DNA of 64,000 bases from an uncultured Gammaproteobacteria bacterium (GTDB lineage Bacteria; Pseudomonadota; Gammaproteobacteria; Arenicellales; CAJQKF01). Made by a program: the position numbers and the translations under genes. The stretch lies in NCBI GenBank assembly GCA_965652415.1, contig CBFGVH010000001.1, forward strand, positions 33,041 through 97,040. The letters run 5' to 3'. Positions 1 to 64,000 of this stretch are shown piece after piece. The notes beneath the pieces are model-generated. The model saw only the letters and a program-made list of their open reading frames with translations, did not search any database and had not been told where the DNA came from. Each line of letters opens with the position of its first letter. The first letter of the stretch is position 1.

Positions 1-192
1 TTCGCCGCGCTCGAATCGTGCGAACTCGAACAGGTGGAGAAACTGGAGCAGCTGCGGGCCCTTTGGAACGGCGAAGCCATCCGCGTGCTCAAGGCTTATT
101 GCCTCCCCGGACCCGGGGTGGATACCATCTACGACCTCGAGAACGTCATCCGCATATTTGAACGCCAGCAGGAAGCCGAGCACGAGCAATGA
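1..192 (+). CDS. kdsB: 3-deoxy-manno-octulosonate cytidylyltransferase (CMP-KDO synthetase), C-terminal fragment; 5' end lies outside the window
   Basis: Frame-1 translation [48 protein letters not shown] ends at TGA 190-192. It resembles the KdsB C-terminus. ATGA overlap with the next gene. Confidence 0.7.
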
Positions 193-671
193 TCAAGGTC
201 CTGTTCGTGTGTCTTGGAAACATCTGCCGATCGCCGACCGCCGAGGGCGTGTTCCGGCGCCTGGTAGAGGATGAGAGGCTGGGCGACGTGGTCCAGATCG
301 ACTCCGCCGGAATCGCGTCCTGGCACGTGGGACGCCCGCCGGACGAGCGCGCCCGCGAGGCCGCCCGCCGGCGCGGCGTCGATATCGATCACCTGCGCGG
401 TCGCCAAGTTCGCGCGCAGGACTTCGAGCACTTCGACTACATCATCGCCATGGATCGGGACAACCTCGCGGCGCTGATCGATATCTGCGAACCGCATCAC
501 CGCTCGAGGCTGCGACTTCTGATGGAGTTCGAACCAGCCTACGGAATCGACGAAGTGCCCGACCCCTACTACGGCGGCGAGTCCGGTTTCGACCGCGTCC
601 TCGACATGATCGAGGCGGCCAGCGCCGCCCTGCTGGACGAGGTCCGGCAGCGCGTCGACAGCGGCCGCTGA
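189..671 (+). CDS. low-molecular-weight protein-tyrosine phosphatase
   Basis: N-terminal CX5R P-loop ([10 protein letters not shown]) and the DPYYG catalytic-Asp motif; 160 aa, typical size. Confidence 0.9.
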
Positions 672-688
672 GCCGGCGCCCCGCCGCA

Positions 689-1717
689 ATGCAGCCGGCG
701 AGACTCGGCCCGGTCATCACCGATCTTGCGGGCACCACAGTGGCCCGCTCGGAGTGGGACATGCTGCGCCACCGCAACCTCGGCGGCGTCATCCTGTTCT
801 CGAGAAACTACGACGAACCGCGGCAGCTCGGCAGCCTGTGCGACGAAATCCGCGACACGGCCGGTCGCCGACTTCTCATTGCGGTGGACCAGGAGGGCGG
901 TCGGGTGCAGCGGTTCAAGGGGGGCTTCTCGACCCTGCCGCCGATGGCCGTGTTCGGACGCCTTTACGACACCGACCCGGGCCGTGCGCTCGAATGCGCA
1001 CGCCAAGCGGCGCTGACCATGGCCCTGGAGCTTCGCACCCGCGGCGTCGACCTCAGTTTCGCGCCGGTGGCGGACCTCGACCGTGGCGTCAGCACGGTCG
1101 TCGGCGACCGCGCCTTTCACCGCGAACCCCGGGCCGTCGCCGCCCTGTGTACCGCCTGGCGTCAGGGCATGGCCGACGCCGGCATGGCGGCGGTCGCCAA
1201 GCATTTTCCCGGACACGGCGCGGTGGCCGCCGACTCGCACCTCGACATGCCCGTGGACGACCGCCCGCTCGGCGAGATCGAGGCCGAGGACCTCGTGCCT
1301 TTCGCGCGCCTGGTCGAAGCCGGCGTGGAAGGCGTGATGACGGCCCACGTGGTCTACCGCGAGGTGGACGCCGAGGTCGCCACGTTTTCGAGATTCTGGA
1401 TTCGCGAGATGCTGCGCGCGCGCCTCGGCTTCGACGGCGTGGTGTTCAGCGACGACCTCTCCATGGCCGGGGCCGGCAGCGCGGGTGGGCCCGGCGAACG
1501 GGCACGTGCAGCGCTGGAAGCCGGCTGCGACGCGCTCCTGGTGTGCAACGACCGAAAGGCGGCCATCGAGGTCCTGGACCACGTGGACGGGCCCGCGCGA
1601 CCGCTCGAACCCCTCCTGGGGCGCGACATCGCACCGGCGCTGCCTGGTCTCGAGGGCAGGGTGACCCGATTCTCGGCGACGCTGCAGGACCTCGCCGCCG
1701 ACCGCGCGCAGGGCTGA
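689..1717 (+). CDS. nagZ: beta-N-acetylhexosaminidase (GH3, peptidoglycan recycling)
   Basis: AVDQEGGRVQRF and KHFPGHG motifs of GH3 NagZ; 342 aa. Confidence 0.9.
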   Translation: MQPARLGPVITDLAGTTVARSEWDMLRHRNLGGVILFSRNYDEPRQLGSLCDEIRDTAGRRLLIAVDQEGGRVQRFKGGFSTLPPMAVFGRLYDTDPGRALECARQAALTMALELRTRGVDLSFAPVADLDRGVSTVVGDRAFHREPRAVAALCTAWRQGMADAGMAAVAKHFPGHGAVAADSHLDMPVDDRPLGEIEAEDLVPFARLVEAGVEGVMTAHVVYREVDAEVATFSRFWIREMLRARLGFDGVVFSDDLSMAGAGSAGGPGERARAALEAGCDALLVCNDRKAAIEVLDHVDGPARPLEPLLGRDIAPALPGLEGRVTRFSATLQDLAADRAQG

Positions 1718-1722
1718 AATCG

Positions 1723-2286
1723 CTACTCGGCCCGCTCGACGTACTCGCCGGTTTCCGTGTTGACCTTGACGCGGTCGCCGACGTTCACGAACGTGGGGAC
1801 GATGACCCGGATGCCGGTCTCGAGACGGGCCGGCTTGCCGGAGCCCGAGGCGGTCTGGCCCTTGACCACGGCCTCGGTCTCGACCACCTCCAGGACCACG
1901 TTCGGCGGCAGCTCGAACCCGATGGGCACGTCGTTGTGGAAGTTGATCTGCACCTCGGTGTTGGGCAGCAGGTAGCCGACCTGGTCCTGCAGGTCCTCGG
2001 CGGCCAGGCTCAGCTGCTCGTAGGTCTCGAGGTCCATGAACACGAGGTTGTCGCCGTCCTGGTACAGGTACTGCATCTGGCGCACGTCGACGTGGGCCTT
2101 CTCCAGCTTGTCCTCGGAGCGAAAACGCTCGTTGAGCTTGGTCCCCTGGTTGATTTCCTTCAGTTCGAGCTGGGCGAACGCGCCGCCCTTGCCGGGCTTG
2201 ACGTGGCTCTTCTTGAGCACCCGCCAGAGCTTGTTCTGGTACTCGATGAGATTGCCGACTCGCACGTCGGAGGCGGAAATTTTCAT
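1723..2286 (-). CDS. efp: elongation factor P
   Basis: MKISASDVRVGN..VKPGKGGAFAQLELK..GSGKPARLETG is full-length EF-P-like. I start at the internal ATG (cat 2284-2286) rather than the 211-aa ORF start. Confidence 0.9.
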   Translation of the reverse strand: MKISASDVRVGNLIEYQNKLWRVLKKSHVKPGKGGAFAQLELKEINQGTKLNERFRSEDKLEKAHVDVRQMQYLYQDGDNLVFMDLETYEQLSLAAEDLQDQVGYLLPNTEVQINFHNDVPIGFELPPNVVLEVVETEAVVKGQTASGSGKPARLETGIRVIVPTFVNVGDRVKVNTETGEYVERAE

Positions 2287-2382
2287 GGCCTTGGGTCCGG
2301 GTGAAAAAGCGCGATATTCTAGCAGTACCGACGTGAACATGCCCGTTTCCACAAGCAATCCTCATTCGTCGCGTCAACGACA

Positions 2383-3039
2383 GTGACAATTCGACAATTC
2401 CACGACCTCGGCTGGTACGATGCCGCGTGCCGCCGCTGCCCGCGCCTGGCCGCCTTCCTCGACGAAGTCTCGGCCGAGCACCCGCGCTACCACTGCCGGC
2501 CGGTTCCGCCGTTCGGCGACCCCGCGGCGCGCCTCCTGGTGGTCGGGCTGGCGCCGGGCAAGCACGGGGCCAACGCCAGCGGCCGCCCGTTCACGGGGGA
2601 CCACGCGGGCATCCTCCTGTACCGCACGCTGCACCGCTTCGGCTTCGCCAGCCGACCCGAGTCGAGCGCGGCGGATGACGGGCTGGAACTGATCGACTGC
2701 CGCATCACCAACGCCGTCAAGTGCCTGCCGCCGGCCAACAAGCCAGTCGGCGACGAGGTGCGCCGGTGCCTGGAGTATCTGCGCCGCGAGATCGCCGCGC
2801 TCGAGCCCGGCTCGGTGGTGCTCGCCCTTGGCGGCCTGGCGCACGGCGCGGTGCTGCGCTGCGTTGGCCTGGCGCCGGCGCGCCACCGGTTCGCGCACGG
2901 CAGCGAGTACGTCACCGACGACGGCATTCACGTCGTCTCGAGCTACCATTGCTCGCGTTACAACACCCAGACCGGCCGGCTCACCGAGGACATGTTCGCC
3001 GCAGTGTTCGCTCGCGCCAGGGCGCTGGTCGGCACGTGA
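2383..3039 (+). CDS. uracil-DNA glycosylase superfamily protein (Fe-S family 4/5 type)
   Basis: N-terminal CRRCPRL cysteine pair and a GLAPGKHGANASGRPFTGD active-site-like motif; GTGA overlap with uvrC. Confidence 0.75.
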   Translation: MTIRQFHDLGWYDAACRRCPRLAAFLDEVSAEHPRYHCRPVPPFGDPAARLLVVGLAPGKHGANASGRPFTGDHAGILLYRTLHRFGFASRPESSAADDGLELIDCRITNAVKCLPPANKPVGDEVRRCLEYLRREIAALEPGSVVLALGGLAHGAVLRCVGLAPARHRFAHGSEYVTDDGIHVVSSYHCSRYNTQTGRLTEDMFAAVFARARALVGT

Positions 3040-4859
3040 GCGAGCCCCGGGCCGAACCCTTCGACCACCGCCGCTTCCTGGCCACGGCGCCGGAGCGGCC
3101 GGGCGTCTACGTCATGTACGACGAGTCCGGCAACTGCCTCTACGTCGGCAAGGCCCGCGACCTGAAAAAGCGCGTGGCCAACTACTTTCGCTCGAGCGGA
3201 CTCGATCCCAAAACCCGCGCGCTCAAGTCCCACATCGCCGGCATCGAACTGCACATCACCCGCGGCGACAACGAGGCGCTGCTGCTCGAGTACAACCTGA
3301 TCCAGTCGCTCAAGCCGCGCTACAACGTGATGATGCGCGACGACAAGAGCTACCCGTACATCCGCCTGACCGACGAGGAGTTCCCTCGCCTGGTGTTCTA
3401 TCGCGGCTCCACCCGCGGCAAGGGCCGGTTCTTCGGGCCCTATGCCAATGCCGGCGCGGTGCGCGAGGTGCTCGCCCAGATTCACAAGATCATTCCGCTT
3501 CGCCAGTGCGAGGACAGCGTGTTCAGGAACCGCACGCGGCCTTGCCTGCAGTTCCAGATCGGCCGCTGCAGCGCACCTTGCACCGGCGAGATCGACGCCG
3601 GCCGCTACCGCGAGGACGTCGAGCAGGCGGCGCTGCTCCTGGCCGGCGACGACCAGACGCTCGACGAGAGCCTGAACAGGCGCATGACGGAGGCGGCCGG
3701 AGCGCTCGAGTTCGAGGACGCGGCGCGTTTTCGCGATCGCATCCGCCGCCTGCGCCGGATCAAGGCCGGCCAGTTCGTGGCCCACCTGGACGGCGACGTC
3801 GACGTGATCGCGCTCGCCCGCCACGACCGGCGCTACTGCATCGCCCTTTCGACCGTGCGCGACGGCCGCAACCTCGGCCAGAGGTTCTTCGTCGACACCG
3901 CGCCCGAGAACACGCTGGACGGCGAGATCGTCTCCGCGTTCATCGCCCAGCACTACCGCAACCATCCGCCGCCCTCGGAGATCATCACGGCCCAGCGTCT
4001 CGACGACGCCGAGTTCCTGTCGAGCGCGCTCGGCGAGGCGAAGGGGAGCGGCGTGGCGGTTCGAAGCGCCGTGCGCGGCAGGCGCAGCCGCTGGCTGCAG
4101 ATGACTCGCCTCAATGCCGCCAGCCACCTGGAGCGCGACCTCGAGGACCGCGGGCGCAATCTCGACCGGTTTTCCGAACTGACGACCGCCCTGGGCCTCG
4201 CCCGGGTGCCAGAGCGGGTCGAATGCTTTGACGTCAGCCACACAATGGGCGAGCGCACCGTGGCTGCCTGCGTGGTCTTCGACCAGCAGGGTCCGGTGCC
4301 GGCCGAGTACCGGCGCTTCAACATCCGCGCCGACACTCGCGGCGACGACTACGCCGCCATGGCCGAGGTCATCGGCCGCCGCTACCGCAAGGTGGCGGGG
4401 GGCGAGGGCAGGGCGCCCGACCTGCTGCTGGTCGACGGCGGCAAGGGCCAGCTGGCGCGGGCGCTCACGGTGACCGGGGAACTCGGGCTGTCGGACATGG
4501 TGGTGGTGGGCGTCGCCAAGGGACTCGAGCGCCGCGCCGGGCAGGAACGGCTGTTCTTGTCGCCCCATGGTGGCCCGACTATACTCGATCCGGCCTCGGG
4601 CGCGTCGCATCTCATCCAGGCCATTCGCGACGAAGCCCACCGGTTCGCGATCACGGGCCACCGCGCCAGGCGGCAGAAGGCGCGGACCAGTTCGAGGCTC
4701 GAGGAAATTCCCGGCATCGGGGCGGTCAAGCGGCGCGCCTTGCTGCACCATTTCGGCGGTCTGAAGGAAGTGCGACAGGCAAACGTGGAGGAACTGATGA
4801 AGGTGCCCGGAATCAGCCGCACCCTGGCCGAGAAGATCCGCGACACGCTCGACCGCTGA
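3036..4859 (+). CDS. uvrC: excinuclease ABC subunit C
   Basis: GIY-YIG domain (PGVYVMYDESGNCLYVGKARDLKKRVANYF) and C-terminal HhH (PGIGAVKRRALLHHFGGL). GTG 3036 is chosen as start; the upstream 105 codons of the 712-aa ORF are R/P-rich junk overlapping udg. Confidence 0.92.
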   Translation: MSEPRAEPFDHRRFLATAPERPGVYVMYDESGNCLYVGKARDLKKRVANYFRSSGLDPKTRALKSHIAGIELHITRGDNEALLLEYNLIQSLKPRYNVMMRDDKSYPYIRLTDEEFPRLVFYRGSTRGKGRFFGPYANAGAVREVLAQIHKIIPLRQCEDSVFRNRTRPCLQFQIGRCSAPCTGEIDAGRYREDVEQAALLLAGDDQTLDESLNRRMTEAAGALEFEDAARFRDRIRRLRRIKAGQFVAHLDGDVDVIALARHDRRYCIALSTVRDGRNLGQRFFVDTAPENTLDGEIVSAFIAQHYRNHPPPSEIITAQRLDDAEFLSSALGEAKGSGVAVRSAVRGRRSRWLQMTRLNAASHLERDLEDRGRNLDRFSELTTALGLARVPERVECFDVSHTMGERTVAACVVFDQQGPVPAEYRRFNIRADTRGDDYAAMAEVIGRRYRKVAGGEGRAPDLLLVDGGKGQLARALTVTGELGLSDMVVVGVAKGLERRAGQERLFLSPHGGPTILDPASGASHLIQAIRDEAHRFAITGHRARRQKARTSSRLEEIPGIGAVKRRALLHHFGGLKEVRQANVEELMKVPGISRTLAEKIRDTLDR

Positions 4860-4860
4860 C

Positions 4861-5448
4861 ATGCCGATCAACACACCCAATATCCTGACCCTGATCCGGA
4901 TCCTGATCATCCCGGTGATCATCGTGGTGTATTTCATGCCGTCGCGCAGCACCAACGAGATCGTCACCTTCCTGTTCGTGCTCGCGGCGATCACCGACTG
5001 GCTGGACGGCTACCTCGCCCGGCGTTGGAACCAGGGCTCGCCCTTCGGGGCCTTCCTCGATCCGGTGGCCGACAAGCTGATTGTCGCCACCGCGCTGATC
5101 CTGCTGGCCAGCGACAGGGAAGTGCTCGAACTCGTCTACAGCAAGATCCTGTTCACCATCGTCACCTGCGTGATCATCGGCCGCGAGATCACGATTTCGG
5201 CCCTGCGCGAGTGGATGGCGGGCATCGGAGCCCGCAGCAGCGTGGCGGTGGGGATGATCGGGAAGATCAAGACCGGCGTGCAGATGGTGGCCATCTCCAT
5301 GCTGCTCTACCACGACCCGCTGTGGGGCCTTCCGATATTCAAGATCGGCGAGATCGCCCTGTACGCGGCGGCCGCCCTGACCCTGTGGTCGATGTTCGTC
5401 TACCTGAGGGCCGCGTGGCCGACCCTCGTCGACGAGGGGGCCGCGTAG
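4861..5448 (+). CDS. pgsA: CDP-diacylglycerol--glycerol-3-phosphate 3-phosphatidyltransferase
   Basis: CDP-alcohol phosphatidyltransferase motif DWLDGYLARRWNQGSPFGAFLDPVADK; uvrC-pgsA synteny. Confidence 0.92.
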   Translation: MPINTPNILTLIRILIIPVIIVVYFMPSRSTNEIVTFLFVLAAITDWLDGYLARRWNQGSPFGAFLDPVADKLIVATALILLASDREVLELVYSKILFTIVTCVIIGREITISALREWMAGIGARSSVAVGMIGKIKTGVQMVAISMLLYHDPLWGLPIFKIGEIALYAAAALTLWSMFVYLRAAWPTLVDEGAA

Positions 5449-5557
5449 ATTGCCGATACGCCGGCGGCGGCACTTGACAGCCGACCGACAGTGGATAGAA
5501 TCAGCTTCCCCGATTCCTGAAGCGAATGCGACGCTATCGGAGGGATTTCAACAAGAT

Positions 5558-5633
<76 letters not shown>

Positions 5634-5645
5634 GGTTTCTAAAGG

Positions 5646-5670
5646 GCCCCGGCACGCACCGGGGCTTTTT
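5646..5670 (+). terminator. rho-independent terminator after tRNA-Gly
   Basis: 7-bp GC stem gccccgg/ccggggc, loop cacgca, followed by ttttt. Confidence 0.7.
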
Positions 5671-5696
5671 GTGCCGTCCTGCCGGGATGGTATGAT
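5669..5696 (+). promoter_or_regulatory. candidate sigma70 promoter for tRNA-Cys
   Basis: TTGTGC-N16-TATGAT, with the -10 ending 9 nt before the tRNA-Cys 5' end. Confidence 0.35.
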
Positions 5697-5705
5697 CGCT
5701 CACCC

Positions 5706-5779
5706 GGCTGGGTGGCAGAGTGGTTATGCAGCGGCCTGCAAAGCCGTGTACGCCGGTTCGATTCCGACCCCAGCCTCCA
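5706..5779 (+). tRNA. tRNA-Cys (anticodon GCA)
   Basis: Acceptor ggctggg/cccagcc, anticodon loop ctGCAaa, T-arm ggttcgattcc, 3' CCA; 74 nt. Confidence 0.92.
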
Positions 5780-5931
5780 AAATGCCGCCGGTCGAACGCC
5801 CCGGGCCGCGCGGGGCGCACACCCGGGCCCCCTAGTGCGCGCCGCGGGTAAACGCAGCGCTGCCGGGCCGGCAGCAACGCGCATCGGCGTGACGGGATGC
5901 CGGGCGCCGTTGACCGCAAGAGCCTGACAAC

Positions 5932-6693
5932 GTGACCGAACTCCTCGTCCTGCCCGACGGCATCGGCGCCGTCACCGCCGCGTTCATCGTTCTCGCCACC
6001 ATGGCCACCTCGATGGTGGGCGCCATGTTCGGGGTCGGCGGCGGGACCATCCTGCTCGCGGTCCTGGCGGTCCTGCTGCCGCCGGTGGCGCTGATCCCGG
6101 TCCACGGGGTGGTTCAACTCGGCGCCACCGGGGTGCGCGCGGTGTTGCTCGCGCGGCACATCAACCGCGCAACGGTGCTGCCCTTCGTCGCCGGCTCGGC
6201 AATCGGCTCGGCGCTGTCCGGGGTCATGTTCTTCCAGTTCTTTCCGCCGTGGCTGATCCAGTACGCGGTGGCCGCGTTCATCGCCTGGTCGGTGCTGGGC
6301 GCCATGCCGGCCATCGGCCGGCGGCACATCCTCTTCGCCGGGGCATTCTCGGGTTTTCTGACCATCCTGTTCGGCGCCACCGGAACCTTCGTCAGCGCCT
6401 TCGTCAAGAGCATGAACATGCCGCCGCTTCGCTACGTCGCCACTCACGCGACGCTGATGAGCCTGCAGCATCTCGTGAAGATCGTCGTGTTCGGCGTGCT
6501 CGGCTTCGCTTTCGGGCCCTACGCGCTGCTGATCACGCTGATGTTGGCGAGCGGCTTCGTGGGTACCGTGATCGGCCGCAACATCCTGCTCAGCATGAGC
6601 GAGAAGCGCTTCAAGCCCGTTCTCAACGCCATCCTGCTTGTGCTCGCCCTCAGGCTCGCCTGGCAGGCGACCGAGGGACTGCTGGCCGCCTGA
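5932..6693 (+). CDS. TauE/SafE family sulfite-exporter-like membrane protein (DUF81)
   Basis: About 250-aa polytopic protein with G-rich TM helices (MFGVGGGTILLAVLAVLL); GTG start. Confidence 0.7.
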   Translation: MTELLVLPDGIGAVTAAFIVLATMATSMVGAMFGVGGGTILLAVLAVLLPPVALIPVHGVVQLGATGVRAVLLARHINRATVLPFVAGSAIGSALSGVMFFQFFPPWLIQYAVAAFIAWSVLGAMPAIGRRHILFAGAFSGFLTILFGATGTFVSAFVKSMNMPPLRYVATHATLMSLQHLVKIVVFGVLGFAFGPYALLITLMLASGFVGTVIGRNILLSMSEKRFKPVLNAILLVLALRLAWQATEGLLAA

Positions 6694-6706
6694 GCGCGAG
6701 GGCGGG

Positions 6707-7633
6707 TCAATCGCCCGAGTACACCGGCGCCGGCTGGGTGAAGAAGGCGTGCAGTATGTGATAGACAACCAGGTAGTTCTTCTGCTGGAAGCTGGCGTGT
6801 GAAATGCCGGGCATGATGGCAAACTGCTTGTCCGGGTTGGGCAGGCGGCGAAAGAACTCGACCAGGTCGTCAAGCGCCGCGATGCCGTCGTACTGGCCGC
6901 GCATGACGATGGTGGGCACGGTGATCTTCGCCGGGTCGTTGAGCGGCAGCCGCGAGCACATGTCGATGTAGGTGCCGTTGGGAATCGAGTCGTCGAGCTC
7001 GGTGATGGCCTCGGCGAAGGCGTCGACGACATCGTCGGCGGCCGTGCCCGGGTGGTCCCGGTTGAAGATCGAGTGGACAAACGCGCGATCGATGGGTCGC
7101 CGGTTGGAGGCTAGAAACTGCGGCAGCTTCTTGCGTCGTTCCTCGAGGGTGGGGCTGCCTTCACCGGTCCACACGTAGGCGTCCAGCGCCAGCCGCGCGA
7201 CGCGCTCGGGGTGGCGCTCGGCGAACAACGCCGCGCGCAGCGCGCCCGAGGAGATCCCGTACACGAGCAGCGGCCCCGCGTTGCGTATCGCCATGATGTA
7301 CTCGCTGGCCGCGGCGAGATCGTCGGCGCCGTTGGCGATGTCGCAGGTGATGTCGCGGTGCTTGTCGGAGCGGCCGTATCCCTCCATGTCCACGCACCAC
7401 GTGTCGAAGCCCCGCACCGCGAACCAGTCCATCACCGAGCTGAACGGCCTGCCCTCGACGTGCAGGTCGAAGGTCGGCTGCGACGCCATCGACGAGCCGT
7501 GCACGAACAGCACGGTGCCCTTCGATGCGTCGGGACTGTCGAGGTACTTCTCCCACAGGAACAGTTTGACGTCGCCCTTGCCGGTCCAGTGCTCCTGGCC
7601 AGCGATGGGATAGTCTGCGGCGGTCTTGGTCAT
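6707..7633 (-). CDS. alpha/beta hydrolase
   Basis: Nucleophile elbow GISSG, oxyanion-hole-like HGSS, C-terminal GISH; 308 aa. Confidence 0.8.
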   Translation of the reverse strand: MTKTAADYPIAGQEHWTGKGDVKLFLWEKYLDSPDASKGTVLFVHGSSMASQPTFDLHVEGRPFSSVMDWFAVRGFDTWCVDMEGYGRSDKHRDITCDIANGADDLAAASEYIMAIRNAGPLLVYGISSGALRAALFAERHPERVARLALDAYVWTGEGSPTLEERRKKLPQFLASNRRPIDRAFVHSIFNRDHPGTAADDVVDAFAEAITELDDSIPNGTYIDMCSRLPLNDPAKITVPTIVMRGQYDGIAALDDLVEFFRRLPNPDKQFAIMPGISHASFQQKNYLVVYHILHAFFTQPAPVYSGD

Positions 7634-7671
7634 TTCTCTCTCCGAACGTGGTAACCGGCGGTGTGGCGGTG

Positions 7672-8652
7672 CTACAGCCCCAGCCGCTTCATCTGTTTCT
7701 CGGGATAGCGAGTGCCGGCGACCGGGTGACTCGCGAGGATGTCGTTGATCCGCCCCAGTTCATCGCTGCTGAACGTCACGCCCAGGGCGTCGAGGCTGTC
7801 GGCGAGCGTCTCGCGGCGCGAACAGCCCGGTATCGCGACGACGTCGCCGCGCGAGAGCACCCAGGCGATGGCGACCGCGGCGGTCGACACGCCCTTGTCC
7901 GCCGCGATGGCGGATACGGCATCGACCAGGGCAAGGTTCTGCCCGATGTTGTCGCCGGAAAATCGCGGCATGTCGCGGCGCCTGTCGTTCTCGGCCAGCG
8001 ATTCGACCTCCCGAATGGCGCCGCTGAGAAGACCTCGGCTTAGGGGAGCGTAGGCGACGAACCCGATGCCGAGCTCCCGACAGACCGGAAGCACCTCGTC
8101 CTCGACGTCGCGGGTCGCCAGGGAGTACTCGGTCTGCACTGCACTGACCGGGTGAACGGCATGCGCGGCCCGTATCGTGCGCGCACCGGCCTCGGACAGG
8201 CCGATATACCGCACCTTTCCCTGCTCGACCAGGCGCGACATGGCCCCGACCGTTTCCTCGATGGGCACCGCGGGATCGACACGGTGCAGGTAGTACAGGT
8301 CGATCACGTCGACGCCGAGGCGTTCGAGCGACTTGTCGCAAGCCTCCGCGACGTATTCCGGCCGCCCGTTGACGGTGCGGGTGCCGTCCGGCAGTCGGAT
8401 GTTGCCGAACTTGGTGGCGACGACGACGCGGTCGCGGATACCGGTGAGCGCATTACCGACCAGGCTCTCGTTCCTGCCCGAGGCATAGGCATCGGCAGTG
8501 TCGACCATGTCGATCCCGGCGTCGACTGCGGCACGTATCGTCGCCACGGCCTCGTCCGGGTCCGGCGTGCCGTAGATCGGCGTCATGCCCATGCATCCGA
8601 GGCCGAGGACCGAGACCTCGAGTCCGGCGGTTCCAAGGTTGCGCCTTTTCAT
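7672..8652 (-). CDS. aldo/keto reductase
   Basis: MKRRNLGTAGLEVSVLGLGCMGM.., DTADAY and LYYLHRVD are typical of the AKR family. Confidence 0.88.
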   Translation of the reverse strand: MKRRNLGTAGLEVSVLGLGCMGMTPIYGTPDPDEAVATIRAAVDAGIDMVDTADAYASGRNESLVGNALTGIRDRVVVATKFGNIRLPDGTRTVNGRPEYVAEACDKSLERLGVDVIDLYYLHRVDPAVPIEETVGAMSRLVEQGKVRYIGLSEAGARTIRAAHAVHPVSAVQTEYSLATRDVEDEVLPVCRELGIGFVAYAPLSRGLLSGAIREVESLAENDRRRDMPRFSGDNIGQNLALVDAVSAIAADKGVSTAAVAIAWVLSRGDVVAIPGCSRRETLADSLDALGVTFSSDELGRINDILASHPVAGTRYPEKQMKRLGL

Positions 8653-8701
8653 GAAGTCACCTCGCTATGGTGAATCGTCGGGTGCAGGCCGTTCAGGAGT
8701 C

Positions 8702-10216
8702 CTACGCCGGCCGACGGTGGCTGCGCGCGCGCGCCAGCCGATTGCGGATCATGGGCGTTAACAGGGTGAGCACCAACAGCACCCACAGAACGTTGCCTAT
8801 GCCCGATGAGAACAGCGTGGTCAGGTCACCCTGGGAGATCCGCATGGCGCGCAGGAAGTAGTTCTCGAGCAGAGGGCCGAGAATCACGCCGATGAGGATC
8901 GCGGCGACGTGGTAGCCGGTCTTGCGCGCGATGTACCCGATCAGGCCGAACACTATGGCCACGCCCATGTCGAACACGTAGGCGCGCGGCACGAACGAGC
9001 CGACCAGGGTGAAGGCGATCAGGATCGGCGCCATGTACACCGTGGGCACCACCACCACGCGCGACAGGTAGCGCGCCAGCGGCAGGATCATCAGCCCGAG
9101 AAGGATATAGGTCACCGCCATCGCGGTGAACGAACCGTAGGCGATCATCGGCTGGTTGGTGAACAGGCTCGGCCCGAAGGTCACCCCGTGGTATTCCAGC
9201 ACGACCGCCATGATCGCCGCGGTGGCGCCGCCGGGCACGCCGATCACCAGCAGCGGGATCAACGTGCCGGAGGTCACGCCGTTGTTGGCGGCCTCAGGCG
9301 CGATCAGGCCGGGAACATGACCCGTGCCGTAGAGCTCGGGCGTCTTCGAGAAGGTGCGCGACTGCTGGTAGGCGACGAACGAGGCGATCGCCGCACCGGC
9401 GCCGGGGATGACGCCGATGACCAGTCCCAGCATGCCCGTCCACACCACGTGCTTCCACTCGCGCAGGGTTTCCCTGACGCCCTCGATGGTCGGACCCCAG
9501 CCCGACGCCAGGGAGGAAGGAGCGTCGGGCGAGAGGATGCTGGAACGCTCGATGATGAGGAACGCCTCGGAGATGGCGAACAGGCCGACCAGGGCCGGGA
9601 TCAGCGGCACCTTGTCGTACAGTTCGAGGAAGCCGAAGGTACCGCGCGGCGCCTCGTACACGACGTCGGCGCCGATGTAGCCGATCATCAAACCGAAAAG
9701 GCCCGCGATGAGCCCCTTGAGCATGTCCTCGGCCGAGATGGTGGCGATCAGCGAGATGCCGAACAGCATCACCACGATCATCTCCACGCTGTGCAGGTGG
9801 AAGGCGACGCGCGAAAGCCAGGGAATCAGCACCAGCGCGGCGACCGTGGTCAGCAGCCCCGCCGCCACCGAGGCGACGAAGGAGATGGCCAGCGCCTGCT
9901 GGCCGCGTCCCTTGACGGTCATCGGGTAGCCGTCGAGCGGCGTCGCCGCCGCGCCCGCGGTGCCGGGAATGTTCACCAGGATGGCCGGAATGCCGGCGCC
10001 GAGGCGCGACGCGGTGTACAGGGCCACCATGAAGATCATCCCCTCCGCCGGCGGCATGGCCAGCGTGATCGGCAGCAGGATGATGATCGTATTGGCGGCG
10101 CTGAAACCCGGGATCGCGCCGACCACGACACCGAGCACGGTGGCCGGAACGATGATCCACCAGTAGCCGAGGGTATCGACGAACAGATCGAGAAAGACGG
10201 ACAGGTCAGCCGCCAT
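8702..10216 (-). CDS. tctA: tripartite tricarboxylate transporter, large permease
   Basis: 504-aa polytopic protein with a TctA-like sequence; overlaps tctB by 11 nt; tctCBA order. Confidence 0.88.
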   Translation of the reverse strand: MAADLSVFLDLFVDTLGYWWIIVPATVLGVVVGAIPGFSAANTIIILLPITLAMPPAEGMIFMVALYTASRLGAGIPAILVNIPGTAGAAATPLDGYPMTVKGRGQQALAISFVASVAAGLLTTVAALVLIPWLSRVAFHLHSVEMIVVMLFGISLIATISAEDMLKGLIAGLFGLMIGYIGADVVYEAPRGTFGFLELYDKVPLIPALVGLFAISEAFLIIERSSILSPDAPSSLASGWGPTIEGVRETLREWKHVVWTGMLGLVIGVIPGAGAAIASFVAYQQSRTFSKTPELYGTGHVPGLIAPEAANNGVTSGTLIPLLVIGVPGGATAAIMAVVLEYHGVTFGPSLFTNQPMIAYGSFTAMAVTYILLGLMILPLARYLSRVVVVPTVYMAPILIAFTLVGSFVPRAYVFDMGVAIVFGLIGYIARKTGYHVAAILIGVILGPLLENYFLRAMRISQGDLTTLFSSGIGNVLWVLLVLTLLTPMIRNRLARARSHRRPA

Positions 10217-10721
10217 TGCGCAGCCACTCCTCGACGGTGCGTTCTATCAAGCCCTCGGGAAAACGGGTGTTGAACACGAGGATGAAGAGCACGTAACCGC
10301 TGACGGCAGAAGCCAACGCCACGCCGAATGCCTTCTTCCAGTTGTACACGGACGACAGCACGATAACGGCGGCAAACAGGAATACGAAGGTCGCCAGGGT
10401 GAAGCCGAGGGTCTCGAGCACCGCGACATAGGCAATGGTCAGGCCCAGGAGCACCGCTCGCCTGACCTGCGTGGGAATATCGGTGAGCAGCCCGTCGAAG
10501 CCGATACGCTCCACGCCGCGCCTCACCCTGAGCACGGTGCGTACCGCGTAGATGATGATGGTCACGAGCAAAAGGGCGCTCACGAACACCGCGCTGGCCT
10601 GGGAAATCCAGGGAACCTCGGTGATGGTGGTCAGGTAGTAGATGGCGAAGGCGAACGCCGCCGCCGGAATGATGAGATCGGCCAGCACGTTTCGTGCCGG
10701 CTTGTCGTCGTCATGGCGCAT
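10206..10721 (-). CDS. tctB: tripartite tricarboxylate transporter, small membrane subunit
   Basis: 171-aa protein with 4 TM helices, located between tctC and tctA. Confidence 0.75.
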   Translation of the reverse strand: MRHDDDKPARNVLADLIIPAAAFAFAIYYLTTITEVPWISQASAVFVSALLLVTIIIYAVRTVLRVRRGVERIGFDGLLTDIPTQVRRAVLLGLTIAYVAVLETLGFTLATFVFLFAAVIVLSSVYNWKKAFGVALASAVSGYVLFILVFNTRFPEGLIERTVEEWLRNGG

Positions 10722-10815
10722 TGCCGTCGAAGGTGCGTGAGTGGTACGTGAGCACTGCGGTGAGCCCGCGGGCGGAACATCGCCCGCGGGCCACTACGGG
10801 AACTGCCGCGAAGGA

Positions 10816-11823
10816 TCAGCCGGTGAGCAGATCCTTGTATTCGCGCCCCAGCGCCATGATGTTGTCCACGTAGGCCTTGCACTCGTCCTGGTAGTGATCC
10901 GGGGTGATCATCTCCCACGGAGCGTTGGAATCAAGGATTGCCTGCTTGTACGCCGGGTCGGTGAACACCTGCCGCGACGACTCGATCAGCCTCTCGAAGC
11001 GATCCGGATGCTTCTCGGCGGCCGCGGTCTTGATGCCGAAGGCACGGGCGCCTGCCGGCAGGGGCGGAATGCCGAGGTCGTACTCTGTGTTGAGCACGAT
11101 GGCATCGGGCATCATCTCCGGCGCGACGTTCTTGTCGTCGAACAGGCCGACAATGGTCAAGCCGCCACGGGCCGCTGACGATGCCGGAAGTACGCCGATG
11201 TCGGTCTCGCCGGTGAGAACCCCGTTCCTGGTGTTGCGCCCGCCGGAAAGCGGGATCAGGTTCACGCTCATCCCGGTCTTGGCGGCCAGCACCAGCATCC
11301 CCAGCGACGCAGGGTGGGCGAGGCGGCTGGTGGCGACCGTCAGGGTGCGTTTCTTGCCTTCGGCGATGACGTCGTCGACCGTCTTCATCGGACTCTCGTC
11401 GGACAGGAAGATGCAGCCCGGATCGGCGTCCACCTGGAGGAAGTAGAAGTAATCGTCGAGGGAGAAGGTAGGCTCCTTGACCACCCAGTTCAGTACCTCC
11501 GGCCCCATGTTGCCGAAGATCAGGTCGTGGCAGTCATCAGCCGCCTTGCCCATGTAGGTCTCGTAGCCGACGCGCCCGGCGGCCCCGGGGAAGAACAGCG
11601 GCTCGAACTCGCCGCCGAGATGGTTCTTCCAGACCCCGGAGAAATCGCGGAAATTGCGATCTGCGCCGCCGCCGGCCCGCGTGGGGATGTAGACCTGGAT
11701 GGTGCGCTCGGGGAACTGCTGGGCGAACAGGGAGCGGGGCAGGGGCGCCGCGAGCCCCATCGCGCCGAGAGCGGTGGCCTGCTTGAGAAACCGGCGGCGG
11801 TGGGTGGGCCGTTTTTCGGTCAT
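10816..11823 (-). CDS. tctC: tripartite tricarboxylate transporter substrate-binding protein (Bug family)
   Basis: Tat-like signal HRRRFLKQATALGAMGLAAP plus a Bug/TctC-like body; 335 aa. Confidence 0.85.
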   Translation of the reverse strand: MTEKRPTHRRRFLKQATALGAMGLAAPLPRSLFAQQFPERTIQVYIPTRAGGGADRNFRDFSGVWKNHLGGEFEPLFFPGAAGRVGYETYMGKAADDCHDLIFGNMGPEVLNWVVKEPTFSLDDYFYFLQVDADPGCIFLSDESPMKTVDDVIAEGKKRTLTVATSRLAHPASLGMLVLAAKTGMSVNLIPLSGGRNTRNGVLTGETDIGVLPASSAARGGLTIVGLFDDKNVAPEMMPDAIVLNTEYDLGIPPLPAGARAFGIKTAAAEKHPDRFERLIESSRQVFTDPAYKQAILDSNAPWEMITPDHYQDECKAYVDNIMALGREYKDLLTG

Positions 11824-12149
11824 GGTCTTTGCCTCCTGAAATGATCATGGGGCTGGCCGCTCGAGGGCCGCCCGGATTCTTCAAATGTCGTGATCTGTGC
11901 GCGACGCACGGGCCAGATACTAGCACCATCGCGTCGAACGGACCGTTCACCGGCCCGCCGCGCCAGCCATCGAGCTTGCACGATACGAAACGATCTTGCA
12001 CGCACGTCGTCCATGCAGCCGAATTCCTCCCGAGTTCCAACCCCGCCTGGTGCATCCTAGGTGGCCGCCTGCCACCGGGCGTCGTGTAGAATCCGTGCCT
12101 CACTCGGAACCGCCGACCGGCCGGCCCTCTGATTCTGGCGATCCCGCAT

Positions 12150-12236
12150 GCCCGGGTGGCGAAACTGGTAGACGCAAGGGACTTAAAATCCCTCGAGGGG
12201 AACCTCGTGCCGGTTCGAGTCCGGCCCCGGGCACCA
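12150..12236 (+). tRNA. tRNA-Leu (anticodon TAA)
   Basis: gcccgggtggcgaaactggtagac..., anticodon stem aggga/tccct with loop ctTAAaa, long variable arm, T-arm ggttcgagtcc, CCA; 87 nt. Confidence 0.92.
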
Positions 12237-12257
12237 CGATCGGCACACGCAACGACC

Positions 12258-12827
12258 ATGGAAAAACTGTACATCACCGCCCAGGAACTTCTCGACGATT
12301 CGTTCGAGCTGGCCGCGCGCGTGCTCAGAAGCGGCTTTCGTCCGAACTTCATCATCGGCATCTGGCGCGGCGGCACGCCCGTGGGCATCGCGGTACAGGA
12401 GCTCATGGACTACGTCGGAGTGACCACCGACCACATCGCGATTCGCACGTCTTCATATACCGGAATCGGCGCGCAGTCGGACGAGGTGCTGGTGCATGGC
12501 CTCGGCTACATCGTTCGCAACATCAACCGGGAGGACGCGCTTCTGATCGTCGACGACGTGTTCGACAGCGGCCGCAGCGTCGACGCGGTCATCCGCGACC
12601 TGACCGAGCGAACGCGCCGGAACTGTCCGCACGACATCCGCATCGCCACGCCGTGGTTCAAGCCGAAGAACAACCGCACCGACCGCGTGCCCGACTACTA
12701 TATCCACGAGACCGACAAGTGGCTGGTGTTTCCCCATGAACTGAAGGGGCTGACCGATGCGGAGATTCGCGACGGGAAGGGAAGCGTCGCGCGGGTTATC
12801 GAGTCACTGGCTGATCACCTTGATTAA
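12258..12827 (+). CDS. phosphoribosyltransferase (Gpt/Hpt-like)
   Basis: PRPP-binding loop LLIVDDVFDSGRS and the N-terminal IWRGGTPVG motif. I start at ATG 12258 because the longer ORF runs through the tRNA-Leu gene. Confidence 0.8.
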   Translation: MEKLYITAQELLDDSFELAARVLRSGFRPNFIIGIWRGGTPVGIAVQELMDYVGVTTDHIAIRTSSYTGIGAQSDEVLVHGLGYIVRNINREDALLIVDDVFDSGRSVDAVIRDLTERTRRNCPHDIRIATPWFKPKNNRTDRVPDYYIHETDKWLVFPHELKGLTDAEIRDGKGSVARVIESLADHLD

Positions 12828-12839
12828 GGTGATTTCTTC
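12814..12839 (+). terminator. rho-independent terminator of the phosphoribosyltransferase gene
   Basis: Stem atcacctt/aaggtgat, loop gatt (contains the stop codon), followed by ttcttc. Confidence 0.5.
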
Positions 12840-12906
12840 AAAGTAAAAGAAAAAGTTCAGAAGAATAAGTATTTAAAAGACAATATTGAGATCTTTTCTG
12901 ACGGGG

Positions 12907-15153
12907 TCACGAAGCCGCGGCGACACGGCTGCCTGCCTCCACCGGACTCGCCAGCGGCAACTCCAGCCTGACCAGGACGCCGTCCGGGGTGTCCACGTTC
13001 TCGGCGCTGATCGACCCGTGGTGATACTCGGCGATCAACCTGGCGATGAACAGGCCGAGCCCGAGATGGGAACGGGTGGCGTCCTTGCTGCCGACCGACA
13101 CCATCGGATCGAATAACCGCTCGGTCATCGTTTCCGGCAGCTTGGAGCCTCGATTGGCCACGGTCACCACGGCACGGCCGCCGGCAAGACCGACGCCGAT
13201 ATCGATTTCGCCGTCGTCCGCGCCGAAATCGACTGCGTTGTCCACAAGCTTGTCGAGCAGCTGGGCAATCCGATCCGGGGCACCCGAGACCGGCACCGGG
13301 TACGACGGCTTGTCCAGGCGAAACAGGTTGTTCGGATAGCTGGTCTGATAGCCCTCGGTGCATCCCTCGACCAGCTCGGACAGGTCGAACTGCTCGCGAT
13401 CCTCGTATTGCAGCGCTTCCTCCAGGTTGGCCGCCTCCGTCAGGCTGGTCAGGATCGATCGCAGCCGGCGAATCCCTTTCTGGGCGCGGTCCATGTACTT
13501 GCTGCCGGCCGCCTCGCGCGAGTCGCGAGCGAGGATTTCCAGCGAGGAGCTGACCACGTTCAACGGGTTGTTGAGCTCGTGGGCCAGGGTGTCCGGCATG
13601 GATTCAAGGTAACGGGTGTACTGGCTGAGGCGTCCGAGCATTCCGGCGATGCTCCTCGCCAGGTCGCTGATCTCGTCGCCGCCGCCGCGCGGAAATGCGT
13701 CGCTGAACTCGCGCCGCACCCGTCCCTCGGGAGTTATGGATTGCTCGGTGGCCTGGTGCAGCTTGCGGATCCTGAGCGTCAGCCGGGTGGCGAATGCGAA
13801 CAACGTCAGGGTGATGAGCACGAACGCGATCAGGGTGACCGCGGCGACGGTCTGTAGCGCGTTGCGCTGCAGCTTGAGCACCTCGGTGGTGCCTTGTTCC
13901 ACGATCACCGCGCCGATTACGCCGCTGCCGCTCCAGATCGGCGTCGCCGCCGCCAGGATCTCTCCGCGTCCGTCCGCGGTCAGTCGGCGCCTGGACTGCG
14001 CGCTGCCCTTCAAGGCCTCGCTGATGATCACGTCCGAGCGATGGGTGACAGTGGTCTCGATATCGTCGAAGTCCGCCTCCGGCAGCCCCAGGAGCCAGTC
14101 GAAGAAGATGTCGACGGGTCGATACAGCGCATCGAGCAGCCCCGGGGAATCCCGCTCGCCGCGCGGCGCTCCCCCCAGGTTGCCAACCACGGCTCTCACG
14201 CGCTGTTCCTCGTCGACGATCCAGATACGGGCAGTCTGTCGATCCAGGCCCCGCAGGATCCGGGTCAACTCGGGCGAATGGATCATCACCCGGCTCAGTT
14301 GCAGGTCGTCGGCGCGCGGGTAGGTGGTGATCGTGTCGACCACCGTGCGGGCCTCGGGGTCGTCCACGTCGACGACCTCGAAACCGACCCGGGTCGACGA
14401 GCGAACCATGAACCGCGGCAGGCGGATTTCCACGTTGTAGCCGCCTTCGACCTCCTTCATGACCGCGTTGATGTCGGACACCGGCTCACCTGTCAAGGGA
14501 TAACGCCAGTCGTCGTCCATCAGGTAGACGCTCATGCGCCCACTCGTGCGCGTCAACAGCAGGTATCGATTGATCTCGCTGGGCGGGTTCTGGATGGTCA
14601 GGCGAATCTGGTCGCTGTGATCCAGCCGGCGAAGATCGTTGGTGCGATAAAGGACAGTATCGTCGTCGACCAGGAACAGGGCGTACAGGAACTGACCGCG
14701 GTAGCCGAGCGTGTGGCGCACGGACAGGGACCAGGGCTCGTAATCCGTGGTGCATTCCTCGCCCAGCGCACCGGTGTAGTACCTGAGATTGTCGAGCTGG
14801 GCGCCCCAGTCGCTCTCGTCGCCGTCGAGTTGGAGTAAGTTCGCCAGCTGGTGCGCGTAAAGGTCGTAGCGCCCGCCGAGCAGTTCCGGCACGCCGGTGT
14901 CCGGCCGAAACAGTTCCTCGCGGTCGTTGAGCACGGTCCCCACGGCGCGCGCGATCAGCATCAGCGCGTCTTCCTGGCCCTGGAGCAGGAATCGCTTCAT
15001 CTCGCTGATGTAGCGCACCCCCATCCAGGGCAGGGTACCGATGGCCAGGACGATGATCAGGAACTTGGCGCGAAGGCTGAGCCGCCCGGGGCGGGTGAAT
15101 CGCGGAAGCCAGCGCGCGGCCAGGCTGTCAATCGCCCTGCCAGCGGTAGCCAA
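12907..15153 (-). CDS. sensor histidine kinase with a large (~400 aa) periplasmic domain
   Basis: Two TM segments flank a large N-terminal domain. H-box HELNNPLN, N-box DNAVDF and G-box GLGLFIA are present; 748 aa. Confidence 0.88.
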   Translation of the reverse strand: MATAGRAIDSLAARWLPRFTRPGRLSLRAKFLIIVLAIGTLPWMGVRYISEMKRFLLQGQEDALMLIARAVGTVLNDREELFRPDTGVPELLGGRYDLYAHQLANLLQLDGDESDWGAQLDNLRYYTGALGEECTTDYEPWSLSVRHTLGYRGQFLYALFLVDDDTVLYRTNDLRRLDHSDQIRLTIQNPPSEINRYLLLTRTSGRMSVYLMDDDWRYPLTGEPVSDINAVMKEVEGGYNVEIRLPRFMVRSSTRVGFEVVDVDDPEARTVVDTITTYPRADDLQLSRVMIHSPELTRILRGLDRQTARIWIVDEEQRVRAVVGNLGGAPRGERDSPGLLDALYRPVDIFFDWLLGLPEADFDDIETTVTHRSDVIISEALKGSAQSRRRLTADGRGEILAAATPIWSGSGVIGAVIVEQGTTEVLKLQRNALQTVAAVTLIAFVLITLTLFAFATRLTLRIRKLHQATEQSITPEGRVRREFSDAFPRGGGDEISDLARSIAGMLGRLSQYTRYLESMPDTLAHELNNPLNVVSSSLEILARDSREAAGSKYMDRAQKGIRRLRSILTSLTEAANLEEALQYEDREQFDLSELVEGCTEGYQTSYPNNLFRLDKPSYPVPVSGAPDRIAQLLDKLVDNAVDFGADDGEIDIGVGLAGGRAVVTVANRGSKLPETMTERLFDPMVSVGSKDATRSHLGLGLFIARLIAEYHHGSISAENVDTPDGVLVRLELPLASPVEAGSRVAAAS

Positions 15154-15823
15154 TGCCGAACACCGTCTGGATCTTGTTGAACGAAGGGTCGACCTGCTTG
15201 AACTTGTTGCGTATGCGCCGGATGTAGCCGTTGATCGTGTTCTTCTCGACGTAGCTCTGCCGCGTGACCTGCATCATGGCGTCGTAGGTCTTCACGTGCC
15301 CCGGGCGACGCGCCAGCGCCTCCACCAGCCAGAACTCCGTCAGCGTCAGATTGATCGGCTGGCCGTTCCAACGCACCGACATGCTGTCCTGGTTGAGTTC
15401 CAGGGGGCCGATCACCAGCCTGGCGTGCTCGCTCTCGCCCGCGTGCAGGGTATCGGCGATGCGAAACAGCGAGTTCACCCGAACCACCAGGAACTCGAGG
15501 TTGATCGGCTTGGTCAGGTAGTCCCACGCGTCCAGACGCAGGCCGGACACGCGGTCGATGTCGCTGTTCCTCGCTGTCAGGAAGATGATGGGCAGCTCGG
15601 GGCTCATGGCCCGAAGCTCGCGGCACAGGTCGAAGCCGCCGTCCATCTCGTTCTCGAGCATGATGTCGAGGATGGCCAGGTCGGGAAGCTTTCGCGAGAA
15701 GGTCTGCATGGCCTCGGCCCGATTGCGAAACAGCCAGACGTCGTAGCCGTGGGCGAGCAGCGCCTCGCGGTAGTTTTCACGCTGGTCCGGATCGTCTTCG
15801 ACTATGGCTATGGTGCGCCCCAT
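15128..15823 (-). CDS. OmpR-family response regulator
   Basis: Receiver domain (IAIVEDDPDQ.., LAILDIML) plus a winged-helix C-terminus (..VFGIGYRW). ATG at 15823 is preferred; the 3' end overlaps the kinase start by 26 nt. Confidence 0.88.
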   Translation of the reverse strand: MGRTIAIVEDDPDQRENYREALLAHGYDVWLFRNRAEAMQTFSRKLPDLAILDIMLENEMDGGFDLCRELRAMSPELPIIFLTARNSDIDRVSGLRLDAWDYLTKPINLEFLVVRVNSLFRIADTLHAGESEHARLVIGPLELNQDSMSVRWNGQPINLTLTEFWLVEALARRPGHVKTYDAMMQVTRQSYVEKNTINGYIRRIRNKFKQVDPSFNKIQTVFGIGYRWQGD

Positions 15824-15991
15824 GGTCTCGCCCCGCTGCACGATAAACGGCGATTCTAACCGAGAAAGCAAGGACCCGAGGCTGGCGCCGCGTCACGTGT
15901 ACGCGTTGCCATGAATTCGCCACCGTTTGCACCGCGCAGCGGCACGTGCGGGTGATTCAATGAACGCTGTCGCCTCCAGGGACATCCCGCC

Positions 15992-16189
15992 ATGAGCAAG
16001 ATCGTGTTCGTGCCCGTCTCCGACGAACTGCTCTTCGAACATCCCGAGCGTATCGTTGGTCCTCTCGTCCCCTACCACCCCGGGATGCGCGTGCGTGCAG
16101 CGGCCAATGCCGTGGATCGCCGCGGCCCGGGAACCGAACCCCCGCAACGACCCGCGTCGCGGCCGGCGGTCCGGCCGCGCATACCATGA
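15992..16189 (+). CDS. hypothetical small protein (65 aa)
   Basis: The ORF has a plausible N-terminal half (MSKIVFVPVSDELLFEHPERIVGPLVPY) and an R/P-rich C-terminal half. Its stop overlaps the next small ORF as ATGA. Confidence 0.3.
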   Translation: MSKIVFVPVSDELLFEHPERIVGPLVPYHPGMRVRAAANAVDRRGPGTEPPQRPASRPAVRPRIP

Positions 16190-16299
16190 CCCGCGACGCT
16201 GCCCGCAGCTGGGCCGGCTTGTTCGCCTACAGCATCGCGATTTCGCTCGCGGCCTCCATCGCATTGGCGGCCGTCATCGTCACCGTCGCCGCACTGTAG
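16186..16299 (+). CDS. hypothetical 37-aa single-pass membrane peptide (below the ORF-track cutoff)
   Basis: Hand-translated as MTRDAARSWAGLFAYSIAISLAASIALAAVIVTVAAL*. Third codon positions are almost all G/C, and the start is ATGA-coupled to the upstream ORF. Confidence 0.35.
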   Translation: MTRDAARSWAGLFAYSIAISLAASIALAAVIVTVAAL

Positions 16300-16322
16300 G
16301 CGGATCCGCCCCGGGTCAACGG

Positions 16323-16346
16323 AAAAGGCCGCCCCGTGGGCGGCCT
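16323..16346 (-). terminator. candidate terminator downstream of the bactofilin gene
   Basis: On the minus strand: ggccgccc-acg-gggcggcc followed by tttt. Confidence 0.45.
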
Positions 16347-16433
16347 CGTCCTCGTCGAATTCGCCCGCCGCGACCTCTCACCCGGCCGGCACCGAGCGAA
16401 TCGATCGTGGCGACCGAACCTTCGATCGCTCGT

Positions 16434-16955
16434 CTAGTTCGTCAGCTTGTCCGTGCTGTCGAGCTTGTCGCGCCCGGGGCGTACGGGGCGCGGCGCCGTG
16501 GGCCGCAGACGCGGCGGGTGGCCGCGGTCGCCGCCGAGCATGGACTTGTCCGACTCCATGTCGATGGAGCCCTTGAACTGGCAGCCGTCTTCCAGCACCA
16601 CGCGAGGCGACCGGATGTCGCCGTTGACGTTGCCGGTGGGCTTGATCACCACTTTCTCGCTGGCGCGCAGCTCGCCCTTGACCTCGCCGTCGACGCGAAT
16701 GATGCGGGCCGTTATGTTGGCCATGATATGACCGTTCTCGTCGACCACGAGGTTGTTTTCCTTCAGGTTGACGGTGCCTTCGATGGTGCCGGCGACGACG
16801 AGATCCTCTTCGCCTGTGACGTCACCGTGAATCGTGATGGACGGACCGATCGATGCCGACTTCTTGCCGCTGTCGCTGCCGCCGCTGCGGATGGTGGGCG
16901 CGGGCGTGGTCGACTCGTCGGCGGAGGCGTCGGTCTGGTCTTTGTTCTGGGTCAT
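16434..16955 (-). CDS. bactofilin (polymer-forming cytoskeletal protein, DUF583)
   Basis: Beta-helical repeats ITIHGDVTGEEDLVVAGTIEGTVNL..ARIIRVDGEVKGELRAS..VVLEDGCQFKGSIDM. Start is at ATG 16955 (MTQNKDQ..). Confidence 0.85.
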   Translation of the reverse strand: MTQNKDQTDASADESTTPAPTIRSGGSDSGKKSASIGPSITIHGDVTGEEDLVVAGTIEGTVNLKENNLVVDENGHIMANITARIIRVDGEVKGELRASEKVVIKPTGNVNGDIRSPRVVLEDGCQFKGSIDMESDKSMLGGDRGHPPRLRPTAPRPVRPGRDKLDSTDKLTN

Positions 16956-17300
16956 GACAGAAATTTCCAAATCGGGTTGTCTGATGCGGCCCACGCCGTT
17001 GGCAGGTGGGCAACGCGCGGCGACCGGGTCGGAGAATTGTCTAACAGCCGTCTTGACGTAGTCAATTAGAGATTGCGCAAATCTCGTTAAAAACAAAGAA
17101 ATTTGGCAACGTCCATGCGAGGTTCGGTGAAGCCGCTGGAACCGCTGTCGACGGGCGCGCTCGCGATGCGGGCACGTAGTCCGATGATATCAGGAGCGAA
17201 CCCGCGAGGGCACCGTGCGGTGCCCTGCGGCACCTTTCGTGCGGCAGGCGCCGGGATCGATCATAATTCGGCGCCTTCCAGCAAAGCGCGCGAACCACCG

Positions 17301-18275
17301 ATGCCCGATACGAACCTGCTCGACGAGATCAAAAAGGCCGCCGATCGGCTGAAGGCCACGGCCGTGACGACGCCCCTGCTGGAGTCGGCACTCGTCAACG
17401 ATCGCGTCGGCGGACGACTGATCGTCAAGGCGGAATGCCTGCAGCACACCGGCTCGTTCAAGTTTCGCGGCGCCTTCAACCGCCTCTCGCTCATCCCGGC
17501 GGCGGACAGGGACAGGGGAGTGGTCGCATACTCGTCCGGCAACCACGCCCAGGGAGTCGCCGCCGCGGCGCGGCTGCTGGGAATCGCGGCGACAATCGTC
17601 ATGCCGGCGAGCGCTCCCGACATCAAGAAAGCGCGCACGCGCGCCTTCGGCGCACGGGTGGTCGAATACGACCCCGAACGCGAATCGCGCGAAGTGATCG
17701 GCGCCGCGATCGCGGCAGAGAGCGGCGCCACGCTCGTTAGGCCCTACGACGACCCCGGCGTGATCGCAGGGCAGGGGACGGTCGGACTGGAAATCGCCGC
17801 CGATCTCGCCGACCGCGGCATCGTGCCGGACCAGCTGCTTTGCCCCTGCGGCGGAGGCGGCCTCATCGCGGGCGTATCGACGGCCTTGCTCGACACGTTC
17901 GCAGACTGCGCCGTGTACAGTGCCGAACCGGACGGTTTCGACGATACCGCGCGCTCGCTCGAAGCCGGCCGCCGCGTATCCAACAGCGCGGTCCAGGGTT
18001 CGATCTGCGACGCCATCGTCACCCCCGAGCCCGGCGAGATCACCTTCCCGATCAACCGTCGCAACCTCGCCGCCGGCTTGACCGCAGGCGACGACGAGGT
18101 GCTGCACGCCATGCGCATTGCCTTCGAGGACTTCAAGATCGTGGCCGAACCCGGCGGTGCGGTCGCCCTCGCCGCCGCCCTCGCCGGTCGCCTGCCTCTT
18201 GAGAACCGGTGCACGGTTGTCGTATGTTCCGGCGGCAACGTCGACGCGTCGCTGTTTGCGCGTTGCCTTCGATGA
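17301..18275 (+). CDS. PLP-dependent threonine/serine dehydratase family (threo-3-hydroxyaspartate ammonia-lyase / serine racemase-like)
   Basis: PLP-lysine motif HTGSFKFRGA and the glycine loop CPCGGGGLIAG. Start is at ATG 17301 (MPDTNLLDEI..). Confidence 0.85.
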   Translation: MPDTNLLDEIKKAADRLKATAVTTPLLESALVNDRVGGRLIVKAECLQHTGSFKFRGAFNRLSLIPAADRDRGVVAYSSGNHAQGVAAAARLLGIAATIVMPASAPDIKKARTRAFGARVVEYDPERESREVIGAAIAAESGATLVRPYDDPGVIAGQGTVGLEIAADLADRGIVPDQLLCPCGGGGLIAGVSTALLDTFADCAVYSAEPDGFDDTARSLEAGRRVSNSAVQGSICDAIVTPEPGEITFPINRRNLAAGLTAGDDEVLHAMRIAFEDFKIVAEPGGAVALAAALAGRLPLENRCTVVVCSGGNVDASLFARCLR

Positions 18276-18326
18276 ATCGGCCTGGGTGGCCGCGAGGCCG
18301 CGGCGAACCGCGGGAAGGGGAGTGAG

Positions 18327-19031
18327 ATGAGCGACGCGACAGATGACCGGCACGCGAACGGACGAGCGAGGCCGCGACGTTGCACGACCGCCGCCGTGGC
18401 CGCGCTGCTCGTGTCGTCCGGGGGAACATTCGCCGAGACGCTCGAGGATCCCGCCCGCACCGGCGGCACCCCCCGTTACGACGTCTGTTACGACTTCACC
18501 TGCAGCACCAGCGAGACGGTGACGCTGACCGCTCGCCAGTGGGCAACCGTGGTCGGAATCTTCCGCCCGGCAGCCGCCTCGGCGAAGGAAGAGCGCCGTC
18601 GCATCCAGCAGGCCGTGGCCCGAATGGAGCAACTGTCGGGCTTCCATACCCCGACCCATCGCGACCTGCCGCGCAACTACACCGGCGAGGACGACCAACT
18701 CGCCGGTCTTCCGGGTCAAATGGACTGCATCGACGAGTCAATCAACACCAGCACCTATCTCGAACTTTTCGAGAAGCACCGCCTGCTCTCCCATCACCGC
18801 GCCCTGCCGCGTGCCTACCGACGCGCCCTGTTCAACCAGCACTGGGCAGGGCAGGTGGAGGAGCTTGCCACCGGCGAGCGCTACGTATTCGACTCCTGGT
18901 TCCTCGAGAACGGCCGCGAACCCTACGTCGTCCACGCCGACGACTGGAACGACCTGTCCCTCTTTCGCCGCCGGGCGCAAACCGAGCCGGACGCCCTGTC
19001 AGTCGCCGAAATCGACCCCGAGGAGCGCTGA
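18327..19031 (+). CDS. hypothetical secreted protein (possible Cys-His-Asp fold)
   Basis: N-terminal hydrophobic signal-like segment (TTAAVAALLVSSGGTFA). No family recognised. Lies 52 nt downstream of the dehydratase gene on the same strand. Confidence 0.6.
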   Translation: MSDATDDRHANGRARPRRCTTAAVAALLVSSGGTFAETLEDPARTGGTPRYDVCYDFTCSTSETVTLTARQWATVVGIFRPAAASAKEERRRIQQAVARMEQLSGFHTPTHRDLPRNYTGEDDQLAGLPGQMDCIDESINTSTYLELFEKHRLLSHHRALPRAYRRALFNQHWAGQVEELATGERYVFDSWFLENGREPYVVHADDWNDLSLFRRRAQTEPDALSVAEIDPEER

Positions 19032-19269
19032 GACAGGTCGGCGAGGCAAAACCTCCGAAGTTCGAGACTCGGCCGGGATATCGCAGCGCAGTCTCGCGAC
19101 CGACGTCAGCACACCCGACGGGTTCATGGCATCCGAGGCCGCAAGGCGCCGGGGCAATTTCCCGGGGTCATATCACCCGGTCAAGCGCACGACACACGGT
19201 GATACCCCGCGGCGAGGCCACCCGATGCCCGGCGCCAAGGAAAACGCCGGGGCGAAGTCACCTGATATC

Positions 19270-19307
19270 TTATGTCAAATAGCGAGCAAGTTCGCTATTT
19301 GACATAA
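19270..19307. repeat. 38-bp palindrome (16-bp perfect arms, 6-nt centre) in an AT-rich island
   Basis: ttatgtcaaatagcga-gcaagt-tcgctatttgacataa, located between two convergent genes. Confidence 0.9.
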
Positions 19308-19395
19308 TATAGATTATGCGTAATTACACCGATTTCTGCTCCGACCTCAACACTCTCTCTTATCTCATTATTTTTCTGGGCTAATCCCCGTTTTC

Positions 19396-20928
19396 CTAAA
19401 CTAGTTTCTCAATCTCCTCCTTCCGTCTCCTCACGAACGACTCCAGCTCCTCGCGCACCCCTTCATCGATCGTCGGCTGCTCGTACTCCTCGAGCGCGCG
19501 CTGCCAGATCCGCGTCGCTCGGCCGCGCGCGTCGACACCGCCGGTTTCGATCCACGACTCCCGCGTGCTCCACTGAGACAGGAGCGGCCTGTAGAACGCG
19601 TGCTCGTAGCGCGCCAACGTGTGCGGATGCCCGAAAAAGTGTCCCCCCGACGGCGTCTCGGCGATGGCATCGAGCCCGAGCGTGTCCGCGTCGATCGCCG
19701 GCGGCGCCAGTGCCAGGCTCACCGACTGGAGCAGTTCGACATCGAGAACGATCTTCTCGAGGCTGGCGGTGAGCCCGCCTTCCATCCAGCCGGCGCCGTG
19801 GTAGATCTCGTTGACGTGCGCCAGCATGGCGCTCCACACCGAGCTGGCCGATTCGAATGCTGCCTGGGCGTCCACCGTGTTGCTGGCCGACGCATTGCTG
19901 GCCCGGAACGGCAAGCTGTAGTAACGCGCAAGCTGGGCGCCGGCAATGGTCGCCTGGGCGTTCTCCGGTGTGCCGAATGCCGGGAAGCCGGAACGCATGT
20001 CCACGTTGGACGTGAAACCGCCGTATACCACCGGCGTACCCGCCCGCACGGCCTGCGCGAGGCAGATCCCCGCCAGCGCCTCGGCATTCTGCTGAACGAG
20101 GCCCGCCGCCACCGTCGCCGGCGCCATCGCACCCATTAGGGTGAACGGCGTGACAACCACCGGCTGTCCCCATTCGGCCATGGCCATGAGGCCGTCCGAC
20201 ATCGCCTCGTCGAAGCGCTTCGGCGAGTTCACCGAGATGATCGTCAGCACCGCCGGAGAACCGACCAGTTCCTCACGCGTCAAGCCGCGAGCGATGGCGG
20301 CCATGTCGATGCCGTCGAGGGCGCGGGCAGACCCGATCGCCGTCAGGTGGAATACCTTGTCCGACCAGAGGATGTTGGCCAGGTAGCAGTCGAGGTGGCG
20401 GGATTCGGCCGGCAGTTCCACCGGCGCCGTCGGCTGGTTGCCGATGGCGTGGATCACGTTGAAGAACTGCGCGAGACGAACCAGTGTGACGTAGTCGTCG
20501 AGATTGCCCGAACGGTGTCCGTGCACCTCGTCATGGACCGCGGGCGGGCCGGCGACCAGGGTAGCGAAGCCCAGGCGTCCTCCAACGCTGATCGCGCGCG
20601 CGGCGTTGCGCGGCGTGACGACGAACCGCGGCGGTGCGTGCGAGAGAAGCTCGGCAACCAGGTTGCGATCGAAACGCACGCACCCGCTCGCCTCGTCGAC
20701 ATCGGCGCCGGCGCGGCGCAGCGCGGCGCGGGCACGGGCGCCCATAAACTCGATGCCGGTGCCTTCGAGCAGTGTCAGCGAGCCGTGATGGATTGCCTCG
20801 ACCTGGTCCGCGGACAGGTTCTCGAGAGGTTCGAGACGGTACTCGAACTGCGAGGGCGCCAGCTGCGGCAACCGGCCGGAATTCGGTTCGGCGCGCCGGC
20901 GGGCGCCGCGTCTGCGTCTTTCGGTCAC
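19396..20928 (-). CDS. MttB-superfamily (trimethylamine methyltransferase-like, non-pyrrolysine) methyltransferase
   Basis: 510 aa, with COG5598-like sequence throughout (..LSADQVEAIHHGSLTLLEGTGIEF.., ..FHLTAIGSARALDG..). No in-frame TAG. Confidence 0.8.
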   Translation of the reverse strand: MTERRRRGARRRAEPNSGRLPQLAPSQFEYRLEPLENLSADQVEAIHHGSLTLLEGTGIEFMGARARAALRRAGADVDEASGCVRFDRNLVAELLSHAPPRFVVTPRNAARAISVGGRLGFATLVAGPPAVHDEVHGHRSGNLDDYVTLVRLAQFFNVIHAIGNQPTAPVELPAESRHLDCYLANILWSDKVFHLTAIGSARALDGIDMAAIARGLTREELVGSPAVLTIISVNSPKRFDEAMSDGLMAMAEWGQPVVVTPFTLMGAMAPATVAAGLVQQNAEALAGICLAQAVRAGTPVVYGGFTSNVDMRSGFPAFGTPENAQATIAGAQLARYYSLPFRASNASASNTVDAQAAFESASSVWSAMLAHVNEIYHGAGWMEGGLTASLEKIVLDVELLQSVSLALAPPAIDADTLGLDAIAETPSGGHFFGHPHTLARYEHAFYRPLLSQWSTRESWIETGGVDARGRATRIWQRALEEYEQPTIDEGVREELESFVRRRKEEIEKLV

Positions 20929-21029
20929 GGGGTCCTCCTTGTGCCGGGGCAGTGTATCCGATACCGCCCCCCGCCGGCATCGCGCCCCGCCCTGCTCCGC
21001 CGGCGCCCGATGACGGTCCTGCGGGGGCG

Positions 21030-22031
21030 TCAGCGCGTGCGCCGTTCCCGGTAGGCGATGAAAAGACCGCTGCCGACGACCACCGCCGCACCAACAACAT
21101 CAAGCACCGACAGGACTTCCCCGAACACAAGGTATCCGACGGCGATGGCCCACACCAGGAGAAAGTAGTTGAACGGCTGCAGGACAACGGCGGGAGCCCA
21201 TTGCAGCGCCTTGATCAGAAGCACGTGGCCGCTGATCCCGGTAAGGGTCAGCACGCCCAGCCAGGCGATCTCCTCGCCGGTCAGGGCGCGCCAGAAAAAC
21301 GGCGCTGCCAGCGCGGAGGCCATGAGCCCGACCACGCCGAAGTACAACAGAGAAGTCTCGACACGGTCGCGCGCCGCGACCTTGCGCGTGAGCACGTTGT
21401 ACAGGGCGAACAGCAGCGCCGCGGCCAGGGCGATGAGGCCTTCGATGCGGAACACGCCCCCGCCGGGGTTAAGGATCAGGACCGTCCCGACAAAACCCAG
21501 CGCCACCGCGAGCCAGCGGCGCCAGCCCACGCGCTCGCCGAGCAGCGGCGCCGACAATGCCGTGACCATGAGCGGGAAGCAGGCGAACAGCACGTGGGTC
21601 TCGGCCACCCCGAGGTAGCGAAGCGCCAGCGCGAAAACCGCGATTTCGGCGACGATGAGCAGGCCCCTGAGCCACTGCAGCACGCCGTTATGGGTCACGA
21701 GCGCCATGCGCACGCCCCCCGCGCGCGCCGCGAAGACGACGGCGAACAGGCTGAAGAACACGAACCTGACGAAGACGATCTGGGCGATCGACACGGTGGC
21801 CGTCAGGTGCTTGGTGATGGCGTCCTGGCTGGCAAACAGGAACGTGGCGGCGAGGGTGGCGGCGACGCCCTTGAGGATCTGGTCGGAAGAGTCGTGCGAC
21901 ACGGCTGCCTGCGCGGGTTCGGTTGGCGGCGCGCCACCGGGCGCGAGCGGCGGCAGTATAGACACATGACGCCCGCGGCGGAACCGGCCGACGGCGGCGG
22001 GTCGCAAATCGGCCGCGGCAATTGCGAACAC
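21030..22031 (-). CDS. DMT-superfamily (EamA) transporter
   Basis: Ten-TM EamA-type repeats. The real start is probably the internal GTG at 21902 (about 291 aa), because the first ~43 codons are R/P/A-rich. Confidence 0.8.
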   Translation of the reverse strand: MFAIAAADLRPAAVGRFRRGRHVSILPPLAPGGAPPTEPAQAAVSHDSSDQILKGVAATLAATFLFASQDAITKHLTATVSIAQIVFVRFVFFSLFAVVFAARAGGVRMALVTHNGVLQWLRGLLIVAEIAVFALALRYLGVAETHVLFACFPLMVTALSAPLLGERVGWRRWLAVALGFVGTVLILNPGGGVFRIEGLIALAAALLFALYNVLTRKVAARDRVETSLLYFGVVGLMASALAAPFFWRALTGEEIAWLGVLTLTGISGHVLLIKALQWAPAVVLQPFNYFLLVWAIAVGYLVFGEVLSVLDVVGAAVVVGSGLFIAYRERRTR

Positions 22032-22150
22032 GCGCGGCCCCGGCGTACCATCGCCCTGCTGAGCGCACGCCGAGTGGGGGGGTCACCGAAAGATGTGGTG
22101 AATCCGGCGCACGCGTGAGCGACCATTTCCGCGGTGGAGTACCCGATATC

Positions 22151-22591
22151 ATGCGCATACTGTCCGATTTCCTCGTTCGCTTCCTCGTCGTCGCGTCCGT
22201 CGCCGCCCTGCCCGGCTGCGCGCAAGTCCGCAAGGCCACCTACCCCGAGGATTTCGTGTACCTGAGCCGTGACGACGTCAGCACCCGGATGCACCGGATC
22301 GCGGGGGAAATGGCCGCCCTCGACGATCTGCTGGCGACGCTGTCCGACGAGTCCGACAGCGCGGACGTCGCCCGGCAGATGACCGGCCGGATCGACCGGA
22401 TGGAAAGTATCGTTCGTGAACTGGGCCTGGGGGCGGCGGGCACCAACCACCTGCTGATCGATGCCCACCTCGACCAGTTCATCACCGATCTCGAGGAAAC
22501 CCGCCTGATGCTCGCCGCCACGCCGCCGCGTTTTCACGAAGTCGGAAAGCTGGTGGGAAGCTGCAATGCGTGCCACCGGTTCCGCGAGTAG
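22151..22591 (+). CDS. lipoprotein with a C-terminal CXXCH haem-binding motif (class II cytochrome c / cytochrome c'-like)
   Basis: Lipobox VAALPGCA, a predicted helical body, and CNACH 8 residues from the C-terminus. Start is at ATG 22151. Confidence 0.5.
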   Translation: MRILSDFLVRFLVVASVAALPGCAQVRKATYPEDFVYLSRDDVSTRMHRIAGEMAALDDLLATLSDESDSADVARQMTGRIDRMESIVRELGLGAAGTNHLLIDAHLDQFITDLEETRLMLAATPPRFHEVGKLVGSCNACHRFRE

Positions 22592-22665
22592 GCGTTTCGC
22601 CGCACGACACCACGATGGGGTGAACGGCGGCGAACCGGAGCTTTGCCGGGCGGCATGATCCGTCG

Positions 22666-23715
22666 ATGGTCCCAGCGCCGCCCGATCGAGGAAGAAACAT
22701 GCCAGCCAACGGACAGACAGCACTGCCGGCACAGGGAACTCGCCGCATCGTATTCCTTCTGATCCCGAACTACTCGATGATCGCCTTCTCGTGCGCCATC
22801 GAGCCGCTGAGAATGGCGAACTGGCTCACGGGCCGAACCTTGTACGAACCCGTGATCGCCACCGCCGGCGGCATGCCCGTGCTCGCCAGCAACGCACTGG
22901 CCGTGTCACCCTGCACCGACATCGACCAGGTACGCACGGCCGATATCGTGTTCGTCTGCGGCGGTATCGACCCGGACGTATCCCTGGTCCCCCGCATCAA
23001 GCCTGCACTCAAGGAGCTGTCGCGCCGCAAGGCGGCGCTCGGCGGAATCTGCACCGGCAGCTACCTGCTGGCGAAGGCGGGATTCCTCAACGGCTACCGC
23101 TGCACCATCCACTGGGAAAGCATCAACGCGATGTACGACGAGTTTCCGCAACTGGTCGTCTCCTCGGACCTGTTCGAACTCGACCGGGACCGCTTCACCT
23201 GCTCCGGCGGTTCCGCGCCGCTCGACATGATGCTCACGCTGATCGGCCGCGACCACGGCGGCGAGCTGGCGACCTCCATCGCGGAGATGTTCGTCTGCGA
23301 GCGGATTCGCGGGGTTCACGATCGCCAGCGCATCCCGCTCAAGCAGCGCTTCGGTTCCAGTCAGCCGAAGCTGACGGAGGCGGTGGAACTGATGGAAGCC
23401 AACATCGAGGAACCGATGAGCCTGGACGAGCTCTCCAGCCACGTCGGCATCTCGCGCCGCCAGCTCGAACGCCTGTTCCAGAAGCACCTGAACTGCGTGC
23501 CCACGCGCTACTACCTCGACCTTCGACTGAGGCGAGCGCGCGAATTGCTGCTGAGGTCGAACAAGTCGATCGTCGACATCGCCTTCTCCTGCGGCTTCGT
23601 CTCGGCGCCGCACTTCAGCAAGTGCTACCGCGACTTCTTCCACATCTCGCCGCGCGAAGAGCGCCGCAACGCCGGCTTCAAGTCGAGCGAAATGGAAGCG
23701 ATCACCCAGAAGTGA
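22666..23715 (+). CDS. GlxA-family transcriptional regulator (DJ-1/PfpI-like domain + AraC HTH; GbdR/CdhR-like)
   Basis: N-terminal IVFLLIPNYSMIAF.., IVFVCGG and GICTGSYLLA; C-terminal AraC HTH (LDELSSHVGISRRQLERLF..FSCGFVSAPHFSKCYR). The start may be the ATG at 22699. Confidence 0.85.
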   Translation: MVPAPPDRGRNMPANGQTALPAQGTRRIVFLLIPNYSMIAFSCAIEPLRMANWLTGRTLYEPVIATAGGMPVLASNALAVSPCTDIDQVRTADIVFVCGGIDPDVSLVPRIKPALKELSRRKAALGGICTGSYLLAKAGFLNGYRCTIHWESINAMYDEFPQLVVSSDLFELDRDRFTCSGGSAPLDMMLTLIGRDHGGELATSIAEMFVCERIRGVHDRQRIPLKQRFGSSQPKLTEAVELMEANIEEPMSLDELSSHVGISRRQLERLFQKHLNCVPTRYYLDLRLRRARELLLRSNKSIVDIAFSCGFVSAPHFSKCYRDFFHISPREERRNAGFKSSEMEAITQK

Positions 23716-23737
23716 CCTTTCCCCGACGTCCGTGGTT

Positions 23738-26461
23738 TCAATAACCCGGGTGTCGGTCGTACCGCTCCCGGGCGGAGATGATGTGCCAGTCGCGTTCACC
23801 TCCGACGAACTCAACGGTCGCGCGCAGCACGCCGAGGCGGTTGAACACGATACCGCGGGCGCCCTGCGGATCGATCCTGAGTTTCGCCGCGATCTGCAGG
23901 TTCTCGCCGACGATGTCGAGGTCGTTGAGCACGAGGGCGTCCGCCGTGACCGCGACCTTCCCGGAGCCCTGCACATTGCGCACCGAAAGCGCATCGTCGA
24001 TCCACTTGATTGCCGCATACCTGCCCGCCAGCAGCTCGACCAGAGGACCCGACGACGTCATGTCGAGGCGCACGCTGGCATCCAGCGCGACCGGCGCCGT
24101 CCAGTGCAGCTCGCCGCGCTCGAAACGGAACAGCGTTGACCAGTCGGCCAGCGTCCTGCCGTCCGGGTAGACGAGGTTGTGCACGCGCAGGGCGCTGCCG
24201 TCGAGACGGAACCTGCGCGCGCGCCCGCTGCCGCCCGACAGCTCCAGCTCGAGGTCCACGTCGAAGCCGAGCTCGATGCCGTTGATCACCGCGGCGACGG
24301 ACGGCGCCTGCACGTGGACGTGCCCCTGCGCGCGATCGCCGCTCAGGTGGAAACGGCTTTCCACCTGCCCCCGACCGGACACGAGGCGCATGATCCCGTC
24401 GCGGGGCAGGTACATGTTGTATACCGTGATGTCCGGCACCTCGGCGCGGGCGATGGCGACGTCGATATCGACGTCGTCAAGCGGCTCGGTCACGTCCGGT
24501 ATTCGGCCGCTCACGTCGATGCTGACGCTCGGCGCCTTGACGAATACCCCGCTCGAGCCGTCGCGCCGCACGGCGACGTCCTCGATGGCGGCGGCAACCT
24601 CGATGTGGCGACCGGATTGCCGCTCGCCGAACCTGGCCGCGAGACTGCCACGGCCCCGGGTTTCGAAGTCGAGAAAGTGCGCGGCCAGCCGATCGGAATC
24701 GAATCGGACCTCGCTGCCGGGGCGGATCGTGCCCGCGGCCATTTCCAGGTCGGCACTGAACGCGCCGGGCCCCGTGAATCGCAACTGCTCGCGGTCGCTC
24801 AGCAGGTAGTCGAGGAACTCGATGTCGCTGATGGTGCCGGCAAGGCGCAGGGCGCCGTCGGTGAAGTCGACGAGTGTCGACAGTCGATTCGCGGCCCGCT
24901 CCGATCCCTCACCGACCGCGCCCGACCGCTCCTTCGGCAGCGCGCCCTCGCGCAGCCGCACGTGCCCGGCCTCGATGTCGATTCGTCCCTGCCACGGTTC
25001 GAGCCGGGACTCGCCGTCGTCGATCGCCGCGTCGCGGATCTCCAGGTGCGTGCCGCCGATGGCCACCCGTCGCAGGTCGGGATCGGCGGCGAGGGCAAGG
25101 GAAACCGCGAAGGCGCCGCGCAGGGGCCGGCCCCTGAGTTTCACCCGCAGATCGTCCGACTCGACGTCGATCCCACCCTGCATTCGTCCGTCGTCCCACG
25201 CCAGTTCACCGGCAAGCTCGCCGCTACCGGCCTCGACCACCACCCGCATCGACGGAGGAATGAAGCGATTGAGCACGGACACGTCCGGTATGCGGCCTCG
25301 AGGTATTTCGGCCTCGACACGGAAACTCTCGAGCGGCGTTCCAATCGACAGATCGTCCGCCAGCACCGTGATGTCGAGCCGCTCGGTCAGTGCGAGCGGG
25401 CCGTCGAGTTCGCGATGAGCCAATTCCAACCCTTCGACCTCGACGCTCATCAGTCGCGACGGCGCATCGTCGGCGGGGCTTTGAGGATGCACCCGGATCC
25501 GGGTCGCCCCCGCCAGGCGCATCACACCGGCGCCGAAAACGATTCGATCCGAATCGATGAATGCGTCCGTGCCCGGAACCAGCCGACCATGGTCGACCAC
25601 CAGCCTTCCTCCCAATGTTCCTTCGCCGACCAGGCCGTCCCAGTGCTCTCGGGAGCCGGTCCTCAGGTAGAAATTGAGCACGTCGAGGCTGGAGAGCTTT
25701 CCCGACACGCGGCCTTCGACGCTGATGTACGGCAGCTTGTCGAGGCCGCGATGGAAGTACGGATACAGATCGTCCACCTGGAAGTCGCCCTGCGCGCGGG
25801 CATCGGCCAGCAGCGGCTCGTCGTTGACCGAGCCTTCGATGGACTCGACGAGGAAGCGCCCTTCGTCTATGCGCAGCCGCTCGCGCGTGCGCCACGAAAG
25901 CGCGCCGTCGATGCTTCCGCGCCCCGAGAACCGGTAGTTGCCGAGCGCCAGCCGGTAGGCTCCGCTCGCCGCCGCATCACGAAGGACCACGGTCCAGCCC
26001 GGCCGGAACGGTCCCGCCTCGACGGGCGATTCGGGCATCAACGGCTCGGTACCGGGAATCTCCGGGAAGAACGGCAGCTCGTCATCGCGCGCCCGCCGCA
26101 CCATAGACGCCGGCCGGACGCTGCTCGATATGTCGGCGAGATGGGCGAAATGGACGACGAGCATTCGAGACGGTAGACCCATCGGCGACAACCAGCCCGA
26201 GAAGCTCCCGATCTCGGTGCGGCTCTGCAGGCGCAGGCTGTCGGTGGTGATGACCAGAGCCGTGCCCGATACGTAACCAGGAATCCAGCTGCGCGCGCCT
26301 TGCCAGTCGAGCGTGGTATGCGCCAGTCGCCGGTTGATCTCGTCGCGGAGCCAGTGTCCGGACAGGAGCGCGTTGGCGGCGACAACATAGAGCAGCTCCA
26401 CGACCGCTAGCACCGCCGCGATGCGCGCCGCCCGGCGCGGCCACGTCGAACGGGCCGTCAT
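23738..26461 (-). CDS. large membrane-anchored hypothetical protein, AsmA/TamB-like architecture
   Basis: 907 aa. An N-terminal TM anchor (IAAVLAVVELLYVVAANALL) is followed by a long D/R/G/V-rich region that looks beta-rich. No catalytic motifs recognised. Confidence 0.45.
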   Translation of the reverse strand: MTARSTWPRRAARIAAVLAVVELLYVVAANALLSGHWLRDEINRRLAHTTLDWQGARSWIPGYVSGTALVITTDSLRLQSRTEIGSFSGWLSPMGLPSRMLVVHFAHLADISSSVRPASMVRRARDDELPFFPEIPGTEPLMPESPVEAGPFRPGWTVVLRDAAASGAYRLALGNYRFSGRGSIDGALSWRTRERLRIDEGRFLVESIEGSVNDEPLLADARAQGDFQVDDLYPYFHRGLDKLPYISVEGRVSGKLSSLDVLNFYLRTGSREHWDGLVGEGTLGGRLVVDHGRLVPGTDAFIDSDRIVFGAGVMRLAGATRIRVHPQSPADDAPSRLMSVEVEGLELAHRELDGPLALTERLDITVLADDLSIGTPLESFRVEAEIPRGRIPDVSVLNRFIPPSMRVVVEAGSGELAGELAWDDGRMQGGIDVESDDLRVKLRGRPLRGAFAVSLALAADPDLRRVAIGGTHLEIRDAAIDDGESRLEPWQGRIDIEAGHVRLREGALPKERSGAVGEGSERAANRLSTLVDFTDGALRLAGTISDIEFLDYLLSDREQLRFTGPGAFSADLEMAAGTIRPGSEVRFDSDRLAAHFLDFETRGRGSLAARFGERQSGRHIEVAAAIEDVAVRRDGSSGVFVKAPSVSIDVSGRIPDVTEPLDDVDIDVAIARAEVPDITVYNMYLPRDGIMRLVSGRGQVESRFHLSGDRAQGHVHVQAPSVAAVINGIELGFDVDLELELSGGSGRARRFRLDGSALRVHNLVYPDGRTLADWSTLFRFERGELHWTAPVALDASVRLDMTSSGPLVELLAGRYAAIKWIDDALSVRNVQGSGKVAVTADALVLNDLDIVGENLQIAAKLRIDPQGARGIVFNRLGVLRATVEFVGGERDWHIISARERYDRHPGY

Positions 26462-26579
26462 TGCCCTGCCCCGTCCGCAGGGCGTCCTGAAGCCGCCGCA
26501 CGGCCGTCACGGTGCCGACGCGGCAGCCGCGCGGGCCTAGCGCCGGGAACGCCGCAGGTGGAGATGGACCGGCCGTCGA

Positions 26580-27428
26580 TCAGTGGCAGAACAGGACCGG
26601 GAGCGTGGACCGTGAAAAGATGTCGCTGGTGGCCCCGCCGAAGATCAATGCGCGCAGGCGGCTGTGGGTATAGGCCCCCTTGACGATGAGGTCGGCGTTG
26701 ACGTTGGCGGCATATCCCATGATGGCGTCGGCCACCGAGCCTTCCGGGGGCCCGAGGGACTCCGCCGAGGCGTTGACGCCGCCCGCCTTGAGCGCGCACG
26801 CCACCTGGCTGGCGGTCGGGCCGGACACCATGCCCCCCTCCACTTCGATGACGTGCACCTCCCGCGCCGCCCTCAGCAGGGACCCGGACATGCCGATGGC
26901 GCGGGCGGTTTCGCTGCTGCCGTTCCAGGCAATCACCATGACGCGGCCGAACTCCTCGGGCAGCTGGTCGCTGACCAGCAGCAGCGGCCGGCCGCCCTCG
27001 AACAGCACCGTTTCGCACGTGGTGCGCCACTCCGTGCTCTTCTCGGGCACGGGTCGGTGCATCACCGAGATGTCGAATATGCGGGCCAGTTCCGCCAGCG
27101 CCACAGCGCCCGTGCCCTGCAGTTCCATCCATGCCGCCCGCGGCTCCGAGCGGTCCCAGGCATCCATCTCGCCGAGCGGCACGCCGAGTTGCTCGATCCG
27201 CTTGATGAACACCGCCCGTGAATACTCGGCCAGTTCGCGCTCCTCCTGCTCGAACTGCGACAGGTACTCGGCCGGCAGCGTGATGCCCTCGCCGGCGATG
27301 ATCGGCAGGGTCTGCTGACACCAGACCGCCTGCACGAACCCGCAGGTCTGGCGCGCCAGTCGTACCGCCGCGTCGATCAGCGACTCGGACGGCGAGATGC
27401 CGTTCAGGGGAATGAGTATGGTTTTCAT
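26580..27428 (-). CDS. universal stress protein (tandem USP domains)
   Basis: MKTILIPLNG.. and C-terminal ..DLIVKGAYTHSRLRALIFGGATSDIFSRSTLPVLFCH; 282 aa. Confidence 0.85.
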   Translation of the reverse strand: MKTILIPLNGISPSESLIDAAVRLARQTCGFVQAVWCQQTLPIIAGEGITLPAEYLSQFEQEERELAEYSRAVFIKRIEQLGVPLGEMDAWDRSEPRAAWMELQGTGAVALAELARIFDISVMHRPVPEKSTEWRTTCETVLFEGGRPLLLVSDQLPEEFGRVMVIAWNGSSETARAIGMSGSLLRAAREVHVIEVEGGMVSGPTASQVACALKAGGVNASAESLGPPEGSVADAIMGYAANVNADLIVKGAYTHSRLRALIFGGATSDIFSRSTLPVLFCH

Positions 27429-27524
27429 GGGACGAACCCTCCGCGAAAATGCAATGCTCCGACCGGCGCCCGCAAGCGGGCAGCGACCCTCTACAGCGGT
27501 TACGATACCATCGAATCGATCAGT

Positions 27525-28628
27525 TTAGATCACCTCGTCGAGGGCCTCGCCGAGCACTTCCCGGCGCCAGCCGAAGTCCAGTCTGCCAGGTCGGCCGAGA
27601 ACCAGCGCTTCGAGATCGGCGCGCGTCGCCAGCACGGCCGGGCTGACTGAACGGTCCCGGCAGAACGCCCGCACCCGGCCGGAAAGCCGCTTGGCCAAGG
27701 CGCGCTGCTCCGCCGACATCTCGACGCGCGGCTCCCAGATCGGCGCAGCTGGTGAATCTCCGGCGTTCGACGAAACGATGTCGAGGAGCACGTCCGCGTA
27801 CCGGGAGACGCGATCGGGGTGCGAGACGGCAATCGAGCGCAGCCTGGCGGCGCTGGTCGGCGCATGGCGTGCAATACTGACGAGATCGGCGCCAGGCACG
27901 ATCCATTCGCGCGGGCGGTTGCGCCGTTGTGCCTCCCCTTCCCGCCACAGTACGAGCGCGCGCAGCAAACCCTGGCGTTCCACGGGGACCGACGCACCGG
28001 CCTTGAACCGGGCCACGACATCGGAACCGGCATCGCCGCGATACTGGTCGAGCAGCTCTCCACACGCGTGCTCCAGCCACTTCCGCTTGCCCTGGTGCTC
28101 CAGCTCCCCGGACAAGACTTCCTTGATATCAAGCAGATACGCCACATCGGCAAAGGCGTACTCGACCTGCGCGGCACTGAGCGGCCGGCGGCTCCAGTCG
28201 GTCCGCGTGGCCCCCTTGGCCAGTTCGACGCCGAACAGCGACTGCACGAGTGCCGCGTAGCTGACCTGTTCACCGCGACCGAGCAGCGCGGCAGCGATCT
28301 GGGTGTCGAAAAGCGTCTCGGGCAGGAACTCGAGTGAACCCTTGAGCACCTCGAGATCCTGGGCGGCCGAGTGAATACACAGGTTCCCGCGGCAGCGGCC
28401 GAGTCCATCGGAAAGGATTTCGGGCTCGACGCTCATCGGATCGATGCAGGCGAGCCGCCCACCGGGAAGCGCGGCCTGAACCAGGCACAGGCCGGGGTAG
28501 TAGGTGTCCACGCGCATGAACTCGGTGTCGAGCCCGACATGCGCCTGCGCGCCCGCCTCCTCGAGAAACGACCGCGCGAGCGCGCCGTCGGTGATCACCA
28601 GCCTCTGCTTCGTGTTGCCCCGCGTCAT
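27525..28628 (-). CDS. rnd: ribonuclease D
   Basis: DEDD exonuclease motifs (VGLDTEF.., YAFADVAYL) plus an HRDC-like C-terminus. Start is at ATG 28628 (367 aa). Confidence 0.85.
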   Translation of the reverse strand: MTRGNTKQRLVITDGALARSFLEEAGAQAHVGLDTEFMRVDTYYPGLCLVQAALPGGRLACIDPMSVEPEILSDGLGRCRGNLCIHSAAQDLEVLKGSLEFLPETLFDTQIAAALLGRGEQVSYAALVQSLFGVELAKGATRTDWSRRPLSAAQVEYAFADVAYLLDIKEVLSGELEHQGKRKWLEHACGELLDQYRGDAGSDVVARFKAGASVPVERQGLLRALVLWREGEAQRRNRPREWIVPGADLVSIARHAPTSAARLRSIAVSHPDRVSRYADVLLDIVSSNAGDSPAAPIWEPRVEMSAEQRALAKRLSGRVRAFCRDRSVSPAVLATRADLEALVLGRPGRLDFGWRREVLGEALDEVI

Positions 28629-28750
28629 GACGGCAATGGTATCATTGCGCACGGCCCGCTTCGTGAAGGATATCCCGCGCGCGGGCCGTGCCCTGGTCCG
28701 CTTCTTGGCGAACAACGAATCTCCTTCCCGGTCCCGATCTCCCCGACAAG

Positions 28751-29287
28751 ATGAGTCAGCTGCTGACCTATTTCGTTCGCCTGGTGCTGTTTCGCAGCGG
28801 CCCCCAGGATGCGCCGGCTTCCGAGCAACTTCTCATCGCGACCGGGGTACTGGTGGCGGTGAGCTACGCGCTGACCAACAATCTCTACGATAGCGTCTAC
28901 CACCGCGTGGTCATTGCCGTTTCGCAGGTGATCGTGTTCGGGGCGGTGGTCTGGGTGGTGCTTCGTCTCAGGAATCTCCAGGGCCGCTGGACGCAGACGC
29001 TCACGGCGCTGTTCGGCGCCGCGGCGCTGTTCCAGTTCGCGAGCTGGCCGGTCGTGGAGATCGCGAGCAGCGGTGAGCCGTCGAGCATGGGCCTGCCCCA
29101 GCCGTTGTGGTTTCATATCGCCACGGGGGCGTGGTACCTGGCCGTCATGTCGCACATCCTGCGCCACGCGCTGGACACCACCATCGCCCGCGGCGTCGCC
29201 GCCGCCGTGTTCTGCCAGTTGAGCACGATCATCGGACTGATCCTGGTGCTTTCCGTGCTGGGCGTGACCGAGCCGCCGGCGTCCTGA
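28751..29287 (+). CDS. hypothetical integral membrane protein
   Basis: About 5 TM helices; start at ATG 28751 (MSQLLTYFVRL..). No family recognised. Confidence 0.55.
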   Translation: MSQLLTYFVRLVLFRSGPQDAPASEQLLIATGVLVAVSYALTNNLYDSVYHRVVIAVSQVIVFGAVVWVVLRLRNLQGRWTQTLTALFGAAALFQFASWPVVEIASSGEPSSMGLPQPLWFHIATGAWYLAVMSHILRHALDTTIARGVAAAVFCQLSTIIGLILVLSVLGVTEPPAS

Positions 29288-29301
29288 GTACGGCAGCGCC
29301 T

Positions 29302-30711
29302 GTGAAGCTGCATATCCTCGGCATCTGCGGAACCTTCATGGCGGGCATCGCCCAGGTGGCCCGCGAGCTCGGTCACTCGGTGACCGGTTCCGACGCCGCC
29401 ACCTATCCGCCGATGAGCACCCTGCTCGAGTCCCTCGGCATCGAGGTCCGGGAGGGATTCGACCCGGGCCACATCCCGGACGATGTCGACGTGTGCATCG
29501 TCGGCAACGCCATGACCCGCGGCAATCCCGAGGTGGAGTACATTCTCGGGAACAGGCTCGAGTTCATGTCCGGGCCGGAATGGCTGCGGCGCGCCGTGCT
29601 CGGCCGGCGCCGCGTTATCGCCGTTGCCGGGACCCACGGCAAGACCACGACCACGTCGATGATCTGCCATGTCCTCGAACAGGCCGGGCGGCGGCCGGGG
29701 TTCCTCGTCGGTGGTGTTCCGGGCAACTTCCCCGTCTCCGCCCGGCTCGGCGATTCGCGGTGGTTCGTGGTCGAGGCCGACGAGTACGACTCGGCGTTCT
29801 TCGACAAGCGCTCCAAGTTCGTGCACTACTTCCCCGAGATCTGCGTGCTGAACAACCTCGAGTTCGACCACGCCGACATCTTCACCGACCTCGAGGCGAT
29901 CAAGGTGCAGTTCCACCACCTCGTGCGAACCATCGCCGGCAACGGGACCATCATCGCCAATGCCGACGACGACAACATCGCCGACGTCCTCGCCCGGGGA
30001 AACTACTGCCCCACCGAGTACTTCTCCGTCGACGATTCGCACGAGGGGGCCTGGCGGATCGCCGTGCGCCGAGCGGACTACGGAACGTTCGACATCATCG
30101 ACCCGGCCGGCGACACGATCATGATCGACTGGCCGCTGTTCGGGGTCCACAATGCCGCCAATGCGCTGGCCGCCGCCGCGGCCTGCCGCGCCGCGGGCAT
30201 CGACGGCGACCTCGTCGGTACGGCCCTCGGCAGTTTCGTGCCGCCGAAGCGGCGACTGCAGCTGCTCGCGGCCGTGAACGGGGTGTCGGTCTACGAAGAC
30301 TTCGCCCACCACCCGACCGCCATCGCCCGCACCCTGGAGGCCCTCGCCGCCCGACATCCCGGCGCCCGACTGGTGGCGGCCCTGGAACCGAGGTCCAACA
30401 CCATGCGCACTGCGGTGCACAAGGCATCCCTCGGCCGGGCCTTGTCGCGGGCCGATGAGTGTCTCGTCCTCGCGTCCGGTTCCCTCGCATGGGACCCGGC
30501 GGAACTCGTCGATGATCGTGGGCGCCGGTTTTGCACGTCGTTCGAACGGGCCGCGGATATTGCCGAGCACCTGCGCCGCACGGTGCAGCCCGGCGACATC
30601 GTGGTGCTCATGAGCAACGGCGCGTTCGAGGGCCTGCCCGGGCGCGTGACGAAAATTTTCGCGGGCGAAGGGGAACCGCGAACCGAAATGCCTGTCAACC
30701 GGGCTGTATGA
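29302..30711 (+). CDS. mpl: UDP-N-acetylmuramate:L-alanyl-gamma-D-glutamyl-meso-diaminopimelate ligase
   Basis: VKLHILGICGTFMAGIAQVARELGHSVTGSDAATYPPMSTLL closely parallels the E. coli Mpl N-terminus. P-loop GTHGKTTTTS is present. GTG start at 29302. Confidence 0.9.
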   Translation: MKLHILGICGTFMAGIAQVARELGHSVTGSDAATYPPMSTLLESLGIEVREGFDPGHIPDDVDVCIVGNAMTRGNPEVEYILGNRLEFMSGPEWLRRAVLGRRRVIAVAGTHGKTTTTSMICHVLEQAGRRPGFLVGGVPGNFPVSARLGDSRWFVVEADEYDSAFFDKRSKFVHYFPEICVLNNLEFDHADIFTDLEAIKVQFHHLVRTIAGNGTIIANADDDNIADVLARGNYCPTEYFSVDDSHEGAWRIAVRRADYGTFDIIDPAGDTIMIDWPLFGVHNAANALAAAAACRAAGIDGDLVGTALGSFVPPKRRLQLLAAVNGVSVYEDFAHHPTAIARTLEALAARHPGARLVAALEPRSNTMRTAVHKASLGRALSRADECLVLASGSLAWDPAELVDDRGRRFCTSFERAADIAEHLRRTVQPGDIVVLMSNGAFEGLPGRVTKIFAGEGEPRTEMPVNRAV

Positions 30712-30741
30712 AATGACAACCCGCATCATCCAGGAGTAGCC

Positions 30742-31374
30742 ATGAAGACCATCATCGCAGCCGCCGCCAGCGTACTTCTGCTGGCCACCACCGCGAGCGC
30801 CGCCGACTTCGAGGAGGGCGTGCACTACCGCGAACTTGCCGAGCAGCAATCCACCCAGACGGGCGACAAGGTCGAGGTGCGCGAGCTGTTCTGGTACCAG
30901 TGTCCGCACTGCTACAACCTGGAGAAGCCGCTGCGCGACTGGATCGCCAACATGCCCGACAATGCGGCGTTCGTGGAACAGCCGGCAGTGCTCACCGGCT
31001 CCTGGGAGTTCCATGCCAGGGTGTACTACACGCTGCAGGCGCTCGGCGTACTCGACGAGTTCCATGGACCCCTGTTCGACGCCATTCACAAGAAGCCGCG
31101 GCCGCTGAACCGCGTCACCGACCCCAACCGGGTCGCGGCATGGCTCGCGGAGAGCGGCGGCCCTTCGGCCGCGGAGTTCATGAATGCCTTCGAGTCGTTC
31201 GCGGTTGATACACACACGCGCAATGCCGTACTGATGACCGGACGCTACGAGATCACCGGCGTTCCGTCGGTGGCGGTGGGCGGCAAGTACATCACCACGG
31301 TCACGATGGCCGGCAACTACGACACCTTTTTCAAGGTGATCGAACACCTTATAGAACTCGCGTCTCAGAGCTGA
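30742..31374 (+). CDS. dsbA: thiol:disulfide interchange protein DsbA
   Basis: Signal peptide plus the WYQCPHCY active site; 210 aa. Confidence 0.9.
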   Translation: MKTIIAAAASVLLLATTASAADFEEGVHYRELAEQQSTQTGDKVEVRELFWYQCPHCYNLEKPLRDWIANMPDNAAFVEQPAVLTGSWEFHARVYYTLQALGVLDEFHGPLFDAIHKKPRPLNRVTDPNRVAAWLAESGGPSAAEFMNAFESFAVDTHTRNAVLMTGRYEITGVPSVAVGGKYITTVTMAGNYDTFFKVIEHLIELASQS

Positions 31375-31398
31375 TCGACGCGTTCACCGCTCCCAATG

Positions 31399-31443
31399 AC
31401 CCCGGTGATGAGCACTATGTCTCATCACCGGGGTTACTTTTTT
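31399..31443 (+). terminator. rho-independent terminator of dsbA
   Basis: 13-bp stem ccccggtgatgag/ctcatcaccgggg, loop cactatgt, followed by ttactttttt. Confidence 0.85.
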
Positions 31444-31496
31444 ACAAGCGGGGAATTCGTGATTGCCGCGTGGGAGTGCTTTGGGTACAGTAGCCT

Positions 31497-31581
31497 CGTT
31501 CCGTCTGCACCCCCCCATCCCGTCACCTCCGACTCGCGGACGGAACATTGAAAGCCCTGCCTCGCGCGGGGCTTTTTTTTG
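31497..31581 (+). ncRNA. candidate small RNA (~85 nt) between two terminators
   Basis: Possible TTGCCG-N17-TACAGT promoter (31463-31491). 5' stem gttccgtc/gacggaac encloses a C-rich loop containing cacctcc. The candidate ends in its own terminator with a T8 run. Confidence 0.25.
31553..31581 (+). terminator. rho-independent terminator (second one downstream of dsbA)
   Basis: Stem agccctgc/gcggggct, loop ctcgc, followed by tttttttt. An A-tract upstream may allow weak bidirectional use for tRNA-Arg. Confidence 0.8.
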
Positions 31582-31673
31582 TTCGCCGTCCACGCAGCGC
31601 GCCCGCATGCGCGCCGGAACGACACGGTCCGTCGGGCTCGTGGGGATGGAGATTCGTTCGAGCAACAAGAAGG

Positions 31674-31750
<77 letters not shown>

Positions 31751-31963
31751 GTGTCGGGAGAGTCCGGTTGAACGGCAGCGAGCCGCGGGCGTTGCCCACC
31801 GGTGGTTTTTTAACGAATGCTTATTTTAATGTATACTCGGCGCCCGTTTCCAGCGTCCGCCGCGAGGCCCCGTTCGTCATGGCGCCGCCCGTCCGCGGGA
31901 TCAGGCAGCGGGGGCGCCCTGGAAACCCGTCGTTCGTGAAAAATCCACCAGGAATCGCCAGAC

Positions 31964-32497
31964 ATGTCCGAAAGCCCGATGTCCGATCGCCAGTTCTCGA
32001 AGACTTTCTTCACAGTCATCGCCCTGCTGGTTCTGCTCACCGTGTTCCTGGTCGTGCTGGCGTTCATCAACAGCAGCGAAGTATCAGACAAGCTGGCCGC
32101 GGCGAAGCAGGCCGAGATCGACAAGGTGGTGGCCGCGCGCGTGGAACCGGTCGGCACGCTGAACGTGGGAGAGGTCCCGGAGGCGACCGCGACGACGAGC
32201 GCACCGGCGGCGGCAACGGGCGGCGAATCCGCGGCCGAGGAACCTCTGTCCGGCGAACAGGTCTACCAGCAGGCCTGTGCCGCCTGTCACGCTACCGGCG
32301 TCGCCGGCGCCCCGAAGACGGGTGACGCCGCGGCCTGGGCGGACCGCATCGGCCAGGGTGAGGAAACCCTCTACGACCATGCCATCAACGGCTTCCAGGG
32401 CCAGGCGGGCATGATGCCGGCCAAGGGCGGCAATCCCAACCTTGGCGACGACGAGGTGCGGGCGGCGGTCGATTACATGGTCGGCGAGTCGCAATAG
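31964..32497 (+). CDS. membrane-anchored cytochrome c5-type (class I) cytochrome
   Basis: N-terminal TM helix, A/E-rich linker, haem site CAACH and distal MMPAKGG. Confidence 0.85.
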   Translation: MSESPMSDRQFSKTFFTVIALLVLLTVFLVVLAFINSSEVSDKLAAAKQAEIDKVVAARVEPVGTLNVGEVPEATATTSAPAAATGGESAAEEPLSGEQVYQQACAACHATGVAGAPKTGDAAAWADRIGQGEETLYDHAINGFQGQAGMMPAKGGNPNLGDDEVRAAVDYMVGESQ

Positions 32498-32544
32498 CGC
32501 CCCGCATCGGCCGGCGGGTCGACGTCGCGTTCGACCCGCGCCGG

Positions 32545-32784
32545 TCAGTTGAAGGCGTTGAAGGCGATGATGGTCGAGGTATCCTGCACACCCGGCACTT
32601 TCTGGATGCCCTCGATCACGAACCTGCCTTCATCCTGCCCCTTCGCGAGGTAGCACTTCACCAGCAGGTCGTATTCGCCGGAGATCGAGTACACCTCCGA
32701 GACTCCCTCGAGTTCCACGATCTCGCTGGCCACCTTGTAGGCCTGGCCGAGCGCGCACTTGACGTTCACAAACAGGGTTTTCAT
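32545..32784 (-). CDS. stand-alone Lrp/AsnC ligand-binding (RAM) domain protein
   Basis: 79 aa, MKTLFVNVKCALGQAYKVASEIVELEGVSEVYSISGEYDLLVKC..; no HTH domain. Start is at ATG 32784. Confidence 0.75.
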   Translation of the reverse strand: MKTLFVNVKCALGQAYKVASEIVELEGVSEVYSISGEYDLLVKCYLAKGQDEGRFVIEGIQKVPGVQDTSTIIAFNAFN

Positions 32785-32904
32785 GGGCAATCGAATCGCG
32801 TGGGTGATGGCAGCATCGACGGGACGCCCCGTCCCTTGAGCCGGTCTGCGGAAACTCCGAGGGGCCCGCAACCGGCAGAGTTGTCTGCGGCACGGCTCAC
32901 GGTA

Positions 32905-33939
32905 TCATGACCGCCGCGAACCGAGCCGCTGCGTAAACCCGGCCAGCGCCTCGAGCCGTTCGAGTCCCGCCCCCGAAGCAAGGATCTCCCGGGCCCGCGT
33001 TACGCCCTCACCCAGGGTCTGCACGGCGTCGGCGGCGTAGATCGCTGCCCCCGCATTGAGCGCAATCATGTCGGCCGCCGGCCCCGGCGACCCGCCGAGT
33101 GCGGAGCGCACCAGTTCGAGGCTGGCCCCGGCGCTGTCGACTGCGAGCTTGCCGATGTCGTCGATGGCCTCGAGACCGAAGTCCCCCGGCGCGACCTGGT
33201 ACTCGCTCACCGCCCTGTCCTTCAGTTCCGCCACCCGCGTCGGCGCCGCGAGGCTGATCTCGTCGAGCCCGTCGGTCGAATGCACCACCAGCACGTGGCG
33301 TGCATTCAACTCGCCGAAGACCTCCGCCACCGGCCGCACCCAGCGCTCGCTGAACACGCCGACCAGCAGGCTGTCGGCGCCGGCGGGGTTGGTCAGCGGA
33401 CCGAGCAGGTTGAAGATGTTGCGCACCCCGATCTCGCGCCGCGGGCCGATGGCGTGACGGGTGGCGCCGTGATGCGTTGGCGCGAACATGAAGCCGATGC
33501 CCACTTCATCGATGCAGCGGGCTACCTCCTCGGGCGTCAGGTCGATGCTCACGCCGGCGGCCTCCAGCAGGTCGGCGGCCCCGGAGCGGCCGGTGGCGGC
33601 GCGGTTGCCATGCTTGGCCACGTTGATCCCGCAGGCGGCGACGACGAACGCGCTGGCCGTCGACACGTTGAACAGCCCGGCGCCGTCGCCCCCGGTGCCG
33701 ACACAGTCGACGACGTGACTGGCCTTCGGTCTGACCGCGGCAGCGAATGCACGCATGGTCAGTGCGGCGCCGGCGATCTCGTCGACGGTTTCTCCCTTCA
33801 TGTTCAACGCCACCAGGAAGGCGCCGATCTGCGCGGGCGTGGCCTCGCCCTCCATGATGATGGTCATCACGTCCTGCATTTCGCTGCGGCTCAGGTCCTG
33901 CCTTTGCGTCAGGGCCCGAAGGGCGCCTTGCATGTCCAT
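32905..33939 (-). CDS. trpD: anthranilate phosphoribosyltransferase
   Basis: GAFLVALNMKGET.., DCVGTGGDG, KHGNRA motifs; 344 aa. Confidence 0.92.
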   Translation of the reverse strand: MDMQGALRALTQRQDLSRSEMQDVMTIIMEGEATPAQIGAFLVALNMKGETVDEIAGAALTMRAFAAAVRPKASHVVDCVGTGGDGAGLFNVSTASAFVVAACGINVAKHGNRAATGRSGAADLLEAAGVSIDLTPEEVARCIDEVGIGFMFAPTHHGATRHAIGPRREIGVRNIFNLLGPLTNPAGADSLLVGVFSERWVRPVAEVFGELNARHVLVVHSTDGLDEISLAAPTRVAELKDRAVSEYQVAPGDFGLEAIDDIGKLAVDSAGASLELVRSALGGSPGPAADMIALNAGAAIYAADAVQTLGEGVTRAREILASGAGLERLEALAGFTQRLGSRRS

Positions 33940-34030
33940 CTCGGTTTCCGTGTGGTGTCGTCGGGGCAGGCGAGTTTAACCGCAAAACGGCCGCCGGGAT
34001 AAGCCCCGCACATTGCCCGGTTCGGCACGA

Positions 34031-34049
34031 TACTGTAAATTCATACAGT
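34031..34049. promoter_or_regulatory. LexA (SOS) box immediately upstream of dnaE2
   Basis: taCTGTaaattcatACAGt matches the gammaproteobacterial CTGT-N8-ACAG consensus and ends 1 nt before the ATG. Confidence 0.8.
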
Positions 34050-34050
34050 C

Positions 34051-37000
34051 ATGCCGACAGCCTACGCCGAACTGCACGCGCTCAGCAATTTCACCTTCCT
34101 GCGCGGCGCCTCGCACCCGGAGGAACTCGTCGAGCGCGCCCATGCCCTAGGCTACCGCGCCCTCGCCCTGACCGACGAATGCAGCATGGCGGGCATGGTC
34201 CGCGCCCATGTCAGGGCGAAGGCCGTAGGGCTGCACCTGGTCGCGGGCAGCGAGATGAGCCTCGACGACGGCACCCGGCTGGTGCTTCTGGCGCCGGACA
34301 TCAAGGCCTGGGCCAACCTCTGCGGCCTGGTCACCCGCGGCCGGCGGCGTTCGCCCAAGGGCGAGTACTCTCTCCATCGCGCCGACATCGAGGCGCTGCC
34401 GCGCGGCTGTCTCGCCCTGCTGCTGCCGCGCGCTCCCGAGCCGGGACGACTCGACGACGAGGCGGAGGCGCTCGACGATGCGCGCTGGTTCGCCGGCCTG
34501 TTCGGCGGTGACGGCTGGCTCGCCTTCGAGCTCCGGCGCGACGGGCTCGACGAGGCGCGCCTGTCGCAGTGCCGGCGCATTGCCGCCGCGGTCGGCCTGA
34601 AGCTGCTGGCGAGCGGCAACGTGCACATGCACGACCCCGCTCGCCGCCCCCTGCAGGACGTGCTCACCGCCATCCGCCTCGGCGTGCCGGTGGAAAAGGC
34701 CGGCCTCGCCCTGCATCCGAGCGGCGAGTGGTACCTCAAGCCGCCGCACCATCTCGCCCGGCACCTGCCGGCCGATCTCGTGCGCGAGACCGTCGCGGCC
34801 GCCGCGCGCTGTTCCTTCAGCCTCGACGAGTTGCGCTACGAGTACCCTCGCGAGTTCGTTGCGCGAGGACGCACGCCGTACCACCACCTGCGCCGGCTCA
34901 CCGTTGCCGGTATGCGTCGGCGCTTCGGCCGCCTCGTTCCCGGGGCGGTGCGCGAACTGGTGATCAAGGAGCTGGCGTTGATTCGTGAACTCGCCTACGA
35001 GGCCTATTTCCTCACCGTGCACGACATCGTCGAGTTCGCCCGCTCGCGCGGCATCCTGTGCCAGGGCCGCGGCTCGGCGGCCAACTCGGCGGTGTGCTAC
35101 TGCCTTGGCATCACCGAGGTCGACCCTTCGCGCATGGACCTGTTGTTCGAGCGCTTCATCTCCCGCGAGCGCAACGAGCCGCCCGACATCGATGTCGACT
35201 TCGAGCACGAGCGGCGCGAGGAAGTGATCCAGTACATCTACCGCAAGTACGGCCGCGATCACGCCGCCCTGACCGCCACCGTGATCTGCTACCGGCCGAA
35301 GAGCGCGGTGCGCGACGTCGGCAAGGCGCTGGGCCTTGGCACACACCAGCTCGACAACCTCGCCTCGAACCTCACGTGGTGGGACGGCAACCGGCTGCCT
35401 CCGGAGCGCATCCGCGAGGCTGGGCTGGATCCCGGCAATCCCGTGGTACGGCGCCTTCTGCACCTGGCCGGCGAGATCATCGGCTTTCCGCGCCACCTGT
35501 CCCAGCACACCGGCGGCTTCGTCATCTCCCACGCACCCCTGCATACCCTGGTGCCGGTGGAGAACGCGGCCATGGCCGAGCGCACGGTGATCCAGTGGGA
35601 CAAGGACGACATCGACGCCCTGGGCCTGCTCAAGGTCGACTGCCTGGGACTGGGTATGCTGTCCGCCATCCGCCGCTGCCTTGCCCTGGTCGGCGAGACC
35701 ACCGGGACTTCGCGGGCCCTTGCCGACATCCCGCCCGAGGACCCGGCCACCTACGACATGATCTGCCGCGCCGACACCATCGGCGTGTTCCAGGTCGAGT
35801 CGCGGGCGCAGATGGCGATGCTGCCGCGCCTTCGCCCGCGCGACTTCTACGATCTCGTCATCGAGGTCGCCATCGTCAGGCCGGGGCCGATCCAGGGCGA
35901 CATGGTCCACCCCTATCTCAAGCGCCGCCAGAAACTGGAGCCGGTGGTCTATCCCAGCGAGGCGGTGCGCCGGGTGCTCGAGCGCACCCTCGGCATCCCG
36001 ATCTTCCAGGAACAGGTGATCAAGCTGGCCACGGTGGCCGCCGGCTTCACCCCCGGCGAGGCGGACGCCCTGCGCCGCTCGATGGCGGCCTGGCGGCGGC
36101 GCGGCGGCCTCGAGCACTTCCACGACAAGCTGGTGCGCGGCATGCGAGAACGGGGCTACGACACCGACTTCGCCGAACGCATCTACCAGCAGATCCTCGG
36201 CTTCGGCGAGTACGGCTTCCCCGAGTCCCATGCCGCCGGCTTCGCCCTTTTGGTCTACGCGTCGGCCTGGCTGAAATGCCACCACCCGGCGGCCTTCACC
36301 TGCGCCCTGCTGAACAGCCAGCCGATGGGCTTCTACGCGCCGTCGCAGCTGGTGCAGGATGCGGTGCGGCACGGCGTCGAGGTGCGGCCGGTGGACGTCA
36401 ATGCCAGCACCGTGGACTGCACCCTGGAGCCGTCGTCGGCCGGCCCTGCGCTCCGACTCGGCCTGCGCATGGTCCGCAGCCTCTCGCGGGAAGGCGCCGA
36501 GCGCCTGGTCGCCGCGCGCGCACAGCAGGCCTTCGACAGCGCGCGCGACCTGGCCCGCCGCGCGGGCCTCGATCGCGGCGATCGAAACGCACTGGCCGCC
36601 GCCGGAGCCCTCGACCGCCTGAGCCGCCACCGCCGCCGGGCGGCCTGGGACCTTGCCGGCGCGCCCCCTGCCCTGCCGCTGGTGGCCGACGCCTGGCCGG
36701 GCGAGCCGGCGCCCATGCTGCGCCCGCCGACGGTCGGCGAGGCGGTGCGGGACGACTATGCGAGCACGGGGCTCACCCTCGGCCCCCATCCGCTTGCCCT
36801 GGTGCGCGAGGAACTCGATCGCCGGCGAATCCGCAGCGCCCGCCGCATCGCCCGCACGCCCCACGGCACCCGGGTGCGCGTCGCCGGCATCGTCACCTGC
36901 CGCCAGCGGCCTTCCAGTGCCAGCAACGTGGTGTTCGTGACCCTCGAGGACGAAACCGGCTACGTCAATCTCGTGGTGTGGAAACACGTCGCCGAGCGCG

Positions 37001-37149
37001 ACCGCCGCGCCCTGGTGTCGGCACGGCTGATGGCGGCCTTCGGCGAGGTGCAGCGCGAGGGCGAGGTGATCCACGTCATCGTGCGCCAGCTGCGCGACAT
37101 GAGCGGCCTGCTGGGCGCGCTCACGACCCGATCCAGGGATTTTCGGTAG
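34051..37149 (+). CDS. dnaE2: error-prone DNA polymerase (DnaE2 / ImuC)
   Basis: MPTAYAELHALSNFTFLRGASHPEELV..ALTDECSMAG forms the PHP N-terminus; polymerase III alpha core follows. The 1032-aa length is typical of DnaE2. Confidence 0.9.
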   Translation: MPTAYAELHALSNFTFLRGASHPEELVERAHALGYRALALTDECSMAGMVRAHVRAKAVGLHLVAGSEMSLDDGTRLVLLAPDIKAWANLCGLVTRGRRRSPKGEYSLHRADIEALPRGCLALLLPRAPEPGRLDDEAEALDDARWFAGLFGGDGWLAFELRRDGLDEARLSQCRRIAAAVGLKLLASGNVHMHDPARRPLQDVLTAIRLGVPVEKAGLALHPSGEWYLKPPHHLARHLPADLVRETVAAAARCSFSLDELRYEYPREFVARGRTPYHHLRRLTVAGMRRRFGRLVPGAVRELVIKELALIRELAYEAYFLTVHDIVEFARSRGILCQGRGSAANSAVCYCLGITEVDPSRMDLLFERFISRERNEPPDIDVDFEHERREEVIQYIYRKYGRDHAALTATVICYRPKSAVRDVGKALGLGTHQLDNLASNLTWWDGNRLPPERIREAGLDPGNPVVRRLLHLAGEIIGFPRHLSQHTGGFVISHAPLHTLVPVENAAMAERTVIQWDKDDIDALGLLKVDCLGLGMLSAIRRCLALVGETTGTSRALADIPPEDPATYDMICRADTIGVFQVESRAQMAMLPRLRPRDFYDLVIEVAIVRPGPIQGDMVHPYLKRRQKLEPVVYPSEAVRRVLERTLGIPIFQEQVIKLATVAAGFTPGEADALRRSMAAWRRRGGLEHFHDKLVRGMRERGYDTDFAERIYQQILGFGEYGFPESHAAGFALLVYASAWLKCHHPAAFTCALLNSQPMGFYAPSQLVQDAVRHGVEVRPVDVNASTVDCTLEPSSAGPALRLGLRMVRSLSREGAERLVAARAQQAFDSARDLARRAGLDRGDRNALAAAGALDRLSRHRRRAAWDLAGAPPALPLVADAWPGEPAPMLRPPTVGEAVRDDYASTGLTLGPHPLALVREELDRRRIRSARRIARTPHGTRVRVAGIVTCRQRPSSASNVVFVTLEDETGYVNLVVWKHVAERDRRALVSARLMAAFGEVQREGEVIHVIVRQLRDMSGLLGALTTRSRDFR

Positions 37150-37154
37150 CCGGA

Positions 37155-38150
37155 TCAGGCGCCCGGCAGCAAAACAACCTTCGGTGCCGCGACCCGGCCT
37201 TCGAGCAGTTCGGCGAAGGCGCGCGGCCCGCCCGCGAGCGGCCGCCGCTCGATCCAGTCGAGGGCGCCGAGCGCGCCGCTGGCGAGCTTCGCGGCCGCAG
37301 CGGCCAGATCGGCGGTGGTGTAGGTGTAGGCGCCGATGACGGTGATCTCGGCCAGGGTGATGCGCCGCGCATCGAGTCCGCCGTCGTTGTCCATCAGGCC
37401 GATGTGCAGGAGCACACCGCCCGGAGCGATCGCCGACATGGCAAGCTCGCGGGTGCGGCCGCCGCCGACGCAATCCAGCACCAGATCGAAGGCGGCCTCG
37501 TCGAGTGTGTCTTCGACAGGATCGAACACCCGGCCGATGCCGGCAGCGGCGGCCGTGTCGCGCCGCAGTTCGTTGCGTTCGGCGATCTCGATCGCCTCGC
37601 AGCCGTAGTGGGACAGCAGCAGTGCGGCCAGAAGCCCCACCGAGCCCGCGCCAATGACCAGAGAGCGGCCCTCCGCCAGCGGCCGCGCCGCGGCGCGGCC
37701 CGCCAGTGCCAGCGCGTGCACGGCGGTGGCCGCCGGTTCGGTCAACGCCGCGTGGGCGGCGTCCATGGATTCGGGCACCGGCACCAGGCACTGGTCTGGA
37801 ACCGCCAGGCGCTCGGCGTAGCCGCCGGGGCGGGTCATTCCGATCATGGTGCGGTCGGCGCAGATGTTGAATCGACCGGTACGGCAGTAGCGACAGACGC
37901 CGCAGGTGATCAGCGGGTTGAGGATCACGCGCCGGCCGTCGAACGGCCCGCCTTCGGCCCGTCCGCAGACCTCGTGACCGAGAACCAGCGGCGGCACGCG
38001 CCTGGGGTCGTGGCCGAGGTAGGCGTGCATGTCGGAGCCGCAGATGCCGACCGCCTCGACGCGGACGATGGACTCTCCTGCGCCGGCGACCGGCTCGGGT
38101 TCATCGCGCAGGGACATTTGCCGCGGCGCGGTATAGACGAGTGCCTTCAT
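37155..38150 (-). CDS. Zn-dependent alcohol dehydrogenase (MDR family)
   Basis: GICGSDMH and GHE zinc motifs plus a Rossmann GxGxxG (VIGAGSVG). Start is at ATG 38150 (MKALVY..). Confidence 0.85.
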   Translation of the reverse strand: MKALVYTAPRQMSLRDEPEPVAGAGESIVRVEAVGICGSDMHAYLGHDPRRVPPLVLGHEVCGRAEGGPFDGRRVILNPLITCGVCRYCRTGRFNICADRTMIGMTRPGGYAERLAVPDQCLVPVPESMDAAHAALTEPAATAVHALALAGRAAARPLAEGRSLVIGAGSVGLLAALLLSHYGCEAIEIAERNELRRDTAAAAGIGRVFDPVEDTLDEAAFDLVLDCVGGGRTRELAMSAIAPGGVLLHIGLMDNDGGLDARRITLAEITVIGAYTYTTADLAAAAAKLASGALGALDWIERRPLAGGPRAFAELLEGRVAAPKVVLLPGA

Positions 38151-38154
38151 GATC

Positions 38155-38922
38155 TCACTTCGCGGTAAAGCCGCCGTCGACAAAAATGGTCTGCCCGGTG
38201 ATGTAGTCGGATGCCGGCGAGGCGAGGAACACGGCGATGCCGGCCAGGTCGGTCATCTCGCCGTTGCGGCCGACGGCCGTATGGTCCGCCGCCCACTGCC
38301 GACGCCCGGGATCGTCGAATACCGGCCGCGTCAGATCGGTCGGGAAGAACCCGGGAGCGATGGCGTTGCAGTTGATGCCGTGGCGCGACCAGGCCTCGGC
38401 CATGGCCCGCGTGAGCTGCTCGATCCCGCCCTTGGAAGCGCCGTAGGCAATGCTGTCGGGAAAGGCACGGCGCGACTGCAGCGAGGCGATGTTGATCACC
38501 CTGCCCCAGCCTTTCTCCTGCATGGCCGGCACCAGCAGCCGGGCAAGGAAGAACGGCACCGAGAGGTTGATGTCCAAAGTGCGCTGCCACGATTCCCGGG
38601 TGATCTCCCGCCACGGCTCGCGCAGGTTGACCCCGGCGCAGTTGACCAGGATGTCGGGGCTGCCGAGGCCGTCGGCGACCTCGCGGGTCAGCCTTTCGAG
38701 TTCGCCCGCTGCTTGAAGATCCGCCGCCACCGCCAATGCGCGACCGCCCGCATCGACGATCGCCCGGGCGGTTTCATCGAGTGCGTCCGCCCTTCTCGCG
38801 CTCACGGCCACCGCCGCCCCGCCCGATGCCAGGACGCCGGCAAGGGCGCACCCGATGCCGCCGCTCGCCCCGGTGACGAGGGCGACGCGGCCGGACAGGT
38901 CGAACAACGCGCCGAGACTCAC
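38155..38922 (-). CDS. SDR-family oxidoreductase
   Basis: TGASGGIG cofactor motif and YGASK catalytic YxxxK. The GTG start forms a GTGA overlap with the upstream gene. Confidence 0.88.
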   Translation of the reverse strand: MSLGALFDLSGRVALVTGASGGIGCALAGVLASGGAAVAVSARRADALDETARAIVDAGGRALAVAADLQAAGELERLTREVADGLGSPDILVNCAGVNLREPWREITRESWQRTLDINLSVPFFLARLLVPAMQEKGWGRVINIASLQSRRAFPDSIAYGASKGGIEQLTRAMAEAWSRHGINCNAIAPGFFPTDLTRPVFDDPGRRQWAADHTAVGRNGEMTDLAGIAVFLASPASDYITGQTIFVDGGFTAK

Positions 38923-40223
38923 GGCCGCAAGGTGAAACTCTCGTCCGGGAAATACTTGCCAAGCCGGTCATCGCCCGTCAGCGCGTGTCCCTCCATGCCC
39001 TCCAGGCGCGAGATTCGCGACGACGCCACTGCCACGCTGCGGTTCGCGTCCCGCGTCATGCGCTGCCACGTGACCGTCTTGATGAACTTGCCCACCGACA
39101 GACCGCCGGTGTAGCGGGCCGCGCCGCGGGTGGGCAGGATGTGGTTGGTGCCGGAGCACTTGTCGCCGTAGGCGACGGTCGTTTCCTCGCCGAGGAACAG
39201 CGAACCGTAGTTGGACAGGTTGACCAGCCACCAGTCGAGGTCGGCGGCGTGCACTTCGAGGTGCTCCGGCGCATAGCGATCGCTGACCTCGACCGCCTCC
39301 TCGCGCGAGTCCACCACGACGACCTCGCCGTAGTCGCGCCAGGCAACCTCGGCAGCGCCGCGATTGGGCTCGGGCAGGCGCGCGATGCACGCGGGAACCT
39401 GCGCCATGGCGGCCTCGGCCACGGCCCGCGACAGGGCAACCAGCCAGGCCGGCGAGTCGGGACCGTGCTCCGCTTGTCCGACGAGGTCCGACGCAACCAG
39501 GAACGGGTCGGCTTCATCGTCGGCGATGACCAGCACCTCGGTGGGACCTGCGAAAAGATCGATGCCGACGCGGCCGAACAGCACCCGCTTGGACTCGGCC
39601 ACGAAGCGGTTCCCCGGACCCACGATGATGTCGGCCGGGTGCCCCGTAAAGAGCCCGAACGCCAGCGCCGCTACCCCCTGCACGCCGCCGAGATTCAGGA
39701 TGGTATCGGCGCCGCACAGGTCCGCGGTGTAGATGATGGCCGGATGGCAGCCGCCGTGCTCGCGGTTGGGTGGCGAACACACCACGACGTTCTTCACCCC
39801 GGCCACTTTCGCGGTGGTCACGCTCATCACTGCCGAGGCGACGTGGGCGTAGCGGCCGCCGGGCACGTAACAGCCGGCCGTAACGACCGGGACCAGGCGT
39901 TGGCCCGCGAAAAGACCGGGCGACAGCTCGGTCTCGAACTCGGTCATGCTGGCGCGCTGCGCCTCGGCGAACTGGCGAACACGGTCGTACGAAAAGCGGA
40001 TATCGTCTTTCACCGCCCGCGGCAGCGCCGCTGCGGCGGACTCGACGGTCTCGGCGGACACGACGACCTCGCCCTGGAAACCGTCCAGCTCCCTCGCGTA
40101 GTCGAGCGCCTTCGCTTCACCGCCGTGCTCGATCTCTGCCAGCATGCGGTTGACGATGGCACGGGTATCGTCCTCGCCGGTGGTCGGGTTCTTTTCGGCG
40201 CGCTTCAGATAGGTCGTTGCCAT
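38919..40223 (-). CDS. histidinol-dehydrogenase-family dehydrogenase (paralogue; possibly sulfopropanediol 3-dehydrogenase-like)
   Basis: 434-aa HisD-fold sequence in a TRAP/dehydrogenase operon, with no his-operon context. Confidence 0.7.
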   Translation of the reverse strand: MATTYLKRAEKNPTTGEDDTRAIVNRMLAEIEHGGEAKALDYARELDGFQGEVVVSAETVESAAAALPRAVKDDIRFSYDRVRQFAEAQRASMTEFETELSPGLFAGQRLVPVVTAGCYVPGGRYAHVASAVMSVTTAKVAGVKNVVVCSPPNREHGGCHPAIIYTADLCGADTILNLGGVQGVAALAFGLFTGHPADIIVGPGNRFVAESKRVLFGRVGIDLFAGPTEVLVIADDEADPFLVASDLVGQAEHGPDSPAWLVALSRAVAEAAMAQVPACIARLPEPNRGAAEVAWRDYGEVVVVDSREEAVEVSDRYAPEHLEVHAADLDWWLVNLSNYGSLFLGEETTVAYGDKCSGTNHILPTRGAARYTGGLSVGKFIKTVTWQRMTRDANRSVAVASSRISRLEGMEGHALTGDDRLGKYFPDESFTLRP

Positions 40224-40257
40224 TGAGTGTCTCGCTCGTTGCGTCCGGGTTTGGCCG

Positions 40258-41598
40258 TCAGTTGCCGTAGATCACGCCCGGCAGCCACAGGGCGATCTGC
40301 GGAAAGGTCATGATCAGCGCCAGGCCGAACAGCTGGACCAGCATGAACTGCATCATGCCGAGGTAGATGTCCTTGAGGTCCCACTCGGGCACGACGCCCT
40401 TGAGAAAGTAGGCGGACAGCGCCACCGGCGGCGACAGCCACGCAGTCTGAAGGTTGACTGCCACCAGGATGCCGAACCAGGTCAGGTTGAAGCCCAGGTG
40501 GTCGATCAGCGGCAGCAGGATCGGAATGATGATCAGCACGATCGGCACCCATTCCAGCGGCCAGCCGAGCAGGAAGATCAGCCCCATGACCATGACCAGG
40601 ATCAGCATCGGAGGCATGTCGAGCTGCAGCAGAAACTCGGTCAGCATGCCCGGCGTGCCGAGCCTGGAGAACACCGCGCCGAAGAAGTTCGAGGCCGCCA
40701 CCAGGAACAGGATCAGCGCCGTGATCTCCAGCGTCTTGATCATCGCATCGCGAAACCCCGACCAGGTGAGGCGCCGATAGGCCAGCGTCAGCAGCAGCGC
40801 GCCGAACGCGCCCATGCCGGCGCCCTCGGTGGGCGTGGCGAAGCCGAACAGGATGCTGCCGAGCGCGAACCCGACCAGGGCCGCCGGCGGCACCAGCCCG
40901 AGCAGAAACTCCCTGAACACGTGCCCCATGGACTTCGCACGCTGGTCGTCCGGCAGAAGCGGCGCCAGGTTCTTGTTGAGCTGGCAGCGCACGAGCGCGT
41001 AACCCGTGTAGAGGAACGCGAGCATGAAACCCGGGATGATCGCGGCCGCGAACAGGTCCGTCACGGGCACCTCGAGGATCGGACCCATCACCACGAGCAT
41101 GATGCTCGGCGGGATCAGGATGCCAAGCGTACCGCCGGCGGTGATGGTGCCCGCGGCGATGCGCACGTCGTAGCCCGAGCGGTTCATGGTCTTGGCGGCC
41201 ATGATGCCGAGGATCGTCACGGAGGCTCCGACGATGCCTGTCGCGGCGGCGAATATCGTCGATACGAACAGCACCGCGATGTACAAGGCGCCGCGCACCC
41301 GCGACAGCATGAGCTGCACCGCCTGGAACAGCCGCTCCATCAGTCCCGCCTGCTCCATGAGGATGCCCATGAAGACGAACAACGGCACCGCCGCCAGCGT
41401 CTGCTCCAGCATGACGCTCGAGAACTGGTAGGTCATCAGGTAGAAGACGAGGTCCCCGAACCCCCACAGGCCGAATACCATGCCGAGGAATATCAGCGTG
41501 AACGAGATCGGGAAGCCGACGAAGATGGCGAACAGCATCACGCCGACCATGATCAGGCCGATCTGTTCTCCGGGAAGATTGATGAGCGTTTCCAGCAT
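40258..41598 (-). CDS. dctM: TRAP transporter large permease
   Basis: 446-aa polytopic protein starting MLETLINLPGEQIGLIMVG.. at ATG 41598, with an ATGA overlap with dctQ. The 617-aa ORF in the track has a junk N-terminus. Confidence 0.88.
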   Translation of the reverse strand: MLETLINLPGEQIGLIMVGVMLFAIFVGFPISFTLIFLGMVFGLWGFGDLVFYLMTYQFSSVMLEQTLAAVPLFVFMGILMEQAGLMERLFQAVQLMLSRVRGALYIAVLFVSTIFAAATGIVGASVTILGIMAAKTMNRSGYDVRIAAGTITAGGTLGILIPPSIMLVVMGPILEVPVTDLFAAAIIPGFMLAFLYTGYALVRCQLNKNLAPLLPDDQRAKSMGHVFREFLLGLVPPAALVGFALGSILFGFATPTEGAGMGAFGALLLTLAYRRLTWSGFRDAMIKTLEITALILFLVAASNFFGAVFSRLGTPGMLTEFLLQLDMPPMLILVMVMGLIFLLGWPLEWVPIVLIIIPILLPLIDHLGFNLTWFGILVAVNLQTAWLSPPVALSAYFLKGVVPEWDLKDIYLGMMQFMLVQLFGLALIMTFPQIALWLPGVIYGN

Positions 41599-42209
41599 CA
41601 GAACGGCCACCGGTTGTGACGCGACGCGTAGGCCGCCTTGAGCACTTCGGACACGCCCTGGATCAGCAGGAACAGGATGCCGAGCGGAAGTGCCGACTTG
41701 ATCGGACCCATGTAGGGCATCCACGCCGTATCCATGCCGCGCTCGCCTCGCGACCACGCCTCGAAGGCGTAGTCGATGGACATCCACATGAACACGATCA
41801 GTCCGGGGAAATAGAACAGCAGGAACAGCACCAGGTCGACGCGTCCCTGGGCTCTCGGGCTCCAGTTGCGGTAAATGAAATCGGCCCGAATATGGACGCC
41901 CCTGGCCAGCGCGTAGGCGGCGCCCAGGGTGAACATGGCGCCGTACAGGAACCGGCTGATGTCGAAGGCCCACATGGTCGGCGCCACGAAGAACTTGCGC
42001 GCCACGACCTCGTACACCATCGCAAAGCACAGGGGCAGTACCAGCCACGCCACCACGAAACCCGTCCAGCGACTGAAGGTATCGATGGCGAGTATGGTGT
42101 TCGCCATCCACGGCGCCATGTCGTCGGGGATGGTCTCGCGGCTGACCGTGTGCCCTTCGGCGATGAGTTCGTCGGCAACCTGCAAGTGCTCGGGAACTTT
42201 CTCAGTCAT
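41598..42209 (-). CDS. dctQ: TRAP transporter small permease
   Basis: 203 aa with 4 TM helices; start at ATG 42209 (MTEKVPEHL..); lies between dctP and dctM. Confidence 0.8.
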   Translation of the reverse strand: MTEKVPEHLQVADELIAEGHTVSRETIPDDMAPWMANTILAIDTFSRWTGFVVAWLVLPLCFAMVYEVVARKFFVAPTMWAFDISRFLYGAMFTLGAAYALARGVHIRADFIYRNWSPRAQGRVDLVLFLLFYFPGLIVFMWMSIDYAFEAWSRGERGMDTAWMPYMGPIKSALPLGILFLLIQGVSEVLKAAYASRHNRWPF

Positions 42210-42309
42210 CGATTGAACCCCGGCAAAAAAACAAGCGGACCGTCTCCGGTCCGCTTGTGCAATGAGCCATGAGCAAAAAACGTCGCTCCGCCTTTTCTCG
42301 CAATCGGCC

Positions 42310-43410
42310 TTACTTCTGCAGGCTCTTGGCGTAAGCCTGGCCGAGATTGGCGTTGGAAGTCTGGGCGCCCGCCCAGAACGGAACGGCGATCTCGGCGAAC
42401 GCCTTCTGCGACTCCCACACCTCCTTGAAGAAGGCGTTCTCCTCGGCATTCTTCTCGAGCAGGTTGCGCGCGGCGTTCATGTACTCGCTGAAGTAGTCCG
42501 TCGGGGTGTCGTGAAGCTGCACGCCGTGGTTCTCGACGAGGTCCTTGAGCGCCTTGCCGTTCTCGTAGATCCGGTAGCCCATCGAACGCATCAGGGACGC
42601 GTCGGCCGCCACGTTCATCGCGTACTGCTGCTCGGGGGTCAGGCTGTTCCAGATGTCGCCGTTGATGTAGAGGTCGGCATTCACGACGACCTGGTGCAGG
42701 CCCTGCAGGTAGTAGTGCTTGAGCACCTTCTGGAAGCCGAACACGCTGTCGGGCTTCGGGCAGCACCACTCCGCGGCGTCGATCGTGCCCTTCTCCAGGG
42801 CGGGGAGGATGTCGCCGCCGGCCATGGCCACCGATGCCACGCCGATGTCGTTATAGGACTGTCCCGGGATCCCCGGCGGGGTGCGGAACCGATACTTGCG
42901 GAAGTCCTCCATGCTGTTGATGGGCTCGCGGAACCAACCGAGCGCCTCGGGCCCTACCGGTTGCAGCATCAGTCCCTTGACGTTCACGCCCATCTCGTCC
43001 CACAAGCGGTCGTACAACTCGCGGCCGCCTCCGTACATGAACCAGGACACCCAGGCGATGTTGTCCATGCCGACGCCGCCGCCGGCAACGGGGGAACCGA
43101 ACAGCATGGCTGCCGGGTGCTGGCCGGACCAGTAATGGGTCCAGGCGAACCCGCCCTCGACGAGGCCCTTGTCGACGGCATTGAGCACGTCACGGGCGGC
43201 AACCACGGCGCCGTCCGGAAGAACCTCTATGGTGACTTCGCCGTCGGTCAGGTTGCTGACGGTTTCACCGAAGTCCTTGAGCATGGTGATTTCGTCGGCC
43301 TTGAGCGGCAACACCGACTGAACACGTATGTTGACCGCCGCCTGCGCCTGCCCCGCGACCATGGCGGCGGCGAGGAGCGCACTGGATACGGGTAGCCATT
43401 TGCGTTTCAT
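42310..43410 (-). CDS. dctP: TRAP transporter substrate-binding protein
   Basis: Signal peptide MKRKWLPVSSALLAAAMVAGQAQA plus a DctP-type SBP body; 366 aa. Confidence 0.85.
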   Translation of the reverse strand: MKRKWLPVSSALLAAAMVAGQAQAAVNIRVQSVLPLKADEITMLKDFGETVSNLTDGEVTIEVLPDGAVVAARDVLNAVDKGLVEGGFAWTHYWSGQHPAAMLFGSPVAGGGVGMDNIAWVSWFMYGGGRELYDRLWDEMGVNVKGLMLQPVGPEALGWFREPINSMEDFRKYRFRTPPGIPGQSYNDIGVASVAMAGGDILPALEKGTIDAAEWCCPKPDSVFGFQKVLKHYYLQGLHQVVVNADLYINGDIWNSLTPEQQYAMNVAADASLMRSMGYRIYENGKALKDLVENHGVQLHDTPTDYFSEYMNAARNLLEKNAEENAFFKEVWESQKAFAEIAVPFWAGAQTSNANLGQAYAKSLQK

Positions 43411-43612
43411 ATGCGATTGTCCTCCTAATGGGATTTCGATGGGGTCTTCGTTGGTCCGTTCCCTGGAACAGTGATCTCCTGTTCGGTCACACCGGCCCGT
43501 CTTCTTAACGAGCCTGCCGGGCGACGTTGCCGTTCCGTTGCAGGTGCCTGGTCCGGATCTGCAGCGTCATGCGCCCGTTCATCAAACCGATAGCTGTTAT
43601 CGACAATGTGTT

Positions 43613-43626
43613 TGTAAGCGCTTTCA
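43613..43626. promoter_or_regulatory. LacI-family operator-like palindrome (site 1)
   Basis: TGTAAGCGCTTTCA fits TGnnAnCGnTnnCA. It lies in the dctP/regulator divergent intergenic region. Confidence 0.55.
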
Positions 43627-43793
43627 GTTTTGAGCTAACATTGAATCAGTTCAACACAAACCTGTCAACGATTTCGACCAGAAAATCTCGCGATCGACCT
43701 TGCCTCCCGGCTGAACACATAAAAATCAAGGCATTGAAGCGTCATGCGATGGTGAACGAGGAACAGCGGAAGGACCGGCCGGACAGTCCGGCC

Positions 43794-43807
43794 AGTAAGC
43801 GCTTACA
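43794..43807. promoter_or_regulatory. LacI-family operator-like palindrome (site 2)
   Basis: AGTAAGCGCTTACA has a perfect 12-bp core (GTAAGCGCTTAC) and sits 17 nt upstream of the regulator ATG at 43824. Confidence 0.55.
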
Positions 43808-43823
43808 AATATCGCCTCATTCC

Positions 43824-44843
43824 ATGCCGCGACTCGAGGACGTCGCTGCGCGGGCGGGTGTGTCGACCGCCACCGTCTCGCGAGTTCTCAACCGGCGCGA
43901 TTCAGTCACGGAGGCGCTTCGCGAACGCGTGCTCGCCGCCGTCGAGGAACTGGGATACCTGCCCCACGGCGCGGCGCGTGCGCTCGCGAGCCGCCGCTGG
44001 AAGACCATCGGCGCCATCGTGCCCACCATCGACAACGCAATCTTCGCCACCAGCCTGCAAACGCTGCAGGAACGATTGTCCGGGTTCGGTTACACGCTGC
44101 TGCTGGCCAGTTCCGACTACAGCCTCGAACGCGAGTACAAGGAATGTCACACGCTGCTGGAAAAAGGCATCGACGGACTGATCCTGGTCGGCGAGACCCA
44201 CCTGCCGGACATCTACACCGTGCTCAACAAGAAGCGGGTGCCTTACGTCAACATCTGGATACACAACGAACAGAGCCCGCACCCGTGCGTCGGCTTCGAC
44301 AATTACGGCGCAGCGGTCCAGCTGACCGAGTACCTGATCGACATCGGCCACCGACGCATAGCCATGCTCGCCGGCATCAACGAAGGCAATGACCGCGCGG
44401 TGGGGCGCTCCGCCGGTGTGCGCGACGCGCTCGCGCGACGAGGCCTGCAGTTCTACAACGGCTTCTACGAGGAACGCAGCTACTCCATCGAGGAAGGACG
44501 CAAGGTCGCCAGCGCGTGGCTGACGCACCCCTCGCCCCCCAGCGCCATCATGTGCGGCAACGACATCCTGGCACTCGGCGTGCTGTTCGAATGTGTCAAT
44601 CGCGATATCGACGTCCCGGGAACGATTTCCATCACCGGCTTCGACGGGCTCGAGATTACGGGCCACGTCAGGCCGGCCCTGACCACGGTGCACATCCCCA
44701 GCGCGGAGATGGGAACGCTTGCGGCGGACTACCTCGTCGCGCGCCTGGAGAACCGCCCGGTAGCGGAAAAGACGCGCCTGAGCACGAGTCTCGTGATTCG
44801 CGCCACCACCGCCCCGCCCCGCACCGACACGGCTCGACACTGA
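43824..44843 (+). CDS. LacI-family transcriptional regulator
   Basis: HTH MPRLEDVAARAGVSTATVSRVLN plus a periplasmic-binding-protein-like effector domain. An alternative ATG exists at 43749. Confidence 0.85.
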   Translation: MPRLEDVAARAGVSTATVSRVLNRRDSVTEALRERVLAAVEELGYLPHGAARALASRRWKTIGAIVPTIDNAIFATSLQTLQERLSGFGYTLLLASSDYSLEREYKECHTLLEKGIDGLILVGETHLPDIYTVLNKKRVPYVNIWIHNEQSPHPCVGFDNYGAAVQLTEYLIDIGHRRIAMLAGINEGNDRAVGRSAGVRDALARRGLQFYNGFYEERSYSIEEGRKVASAWLTHPSPPSAIMCGNDILALGVLFECVNRDIDVPGTISITGFDGLEITGHVRPALTTVHIPSAEMGTLAADYLVARLENRPVAEKTRLSTSLVIRATTAPPRTDTARH

Positions 44844-46457
44844 ATGCGCGCCATGAGCGAATACGATTACATCATCATCGGTGCCGGCTCGGCCGGCTGC
44901 GTACTGGCCCACCGCCTGAGCGCGGACCCGGCAAACCGCGTGCTGCTGCTCGAAGCCGGACCCCCGGATCGTTACCCGTGGATCCATGTGCCCATCGGCT
45001 ACGCCAAGACGATGTTCAACTCGCGCTACAACTGGTGCTTCGAGACAGAGCCGGATCCGGGCATGAACAATCGCCGGATCTACTGGCCGCGCGGCAAGGT
45101 GCTGGGCGGATCGAGTGCCATCAACGGCCTGATCTACATTCGCGGCCAGGCGGCCGACTACGACGACTGGGCCCGGCAGGGAAACCCCGGCTGGAGCTAT
45201 GCCGACATCCTGCCGTACTTCATACGCTCCGAGCGCAACCAGCGCGGGGCCGGCGCATATCACGGCGCCGGCGGCATGCAGGGCGTATCGGACGTCGGCG
45301 AACCGCACGAACTCGCCGAGGCCTTCATCGACGCCTGCGCCCAGGCGGGAATCCCCCGCAACGACGACTTCAACGGCGAACGCCAGGAAGGTGCCGGCTA
45401 CTATCAGCTCACCACCTGGCGCGGGCGGCGCTGCAGCAGCGCCGTGGGCTACCTGCGCCCGGCGCGCGGGCGCTCCAACCTCGATGTGCAGACCGGGGCT
45501 CTCGTTCACCGGTTGATCGTCGAGGACCGGACCGTCCAGGGAGTGGAGTATGCTCGCGGCGGCACGCGCGCCAGGGCGCGGGCACGCGCCGAGGTGATTC
45601 TCAGCGCCGGCGCCATCGGCTCGCCCCAGGTCCTGATGCTCTCCGGGATCGGTGATCCGGAAGAACTCGCGCGGCACGGCATCGAGGTCGTTCATGCGAA
45701 CCCGGCCGTAGGCCGCAACCTGCAGGACCACCTGCAGATCCGCCTGATCCACGAGTGCAACCGGCCGATCACCACCAACGACGACTTGAAGAGCCTGTAC
45801 CGCAAGGCGAAGATGGGGCTTCGCTACGTCCTCGCCCGCTCAGGGCCGCTGGCGATCGGCATCAACCAGGCCGGCGCCTTTACCGCCACGGGCGTGGACA
45901 CCGGGCGGCCGGACGAACCGGACATCCAGTTCCACTTCGCCGCCCTCTCGGCCGACATGCCGGGGGCGCCCCTGCACGAGTTTTCGGGATTCACCTCTTC
46001 GGTGTGTCAGCTAAGGCCCACCAGCCGCGGCGTCGTACGACTCAAGAGCGCCGACCCGAACGAGGCACCGGCCATGCATCCGAACTACCTCGCCACCGAG
46101 TTCGACCAGCGCAGCGTGGTCGAGGCGCTGCGCATCGCCCGCCGCGTCGCCGATGCACCGGCCATGCAACGCTACATTCGGCGCGAGCACGCCCCGGGAG
46201 CCGACATCGAGAGCGACGACGAGCTGCTCGAATTCGCGCGCGATACCGGCGTCACCATCTTCCATCCGTCGTGCACCTGCCGCATGGGCAACGACGACAA
46301 CAGCGTGGTGGACCACCGGCTCAGGGTGCGCGGAATGGATCGACTACGCGTGGTGGACTGCTCGATCATGCCGAGCCTGGTCTCCGGCAATACCCACGCG
46401 CCGGCGGTGATGATCGCCGAGAAGGCTTCGGACATGATTCTCGAGGATCGCCGCTGA
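44844..46457 (+). CDS. GMC-family FAD oxidoreductase (choline/alcohol dehydrogenase-like)
   Basis: YDYIIIGAGSAGCVLAHRLS FAD fold and a C-terminal ..HPSCTCRMG.. GMC signature. The start may be the ATG at 44853. Confidence 0.88.
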   Translation: MRAMSEYDYIIIGAGSAGCVLAHRLSADPANRVLLLEAGPPDRYPWIHVPIGYAKTMFNSRYNWCFETEPDPGMNNRRIYWPRGKVLGGSSAINGLIYIRGQAADYDDWARQGNPGWSYADILPYFIRSERNQRGAGAYHGAGGMQGVSDVGEPHELAEAFIDACAQAGIPRNDDFNGERQEGAGYYQLTTWRGRRCSSAVGYLRPARGRSNLDVQTGALVHRLIVEDRTVQGVEYARGGTRARARARAEVILSAGAIGSPQVLMLSGIGDPEELARHGIEVVHANPAVGRNLQDHLQIRLIHECNRPITTNDDLKSLYRKAKMGLRYVLARSGPLAIGINQAGAFTATGVDTGRPDEPDIQFHFAALSADMPGAPLHEFSGFTSSVCQLRPTSRGVVRLKSADPNEAPAMHPNYLATEFDQRSVVEALRIARRVADAPAMQRYIRREHAPGADIESDDELLEFARDTGVTIFHPSCTCRMGNDDNSVVDHRLRVRGMDRLRVVDCSIMPSLVSGNTHAPAVMIAEKASDMILEDRR

Positions 46458-46482
46458 CTTCCCTCGCGAGCGGTGCGGGCGA

Positions 46483-47301
46483 TCAGCCCGCAAACAGCGG
46501 GTGCACGCGGCGCGGCCGGTCCTCGAGGTACAGAGGCATCATCTCGTTGACGAGGGCGGCCAGCCGCTCCTGCCGCGTGCCGGCCGACGGATGGGTGCTC
46601 AGGAATTGCGGCGGTCCACCGCCGCTCACAGATTCCATTTTTCGCCACAGACTGATCGCGGCGCGCGGGTCGTAACCCGCCCTCGCTGCGAGTTCGATCC
46701 CGATGCGGTCGGCCTCGCTCTCCGCGGCGCGACTGTTGGGCAGCTGAATCGCCAGCACGGCGGCTACCGACGCTGCCGTGGCCGCACCCGGCTGGTCCGA
46801 CGCGATCGAGATCGCGGCGACGCCGAGAGAACTGGCAATCGCCACCGACATCTTCTCCGCCGTGTGATTGGCCAGCGCGTGGCCGATCTCGTGCCCGATC
46901 ACCTGGGCCAACTCGTCGTCCGTCGCGCCGAGCTTGTCGACCATGCCGGTGTACAGCGCCATGCGCCCGCCCGCCATGCACCACGCGTTGACCGTTTCCG
47001 GCTCGTCGATGATCTTCATCGACCATTTCCAGTCCCGCGTCGCCGGACGCATGGCGATCGCCTCGGTGACGAGGCGGCCGGTGATCCGGTCGATACGCCG
47101 CTTCAGGGCCGGATCGTTGTCGACCTTGCCCTGCTCTTCGAGCGGCTGGATCATCTGCACGTAGGCGAGGGCCGACTGGCTGATGGCCTCCTGCTCGGAT
47201 ACCAGCATCAACTGGCGCCGTCCGGTCGGGCTGGTCGCACAGGCGGCTAGGGCGAGGAGCAGGACGATAACGGTACCGACTCGTTTCCATGAAATTGACA
47301 T
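46483..47301 (-). CDS. M48-family zinc metalloprotease lipoprotein
   Basis: HEIGHALANH zinc site and lipobox LLALAAC. Start is at ATG 47301. Confidence 0.85.
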   Translation of the reverse strand: MSISWKRVGTVIVLLLALAACATSPTGRRQLMLVSEQEAISQSALAYVQMIQPLEEQGKVDNDPALKRRIDRITGRLVTEAIAMRPATRDWKWSMKIIDEPETVNAWCMAGGRMALYTGMVDKLGATDDELAQVIGHEIGHALANHTAEKMSVAIASSLGVAAISIASDQPGAATAASVAAVLAIQLPNSRAAESEADRIGIELAARAGYDPRAAISLWRKMESVSGGGPPQFLSTHPSAGTRQERLAALVNEMMPLYLEDRPRRVHPLFAG

Positions 47302-47519
47302 GACGGACTCCCTTGGCAATACGACTGACAACCCGGCAGTGCACCCGACGCGCTGCCCGAGCGCCTGACACGGCCCAGTATCGCCTCGCAGCCGCCCCGT
47401 CGTCCATAGCGGCGTCGACATCGACACCGACGGGGCGCCGGGTCATGACCGAGATCATGGACAACAGGCACCCGGTACTGTGAAGATAGGGGCGTCGAGC
47501 CCGGCCGACGGAGGTCGTT

Positions 47520-47987
47520 ATGCCTGTCAGGAAACTTGTCGAGTACCTCGACCGCAACCAGATCAAGTACATCACCATCAACCATTCGCCGGCCTACACG
47601 GCCCGCGAGGTCGCCGCGTCGACCCTGGTGCCGCGCCGCGAGTTCGCCAAGACCGTGGTCGTCACCCTGGATGAACGCCCGGCGATGGCGGTGGTGCCCG
47701 CTTCGCGGCACGTCGATCTCGACGCTCTCGCCGCTCTGGCCGGCGCCGGCCGTGCGGAATTGGAAGACGAGAGCCGATTCGCCGACGAGTTCCCGGACTG
47801 CGACCCGGGTGCCATGCCGCCGTTCGGCAATCTCTACGACATGCCGGTGTACGTCGACACGATGATTCGCGAGGACGACGACATCGTCTTCAACGCCGGA
47901 ACGCACACCCAGGTCATCCGCATGTCGTCGGCCGATTTCATGGAACTCGTCGGACCGAAAGTCGGCGATATCTCGGTCAAGGAGTAA
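47520..47987 (+). CDS. YbaK/aminoacyl-tRNA-synthetase-associated (deacylase-like) domain protein
   Basis: 155 aa with YbaK-like sequence (..KTVVVTLDERPAMAVVPASRHVDL..PPFGNLY..). A GGAGG SD lies 6 nt upstream. Confidence 0.65.
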   Translation: MPVRKLVEYLDRNQIKYITINHSPAYTAREVAASTLVPRREFAKTVVVTLDERPAMAVVPASRHVDLDALAALAGAGRAELEDESRFADEFPDCDPGAMPPFGNLYDMPVYVDTMIREDDDIVFNAGTHTQVIRMSSADFMELVGPKVGDISVKE

Positions 47988-48015
47988 GCGGGCCCGACGC
48001 GTTCGGCGACTGTCG

Positions 48016-48801
48016 TCAGCCCTCGAGGGCGATGTCGCGAAAAGCCGCCGAGCGGGTGTCGGGAATGGGCTCGTTGTCGCGGGCACGGTAAGTGAATACC
48101 AGCGACTTCTTCACCGCCTCGGTCGTATTGCGGCCGGCGGCATGATACGTCCGGCAGTGAAACAGCAGCAGGTCGCCCTCCTCGAGCAACGCCGGGACGG
48201 CGGAGTCGATGAGCCTTCGGTTCTCCGCGAGATCGGTGCGAAGAAACAGTGCCGCATCCAGCCTGCCCCGCCCGAGGTCGAAATGGTGCGAACCGGGAAT
48301 CAGCGACAGGCCGCCGTTGTCGGGATGCTCCTGACCCAGCGCAAGCCAGGCGCTCACCAGTTCCGGCCGGTCGAAGCGCCAGTAACGGATATCCTGGTGC
48401 CAGTTTGTCTGGCTGCTGAAGCCGGGGAACTTGGTCATCACGCAGTTGTGATGATTCTGCGACAGGCATACGGCGGGTGTGCCGATCAGCGTCCGCATCA
48501 TCGACGCCAGCCGCGAGTCCGTCGCGAAGCGGCGGAACGCCTCGTCGCGGCTGAATGCCGCGAGCAGGCGACGCGGCGTGTAGCCGCCGTGCGCCGACTT
48601 CCCTGCCGGCGCGCCGGGATAGTTCACGTCGGCTTCGTATTCGACCGGGGCGAGCGGCGGGTGGAGTGCCGAATCGACCACGGCATCAAACTCTGCACAG
48701 CGCTCCACATCGACAAACGCGCGAACGACGAGGTAGCCGTCGCGGGCGAAGGCCTCGATATCGGCCGGCCCGAGATCGGTCCCGCTTCTCGAAACATTCA
48801 T
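48016..48801 (-). CDS. phytanoyl-CoA dioxygenase (PhyH) family Fe(II)/2-oxoglutarate oxygenase
   Basis: PhyH-like sequence (..FARDGYLVVRAF.., ..WHQDIRYW.., ..GSHH..). ATG 48801 is preferred over TTG 48816. Confidence 0.75.
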   Translation of the reverse strand: MNVSRSGTDLGPADIEAFARDGYLVVRAFVDVERCAEFDAVVDSALHPPLAPVEYEADVNYPGAPAGKSAHGGYTPRRLLAAFSRDEAFRRFATDSRLASMMRTLIGTPAVCLSQNHHNCVMTKFPGFSSQTNWHQDIRYWRFDRPELVSAWLALGQEHPDNGGLSLIPGSHHFDLGRGRLDAALFLRTDLAENRRLIDSAVPALLEEGDLLLFHCRTYHAAGRNTTEAVKKSLVFTYRARDNEPIPDTRSAAFRDIALEG

Positions 48802-48812
48802 AAGATTATCGT

Positions 48813-48828
48813 TCAATCAATTGATTGA
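48813..48828. promoter_or_regulatory. perfect 16-bp palindrome just upstream of the PhyH-family gene
   Basis: TCAATCAATTGATTGA is its own reverse complement; it lies 12-27 nt upstream of ATG 48801. Confidence 0.5.
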
Positions 48829-49007
48829 TATGCGTAATCCATCCAGGAAGCTGCTGAATCGGGACAACCGGATGACCGCAGACCGCCACCAATGATACTG
48901 TACGAGGCGACAGTTCCGGCACGCTGCGCGCCCGGCGCGCGGGCGGCCTGCGTACCGGCCCCGCCGTCGGCCAACGGAGTCCTGGCGGCAATGCCTGGAG
49001 GTGACTC

Positions 49008-49559
49008 TTGAGTACGTTCCTGGTTCGAGCGCTCCTGGTGATCGGCTTCGTTGCGGGCCCGGCGCACGCCGACCAGAACGATCCGGCCCTGGAAGCGCTT
49101 TTCGATCGCCTCGCCGCGACCAGCGACCGCGAGCAGGGACGACGGATCACCGGCGAGATCTGGTCGCTTTGGAACGATGTCGACGATTCCGGGGCGGGCA
49201 CCCTGCTCAGAAACGGAGTGATCCTCATGCACGCCGGCCACCTGCCCGGGGCCCTGGCGCTGTTCGACCGGCTCGTCGCGCGCGCGCCTGGTTTCGCCGA
49301 GGGCTGGAACAAGCGCGCCACCGTCCTGTACCTGCTCGACAGGAACGCGGAATCCATGGAGGCGATCCGCCGCACCCTGGAGCTCGAACCGCGGCACTTC
49401 GGCGCCCTGTCGGGGCTCGGCCTCATCTATCTCGAGCAGGGCCAATACGAGGCGGCCCTTGTCGCATTCGAGAAGACCCGCGAGATCAATCCCTTCATGC
49501 CCGGCGTCGAGGAGAACATCGAACACGCCAGGGCCCTCGCCGAGGGCAGCCGCATCTGA
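49008..49559 (+). CDS. secreted tetratricopeptide-repeat protein
   Basis: Signal peptide (ALLVIGFVAGPAHA) followed by TPR-like repeats (..GHLPGALALFDRLVARAPGFAEGWNKRA..). Confidence 0.7.
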   Translation: MSTFLVRALLVIGFVAGPAHADQNDPALEALFDRLAATSDREQGRRITGEIWSLWNDVDDSGAGTLLRNGVILMHAGHLPGALALFDRLVARAPGFAEGWNKRATVLYLLDRNAESMEAIRRTLELEPRHFGALSGLGLIYLEQGQYEAALVAFEKTREINPFMPGVEENIEHARALAEGSRI

Positions 49560-49579
49560 AGCGGCCCGTGCTCCGGCGG

Positions 49580-50398
49580 TTATCGGTGCTGACCGGCCTT
49601 CACCAGCTGCCTGAGTTCCTCGAGCCTGGCGTCGATGTCGGCCAGCGTCGGCTCCCCCCGCTCTTCGTCGTCCTTGCGCCTCACCCGCGCGTGCTCCTGT
49701 TCCATGACGTTGACCACGATGCCGATGACCATGTTGAGAAAGGCGAAGGCGGTCAGGAAGATGAACGTCACGTAGTAGATCCAGCTCAGAGGGTGGATGG
49801 CCATGGTCTCGTACATGACGTCGGTCCAGTCCTCGAACGTCATCACCCGGAAAAGCGTCAGCATGGCGATGGAGACATCCCCCCAAAGGTCCGGGTTGAT
49901 GGCCTCGAACAGGGTGCTGCCAATGGCCGCGTAGATGTAGAAGATGATGAACATCAGCAGCATCACGTAGCCGAGCTGCGGCAGGGCCTTGACCAGAGAC
50001 GTCAACAGTATCCGCAGCTCCGGGATGAACGAAACCATCCTGAGCACGCGGAACACGCGCACCAGGCGCGCCACCAGCGCCATGTCCGTTTCGGAGACCG
50101 GGATCAGGCTGACCGCCACGATCAACGTGTCGAAACTGTTCCAGAAGTCGTGAAAGAACCGGCGCCGGTTGTCGCTGGCGGCGAAGCGAATGGCGATCTC
50201 GGCGACGAAGAAGACCGTCACGAACAGGTCCATCCACAGGGTCATCGACCTCACCCGCGGCGAGACGTCGTAGGTCTTGACGCCGACCAGGAGCGCCGAC
50301 GTCAGGATGACCGTGATCACGAAAAGCTCGAACAGCTTGTTGGTGCGGACCGCGACGACGGCGGCCTGGAGATCGCGTGCATTCATCTGTGCTGCCAC
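49580..50398 (-). CDS. voltage-gated ion channel, BacNav (NaChBac) family, 6-TM single-domain subunit
   Basis: S4 with Arg every third residue (ARLVRVFRVLRMV). Pore LTLFRVMTFEDWTDVMY aligns with NaChBac LTLFQVVTLESWAS. C-terminal coiled-coil-like tail. Confidence 0.85.
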   Translation of the reverse strand: MAAQMNARDLQAAVVAVRTNKLFELFVITVILTSALLVGVKTYDVSPRVRSMTLWMDLFVTVFFVAEIAIRFAASDNRRRFFHDFWNSFDTLIVAVSLIPVSETDMALVARLVRVFRVLRMVSFIPELRILLTSLVKALPQLGYVMLLMFIIFYIYAAIGSTLFEAINPDLWGDVSIAMLTLFRVMTFEDWTDVMYETMAIHPLSWIYYVTFIFLTAFAFLNMVIGIVVNVMEQEHARVRRKDDEERGEPTLADIDARLEELRQLVKAGQHR

Positions 50399-50411
50399 AT
50401 TCGCCGGATCG

Positions 50412-51017
50412 TCAGTCCCAACGCCAGTGGGGATAGCCCTTGCCCGGCTCCCACAGGATCTCGCGCTCTCCCAGGGTGGCGCTGCTCCAGCGGCCGAACA
50501 CGAACAGGGCGTCCGACAAGCGGTTCAGGTAGGCGATGACGTGAGGACTCACGGCCTCCGTCTGCGCGAGCCGCAGCACTTCGCGCTCGGCGCGCCGGCA
50601 GACCGTGCGCGCGTGGTGCAGCGCGGCGTTCATCGCGCTGCCGCCCGGGAGGATGAAACTGCGGAGTGTGGACAGTTCCTCGTTCATGGCGTCGATGACC
50701 TGCTCGAGCCACTCGGCATCGCGCGCCTCCACGAGCACCTGCCCCTCGTATTCGTCGCCCGGTGCGGTCGCGAGTTCGGCGCCGAGATCGAACAACTTGT
50801 GCGAAACGGCCTCGAGAATCGCTTCCAGGCTGTCGCGTCGGGGGGAAGGCTCCTTCGACTCGTTGAGACTGCGCACGATCCCGATCAGGCTGTTCAACTC
50901 GTCGACGGTGCCGTACGCCTCGATCCTCTGGTGGACCTTGGGCAGCCGGCGACCGCCGACCAGGCCGGTCTCGCCACCGTCTCCGGTGCGGGTGTAAACC
51001 TTGGTAATCTTGACCAT
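50412..51017 (-). CDS. ATP:cob(I)alamin adenosyltransferase, PduO type
   Basis: MVKITKVYTRTGDGGETGL.. N-terminus, characteristic of the PduO/MMAB family; 201 aa. Confidence 0.88.
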   Translation of the reverse strand: MVKITKVYTRTGDGGETGLVGGRRLPKVHQRIEAYGTVDELNSLIGIVRSLNESKEPSPRRDSLEAILEAVSHKLFDLGAELATAPGDEYEGQVLVEARDAEWLEQVIDAMNEELSTLRSFILPGGSAMNAALHHARTVCRRAEREVLRLAQTEAVSPHVIAYLNRLSDALFVFGRWSSATLGEREILWEPGKGYPHWRWD

Positions 51018-51165
51018 CGTCGTGTCCGGGAAGTATGAATGGACGGCGCGTGCCGGCGGCCGATTATATCGGCAAGCCCGGTGCGCCGGCGTAGCCCGCG
51101 GCCGCGGAGGCGTTACGTTTTCGTAGGCGCCGCGTTTGTTTCCACCTCACAGGATACTGAAAACG

Positions 51166-52530
51166 ATGCCAAGCGGCCCTGATCCCACTGCTGCGCACGC
51201 CAGCGAAGGCGACGTGAACACCTCCTCGAGGCGCGCCGAATGGGTCGAGCGAAACGTCGGGGAGCGAACGCGAGAACTGCTGGCGCGCGACGAACGGGTG
51301 TTCATCCACCAGTCGCTGTCGACACCGTGTCTCAACGCCCTCGAAGGGGCCGGGGGCATCGAACTCGTCGATCTCGACGGGCGCAGAATCATGGATTTTC
51401 ACGGCAACAGCGTGCACCAGGTCGGCTACGGCCATCCGCGAGTGATCGAGGCGGTGAAGCGCCAGCTCGACGAGCTGCCTTTCTGTCCACGCCGCTACAC
51501 CAACGAGACCGCCGTTCGCCTCGCGGAGAAGCTCTGCGCGCTCGCCCCCCCGGGCCTGGACAAGTGCCTGCTGGCCCCGGGCGGCACATCTGCGATCGGC
51601 ATGGCGATCAAGCTGGTGCGCTACGCCACCGGCCGGCACAAGACCCTGTCGATGTGGGACGCCTTCCACGGCGCCTCCCTCGACGCCATCTCGATCGGCG
51701 GCGAGGCCCTGTTCCGGCGCGGCGTCGGCCCGCTGCTGCCCGGCACCGAGCACCTGCCGCCGCCGACGTGGGGCCACCGGCATTTCGGCTCCGTGGAGAA
51801 GGCCGAGGCGTTCTGGGCCGAGTACGTCGAGTTCGTGCTCGCCACCGAGGGCGACGTCGCCGCGGTGATCGCCGAACCAATGCGCTGGACCACCGTGGAG
51901 CCGCCATCGAGGACTTTCTGGGAAAAGGTACGCGCCTCCTGCGATCGTCACGGCGCCCTGCTGGTGTTCGACGAGATCCCGTCCGCGCTCGGCCGCAGCG
52001 GCCGCATGTTCGTCTGCGAGACGATCGGCGTCACTCCCGACATCCTGGTCATCGGCAAGGGTCTCGGCGGTGCGGTGTTCCCGATGGCGGCCCTGGTCGC
52101 CCGGGGCGATCTCGATTGCGTCGCCGACGTCGCCCTGGGGCACTACACCCACGAGAAAAGCCCGGTGGGTTGCGCCGCCGCGCTCGCCACGCTCGAGGTC
52201 ATCGAGGAAGAGCGGCTCGCGGAACGCGCCGCGAAGCTTGGCGCGCTCGCACTTGAGCGCATGCATGCCATGAAGGCCAGGCACGCGATTATCCGCGACG
52301 TGAGGGGCCTGGGGCTGCACCTCGGCATCGAGCTCGGCACCGGCGACGGCCCGGCCGTCGACGCCGCCGACGAGGTGCTGTACCGATGCCTCGCCCGAGG
52401 GCTGAGCTTCAAGCTCGGCGCCGGGTGCGTGATCACCCTGTGCCCTCCCCTGACCATCGACGAGGAGGAACTGATGCGCGCCTTCGATATCGTCGAAGAG
52501 GCAGTTGCCGCGGCCGGGTCCGATCAGTAG
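51166..52530 (+). CDS. class-III (omega) aminotransferase
   Basis: Fold-type I AT-III motifs (..VFDEIPSALGRSGRMF.., PLP-Lys region LVIGKGLGG). ATG 51166 with an AGGA SD is preferred over TTG 51136. Confidence 0.85.
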   Translation: MPSGPDPTAAHASEGDVNTSSRRAEWVERNVGERTRELLARDERVFIHQSLSTPCLNALEGAGGIELVDLDGRRIMDFHGNSVHQVGYGHPRVIEAVKRQLDELPFCPRRYTNETAVRLAEKLCALAPPGLDKCLLAPGGTSAIGMAIKLVRYATGRHKTLSMWDAFHGASLDAISIGGEALFRRGVGPLLPGTEHLPPPTWGHRHFGSVEKAEAFWAEYVEFVLATEGDVAAVIAEPMRWTTVEPPSRTFWEKVRASCDRHGALLVFDEIPSALGRSGRMFVCETIGVTPDILVIGKGLGGAVFPMAALVARGDLDCVADVALGHYTHEKSPVGCAAALATLEVIEEERLAERAAKLGALALERMHAMKARHAIIRDVRGLGLHLGIELGTGDGPAVDAADEVLYRCLARGLSFKLGAGCVITLCPPLTIDEEELMRAFDIVEEAVAAAGSDQ

Positions 52531-53312
52531 GAAGCGTCGAGTCGCCCGGCGCGGGAGAACAGGCGGAAGAAGTTCTCCGTGGTGGTCCCGGCCACGGACT
52601 CCAGGGTCTCGCCGCGAAGTTGCGCGACGAACTCGGCCGTGTGGCGCACGAAGGCCGGCTGGTTGGTCTTGCCGCGATGCGGCACCGGGGCCAGGTACGG
52701 GGCGTCCGTCTCCACCAGCATGCGGTCGGCGGGCACCTTGCGCGCGACTTCCTGCAGGTCGGTCGCGCTCTTGAAAGTGACGATGCCGGAAAACGAGATG
52801 TAGAAGCCGAGGTCGAGCGCCTTGCGGGCCACGACCCAGTCCTCGGCGAAGCAATGCATCACGCCGCCGGCCTCCTCTGCGCCTTCCCCGCGCATCATCG
52901 CCAGGGTATCGGTGGCCGCCGCCCGGGTATGGATGACCAGGGGCAGGTTCGCCTCGCGCGCCGACGCGATGTGCCTGGCGAATCGCTCGCGCTGCCAGTC
53001 GAGATCGCCCGTGGAACGGAAATAGTCGAGCCCGGTCTCCCCTATCGCCACAACGCGCGGATCTCTCGCCTCGGCGACGAGCCGCGCGGTTGCCGTTTCC
53101 TCCTCGTCGCGCTCGTTGGGGTGAACGCCCACGGAGCAGAACACGTCGGCGTTGGCCTCGGCGATCGCGCGCACGCGGGGAAAGTCCCGCATGTTGACGC
53201 TGATGCAAAGAAAATATCGCACACCCTCGCGGCGGGCGGCGTCGAGCACGGCGTCGACGTCGTCACCGAGGGGGGCGAAATCGACGTGGCAATGGGAATC
53301 CACAAGCTCCAT
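52524..53312 (-). CDS. TatD-family metal-dependent hydrolase (YcfH-like)
   Basis: MELVDSHCHVDF.. and ..HCF..ETDAPYL motifs; holB-pilZ-tatD synteny. Confidence 0.88.
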   Translation of the reverse strand: MELVDSHCHVDFAPLGDDVDAVLDAARREGVRYFLCISVNMRDFPRVRAIAEANADVFCSVGVHPNERDEEETATARLVAEARDPRVVAIGETGLDYFRSTGDLDWQRERFARHIASAREANLPLVIHTRAAATDTLAMMRGEGAEEAGGVMHCFAEDWVVARKALDLGFYISFSGIVTFKSATDLQEVARKVPADRMLVETDAPYLAPVPHRGKTNQPAFVRHTAEFVAQLRGETLESVAGTTTENFFRLFSRAGRLDASY

Positions 53313-53346
53313 GGCGGGGCTCCGTTCGCTCGGGCGGGAAAGTAGC

Positions 53347-53667
53347 CTACATCGTGTGGGTCATGCGCCGCGATTTCAACGCGCCGCCCAGGATTCCCTC
53401 GATCCGGGTCCGGACCTTGGCTGCATCCGGCCCGGTGAACTGGATGCCGATGCCCGCCACGCGGTGACTCATGGCCCCCTCCGGCGTGATCCACACGACC
53501 TTGCCGGGTATGGACACGTTTTCCGGGGATTCCACCAGCTTCAGAAGCAGGAAGATCTCGTCGCCCATCTTGTACTTGCCGGTGGTCGGCACGAAGATGC
53601 CGCCTGATTGCAGGAACGGCATGTAGGCGGCATGCAGCGTCTTGCGGTCCTTGATGGTGACCGACAT
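53347..53667 (-). CDS. pilZ: type IV pilus assembly PilZ-domain protein
   Basis: ..IKDRKTLHAAYMPFLQSGGIFVPT..GDEIFLLL..GKVVWITP..AGIGIQF parallels P. aeruginosa PilZ. The start is uncertain: ATG 53667, or TTG 53754 giving 135 aa. Confidence 0.8.
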   Translation of the reverse strand: MSVTIKDRKTLHAAYMPFLQSGGIFVPTTGKYKMGDEIFLLLKLVESPENVSIPGKVVWITPEGAMSHRVAGIGIQFTGPDAAKVRTRIEGILGGALKSRRMTHTM

Positions 53668-53839
53668 GACCTTGGGACGCCCGGAGACGGGCGTGTCGAC
53701 CGTGACATCGTCGAGGCTTTCGTCGAAATCGACGACATCGGCCTCGAGCGACAATTTCTCGTTCGAGGGATCCGCCGAGTCGGTCGAGTCCTCGTCGAGC
53801 AGACTCTTCTGCTGCGACGACCCGACACCCTTGTATCGC

Positions 53840-54868
53840 TCAGTTTTTTTGCCAAAGAGCAAGGAGTATGTCCTCCAGGAAAAGCTGCTCGTCGACGACC
53901 CGCTGCTGGCCGCGGCGGAAGTACTGAATCTTTTCAATAATATCCCAAACCGGGACCGATTGCAGCCGCGAGAGGAGTTCGGCATTGCCCGCCGCGAGGC
54001 TCGCGCGATCCGCGAGTTCGGCCCTTGCCAGCAGGGCGTCGCCGAGCAGCGTCTCCAGGAAGAGCAGGAAGCGTCCGGCATCGGCGCCGATGCCGGCGGC
54101 GGCGGCCACCGGGAGCAACTCTCCCGACAGGAGCCGCGCGAGCCGCGAGCGCCATTCGGGCAGGCGCTCGCCGACGCCTTCGGCGAGCAGCCGGCGCGCG
54201 GCCAGCGGCGCGCCCGCGGCAAGACCCAACAGGTCGCCGGCCTGCCCCGCATCTGCGCCGGCCCCGACAAGCCATTCGAGCGCCTTCCTGCGATCCGGCA
54301 CGCGACACTCGACAACAGCCACGCGGCTGAGGATGGTCGCCGGCACCGCATCCCGGCCGCTGCCGACGAGCAGGAAACGGGCATCGCCCGGCGGCTCCTC
54401 GAGAATCTTGAGCAGGGCGTTGGCGGCGTTGACGTTGAGCGCCGCCGCCGGGACGATGACGGCGATCCGCGGCCCGCGGCCGGCGCCGTGCGTGGACAAC
54501 CGCTCGATGAGCAGGCGAACCTGGTCGACCGCGATCACCTCGCGGGGCTTGCGGCCCTTCTTCCCGCCCTCGGCGAGATCCAGGTACCGGCTCGCGAAGC
54601 GCTGGGGCGCCTCGTCGAGATCGAGCGCGAACCGCTCGGTCGTCACGAGGTGCAGGTCGGGATCGTTGCCGCCGGTCATGGCGGCGCACGTCGCGCAGGC
54701 AAGGCAGCCGGCCCCGTCCACCGGCGAGGGGCAGCGCAGTGCACGGGCCGTGGCCAGCGCCAACTCGAGCTTGCCGAGTCCCGCAGGCCCGACGAACATC
54801 AGTGCCGGCGGCAGCCGATCGATGCCGAGCCGGATCTGCCGCCAGTTCTCCTCGAGCCACGGATACAT
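53840..54868 (-). CDS. holB: DNA polymerase III subunit delta'
   Basis: MYPWLEENW.., Walker-like GPAGLGK, Zn-module-like cysteines (C..C..CAAM); tmk-holB synteny. Confidence 0.88.
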   Translation of the reverse strand: MYPWLEENWRQIRLGIDRLPPALMFVGPAGLGKLELALATARALRCPSPVDGAGCLACATCAAMTGGNDPDLHLVTTERFALDLDEAPQRFASRYLDLAEGGKKGRKPREVIAVDQVRLLIERLSTHGAGRGPRIAVIVPAAALNVNAANALLKILEEPPGDARFLLVGSGRDAVPATILSRVAVVECRVPDRRKALEWLVGAGADAGQAGDLLGLAAGAPLAARRLLAEGVGERLPEWRSRLARLLSGELLPVAAAAGIGADAGRFLLFLETLLGDALLARAELADRASLAAGNAELLSRLQSVPVWDIIEKIQYFRRGQQRVVDEQLFLEDILLALWQKN

Positions 54869-55519
54869 TCAGTGTCCTGTATCGATCCAGCGATCAATCA
54901 CGGCAACGACTTCGTCGCGCACCGTCTCAACGTCCGCCGATCCGTCGACGATCCGGATCCTGTCCGGATACGTCCGGGCAAGCTCCAGGTAGGCGCGGCG
55001 GATCCGTTCCTTGCTGTCGAGGTCGAGCCGCTCGAACCGGTCCCCGTCCGCGCCGCGGTGACGGCTTCTGGCCGCGCCCACCGCCACGGGAACGTCGACC
55101 AGCAGCGTCAGATCAGGCCTGAGAGGTCCCTGCACCCACTGCTCGATTGTCGCCACCGCTTCGAATCCGAGGCCGCCCCCTGCACCCTGGTAGGCATAGG
55201 TCGCGTCGGTGAATCGATCGCACACCACCCAGTCGCCCCGCGCCAGCGCCGGCTCGATGACCTCGGCAAGGTGCTGGGCCCGGGCGGCGAAGACCAGCAG
55301 CAACTGCGCGGCCGGCGTGATGTCCAGGTCGCCCCGGTCCAGCAGCAGGTTGCGAATCGCCTCGCCGAGGGCGGTGCCGCCGGGCTCGCGCGTGGCGATG
55401 CAGTCGATACCACGCGAAGAAAGGTGGTCGACGATGATCGAGCGCTGGGTGCTCTTGCCCGCGCCGTCGGTGCCCTCGATGGTGATGAACTTGCCGCGCT
55501 CGCCCGATGCCATCGACAT
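54869..55519 (-). CDS. tmk: dTMP (thymidylate) kinase
   Basis: P-loop FITIEGTDGAGKST and the DRF/LID region; 216 aa. Confidence 0.92.
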   Translation of the reverse strand: MSMASGERGKFITIEGTDGAGKSTQRSIIVDHLSSRGIDCIATREPGGTALGEAIRNLLLDRGDLDITPAAQLLLVFAARAQHLAEVIEPALARGDWVVCDRFTDATYAYQGAGGGLGFEAVATIEQWVQGPLRPDLTLLVDVPVAVGAARSRHRGADGDRFERLDLDSKERIRRAYLELARTYPDRIRIVDGSADVETVRDEVVAVIDRWIDTGH

Positions 55520-56593
55520 TCAGCCCCCGGAACGCCGGCCGAGCTGGTACTTTCGAACGGCCCTGTTGTGCTCTTCGAGAGTCGCGGAGAAATGATGCGA
55601 TCCGTCGCCGCGCGAAACGAAATACAGGTACGGCGTCTCCTCGGGTCGGACCGCCGCCAGGATCGACGCGCGCCCGGGCATGGCGATCGGCGTAGGCGGC
55701 AGACCGCTGCGGGTGTAGGTGTTGTACGGCGTGTCCGCGGTGAGATCGCGTCTGCGAATATTGCCGTCGAAGGACTCGCCGATGCCGTAGATGACGGTCG
55801 GGTCGGTCTGCAGGCGCATGCCGCGGCGCAGGCGATTGACGAACACGCCGGCGATCGTCTCGCGTTCCTCGCCCAGCCCCGTTTCCTTCTCGATGATGGA
55901 GGCGAGGATCAGCGCCTCGTAGGAACCGGACAATGGCAGTCCCTCGGCACGGTTGCGCCATGCCTCGTCGAGCACCTGTTCCATGGCCCGGTGAGCACGG
56001 GTCAAAACGTCGATGTCCGAATCGCCCGCGGTGAAAACGTAGGTGTCCGGAAAGAACCTGCCCTCGGGGTGCTCGCCCGGCAGACCCAGCGCATTCATGA
56101 CCTCCCCATCGCCGAGATCGAGCGTGCGATGCTCGAGCTCCGGATGAGCATACAACGCCTCGCGCATCTCGCGGAACGTCCACCCCTCGATGAACTGGAC
56201 CTGGTAACGAACGACGTCGCCGGCGACGAGCTTGTCGAGTATGCCGTACTGGGTGATGCCGTCCTCGAATCGATACTGGCCGGCCTTGATGCGCGAGGAG
56301 ATGCCCGCCAGGCGCGCGTAGATCCGCATGCTGTACGGCTCGTCGATGATCCCCCTGCGCTTCAGCATGCGGGCGACGCCCTGCAGAGACTGGCCGCGCT
56401 CGATGGTGACGAGGTCGGTTCCCGGTGCGAGCGGTGCGGACAATTCCTGCCGCACGTAGACGGCCAGCACCACGGCTGCGAGAACCCCTGCAACCAGCGG
56501 TGCCAGCAACAACAGGACAAGCAGGCGCCGACGGCGACCGGTACTGCGGAAGGACGCCTCCCCGCCCGGATCGCGCCTGTCAGGCTCGGTCAT
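55520..56593 (-). CDS. mltG: endolytic murein transglycosylase MltG (YceG-like)
   Basis: N-terminal TM anchor followed by a YceG domain (..ASIIEKETG..VFVNRLRRGMRLQTDPTVIYG..YNTY..GLPP.PI). Start is at ATG 56593, overlapping the fabF stop as ATGA. Confidence 0.88.
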   Translation of the reverse strand: MTEPDRRDPGGEASFRSTGRRRRLLVLLLLAPLVAGVLAAVVLAVYVRQELSAPLAPGTDLVTIERGQSLQGVARMLKRRGIIDEPYSMRIYARLAGISSRIKAGQYRFEDGITQYGILDKLVAGDVVRYQVQFIEGWTFREMREALYAHPELEHRTLDLGDGEVMNALGLPGEHPEGRFFPDTYVFTAGDSDIDVLTRAHRAMEQVLDEAWRNRAEGLPLSGSYEALILASIIEKETGLGEERETIAGVFVNRLRRGMRLQTDPTVIYGIGESFDGNIRRRDLTADTPYNTYTRSGLPPTPIAMPGRASILAAVRPEETPYLYFVSRGDGSHHFSATLEEHNRAVRKYQLGRRSGG

Positions 56594-57831
56594 CCGACCC
56601 TTGTGAAGACCAGTGTTCCGTTGGTGCCGCCGAAGCCGAAGGAGTTCGACAGCGCGGCAGCCACGACCTGCTCCCTGGCGCTGCCGGGAACGTAATCCAG
56701 GTCGCACTCGGGATCCTGGTCCACCAGGTTGATGGTCGGCGGAATGGCGCCGTGAAACACCGTCAGCGCCGTTGCGACAGCCTCGACGCCGCCGGCGGCG
56801 CCGAGCAGGTGGCCGATCATCGACTTGATGGAACTCACCGCCAACGAGTCGGCATGACCGCCGAAGGAGCGCCGGATGGCCAGGGTCTCGGCGACGTCGC
56901 CGAGCGGTGTCGAAGTGCCGTGCGCGTTGATGTAGTCGACGGCATCGGGTGCGATGCCGGCGTTGCGCAACGCGTTGTCCATGCATCGCGATGCGCCTTC
57001 ACCGCCCGGTGCCGGCTGGGTCATGTGATAGGCGTCGCCGCTGACGCCGAACCCCGCCAGCTCGGCATAGATCCGAGCGCCGCGGCGCCTGGCGTGTTCC
57101 ATCTCCTCGAGCACCATGACGCCGGCGCCCTCACCGAGCACGAAGCCGTCGCGCCCGGTATCCCACGGCCGACTGGCGCCGGCGGGATCGTCGTTACGGC
57201 GTGACAGGGCGCGGGCGACGCCGAACCCGGCCATCGCCGTCGGTGTCACGGACGCCTCGGTGCCGCCGGCGACCATGACGTCGGCGTCGCCGTACTCGAT
57301 CATTCGCGCCGCCTCGCCGATGGCGTGCGTCCCCGTGGAGCAGGCGGTGACCACCGCGAGATTCGGCCCCTTGAGATTGAACATGATCGACAGGTTGCCG
57401 GAGACCATGTTGATGATGCTCATCGGAATGTAGAACGGCGACACCCGCTTGAACCCGCGCTCGTTGAACAGCTGCGTGGTCTTCTCGATGGTACCGACGC
57501 CGCCGATGCCGGCGCCGATGTAGACGCCGCTCCTCAGCGAAAGCTCTTCATCGAACTCGAGCCCGGAGTCGTGAACAGCCTCGATGCCGGCGACCATGCC
57601 CACCTGGATGAAGCGATCCATCTTCTTCAGTTCCTTGGCCGGCAGCACCGACTCCGGACTGAAATCCTTGATCTCTCCGGCGATGGTCGACGGCAGGCCG
57701 TCAGCATCGAATTGCGTGACGGGACCGATTCCGCTCACGCCGTTCAGCAGGTTGTTCCACGCCGTCGGGCAGTCGTTGCCGACGGGGGTGACCATGCCGA
57801 GTCCGGTGATCGCGACGCGCCGTTTGCTCAT
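56590..57831 (-). CDS. fabF: 3-oxoacyl-ACP synthase II
   Basis: Active-site ACSTG, HGTSTPLGD and GHLLGAAG motifs; 413 aa. Confidence 0.95.
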   Translation of the reverse strand: MSKRRVAITGLGMVTPVGNDCPTAWNNLLNGVSGIGPVTQFDADGLPSTIAGEIKDFSPESVLPAKELKKMDRFIQVGMVAGIEAVHDSGLEFDEELSLRSGVYIGAGIGGVGTIEKTTQLFNERGFKRVSPFYIPMSIINMVSGNLSIMFNLKGPNLAVVTACSTGTHAIGEAARMIEYGDADVMVAGGTEASVTPTAMAGFGVARALSRRNDDPAGASRPWDTGRDGFVLGEGAGVMVLEEMEHARRRGARIYAELAGFGVSGDAYHMTQPAPGGEGASRCMDNALRNAGIAPDAVDYINAHGTSTPLGDVAETLAIRRSFGGHADSLAVSSIKSMIGHLLGAAGGVEAVATALTVFHGAIPPTINLVDQDPECDLDYVPGSAREQVVAAALSNSFGFGGTNGTLVFTRVG

Positions 57832-57854
57832 GATTCAAACCTGGATCAGACGTG

Positions 57855-57887
57855 AAAACGCCGCCGCACAGGGCGGCGTGCGGCGGC
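57855..57887 (-). terminator. hairpin/attenuator between acpP and fabF
   Basis: On the minus strand: 10-bp stem gccgccgcac/gtgcggcggc followed by gtttt. Confidence 0.5.
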
Positions 57888-58003
57888 GGTTCGGTATCGG
57901 CTCGGAGAGGGTTTCGCAGTCGACTCCAGCGTTGGACAGCCCGTCGATGTTCCTGAATGAGACCCGTGAGTTCGACGGAGCCGCCGGGGTGATGCGAGTA
58001 CGA

Positions 58004-58249
58004 TCAGGCGCTGGCGTTTTCCCGGATGAAATCGATAGCCTGCTTTACGGTGGTAATCTTCTCGGCATCCTCGTCCGGAATCTCGGTATCGAATTCCTCT
58101 TCGAGTGCCATGACAAGCTCAACAGTATCAAGCGAGTCCGCACCGAGGTCGTCGACAAACGAGGCTTCCGGAGTCACCTGGTCCTCGTTGACACCGAGCT
58201 GCTCGACGACGATCTTCATGACGCGCTGTTCAATGCTGCTGTTACTCAT
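58004..58249 (-). CDS. acpP: acyl carrier protein
   Basis: [19 protein letters not shown] carries the phosphopantetheine-attachment Ser; 81 aa. Confidence 0.96.
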
Positions 58250-58502
58250 TAGTGGAAAGTCCTCCAGTTAGGATGAGTCGGGACCCAGACTCCGGCAAGT
58301 GTCCTGATCGTTTCGGACCGAAAACCCCCGGCCCATTCTCGGGAGCGCAAACTTAACACTATTCGCGCTGGCAAGTCCACCACGACCATGACCTTCCTTC
58401 GCCCGGAAAAACAAAGCTTTTTTCCTATCTCGATCAAACAGTTAAGCGGGTTGCACGAGGCGCTTGAACGGGCCGCCGAGAAGGCCCGGGAAGCGCCCCG
58501 CG

Positions 58503-59255
58503 TCAACCCATGTACATACCCCCGTTGACGTGAATCGTCTGCCCGGTCACGTACGCCGCCGCAGGCGACGCCAGGAACACGACCACGCCCGCCACCTCCT
58601 CGGCCGAACCGAGTCGGGCGAGCGGTATGGCTGCGAGCAATCGCTCTCGCTGCGCCTCGCCGAGCGCGCTCGTCATGTCGGTTTCGATGAAACCGGGCGC
58701 GACCGCGTTGACCAGTATGTTGCGCCCGGCCAGTTCATGCGCCAGGGAACGGGTGAAGCCGATCATTCCGGCCTTGCTCGCCGCGTAGTTGGACTGGCCG
58801 GCGTTGCCGGTGACACCGACCACCGAACTGATGTTGATGATGCGTCCGAAACGCGCCCTGGTCATGCCGCGCAGGCAGGCGCGCGTCACCCGGTACAGGG
58901 ACTTCAGGTTGGTGTCCATGATCTCGTCCCACTCGGATTCCTTCATGCGCATCAGCAGGTTGTCGCGCGTGATTCCGGCATTGTTGACCAGTACTTCGAC
59001 CGCACCGAACTCCTGCGCGATACGCTCGGTGACCCCGCTCACGCTGTCGGAGCCGGATACGTCGAGCATCATGCCGGTGCCCGTGATAGATGCCTTGGCG
59101 AGATTCTCGGTGATGGAATCCGCGCCCGCCTGGGTCGTTGCGGTACCGATCACGGTTGCGCCTGCTTCGCCAAGGGCGTGCGCAATTGCACGGCCGATGC
59201 CTCTGCTGGCGCCGGTGACCAGGCACACGCGCCCGTCCACGGTATTGGTACTCAT
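58503..59255 (-). CDS. fabG: 3-oxoacyl-ACP reductase
   Basis: TGASRGIG, NNAGI and YAASKAG motifs, in fab-cluster context. Confidence 0.93.
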   Translation of the reverse strand: MSTNTVDGRVCLVTGASRGIGRAIAHALGEAGATVIGTATTQAGADSITENLAKASITGTGMMLDVSGSDSVSGVTERIAQEFGAVEVLVNNAGITRDNLLMRMKESEWDEIMDTNLKSLYRVTRACLRGMTRARFGRIINISSVVGVTGNAGQSNYAASKAGMIGFTRSLAHELAGRNILVNAVAPGFIETDMTSALGEAQRERLLAAIPLARLGSAEEVAGVVVFLASPAAAYVTGQTIHVNGGMYMG

Positions 59256-59272
59256 CTGTTAGTCGCTCCTCG

Positions 59273-60238
59273 TCAGTATCGGGCCAGCACCGAACCCCAG
59301 GTGAAGCCGCCGCCGAATCCTTCCATCAGGACCAGGTCGCCACGCTTGATGCGGCCGTCGCGCACGCCGACGTCGAACGCCAGCGGAACCGAGGCGGCGG
59401 ACGTGTTGCCATGCTCGGCGACGGTCACGATGATTTTCTCGGGCGGCAGGCCGAGACGCTTGCCCACTGCCTGGATGATCCTGAGATTGGCCTGGTGCGG
59501 CACGAACCAGTCGATGTCGTCGACCGTGATGCCGTTGTGCCTGAGCGCTTCGAGCGCGCAGTCGCCCATGGCCGTCACCGCCACCCGGAACACCTCGCTG
59601 CCCTTCATGCGGGTATAGGCGCGCCCGGCCTCCACCTCCGCGTTGCCGGTGGACACCCCGACCGGGACCCAAAGCAGTTCCTTGTAGGCGCCGTCGGCGT
59701 GGATGTGCGATGAGAGGATTCCGGGCTCTTCATCGGCCTGGATCACCATCGCACCGGCGCCGTCGCCGAACAGGACGCAGGTGGTGCGATCGTTCCAGTC
59801 GATGATGCGCGAAAACGTCTCCGCCCCGATTACCAGCGCGCAACGCGACGCGCCGCAGCGAACGTACTTGTCGACGACGTCCAGGGCGTAGATGAAACCG
59901 GCGCACACCGCCTGCACGTCGAACGCCGGGCAGCCGCGAAGTCCGAGGCGCTTCTGCACGAGGGTCGCCGTGCTCGGAAAGACGAGATCGGGGGTGGTGG
60001 TGGCGACGACGATGAGGTCGATGTCGGTCGCAGGCACGCCGGCCGCCTCGATGGCATTGCGCGCCGCGGCCTCGGCCAGGTCGCTCGTGTACTCGCCCTC
60101 GGCCGCGATCGCGCGGCGCTCGATCCCGGTTCGCGAGCGTATCCACGCGTCGCTGGTGTCGACCATGCGCTCAAGCTCATGGTTGTCGAGCCTGCGGCTC
60201 GGCAGGTAGGAACCCGTGCCGGTGATCTTGCCGTACAT
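59273..60238 (-). CDS. fabH: 3-oxoacyl-ACP synthase III
   Basis: Catalytic Cys (AVCAGF), HQAN and GNTSAAS motifs; 321 aa. Confidence 0.93.
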
Positions 60239-60241
60239 GAC

Positions 60242-61270
60242 TCAGGCGGTCGCACCGATCTGTGGGCCGTCGTCCATGGCCTGGGCGAGCGCCGTCTCGA
60301 GATGTCCGATGACGTCGCTTCGCACCTCGGCGATGGCGACCTCGATGGCATGGGCGAATCCGGTGACGTCGGCACCGCCGTGGCTCTTTACCACCGTCCG
60401 GGTCAGGCCGACCAGGCTGGCGCCGTTGTAGCGGCGATGGTCCATGCGTCGCTTGACCGACCTGAGTACCGGTACGGAAACCAGCGCCGCAAAACGCGTC
60501 ACCAGGTTGCGGCCGAATTCCTCCCTGATGATGGAGCTCAGCATCTGGGCAAGGCCTTCGCCGGTCTTCAGCGCGACGTTGCCCGAGAATCCGTCGCAGA
60601 CTATGACGTCAACCGTCCCGTTGAAGATGTCGTCGCCCTCGACGAAGCCCTGGTAGTTGATCCGGCCGGAGCGAAAAAGCTCCGACGCCCGCCGGATGGT
60701 CTCGTTGCCCTTGATGTCTTCCACGCCAACGTTGAGCAGGCCGACGCTCGGCTCGGGCTTGTTTTCCATGCAGCGAACCAGGGTGCTTCCCATGATGCCG
60801 AACTGGTAGAGAATCTCGGGCGGCACGTCGACGTTGGCGCCGAGATCGAGAACGTGAACGTGTCCCTTCGCGCGCGGCAGCGCCGAGGCGATTGCCGGCC
60901 GGTCGATTCCGGGCAGGGTCTTCAGGACGAATCGCGCCGTCGCCATCAACGCGCCCGTGTTGCCCGCGCTGACGCAGGCCTGGGCATGCCCCGATTTCAC
61001 CTGGTCGATGGCCACGCGCATCGATGAATCCTTTTTCGAACGCAGGGCCTGCGCCGCCGGTTCGTCCATGCCCACAACCTGGGTGGCGTTCACGACGTGC
61101 ACCCGGTCGCGCCCCGTGGCGCTTTCGAGCCGGGCCGAGATCTGCTCGCGCGGCCCGACCAGGATCAACTCGACGCCGGGAACCCGGCTCGCGACGTCGA
61201 GCGACGCGGGAACCGTCACGTCCAGGCCGGTATCGCCGCCCATGGCATCTATGGCGATGGTTATCGCCAT
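60242..61270 (-). CDS. plsX: phosphate acyltransferase PlsX
   Basis: [13 protein letters not shown].. N-terminus, full-length PlsX-like; rpmF-plsX-fabH synteny. Confidence 0.93.
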
Positions 61271-61439
61271 GTGTCCTGCCTTTGTCTACCCGTCAGCGGG
61301 CGTGATGCGGACCCGTATGGCGCCCTCGCTCGTCCGTCCAGGCGGATCGTGGAGACTTTCGGGCGCGCCTCAGGCGCCGCCATCGACGGAACCGCTCTTG
61401 TCCACCGGGACAGGCCGACGTGAAACGACCGTGGCGCGA

Positions 61440-61631
61440 CTATTCGTCGCTGGCGACGTCGCGGTCGGCGATCACCTTGCGGCCGCGGTAGTAGCCGTCG
61501 GCGGTGACGTGGTGACGGCGATGAAGTTCGCCGGAGACGGGGTCGACCGAGAGCGTGGGGCTGCCCAGGGCATCGTGCGAGCGCCGCATGCCGCGCCTGG
61601 ACGGGGTCTTGCGATTCTGTTGTACGGCCAT
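61440..61631 (-). CDS. rpmF: 50S ribosomal protein L32
   Basis: [22 protein letters not shown]..; AAGAGG SD 9 nt upstream. Confidence 0.95.
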
Positions 61632-61640
61632 TGAAATAAT

Positions 61641-61678
61641 CCTCTTGCGAAATCAACCGCCTCATGCGAAATCAACCA
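61641..61678. repeat. tandem 19-bp direct repeat (2 copies, 17/19 identical) in the rpmF leader
   Basis: cctcttgcgaaatcaaccg | cctcatgcgaaatcaacca. Copy 1 contains the rpmF Shine-Dalgarno sequence on the minus strand. Confidence 0.9.
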
Positions 61679-61825
61679 AGTACAGGCGGCGCCGGGAGTT
61701 GCCCCCGTGTCTGCGCTATGGTAACCGATTCGGGCGACGGTAAAAAATCGGCGAATCATATAGATGTGGCCGTTACCTGTCAAAGGCGTCGCGGGCGGCG
61801 ATTCGCGGGATATACTCGGCCCCCC

Positions 61826-62413
61826 ATGGAACCCCTGCCGCCGATCATCCTGGCTTCGTCGTCGCCCTACCGGCGCGAGCTGCTGGCGCGCTTGGGACTG
61901 CCGTTCGAATCCCGCAACCCCGCGGTCGACGAAACCCCCGGCGACGCCGAGAGCGCCGCGGAGTTGGTCGAGCGGCTGGCGATTGCCAAGGCCCGCGCCG
62001 TGGCGGTCGACATCGAGCATGGACTGGTCATCGGATCGGACCAGGTCGCGGCCCACGACGGCAGGATCGTCGGCAAACCCGCCGACCGCGCGGACGCCGT
62101 GCGCCAGCTGCGCGAGGCGTCAGGGCGCACCGTTGTGCTCTACACCGGCCTCGCCCTCGTCAACACGGCCAGCGGCCGACTGCACAGCGGCGTCGAGGCG
62201 TTTCACGTCACGTTTCGCGAATTGTCCGACCGAGCCATCGAACGCTACGTCGACGATGCGCAACCGTTCGACTGCTGCGGCAGCCTGCGCGCCGAAGGCA
62301 GCGGCATCTGGCTGCTCGAGTCCCTGCGCGGAAACGATCCCAGCGCCTTGATCGGCCTGCCGCTGATCCGGCTGTGCGAGATGCTCGCCATTGAGGGCGT
62401 CACCCGCTACTGA
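61826..62413 (+). CDS. maf: Maf-family nucleoside-triphosphate pyrophosphatase (YceF-like)
   Basis: PPIILASSSPYRRELLARLGLPF.. N-terminus. Start is at ATG 61826 (195 aa). Divergent from rpmF, as in other gammaproteobacteria. Confidence 0.88.
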   Translation: MEPLPPIILASSSPYRRELLARLGLPFESRNPAVDETPGDAESAAELVERLAIAKARAVAVDIEHGLVIGSDQVAAHDGRIVGKPADRADAVRQLREASGRTVVLYTGLALVNTASGRLHSGVEAFHVTFRELSDRAIERYVDDAQPFDCCGSLRAEGSGIWLLESLRGNDPSALIGLPLIRLCEMLAIEGVTRY

Positions 62414-62429
62414 CCGCGCCCGCTCCTCA

Positions 62430-63350
62430 TCATCGCATCATCAATCGGGGAATGCCGGCGAGATCGCCGAGGGTCCCGGCGACCGAGACCCGGATCTCGC
62501 GCACGATGCGACCCAGCAGGCCGTCGCGCGGGGTGTAGTCGATGATGCTCTCTTCGCCGATCACGTCCCGAGCAAGGGAGTCGACGGTGCCGAAACCGTC
62601 CACGAGCCCGAGCCGCAGGGCGTCCTCGCCGCCCCAGAACAGGCCGCTGAACAGGTCCTCGTCGCCGGGCTTCAGGCGTTCGCCGCGACCGTCCTTGACC
62701 GCGTCGATGAACTGGCGATGGACGGAGTCGAGCAGGCCGTGGGCGAATTCGACGTCGGACGCGTCGATGGGCAGGAACGGATCAAGGAACCCCTTGCGCT
62801 CCCCGGCCGTGATCAGGCGCCGCTCGACACCGAGCTTCTCCAGCGTGCCGACGAAGCCGAAGCTGTCCAGGCGAACGCCGATCGAGCCGACGATGCTGGC
62901 CGGGTCGGCGTAGATCTCGTCGGCCGCCACCGCCGCGTAGTAGCCGCCGGACGCGCAGATCTCCTCGACCACGGCATAGACCGGCACGTCGGGATGCAGC
63001 GCCTGCAGGCGGTCGATCTCGGCGTTGATCTGGCGCGCCTGCACGGGGCTGCCGCCGGGACTGTTGATGCGCAGGATGATCCCCCGCACGTCGTCGTTCT
63101 CGAAGGCGCGCCGCAGGGCGTCGCCGATGTTCTCGGCGGAGGCGTGCTCGCCGATTCCGATCACGCCCTCGATGCCGATCACGGCGGTATGGCGGCCGGG
63201 CTCGAGGCCCGCGCTGCGAAGCGCGGATACCGCGATCACCACCACCAGCAGCGTCATCCAGATGCCGCGGGCGATCCACCGGCCGCGCCGGTAGCGTCGA
63301 TACTCCGCCAGCACCTCGCGCACCAGCCGTTCGATACGATCTTCGTTCAT
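62430..63350 (-). CDS. sppA: signal peptide peptidase SppA (36K type, S49)
   Basis: TM anchor followed by an S49 domain with the RINSPGGS active-site region. Start is at ATG 63350. Confidence 0.85.
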   Translation of the reverse strand: MNEDRIERLVREVLAEYRRYRRGRWIARGIWMTLLVVVIAVSALRSAGLEPGRHTAVIGIEGVIGIGEHASAENIGDALRRAFENDDVRGIILRINSPGGSPVQARQINAEIDRLQALHPDVPVYAVVEEICASGGYYAAVAADEIYADPASIVGSIGVRLDSFGFVGTLEKLGVERRLITAGERKGFLDPFLPIDASDVEFAHGLLDSVHRQFIDAVKDGRGERLKPGDEDLFSGLFWGGEDALRLGLVDGFGTVDSLARDVIGEESIIDYTPRDGLLGRIVREIRVSVAGTLGDLAGIPRLMMR

Positions 63351-63360
63351 GGAGTTTCGC

Positions 63361-63768
63361 TCACCTGAGGCGGGAATCAATCGTGCGGCCTGCTGCCGGC
63401 ATCGACCCGGCCCCCGCGGGCGTTCGGCAGACGCTGACCCATCGCGCACCCTCTTCGACAGCGAGGCACTCGAGAGACGCGCCGGCGCACGGCCCCGCGA
63501 CGCAGAACCCGGTTGCGGGCTCGAACAGGGCGCCGTGGGTCGAGCAGACAAGATAACGGCTGTCGCGGCAGAAAAACAGTCCCGGCGCGAGGTCGAGCTC
63601 GAGTTCGAGATGGGCGCATCGGTTCACGTACGCACGCATGCCTGCGGGCGAGCGCACCAGGAAAGCCGCTCCGGCGTCGCCGGCATCGAAGCGCAGGCCG
63701 TACGGCGGGGCCGGCACGTCGTCGGCCCGACAGCGAAACACGACCGTCTGCCCCTCCCGTCGGTCCAT
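63361..63768 (-). CDS. Rieske [2Fe-2S] domain protein
   Basis: CAH..(18 aa)..CSTHG is a CxH/CxxH Rieske ligand pattern. Start is at ATG 63768 (135 aa). Confidence 0.75.
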   Translation of the reverse strand: MDRREGQTVVFRCRADDVPAPPYGLRFDAGDAGAAFLVRSPAGMRAYVNRCAHLELELDLAPGLFFCRDSRYLVCSTHGALFEPATGFCVAGPCAGASLECLAVEEGARWVSVCRTPAGAGSMPAAGRTIDSRLR

Positions 63769-63773
63769 GCTCG

Positions 63774-64000
63774 TCAATGCTTCCGGGGAAGCGGATGCAG
63801 TCGCCCCAGCACCTGCTCGAGCGCTGCGCCAAGGCGAGCGGCGCACCGCACCTTGACCCCGGTAACCGGGTGCGGGAACTCCAGGTTCGAGGCATGCAGG
63901 AACATTCGCCCGAGACCCACCTCGGCGAGGCGCCGGTTGGCGGAGAAGTCGCCGTACACAGGGTCGCCGGCGATCGGGTGGCCGGCATGGGCCAGGTGCA
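63774..64000 (-). CDS. rluC: RluA-family 23S rRNA pseudouridine synthase (RluC-like), C-terminal fragment; 5' end lies outside the window
   Basis: Reverse translation ..HLAHAGHPIAGDPVYGDF..GLGRMFLHASNLEFPHPVTG.. is typical of the RluA-family C-terminus. Confidence 0.75.
   Translation of the reverse strand, partial: HLAHAGHPIAGDPVYGDFSANRRLAEVGLGRMFLHASNLEFPHPVTGVKVRCAARLGAALEQVLGRLHPLPRKH

Follow-up and report, generated by a model that had tools for sequence, protein, structure and literature searches.

A TRAP-hpsNOP locus with an HpsR-type regulator in a gammaproteobacterium, probably serving the import and initial oxidation of small hydroxy-sulfonates

In the hpsRKLMNOP clusters of Ruegeria pomeroyi DSS-3 (SPO0590-0596) and Rhodovulum sulfidophilum (plasmid AP014802), a LacI-family regulator gene (hpsR, SPO0590, in R. 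pomeroyi) lies divergent from TRAP transporter genes that are followed by those of HpsN, HpsO and HpsP, and in R. pomeroyi the operon is adjoined by hpsQ and slcD. Cupriavidus pinatubonensis (JMP134; plasmid p2 of strain HN-2), whose HpsN has been characterised by biochemistry and structure, carries a cluster inducible by 2,3-dihydroxypropane-1-sulfonate (DHPS) in the order hpsR-hpsN-hpsO-hpsU-hpsP-suyAB, with the MFS transporter HpsU for uptake. HpsO and HpsP interconvert the DHPS enantiomers via a 2-oxo intermediate in the original Cupriavidus model, and oxidise R- and S-DHPS separately to sulfolactaldehyde in the 2024 Roseobacter model. The isethionate genes iseJKLMR, present in R. pomeroyi (SPO2355-2359) among other aerobic bacteria, combine a dehydrogenase, IseJ, described as 'membrane-bound flavin-dependent' in the literature, with a three-gene TRAP transporter. 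Furthermore, a second cluster of substrate-binding proteins (SBPs), encoded beside hpsNOP but very divergent from R. pomeroyi HpsK (RpHpsK), has been described as 'cluster 3' (Barber et al. 2026). The member that has been characterised, SAR11_0864 of Candidatus Pelagibacter ubique, has isethionate and the R and S enantiomers of DHPS as ligands and requires Ca2+.

The locus analysed here lies in a stretch of 64,000 nucleotides (the window), and its gene order matches hpsKLMNOP, as the original prediction had claimed; therefore, DHPS oxidation is its best reading. Most likely, a marine gammaproteobacterium uses the cluster to take up DHPS, a sulfonate of algae, and to oxidise it to sulfolactate. 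The locus represents a known pathway and is unremarkable within it, save that its transporter type differs from the textbook one, and the broader description as an HpsR-type (LacI-family) regulated locus for the uptake and first oxidation of small hydroxy-sulfonates is put forward with good confidence.

The six-gene operon and its dehydrogenases

Six minus-strand ORFs within 37155-43410 bear out the predicted order of dctP, dctQ and dctM followed by genes for a HisD-like protein, an SDR and a Zn-ADH; each family was confirmed by Pfam, and identical gene calls for the locus were found in public metagenome assemblies (Table 1). Of the overlaps that had been reported, the GTGA between the HisD-like and SDR genes stood, but the ATGA did not, the second overlap being a TGATG at dctQ/dctM; the remaining intergenic gaps are 4, 34 and 100 nt. 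For the Zn-ADH gene, ATG 38150 was preferred to the previously assigned start TTG 38183, and the alignment from this ATG begins at Met1 of DsHpsP. The TRAP-HisD-like-SDR-ADH order was found again in more than 20 genomes of other species and is not a chance arrangement. Within the 100-nt spacer between the SBP gene and dctQ, a G+C-rich 12-bp hairpin is followed by T7, and the folding energy of the spacer is -43.4 kcal/mol (z = -3.4). A strongly structured spacer at this position is near universal among the 73 related loci checked, and the hairpin probably serves as a partial terminator or mRNA stabiliser that would give an excess of the SBP transcript.

Table 1. Features of the locus, in window coordinates
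Feature	Coordinates	Strand	Remarks
TRAP substrate-binding protein (SBP, DctP family)	42310..43410	-	366 aa, signal peptide; PF03480, 117 bits
Terminator-like hairpin	42231..42258	-	12-bp stem, 8 G-C pairs, T7; within SBP-dctQ spacer
TRAP small membrane subunit (DctQ family)	41598..42209	-	203 aa; PF04290, 74 bits
TRAP large membrane subunit (DctM family)	40258..41598	-	446 aa; PF06808, 248 bits; TIGR00786
HpsN orthologue (HisD family)	38919..40223	-	434 aa; PDB match CpHpsN 8v35
HpsO orthologue (SDR)	38155..38922	-	255 aa, GTG start; PDB match RpHpsO 8wwf
HpsP orthologue (Zn-dependent medium-chain ADH)	37155..38150	-	331 aa from ATG 38150; PDB match DsHpsP 8wwd
Operator 1 (predicted), TGTAAGCGCTTTCA	43613..43626		near-palindromic, LacI-type; SBP/regulator divergent promoter region
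LacI-family regulator, HpsR-like	43749..44843	+	364 aa as called, 339 aa from ATG 43824; PF00356 + Peripla_BP
Operator 2 (predicted), AGTAAGCGCTTACA	43794..43807		17 bp upstream of ATG 43824; inside ORF if start 43749
GMC-family FAD oxidoreductase	44853..46457	+	534 aa; PF00732 + PF05199; 9 nt after regulator gene

The proposed comparison with the characterised HpsN, HpsO and HpsP returned these very enzymes as the best solved-structure matches, at 49-64% identity. In the PDB, the HisD-like protein scored 578 bits with CpHpsN and 526 bits with RpHpsN (8wwe), as against at most 243 bits with true HisD, and it shares 59.7% identity with CpHpsN and 64.1% with Rhodovulum HpsN. The SDR scored 290 bits with RpHpsO, 275 with 6le3 and 265 with 9pvq, the HpsO of C. 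pinatubonensis, as against 188 with the next match; it is 58-59% identical to RpHpsO and Rhodovulum HpsO (59% to the latter) and 55% identical to CpHpsO. The Zn-ADH scored 304 bits with DsHpsP and 112 with the next match, and it shares 49% identity with both DsHpsP and CpHpsP and 52% with its Rhodovulum counterpart. These values equal or exceed those of the characterised enzymes among one another (58% for HpsN, 52% for HpsO and 46% for HpsP). Alignment of the HisD-like protein further indicated a GRYAH motif at residues 123-127, of which the histidine is the sulfonate-binding His126 of HpsN, and conservation of Glu318, His319, Asp352, Lys353 and His359 and of the NAD+ determinants Leu45, Asp46 and Phe205. 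The SDR keeps Ser145, Gln147, Tyr158 and Lys162, and the Zn-ADH keeps His59, Glu60 and Glu139; the sole change among the published catalytic and specificity residues of the three enzymes is a conservative Ser226 to Thr in the HisD-like protein. Best matches, diagnostic residues and a common regulator and operator all uphold the homology that had been predicted, and the three dehydrogenases are, as judged by sequence, orthologues of the characterised DHPS enzymes. The HpsN orthologue is predicted to be an NAD+- and Zn2+-dependent (R)-DHPS 3-dehydrogenase (sulfopropanediol 3-dehydrogenase) that forms (R)-sulfolactate.

Conserved binding residues are shared with an HpsN homologue of another preference, that of Bilophila sp. 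4_1_30, which is 55% identical to CpHpsN, has identical binding residues and prefers L-cysteinolate over (R)-DHPS; L-cysteate is also bound by CpHpsN. That the HisD-like protein is likewise an L-cysteinolate dehydrogenase, in a locus degrading cysteinolate or another amino-sulfonate, is nevertheless very unlikely, since cysteinolate clusters have cuyC, cuyA and cuyB beside hpsN and none of these was found here, the translation of hpsN is coupled to that of hpsO and hpsP, whose products were DHPS-specific in three characterised organisms, and the operator in front of hpsN is common to the DHPS-inducible Cupriavidus locus.

A TakP-like TRAP transporter

Although the dehydrogenase side of the predicted DHPS import and oxidation held, an importer of the hpsKLM type did not. 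The SBP scored 27.5 bits against the RpHpsK crystal structure (24gc) and is 21.6% identical to Rhodovulum HpsK, DctQ is 33% identical to Rhodovulum HpsL over 70 aa (37-70% in related loci), and DctM is 28% identical to Rhodovulum HpsM. DctM passed the TIGR00786 cutoff (275.5 vs 268.45 bits), and its PDB relatives, at 119-148 bits, are SiaQM-type and IseQM permeases. By these comparisons the TRAP genes are non-orthologous to hpsKLM, to which they are related at family level, and belong instead to a TakP-like TRAP clade. The best PDB matches of the SBP are TakP of Rhodobacter sphaeroides (2hzk, 127 bits), followed by 4yzz/4yic and the lactate-binding TTHA0766 (107 bits); TakP and TTHA0766 are ~30-35% identical to it and TakP is of similar length. 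Of the TakP binding residues, Arg177 and Tyr100 (anion) and Glu214 and Trp215 (cation) are kept, and two further cation ligands, Gln156 and Glu240, have exchanged places as Glu155 and Gln240; these positions are all but invariant in the 240 aligned clade sequences. In the aliphatic pocket, Tyr99 has given way to His, Val97 to Trp, Pro243 to Val and Val245 to Ala.

Relatives of the SBP occur in at least 590 species and form a highly conserved, sharply bounded clade, the next full-length relatives being at most 44% identical. Elsewhere, the clade lies beside hpsNOP, at times with suyAB, and/or beside a GMC flavoprotein and an IclR regulator. Among the 45 clade loci with full 10-kb flanks, hpsN was present in 18 and a GMC gene in 21; 32 had one or more of the hpsN, hpsO, hpsP and GMC genes, and neither an hps nor a GMC gene was found near the SBP in the other 13. 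A SuyB-type gene lies nearby in 6/80 clade loci, in several of them directly upstream of the SBP gene, and in one locus (L019) it is preceded by a SAF-domain SuyA-like ORF.

This context, which is one of sulfonate genes and not of keto-acid genes, bears on the earlier statement that another vicinal diol or a polyol acid was an equally possible substrate. General family models do liken the SDR to gluconate 5-dehydrogenase and the ADH to threonine dehydrogenase, with scores under their cutoffs, the nearest solved SBP relatives bind keto acids and lactate, and weak side activities of the characterised HpsO, HpsP and HpsN extend to gluconate, sorbitol and histidinol. This would suit a locus in which the SDR is gluconate-5-dehydrogenase-like, the ADH sorbitol/threonine-dehydrogenase-like and the HisD-like protein a HisD paralogue, all acting on a vicinal diol, polyol or sugar acid that carries no sulfonate. 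However, the sulfonate-specific GRYAH and Lys353 are present, as is the HpsO Gln147 that gluconate dehydrogenases lack; all three enzymes match Hps enzymes far above any sugar-acid enzyme; and the sulfolactate lyase genes suyAB lie directly 5′ of the same TRAP genes in sister loci. A non-sulfonated substrate is thus scarcely credible, and 'equally' was too generous, since GRYAH, Lys353 and the HpsR-type operator point to a sulfonate. From the genomic context, the SBP is proposed to bind DHPS and isethionate. Like SAR11_0864, it is linked to hpsNOP and distant in sequence from RpHpsK; it has also retained a cation site of the TakP type, and we infer that the two proteins fall in the same cluster; the hps genes are scattered in SAR11, whereas they form one operon in the window.

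Regulator, operators and the GMC oxidoreductase

A divergent LacI-family regulator gene, absent from the original prediction, is transcribed away from the TRAP-hpsNOP operon, and its product shares 45% identity with the regulator encoded at Rhodovulum hpsKLMNOP and 40% with its counterpart at hpsN of C. pinatubonensis. The operator search gave four strand-matches (two sites) at no more than two mismatches, as against 0.11 expected by chance. In C. pinatubonensis, the region separating the LacI gene from hpsN holds an identical copy of the 14-mer TGTAAGCGCTTTCA; close variants were found in Rhodovulum, between the LacI gene and hpsK, and in the three other loci of the SBP clade that have a LacI gene. 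Each of the six LacI-bearing loci examined thus had the operator in the promoter region next to the regulator, with one further match in 1.58 Mb. The Cupriavidus and Rhodovulum loci have two operator sites each, and in both Rhodovulum and the window the two sites, of the type TG(T/A)AAGCGCTT(T/A)CA, lie in the divergent region. Operator 2 probably mediates autoregulation.

The operon of the LacI regulator and the GMC oxidoreductase, which the original prediction had passed over, belongs to the hps unit. The GMC gene stands after the regulator gene, whereas R. pomeroyi has hpsQ and slcD adjoining its hps operon; likewise, C. pinatubonensis has SuyAB and no GMC gene in its cluster and an MFS transporter in place of the TRAP genes, whereas the window has the GMC gene and no SuyAB. 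The likeness to iseJKLMR is one of gene layout: Roseobacter members of the SBP clade show exactly the order IclR-GMC-SBP-Q-M, and the window differs from it in having a LacI (HpsR-type) regulator instead of IclR and hpsNOP joined to the TRAP operon. IseJ is reportedly a GMC enzyme. The GMC protein is most likely an IseJ-like isethionate (primary alcohol) dehydrogenase.

There is some chance, though a small one, that the locus serves DHPS only, the GMC protein being an unrelated alcohol dehydrogenase, of choline type or another, that lies next to the regulator by chance and the TRAP transporter having no role for isethionate. The protein scored above the cutoff of the NCBIfam choline-dehydrogenase subfamily NF002550 (644 vs 605 bits), its closest PDB matches (~427 bits) are choline dehydrogenase and chloramphenicol oxidoreductase, and no IclR (IseR-type) regulator was found in the window, the GMC gene being paired with IclR and not LacI in most other SBP-clade loci. 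On the other hand, it scored below the BetA equivalog cutoff of TIGR01810 (549 vs 732 bits), betB and betI were not found nearby, and its gene starts directly past the regulator gene, behind the common operator. Furthermore, GMC homologues of 49-67% identity adjoin the SBP clade in 35/80 loci, usually with an IclR regulator, which is well above the expectation for an unrelated gene.

The predicted pathway and its desulfonating end

In the preferred reading, with an IseJ-like GMC protein, the periplasmic TakP-like SBP would capture DHPS and probably also isethionate, as the 2-hydroxyethanesulfonate moiety is common to both, through the conserved Arg/Tyr pair and a bound cation, and would pass the ligand to the elevator-type DctQ/DctM permease driven by an ion gradient. 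In the cytoplasm, HpsN would convert (R)-DHPS to (R)-sulfolactate in a four-electron oxidation with Zn2+ and NAD+, and HpsO and HpsP would handle the two DHPS enantiomers by interconversion or separate oxidation. The regulator, acting on two TGTAAGCGCTTTCA-type operators, would control the TRAP-hpsNOP operon and its own, in which the GMC flavoprotein would oxidise isethionate to sulfoacetaldehyde. C-S cleavage by SuyAB, Xsc or CuyA and the handling of sulfite would have to be encoded elsewhere in the genome.

The earlier observations that SuyAB, Xsc, SlcD and CuyA are missing from the window and that the TauE gene (5932-6693) is distant from the operon were confirmed: suyAB, xsc, comDE, slcD, cuyA, a sulfolactaldehyde dehydrogenase and a clear sulfite exporter were all absent from the 64-kb window and the 10 kb upstream, and because of this, complete DHPS catabolism is unproven. 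The absence would also fit a pathway that ends at sulfolactate, in which DHPS would supply the cell with NADH and sulfolactate would be excreted or handed on to partner organisms, with no desulfonation by the cell itself. We consider this rather doubtful: the search covered ~74 kb of the genome, and while published work finds that sulfolyases are often not co-located with hpsNOP, a published survey found a sulfolyase somewhere in the genome of most hpsNOP-bearing organisms (of 272, 93 with the SuyAB pathway, 51 with CuyA and 37 with Xsc). Moreover, suyAB is adjacent to the same TRAP-hpsNOP unit in some sister genomes, which also speaks against a pathway ending at sulfolactate.

The six-gene operon and its dehydrogenases

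DHPS (2,3-dihydroxypropane-1-sulfonate) and isethionate are major carbon and sulfur currencies that pass from phytoplankton to bacteria. The original prediction of six co-directional minus-strand genes at 37155-43410, in the order of hpsKLMNOP, was borne out in its layout by ORF listing, start-codon inspection and Pfam, with the start of the Zn-dependent alcohol dehydrogenase (Zn-ADH) gene revised from TTG 38183 to ATG 38150; several public metagenome contigs carry gene calls identical to this operon. The dctQ/dctM junction is a TGATG overlap and that between the HisD-like and short-chain dehydrogenase (SDR) genes a GTGA overlap, and the remaining gaps are 4, 34, and 100 nt. The 100-nt spacer, which follows the gene of the TRAP substrate-binding protein (SBP), contains a 12-bp G+C-rich hairpin and then T7, with a predicted fold of -43.4 kcal/mol (z = -3.4), and a structured spacer 3′ of the SBP gene is near universal among related loci. 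At the hpsP end of the operon, a 1032-aa DNA polymerase III alpha paralogue is encoded convergently (34051-37149, plus strand), which from its length and domains only is probably of the error-prone DnaE2 type; the two stop codons lie 5 nt apart, with no terminator found in the interval.

Features of the TRAP-hpsNOP operon and its divergent upstream unit
Feature	Coordinates	Strand	Remarks
DctP-family SBP	43410-42310	-	366 aa; family by Pfam
DctQ, small permease subunit	42209-41598	-	203 aa; family by Pfam
DctM, large permease subunit	41598-40258	-	446 aa; family by Pfam
HisD-family protein (HpsN homologue)	40223-38919	-	434 aa; Pfam
SDR (HpsO homologue)	38922-38155	-	255 aa; Pfam
Zn-ADH (HpsP homologue)	38150-37155	-	331 aa; Pfam
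LacI-family regulator gene	43749 or 43824 to 44843	+	divergent upstream of the TRAP-hpsNOP operon
GMC oxidoreductase gene	44853-46457	+	starts 9 nt after the regulator gene
Candidate operator 1, near-palindrome TGTAAGCGCTTTCA	43613-43626		divergent region
Candidate operator 2, second copy of TGTAAGCGCTTTCA-type site	43794-43807		pattern search

NCBIfam includes no HpsN, HpsO or HpsP model, and the decisive comparisons for the Hps assignments were those with a solved-structure library that contains the characterised enzymes. The HisD-like protein (430 bits to PF00815 in Pfam) scored 578 bits against Cupriavidus pinatubonensis HpsN (8v35) and 526 against Ruegeria pomeroyi HpsN (8wwe), versus at most 243 against genuine HisD structures. 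HpsN is sulfopropanediol 3-dehydrogenase (EC 1.1.1.308); in it, a G-R-Y-A/S-H motif, whose His126 binds the sulfonate, replaces the G-S-A-P-L of HisD (PMC11382572), and the window protein carries GRYAH at residues 123-127, which is the HpsN type and not the HisD type. In the alignment with 8v35, Glu318, His319, Asp352, Lys353, and His359 are identical, as are the NAD+ determinants Leu45, Asp46, and Phe205, and the replacement of Ser226 by Thr, which retains the hydroxyl, is the sole change among the published catalytic, ligand, and NAD+ residues. These scores and the GRYAH motif place the protein within the HpsN clade. A Bilophila HpsN homologue with the same binding residues favours L-cysteinolate, and the window homologue might act likewise; this is less likely, as the Bilophila hpsN sits with cuyABC, which is absent from the window.

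For the SDR, the top three solved-structure matches were R. pomeroyi HpsO (290 bits), a Lentibacter homologue (275 bits), and 9pvq, the C. pinatubonensis HpsO (265 bits), followed by the next match at 188 bits. Ser145, Gln147, Tyr158, and Lys162 of R. pomeroyi HpsO (8wwf) all align with identical residues; Ser145-Tyr158-Lys162 is the published catalytic triad, and Gln147, which reads the C2 hydroxyl, is not found in gluconate dehydrogenases. The Zn-ADH scored 304 bits against Dinoroseobacter HpsP (8wwd), with the next solved-structure match at 112, and keeps the His59, Glu60, and Glu139 of that enzyme. Best structural matches and diagnostic residues together support the predicted assignment of the three proteins as HpsN, HpsO, and HpsP homologues. 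Compared with characterised or annotated Hps proteins, the HpsN homologue is 60-64% identical, the HpsO homologue 55-59%, and the HpsP homologue 49-52%, and the characterised enzymes are 58%, 52%, and 46% identical among themselves.

An uncultured, GC-rich gammaproteobacterial lineage, whose relatives include many sponge-associated MAGs, thus appears to carry the oxidative HpsNOP route. HpsNOP in Gammaproteobacteria has already been published, and the window locus leaves the known biochemistry unchanged. In a relative at least 90% identical, the proteins bear the NCBI names 'histidinol dehydrogenase' and 'alcohol dehydrogenase', and because of such labels name-based surveys will miss them.

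A TakP-like TRAP transporter and its relatives

The original prediction had likened the TRAP genes to hpsKLM by gene order and conditionally on homology; by sequence they are not orthologues of HpsKLM, the R. pomeroyi-type DHPS TRAP transporter (SSN cluster 2). With the structure of R. pomeroyi HpsK (24gc) the SBP scored only 27.5 bits (E = 1.4e-5), and it is 21.6% identical to Rhodovulum HpsK over 268 aa; DctQ and DctM match the Rhodovulum hpsKLM products at 33% (over 70 aa) and 28% identity, respectively. At this distance, mapping of the R. pomeroyi HpsK sulfonate-site residues (Arg184, Arg207, Asn128, Ser125, Tyr75, Asp272, and Gln274) onto the SBP is unreliable. Among solved structures, the closest counterparts of the SBP are TakP (127 bits), 4yzz/4yic, and TTHA0766, which binds lactate. 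The anion ligands of TakP are kept at equivalent positions (Arg177 as Arg176, Tyr100 as Tyr93). Of the TakP cation site, published as Gln156, Glu214, the Trp215 carbonyl, and Glu240, Glu214 and Trp215 are kept and Glu155 and Gln240 stand in for Gln156 and Glu240, an exchange that leaves the ligand set the same, whereas the aliphatic pocket residues of TakP are replaced. By its residues, the SBP would class as a TakP-like cation-dependent TRAP SBP (COG4663).

Relatives of the SBP were found in at least 590 species genomes, and the best 80 loci (L009-L088) encode SBPs 75-83% identical to it. The hosts are Gamma- and Alphaproteobacteria together with MAGs labelled Gemmatimonadetes, Entotheonella, and Polyangiaceae, and many are sponge-associated, with sponge-symbiont MAGs of Poriferihabitaceae, Spongiihabitans, and Arenicellales among them. 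The clade is sharply bounded: in an exhaustive search it merged into a single full-length representative at the 50%-identity clustering level, with the next full-length relatives at 44% or less. No member was found in the plasmid collection (best match 36% identical). Across 240 aligned clade sequences, all these TakP-site and pocket positions vary little or not at all, irrespective of genomic context. Across classes, the adjoining DctQ is only 37-70% identical in these 80 loci, versus 75-83% for the SBP, which suggests strong constraint on the SBP, horizontal spread, or both.

hpsNOP is associated with several SBP clusters that diverge from one another; among them, 'cluster 3', the most divergent from R. 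pomeroyi HpsK, includes SAR11_0864, a protein that binds isethionate and both DHPS enantiomers and requires Ca2+ (Barber et al. 2026). hpsNOP-linked SBPs unrelated to R. pomeroyi HpsK are accordingly already on record. We infer that the window SBP clade corresponds to cluster 3, and that its Arg/Tyr pair, together with a bound cation, would recognise the 2-hydroxyethanesulfonate moiety common to isethionate and DHPS. With the Marinovum algicola SBP as query, neither R. pomeroyi nor SAR11 appeared among the 120 homologues listed.

Neighbouring genes were counted by tblastn and ORF clustering around the best 80 of the loci in at least 590 species genomes. An hpsN lies near the SBP gene in 26 of the 80, an hpsP in 32, a GMC homologue (49-67% identical) in 35, an IclR regulator in 33, and a LacI homologue in 3. 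Forty-five loci have full 10-kb flanks; in 32 of these, one or more hps genes or the GMC gene are present, in the other 13 neither, and the annotated loci among the 13 show housekeeping surroundings, or only an IclR or TerC neighbour.

A TerC or DUF475 membrane protein is encoded near the SBP gene in 24 of the 80 loci, directly beside the TRAP genes, where it often separates hpsN from the permease gene or stands immediately 5′ of the SBP gene (L036, L040, L042, L051, L056, L059, L070, L072, L077, L079, L081, L085, L087, and others); ion or sulfite export are possible roles. Two loci also have a GmrSD-type restriction endonuclease gene within the TRAP-hps unit or adjacent to it, namely L044 (14389-16239, between dctM and hpsN) and L043 (7216-8928).

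The divergent LacI-GMC unit and a shared candidate operator

Upstream of the operon lies a divergent unit, absent from the original prediction, of a LacI-family regulator gene and a GMC flavoprotein gene. The R. pomeroyi hpsR is likewise of the LacI family. Two reference loci were used for comparison, namely C. pinatubonensis, with LacI divergent from hpsN-hpsO-MFS-hpsP-suyAB, and a Rhodovulum sulfidophilum plasmid, with LacI divergent from hpsK-L-M-N-O-P; the window regulator is 40% identical to the Cupriavidus and 45% to the Rhodovulum counterpart. An inverted-repeat search of the divergent region found none; the imperfect palindrome TGTAAGCGCTTTCA was spotted by eye and then validated by pattern search, in which the two window sites gave 4 strand-matches where chance would give 0.11. 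Cupriavidus has the identical 14-mer plus a second copy in the interval from the LacI gene to hpsN, Rhodovulum has two close variants in that from the LacI gene to hpsK, and three other LacI-bearing loci of the SBP clade each have one copy in the LacI-SBP spacer. Sites of this family were therefore found in 6/6 LacI-bearing hps-type loci, with one further match in 1.58 Mb of fetched DNA. Because the LacI regulator and the operator sites are common to the reference loci, these comparisons, which are independent of those of the enzymes, show the window locus to be, by prediction, of the same regulon type as these DHPS-inducible loci. The conserved 14-bp operator may serve as a practical marker for HpsR regulons. 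To our knowledge, it has not been spelled out in the literature that the HpsR-type operator is conserved in Beta-, Alpha-, and Gammaproteobacteria alike.

The comparisons of regulator and operator also place the GMC gene within the putative HpsR-type regulon, an association that, as far as we know, the literature has not spelled out either. Members of the SBP clade in Roseobacters, such as Marinovum algicola, show the arrangement IclR-GMC-SBP-Q-M, which mirrors the isethionate locus iseJKLMR of R. pomeroyi, where IseK is SPO2358 and IseJ SPO2359. IseJ is reportedly a GMC enzyme; a literature search on SPO2358/SPO2359 and GMC found no family statement. The iseJKLMR cluster has the IclR regulator IseR, whereas in the window the regulator is of the LacI type and a search of 10 kb around it gave no IclR gene. 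We likewise know of no account of the extreme conservation of the TakP-like SBP clade combined with its dual hps- and ise-type context. In the cultured Roseobacter M. algicola FF3 (L088, 7256-16600), IclR, GMC, SBP, and a fused DctQM (772 aa) are accompanied by an HpsN homologue of 60% identity; neither hpsO nor hpsP adjoins.

The GMC enzyme probably oxidises isethionate; that it is an unrelated choline-type dehydrogenase is less likely. We consider it improbable that this flavoprotein is a respiratory-chain-linked C3-sulfonate enzyme, acting either in flavin-dependent conversion of DHPS to sulfolactaldehyde or in sulfolactate oxidation in place of SlcD; if it were, the locus would represent a variant of the DHPS pathway, with two oxidative branches supplied by a single cation-dependent TRAP system of the TakP type and governed by one regulator.

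The best-supported reading of these sequence comparisons is that the locus would be an HpsR-controlled unit for the uptake and oxidation of DHPS, and probably also of isethionate. The TakP-type TRAP system would import DHPS and probably isethionate, the two DHPS enantiomers would be processed by HpsO and HpsP, HpsN would make (R)-sulfolactate from (R)-DHPS, and the GMC enzyme would probably oxidise isethionate. For HpsO and HpsP, the literature is divided between racemisation via the 2-oxo compound and a direct route that oxidises each of the enantiomers to sulfolactaldehyde. The locus illustrates a modular assembly of the pathway, in that the regulator, operator, and three dehydrogenases travel together and the importer is swapped: an MFS protein in Cupriavidus, an HpsK-type TRAP in Roseobacters, and a TakP-type TRAP in the window.

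Desulfonation and other genes of the window

Annotation of the window by Pfam, NCBIfam, and public gene calls revealed no SuyAB, Xsc/Pta, ComDE, SlcD, CuyA or aldehyde dehydrogenase; the original prediction had already noted the absence of SuyAB, SlcD, Xsc, and CuyA. The 10 kb that precede the window contain housekeeping genes only and no sulfolyase route. Since published surveys find sulfolyases often unlinked to hpsNOP, their absence here is uninformative. A pathway that ends at excreted sulfolactate is among the less likely readings. A SuyB-type gene lies near the SBP gene in 6 of the best 80 loci, and in one of them (L019) a SAF-domain SuyA-like ORF precedes the SuyB-type gene directly upstream of the SBP gene. 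A non-sulfonated substrate, the fallback of the original prediction, is less likely than a sulfonate, being opposed by these suyAB-bearing sister loci together with the sulfonate-specific residues and the operator.

The only fold-type II PLP protein of the window (17301-18275) was ruled out as CuyA by its scores, which point to the threonine or 3-hydroxyaspartate dehydratase type. The TauE/SafE-family gene (5932-6693), already described as distant from the hps locus, sits in an unrelated cluster (5932-11823) with a TctC-TctB-TctA transporter, an aldo-keto reductase, and an alpha/beta hydrolase; no link to hps was found, and a role of this cluster, at least 26 kb away, as sulfolactate importer and sulfite exporter has no supporting evidence.

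Look-ups of two proteins toward the far end of the window (51136-52530 and 62430-63551) found neither on record. A 907-aa ORF on the minus strand (23738-26461) has coding-like codon bias and no Pfam match. The protein at 51136-52530, a class-III aminotransferase-fold protein encoded on the plus strand, scored 651 bits against the PbfA curated cutoff of 525, which suggests phosphonate catabolism, PbfA being (R)-1-hydroxy-2-aminoethylphosphonate ammonia-lyase; a PduO-type cobalamin adenosyltransferase gene (50412-51017) lies just upstream. At 19396-20928, an MttB-family methyltransferase (PF06253, 576 bits, below the trimethylamine-specific TIGR02369 cutoff) is adjoined by an EamA transporter and an AraC/DJ-1 regulator, and the region 19396-23715 is probably a non-pyrrolysine quaternary-amine demethylase module.
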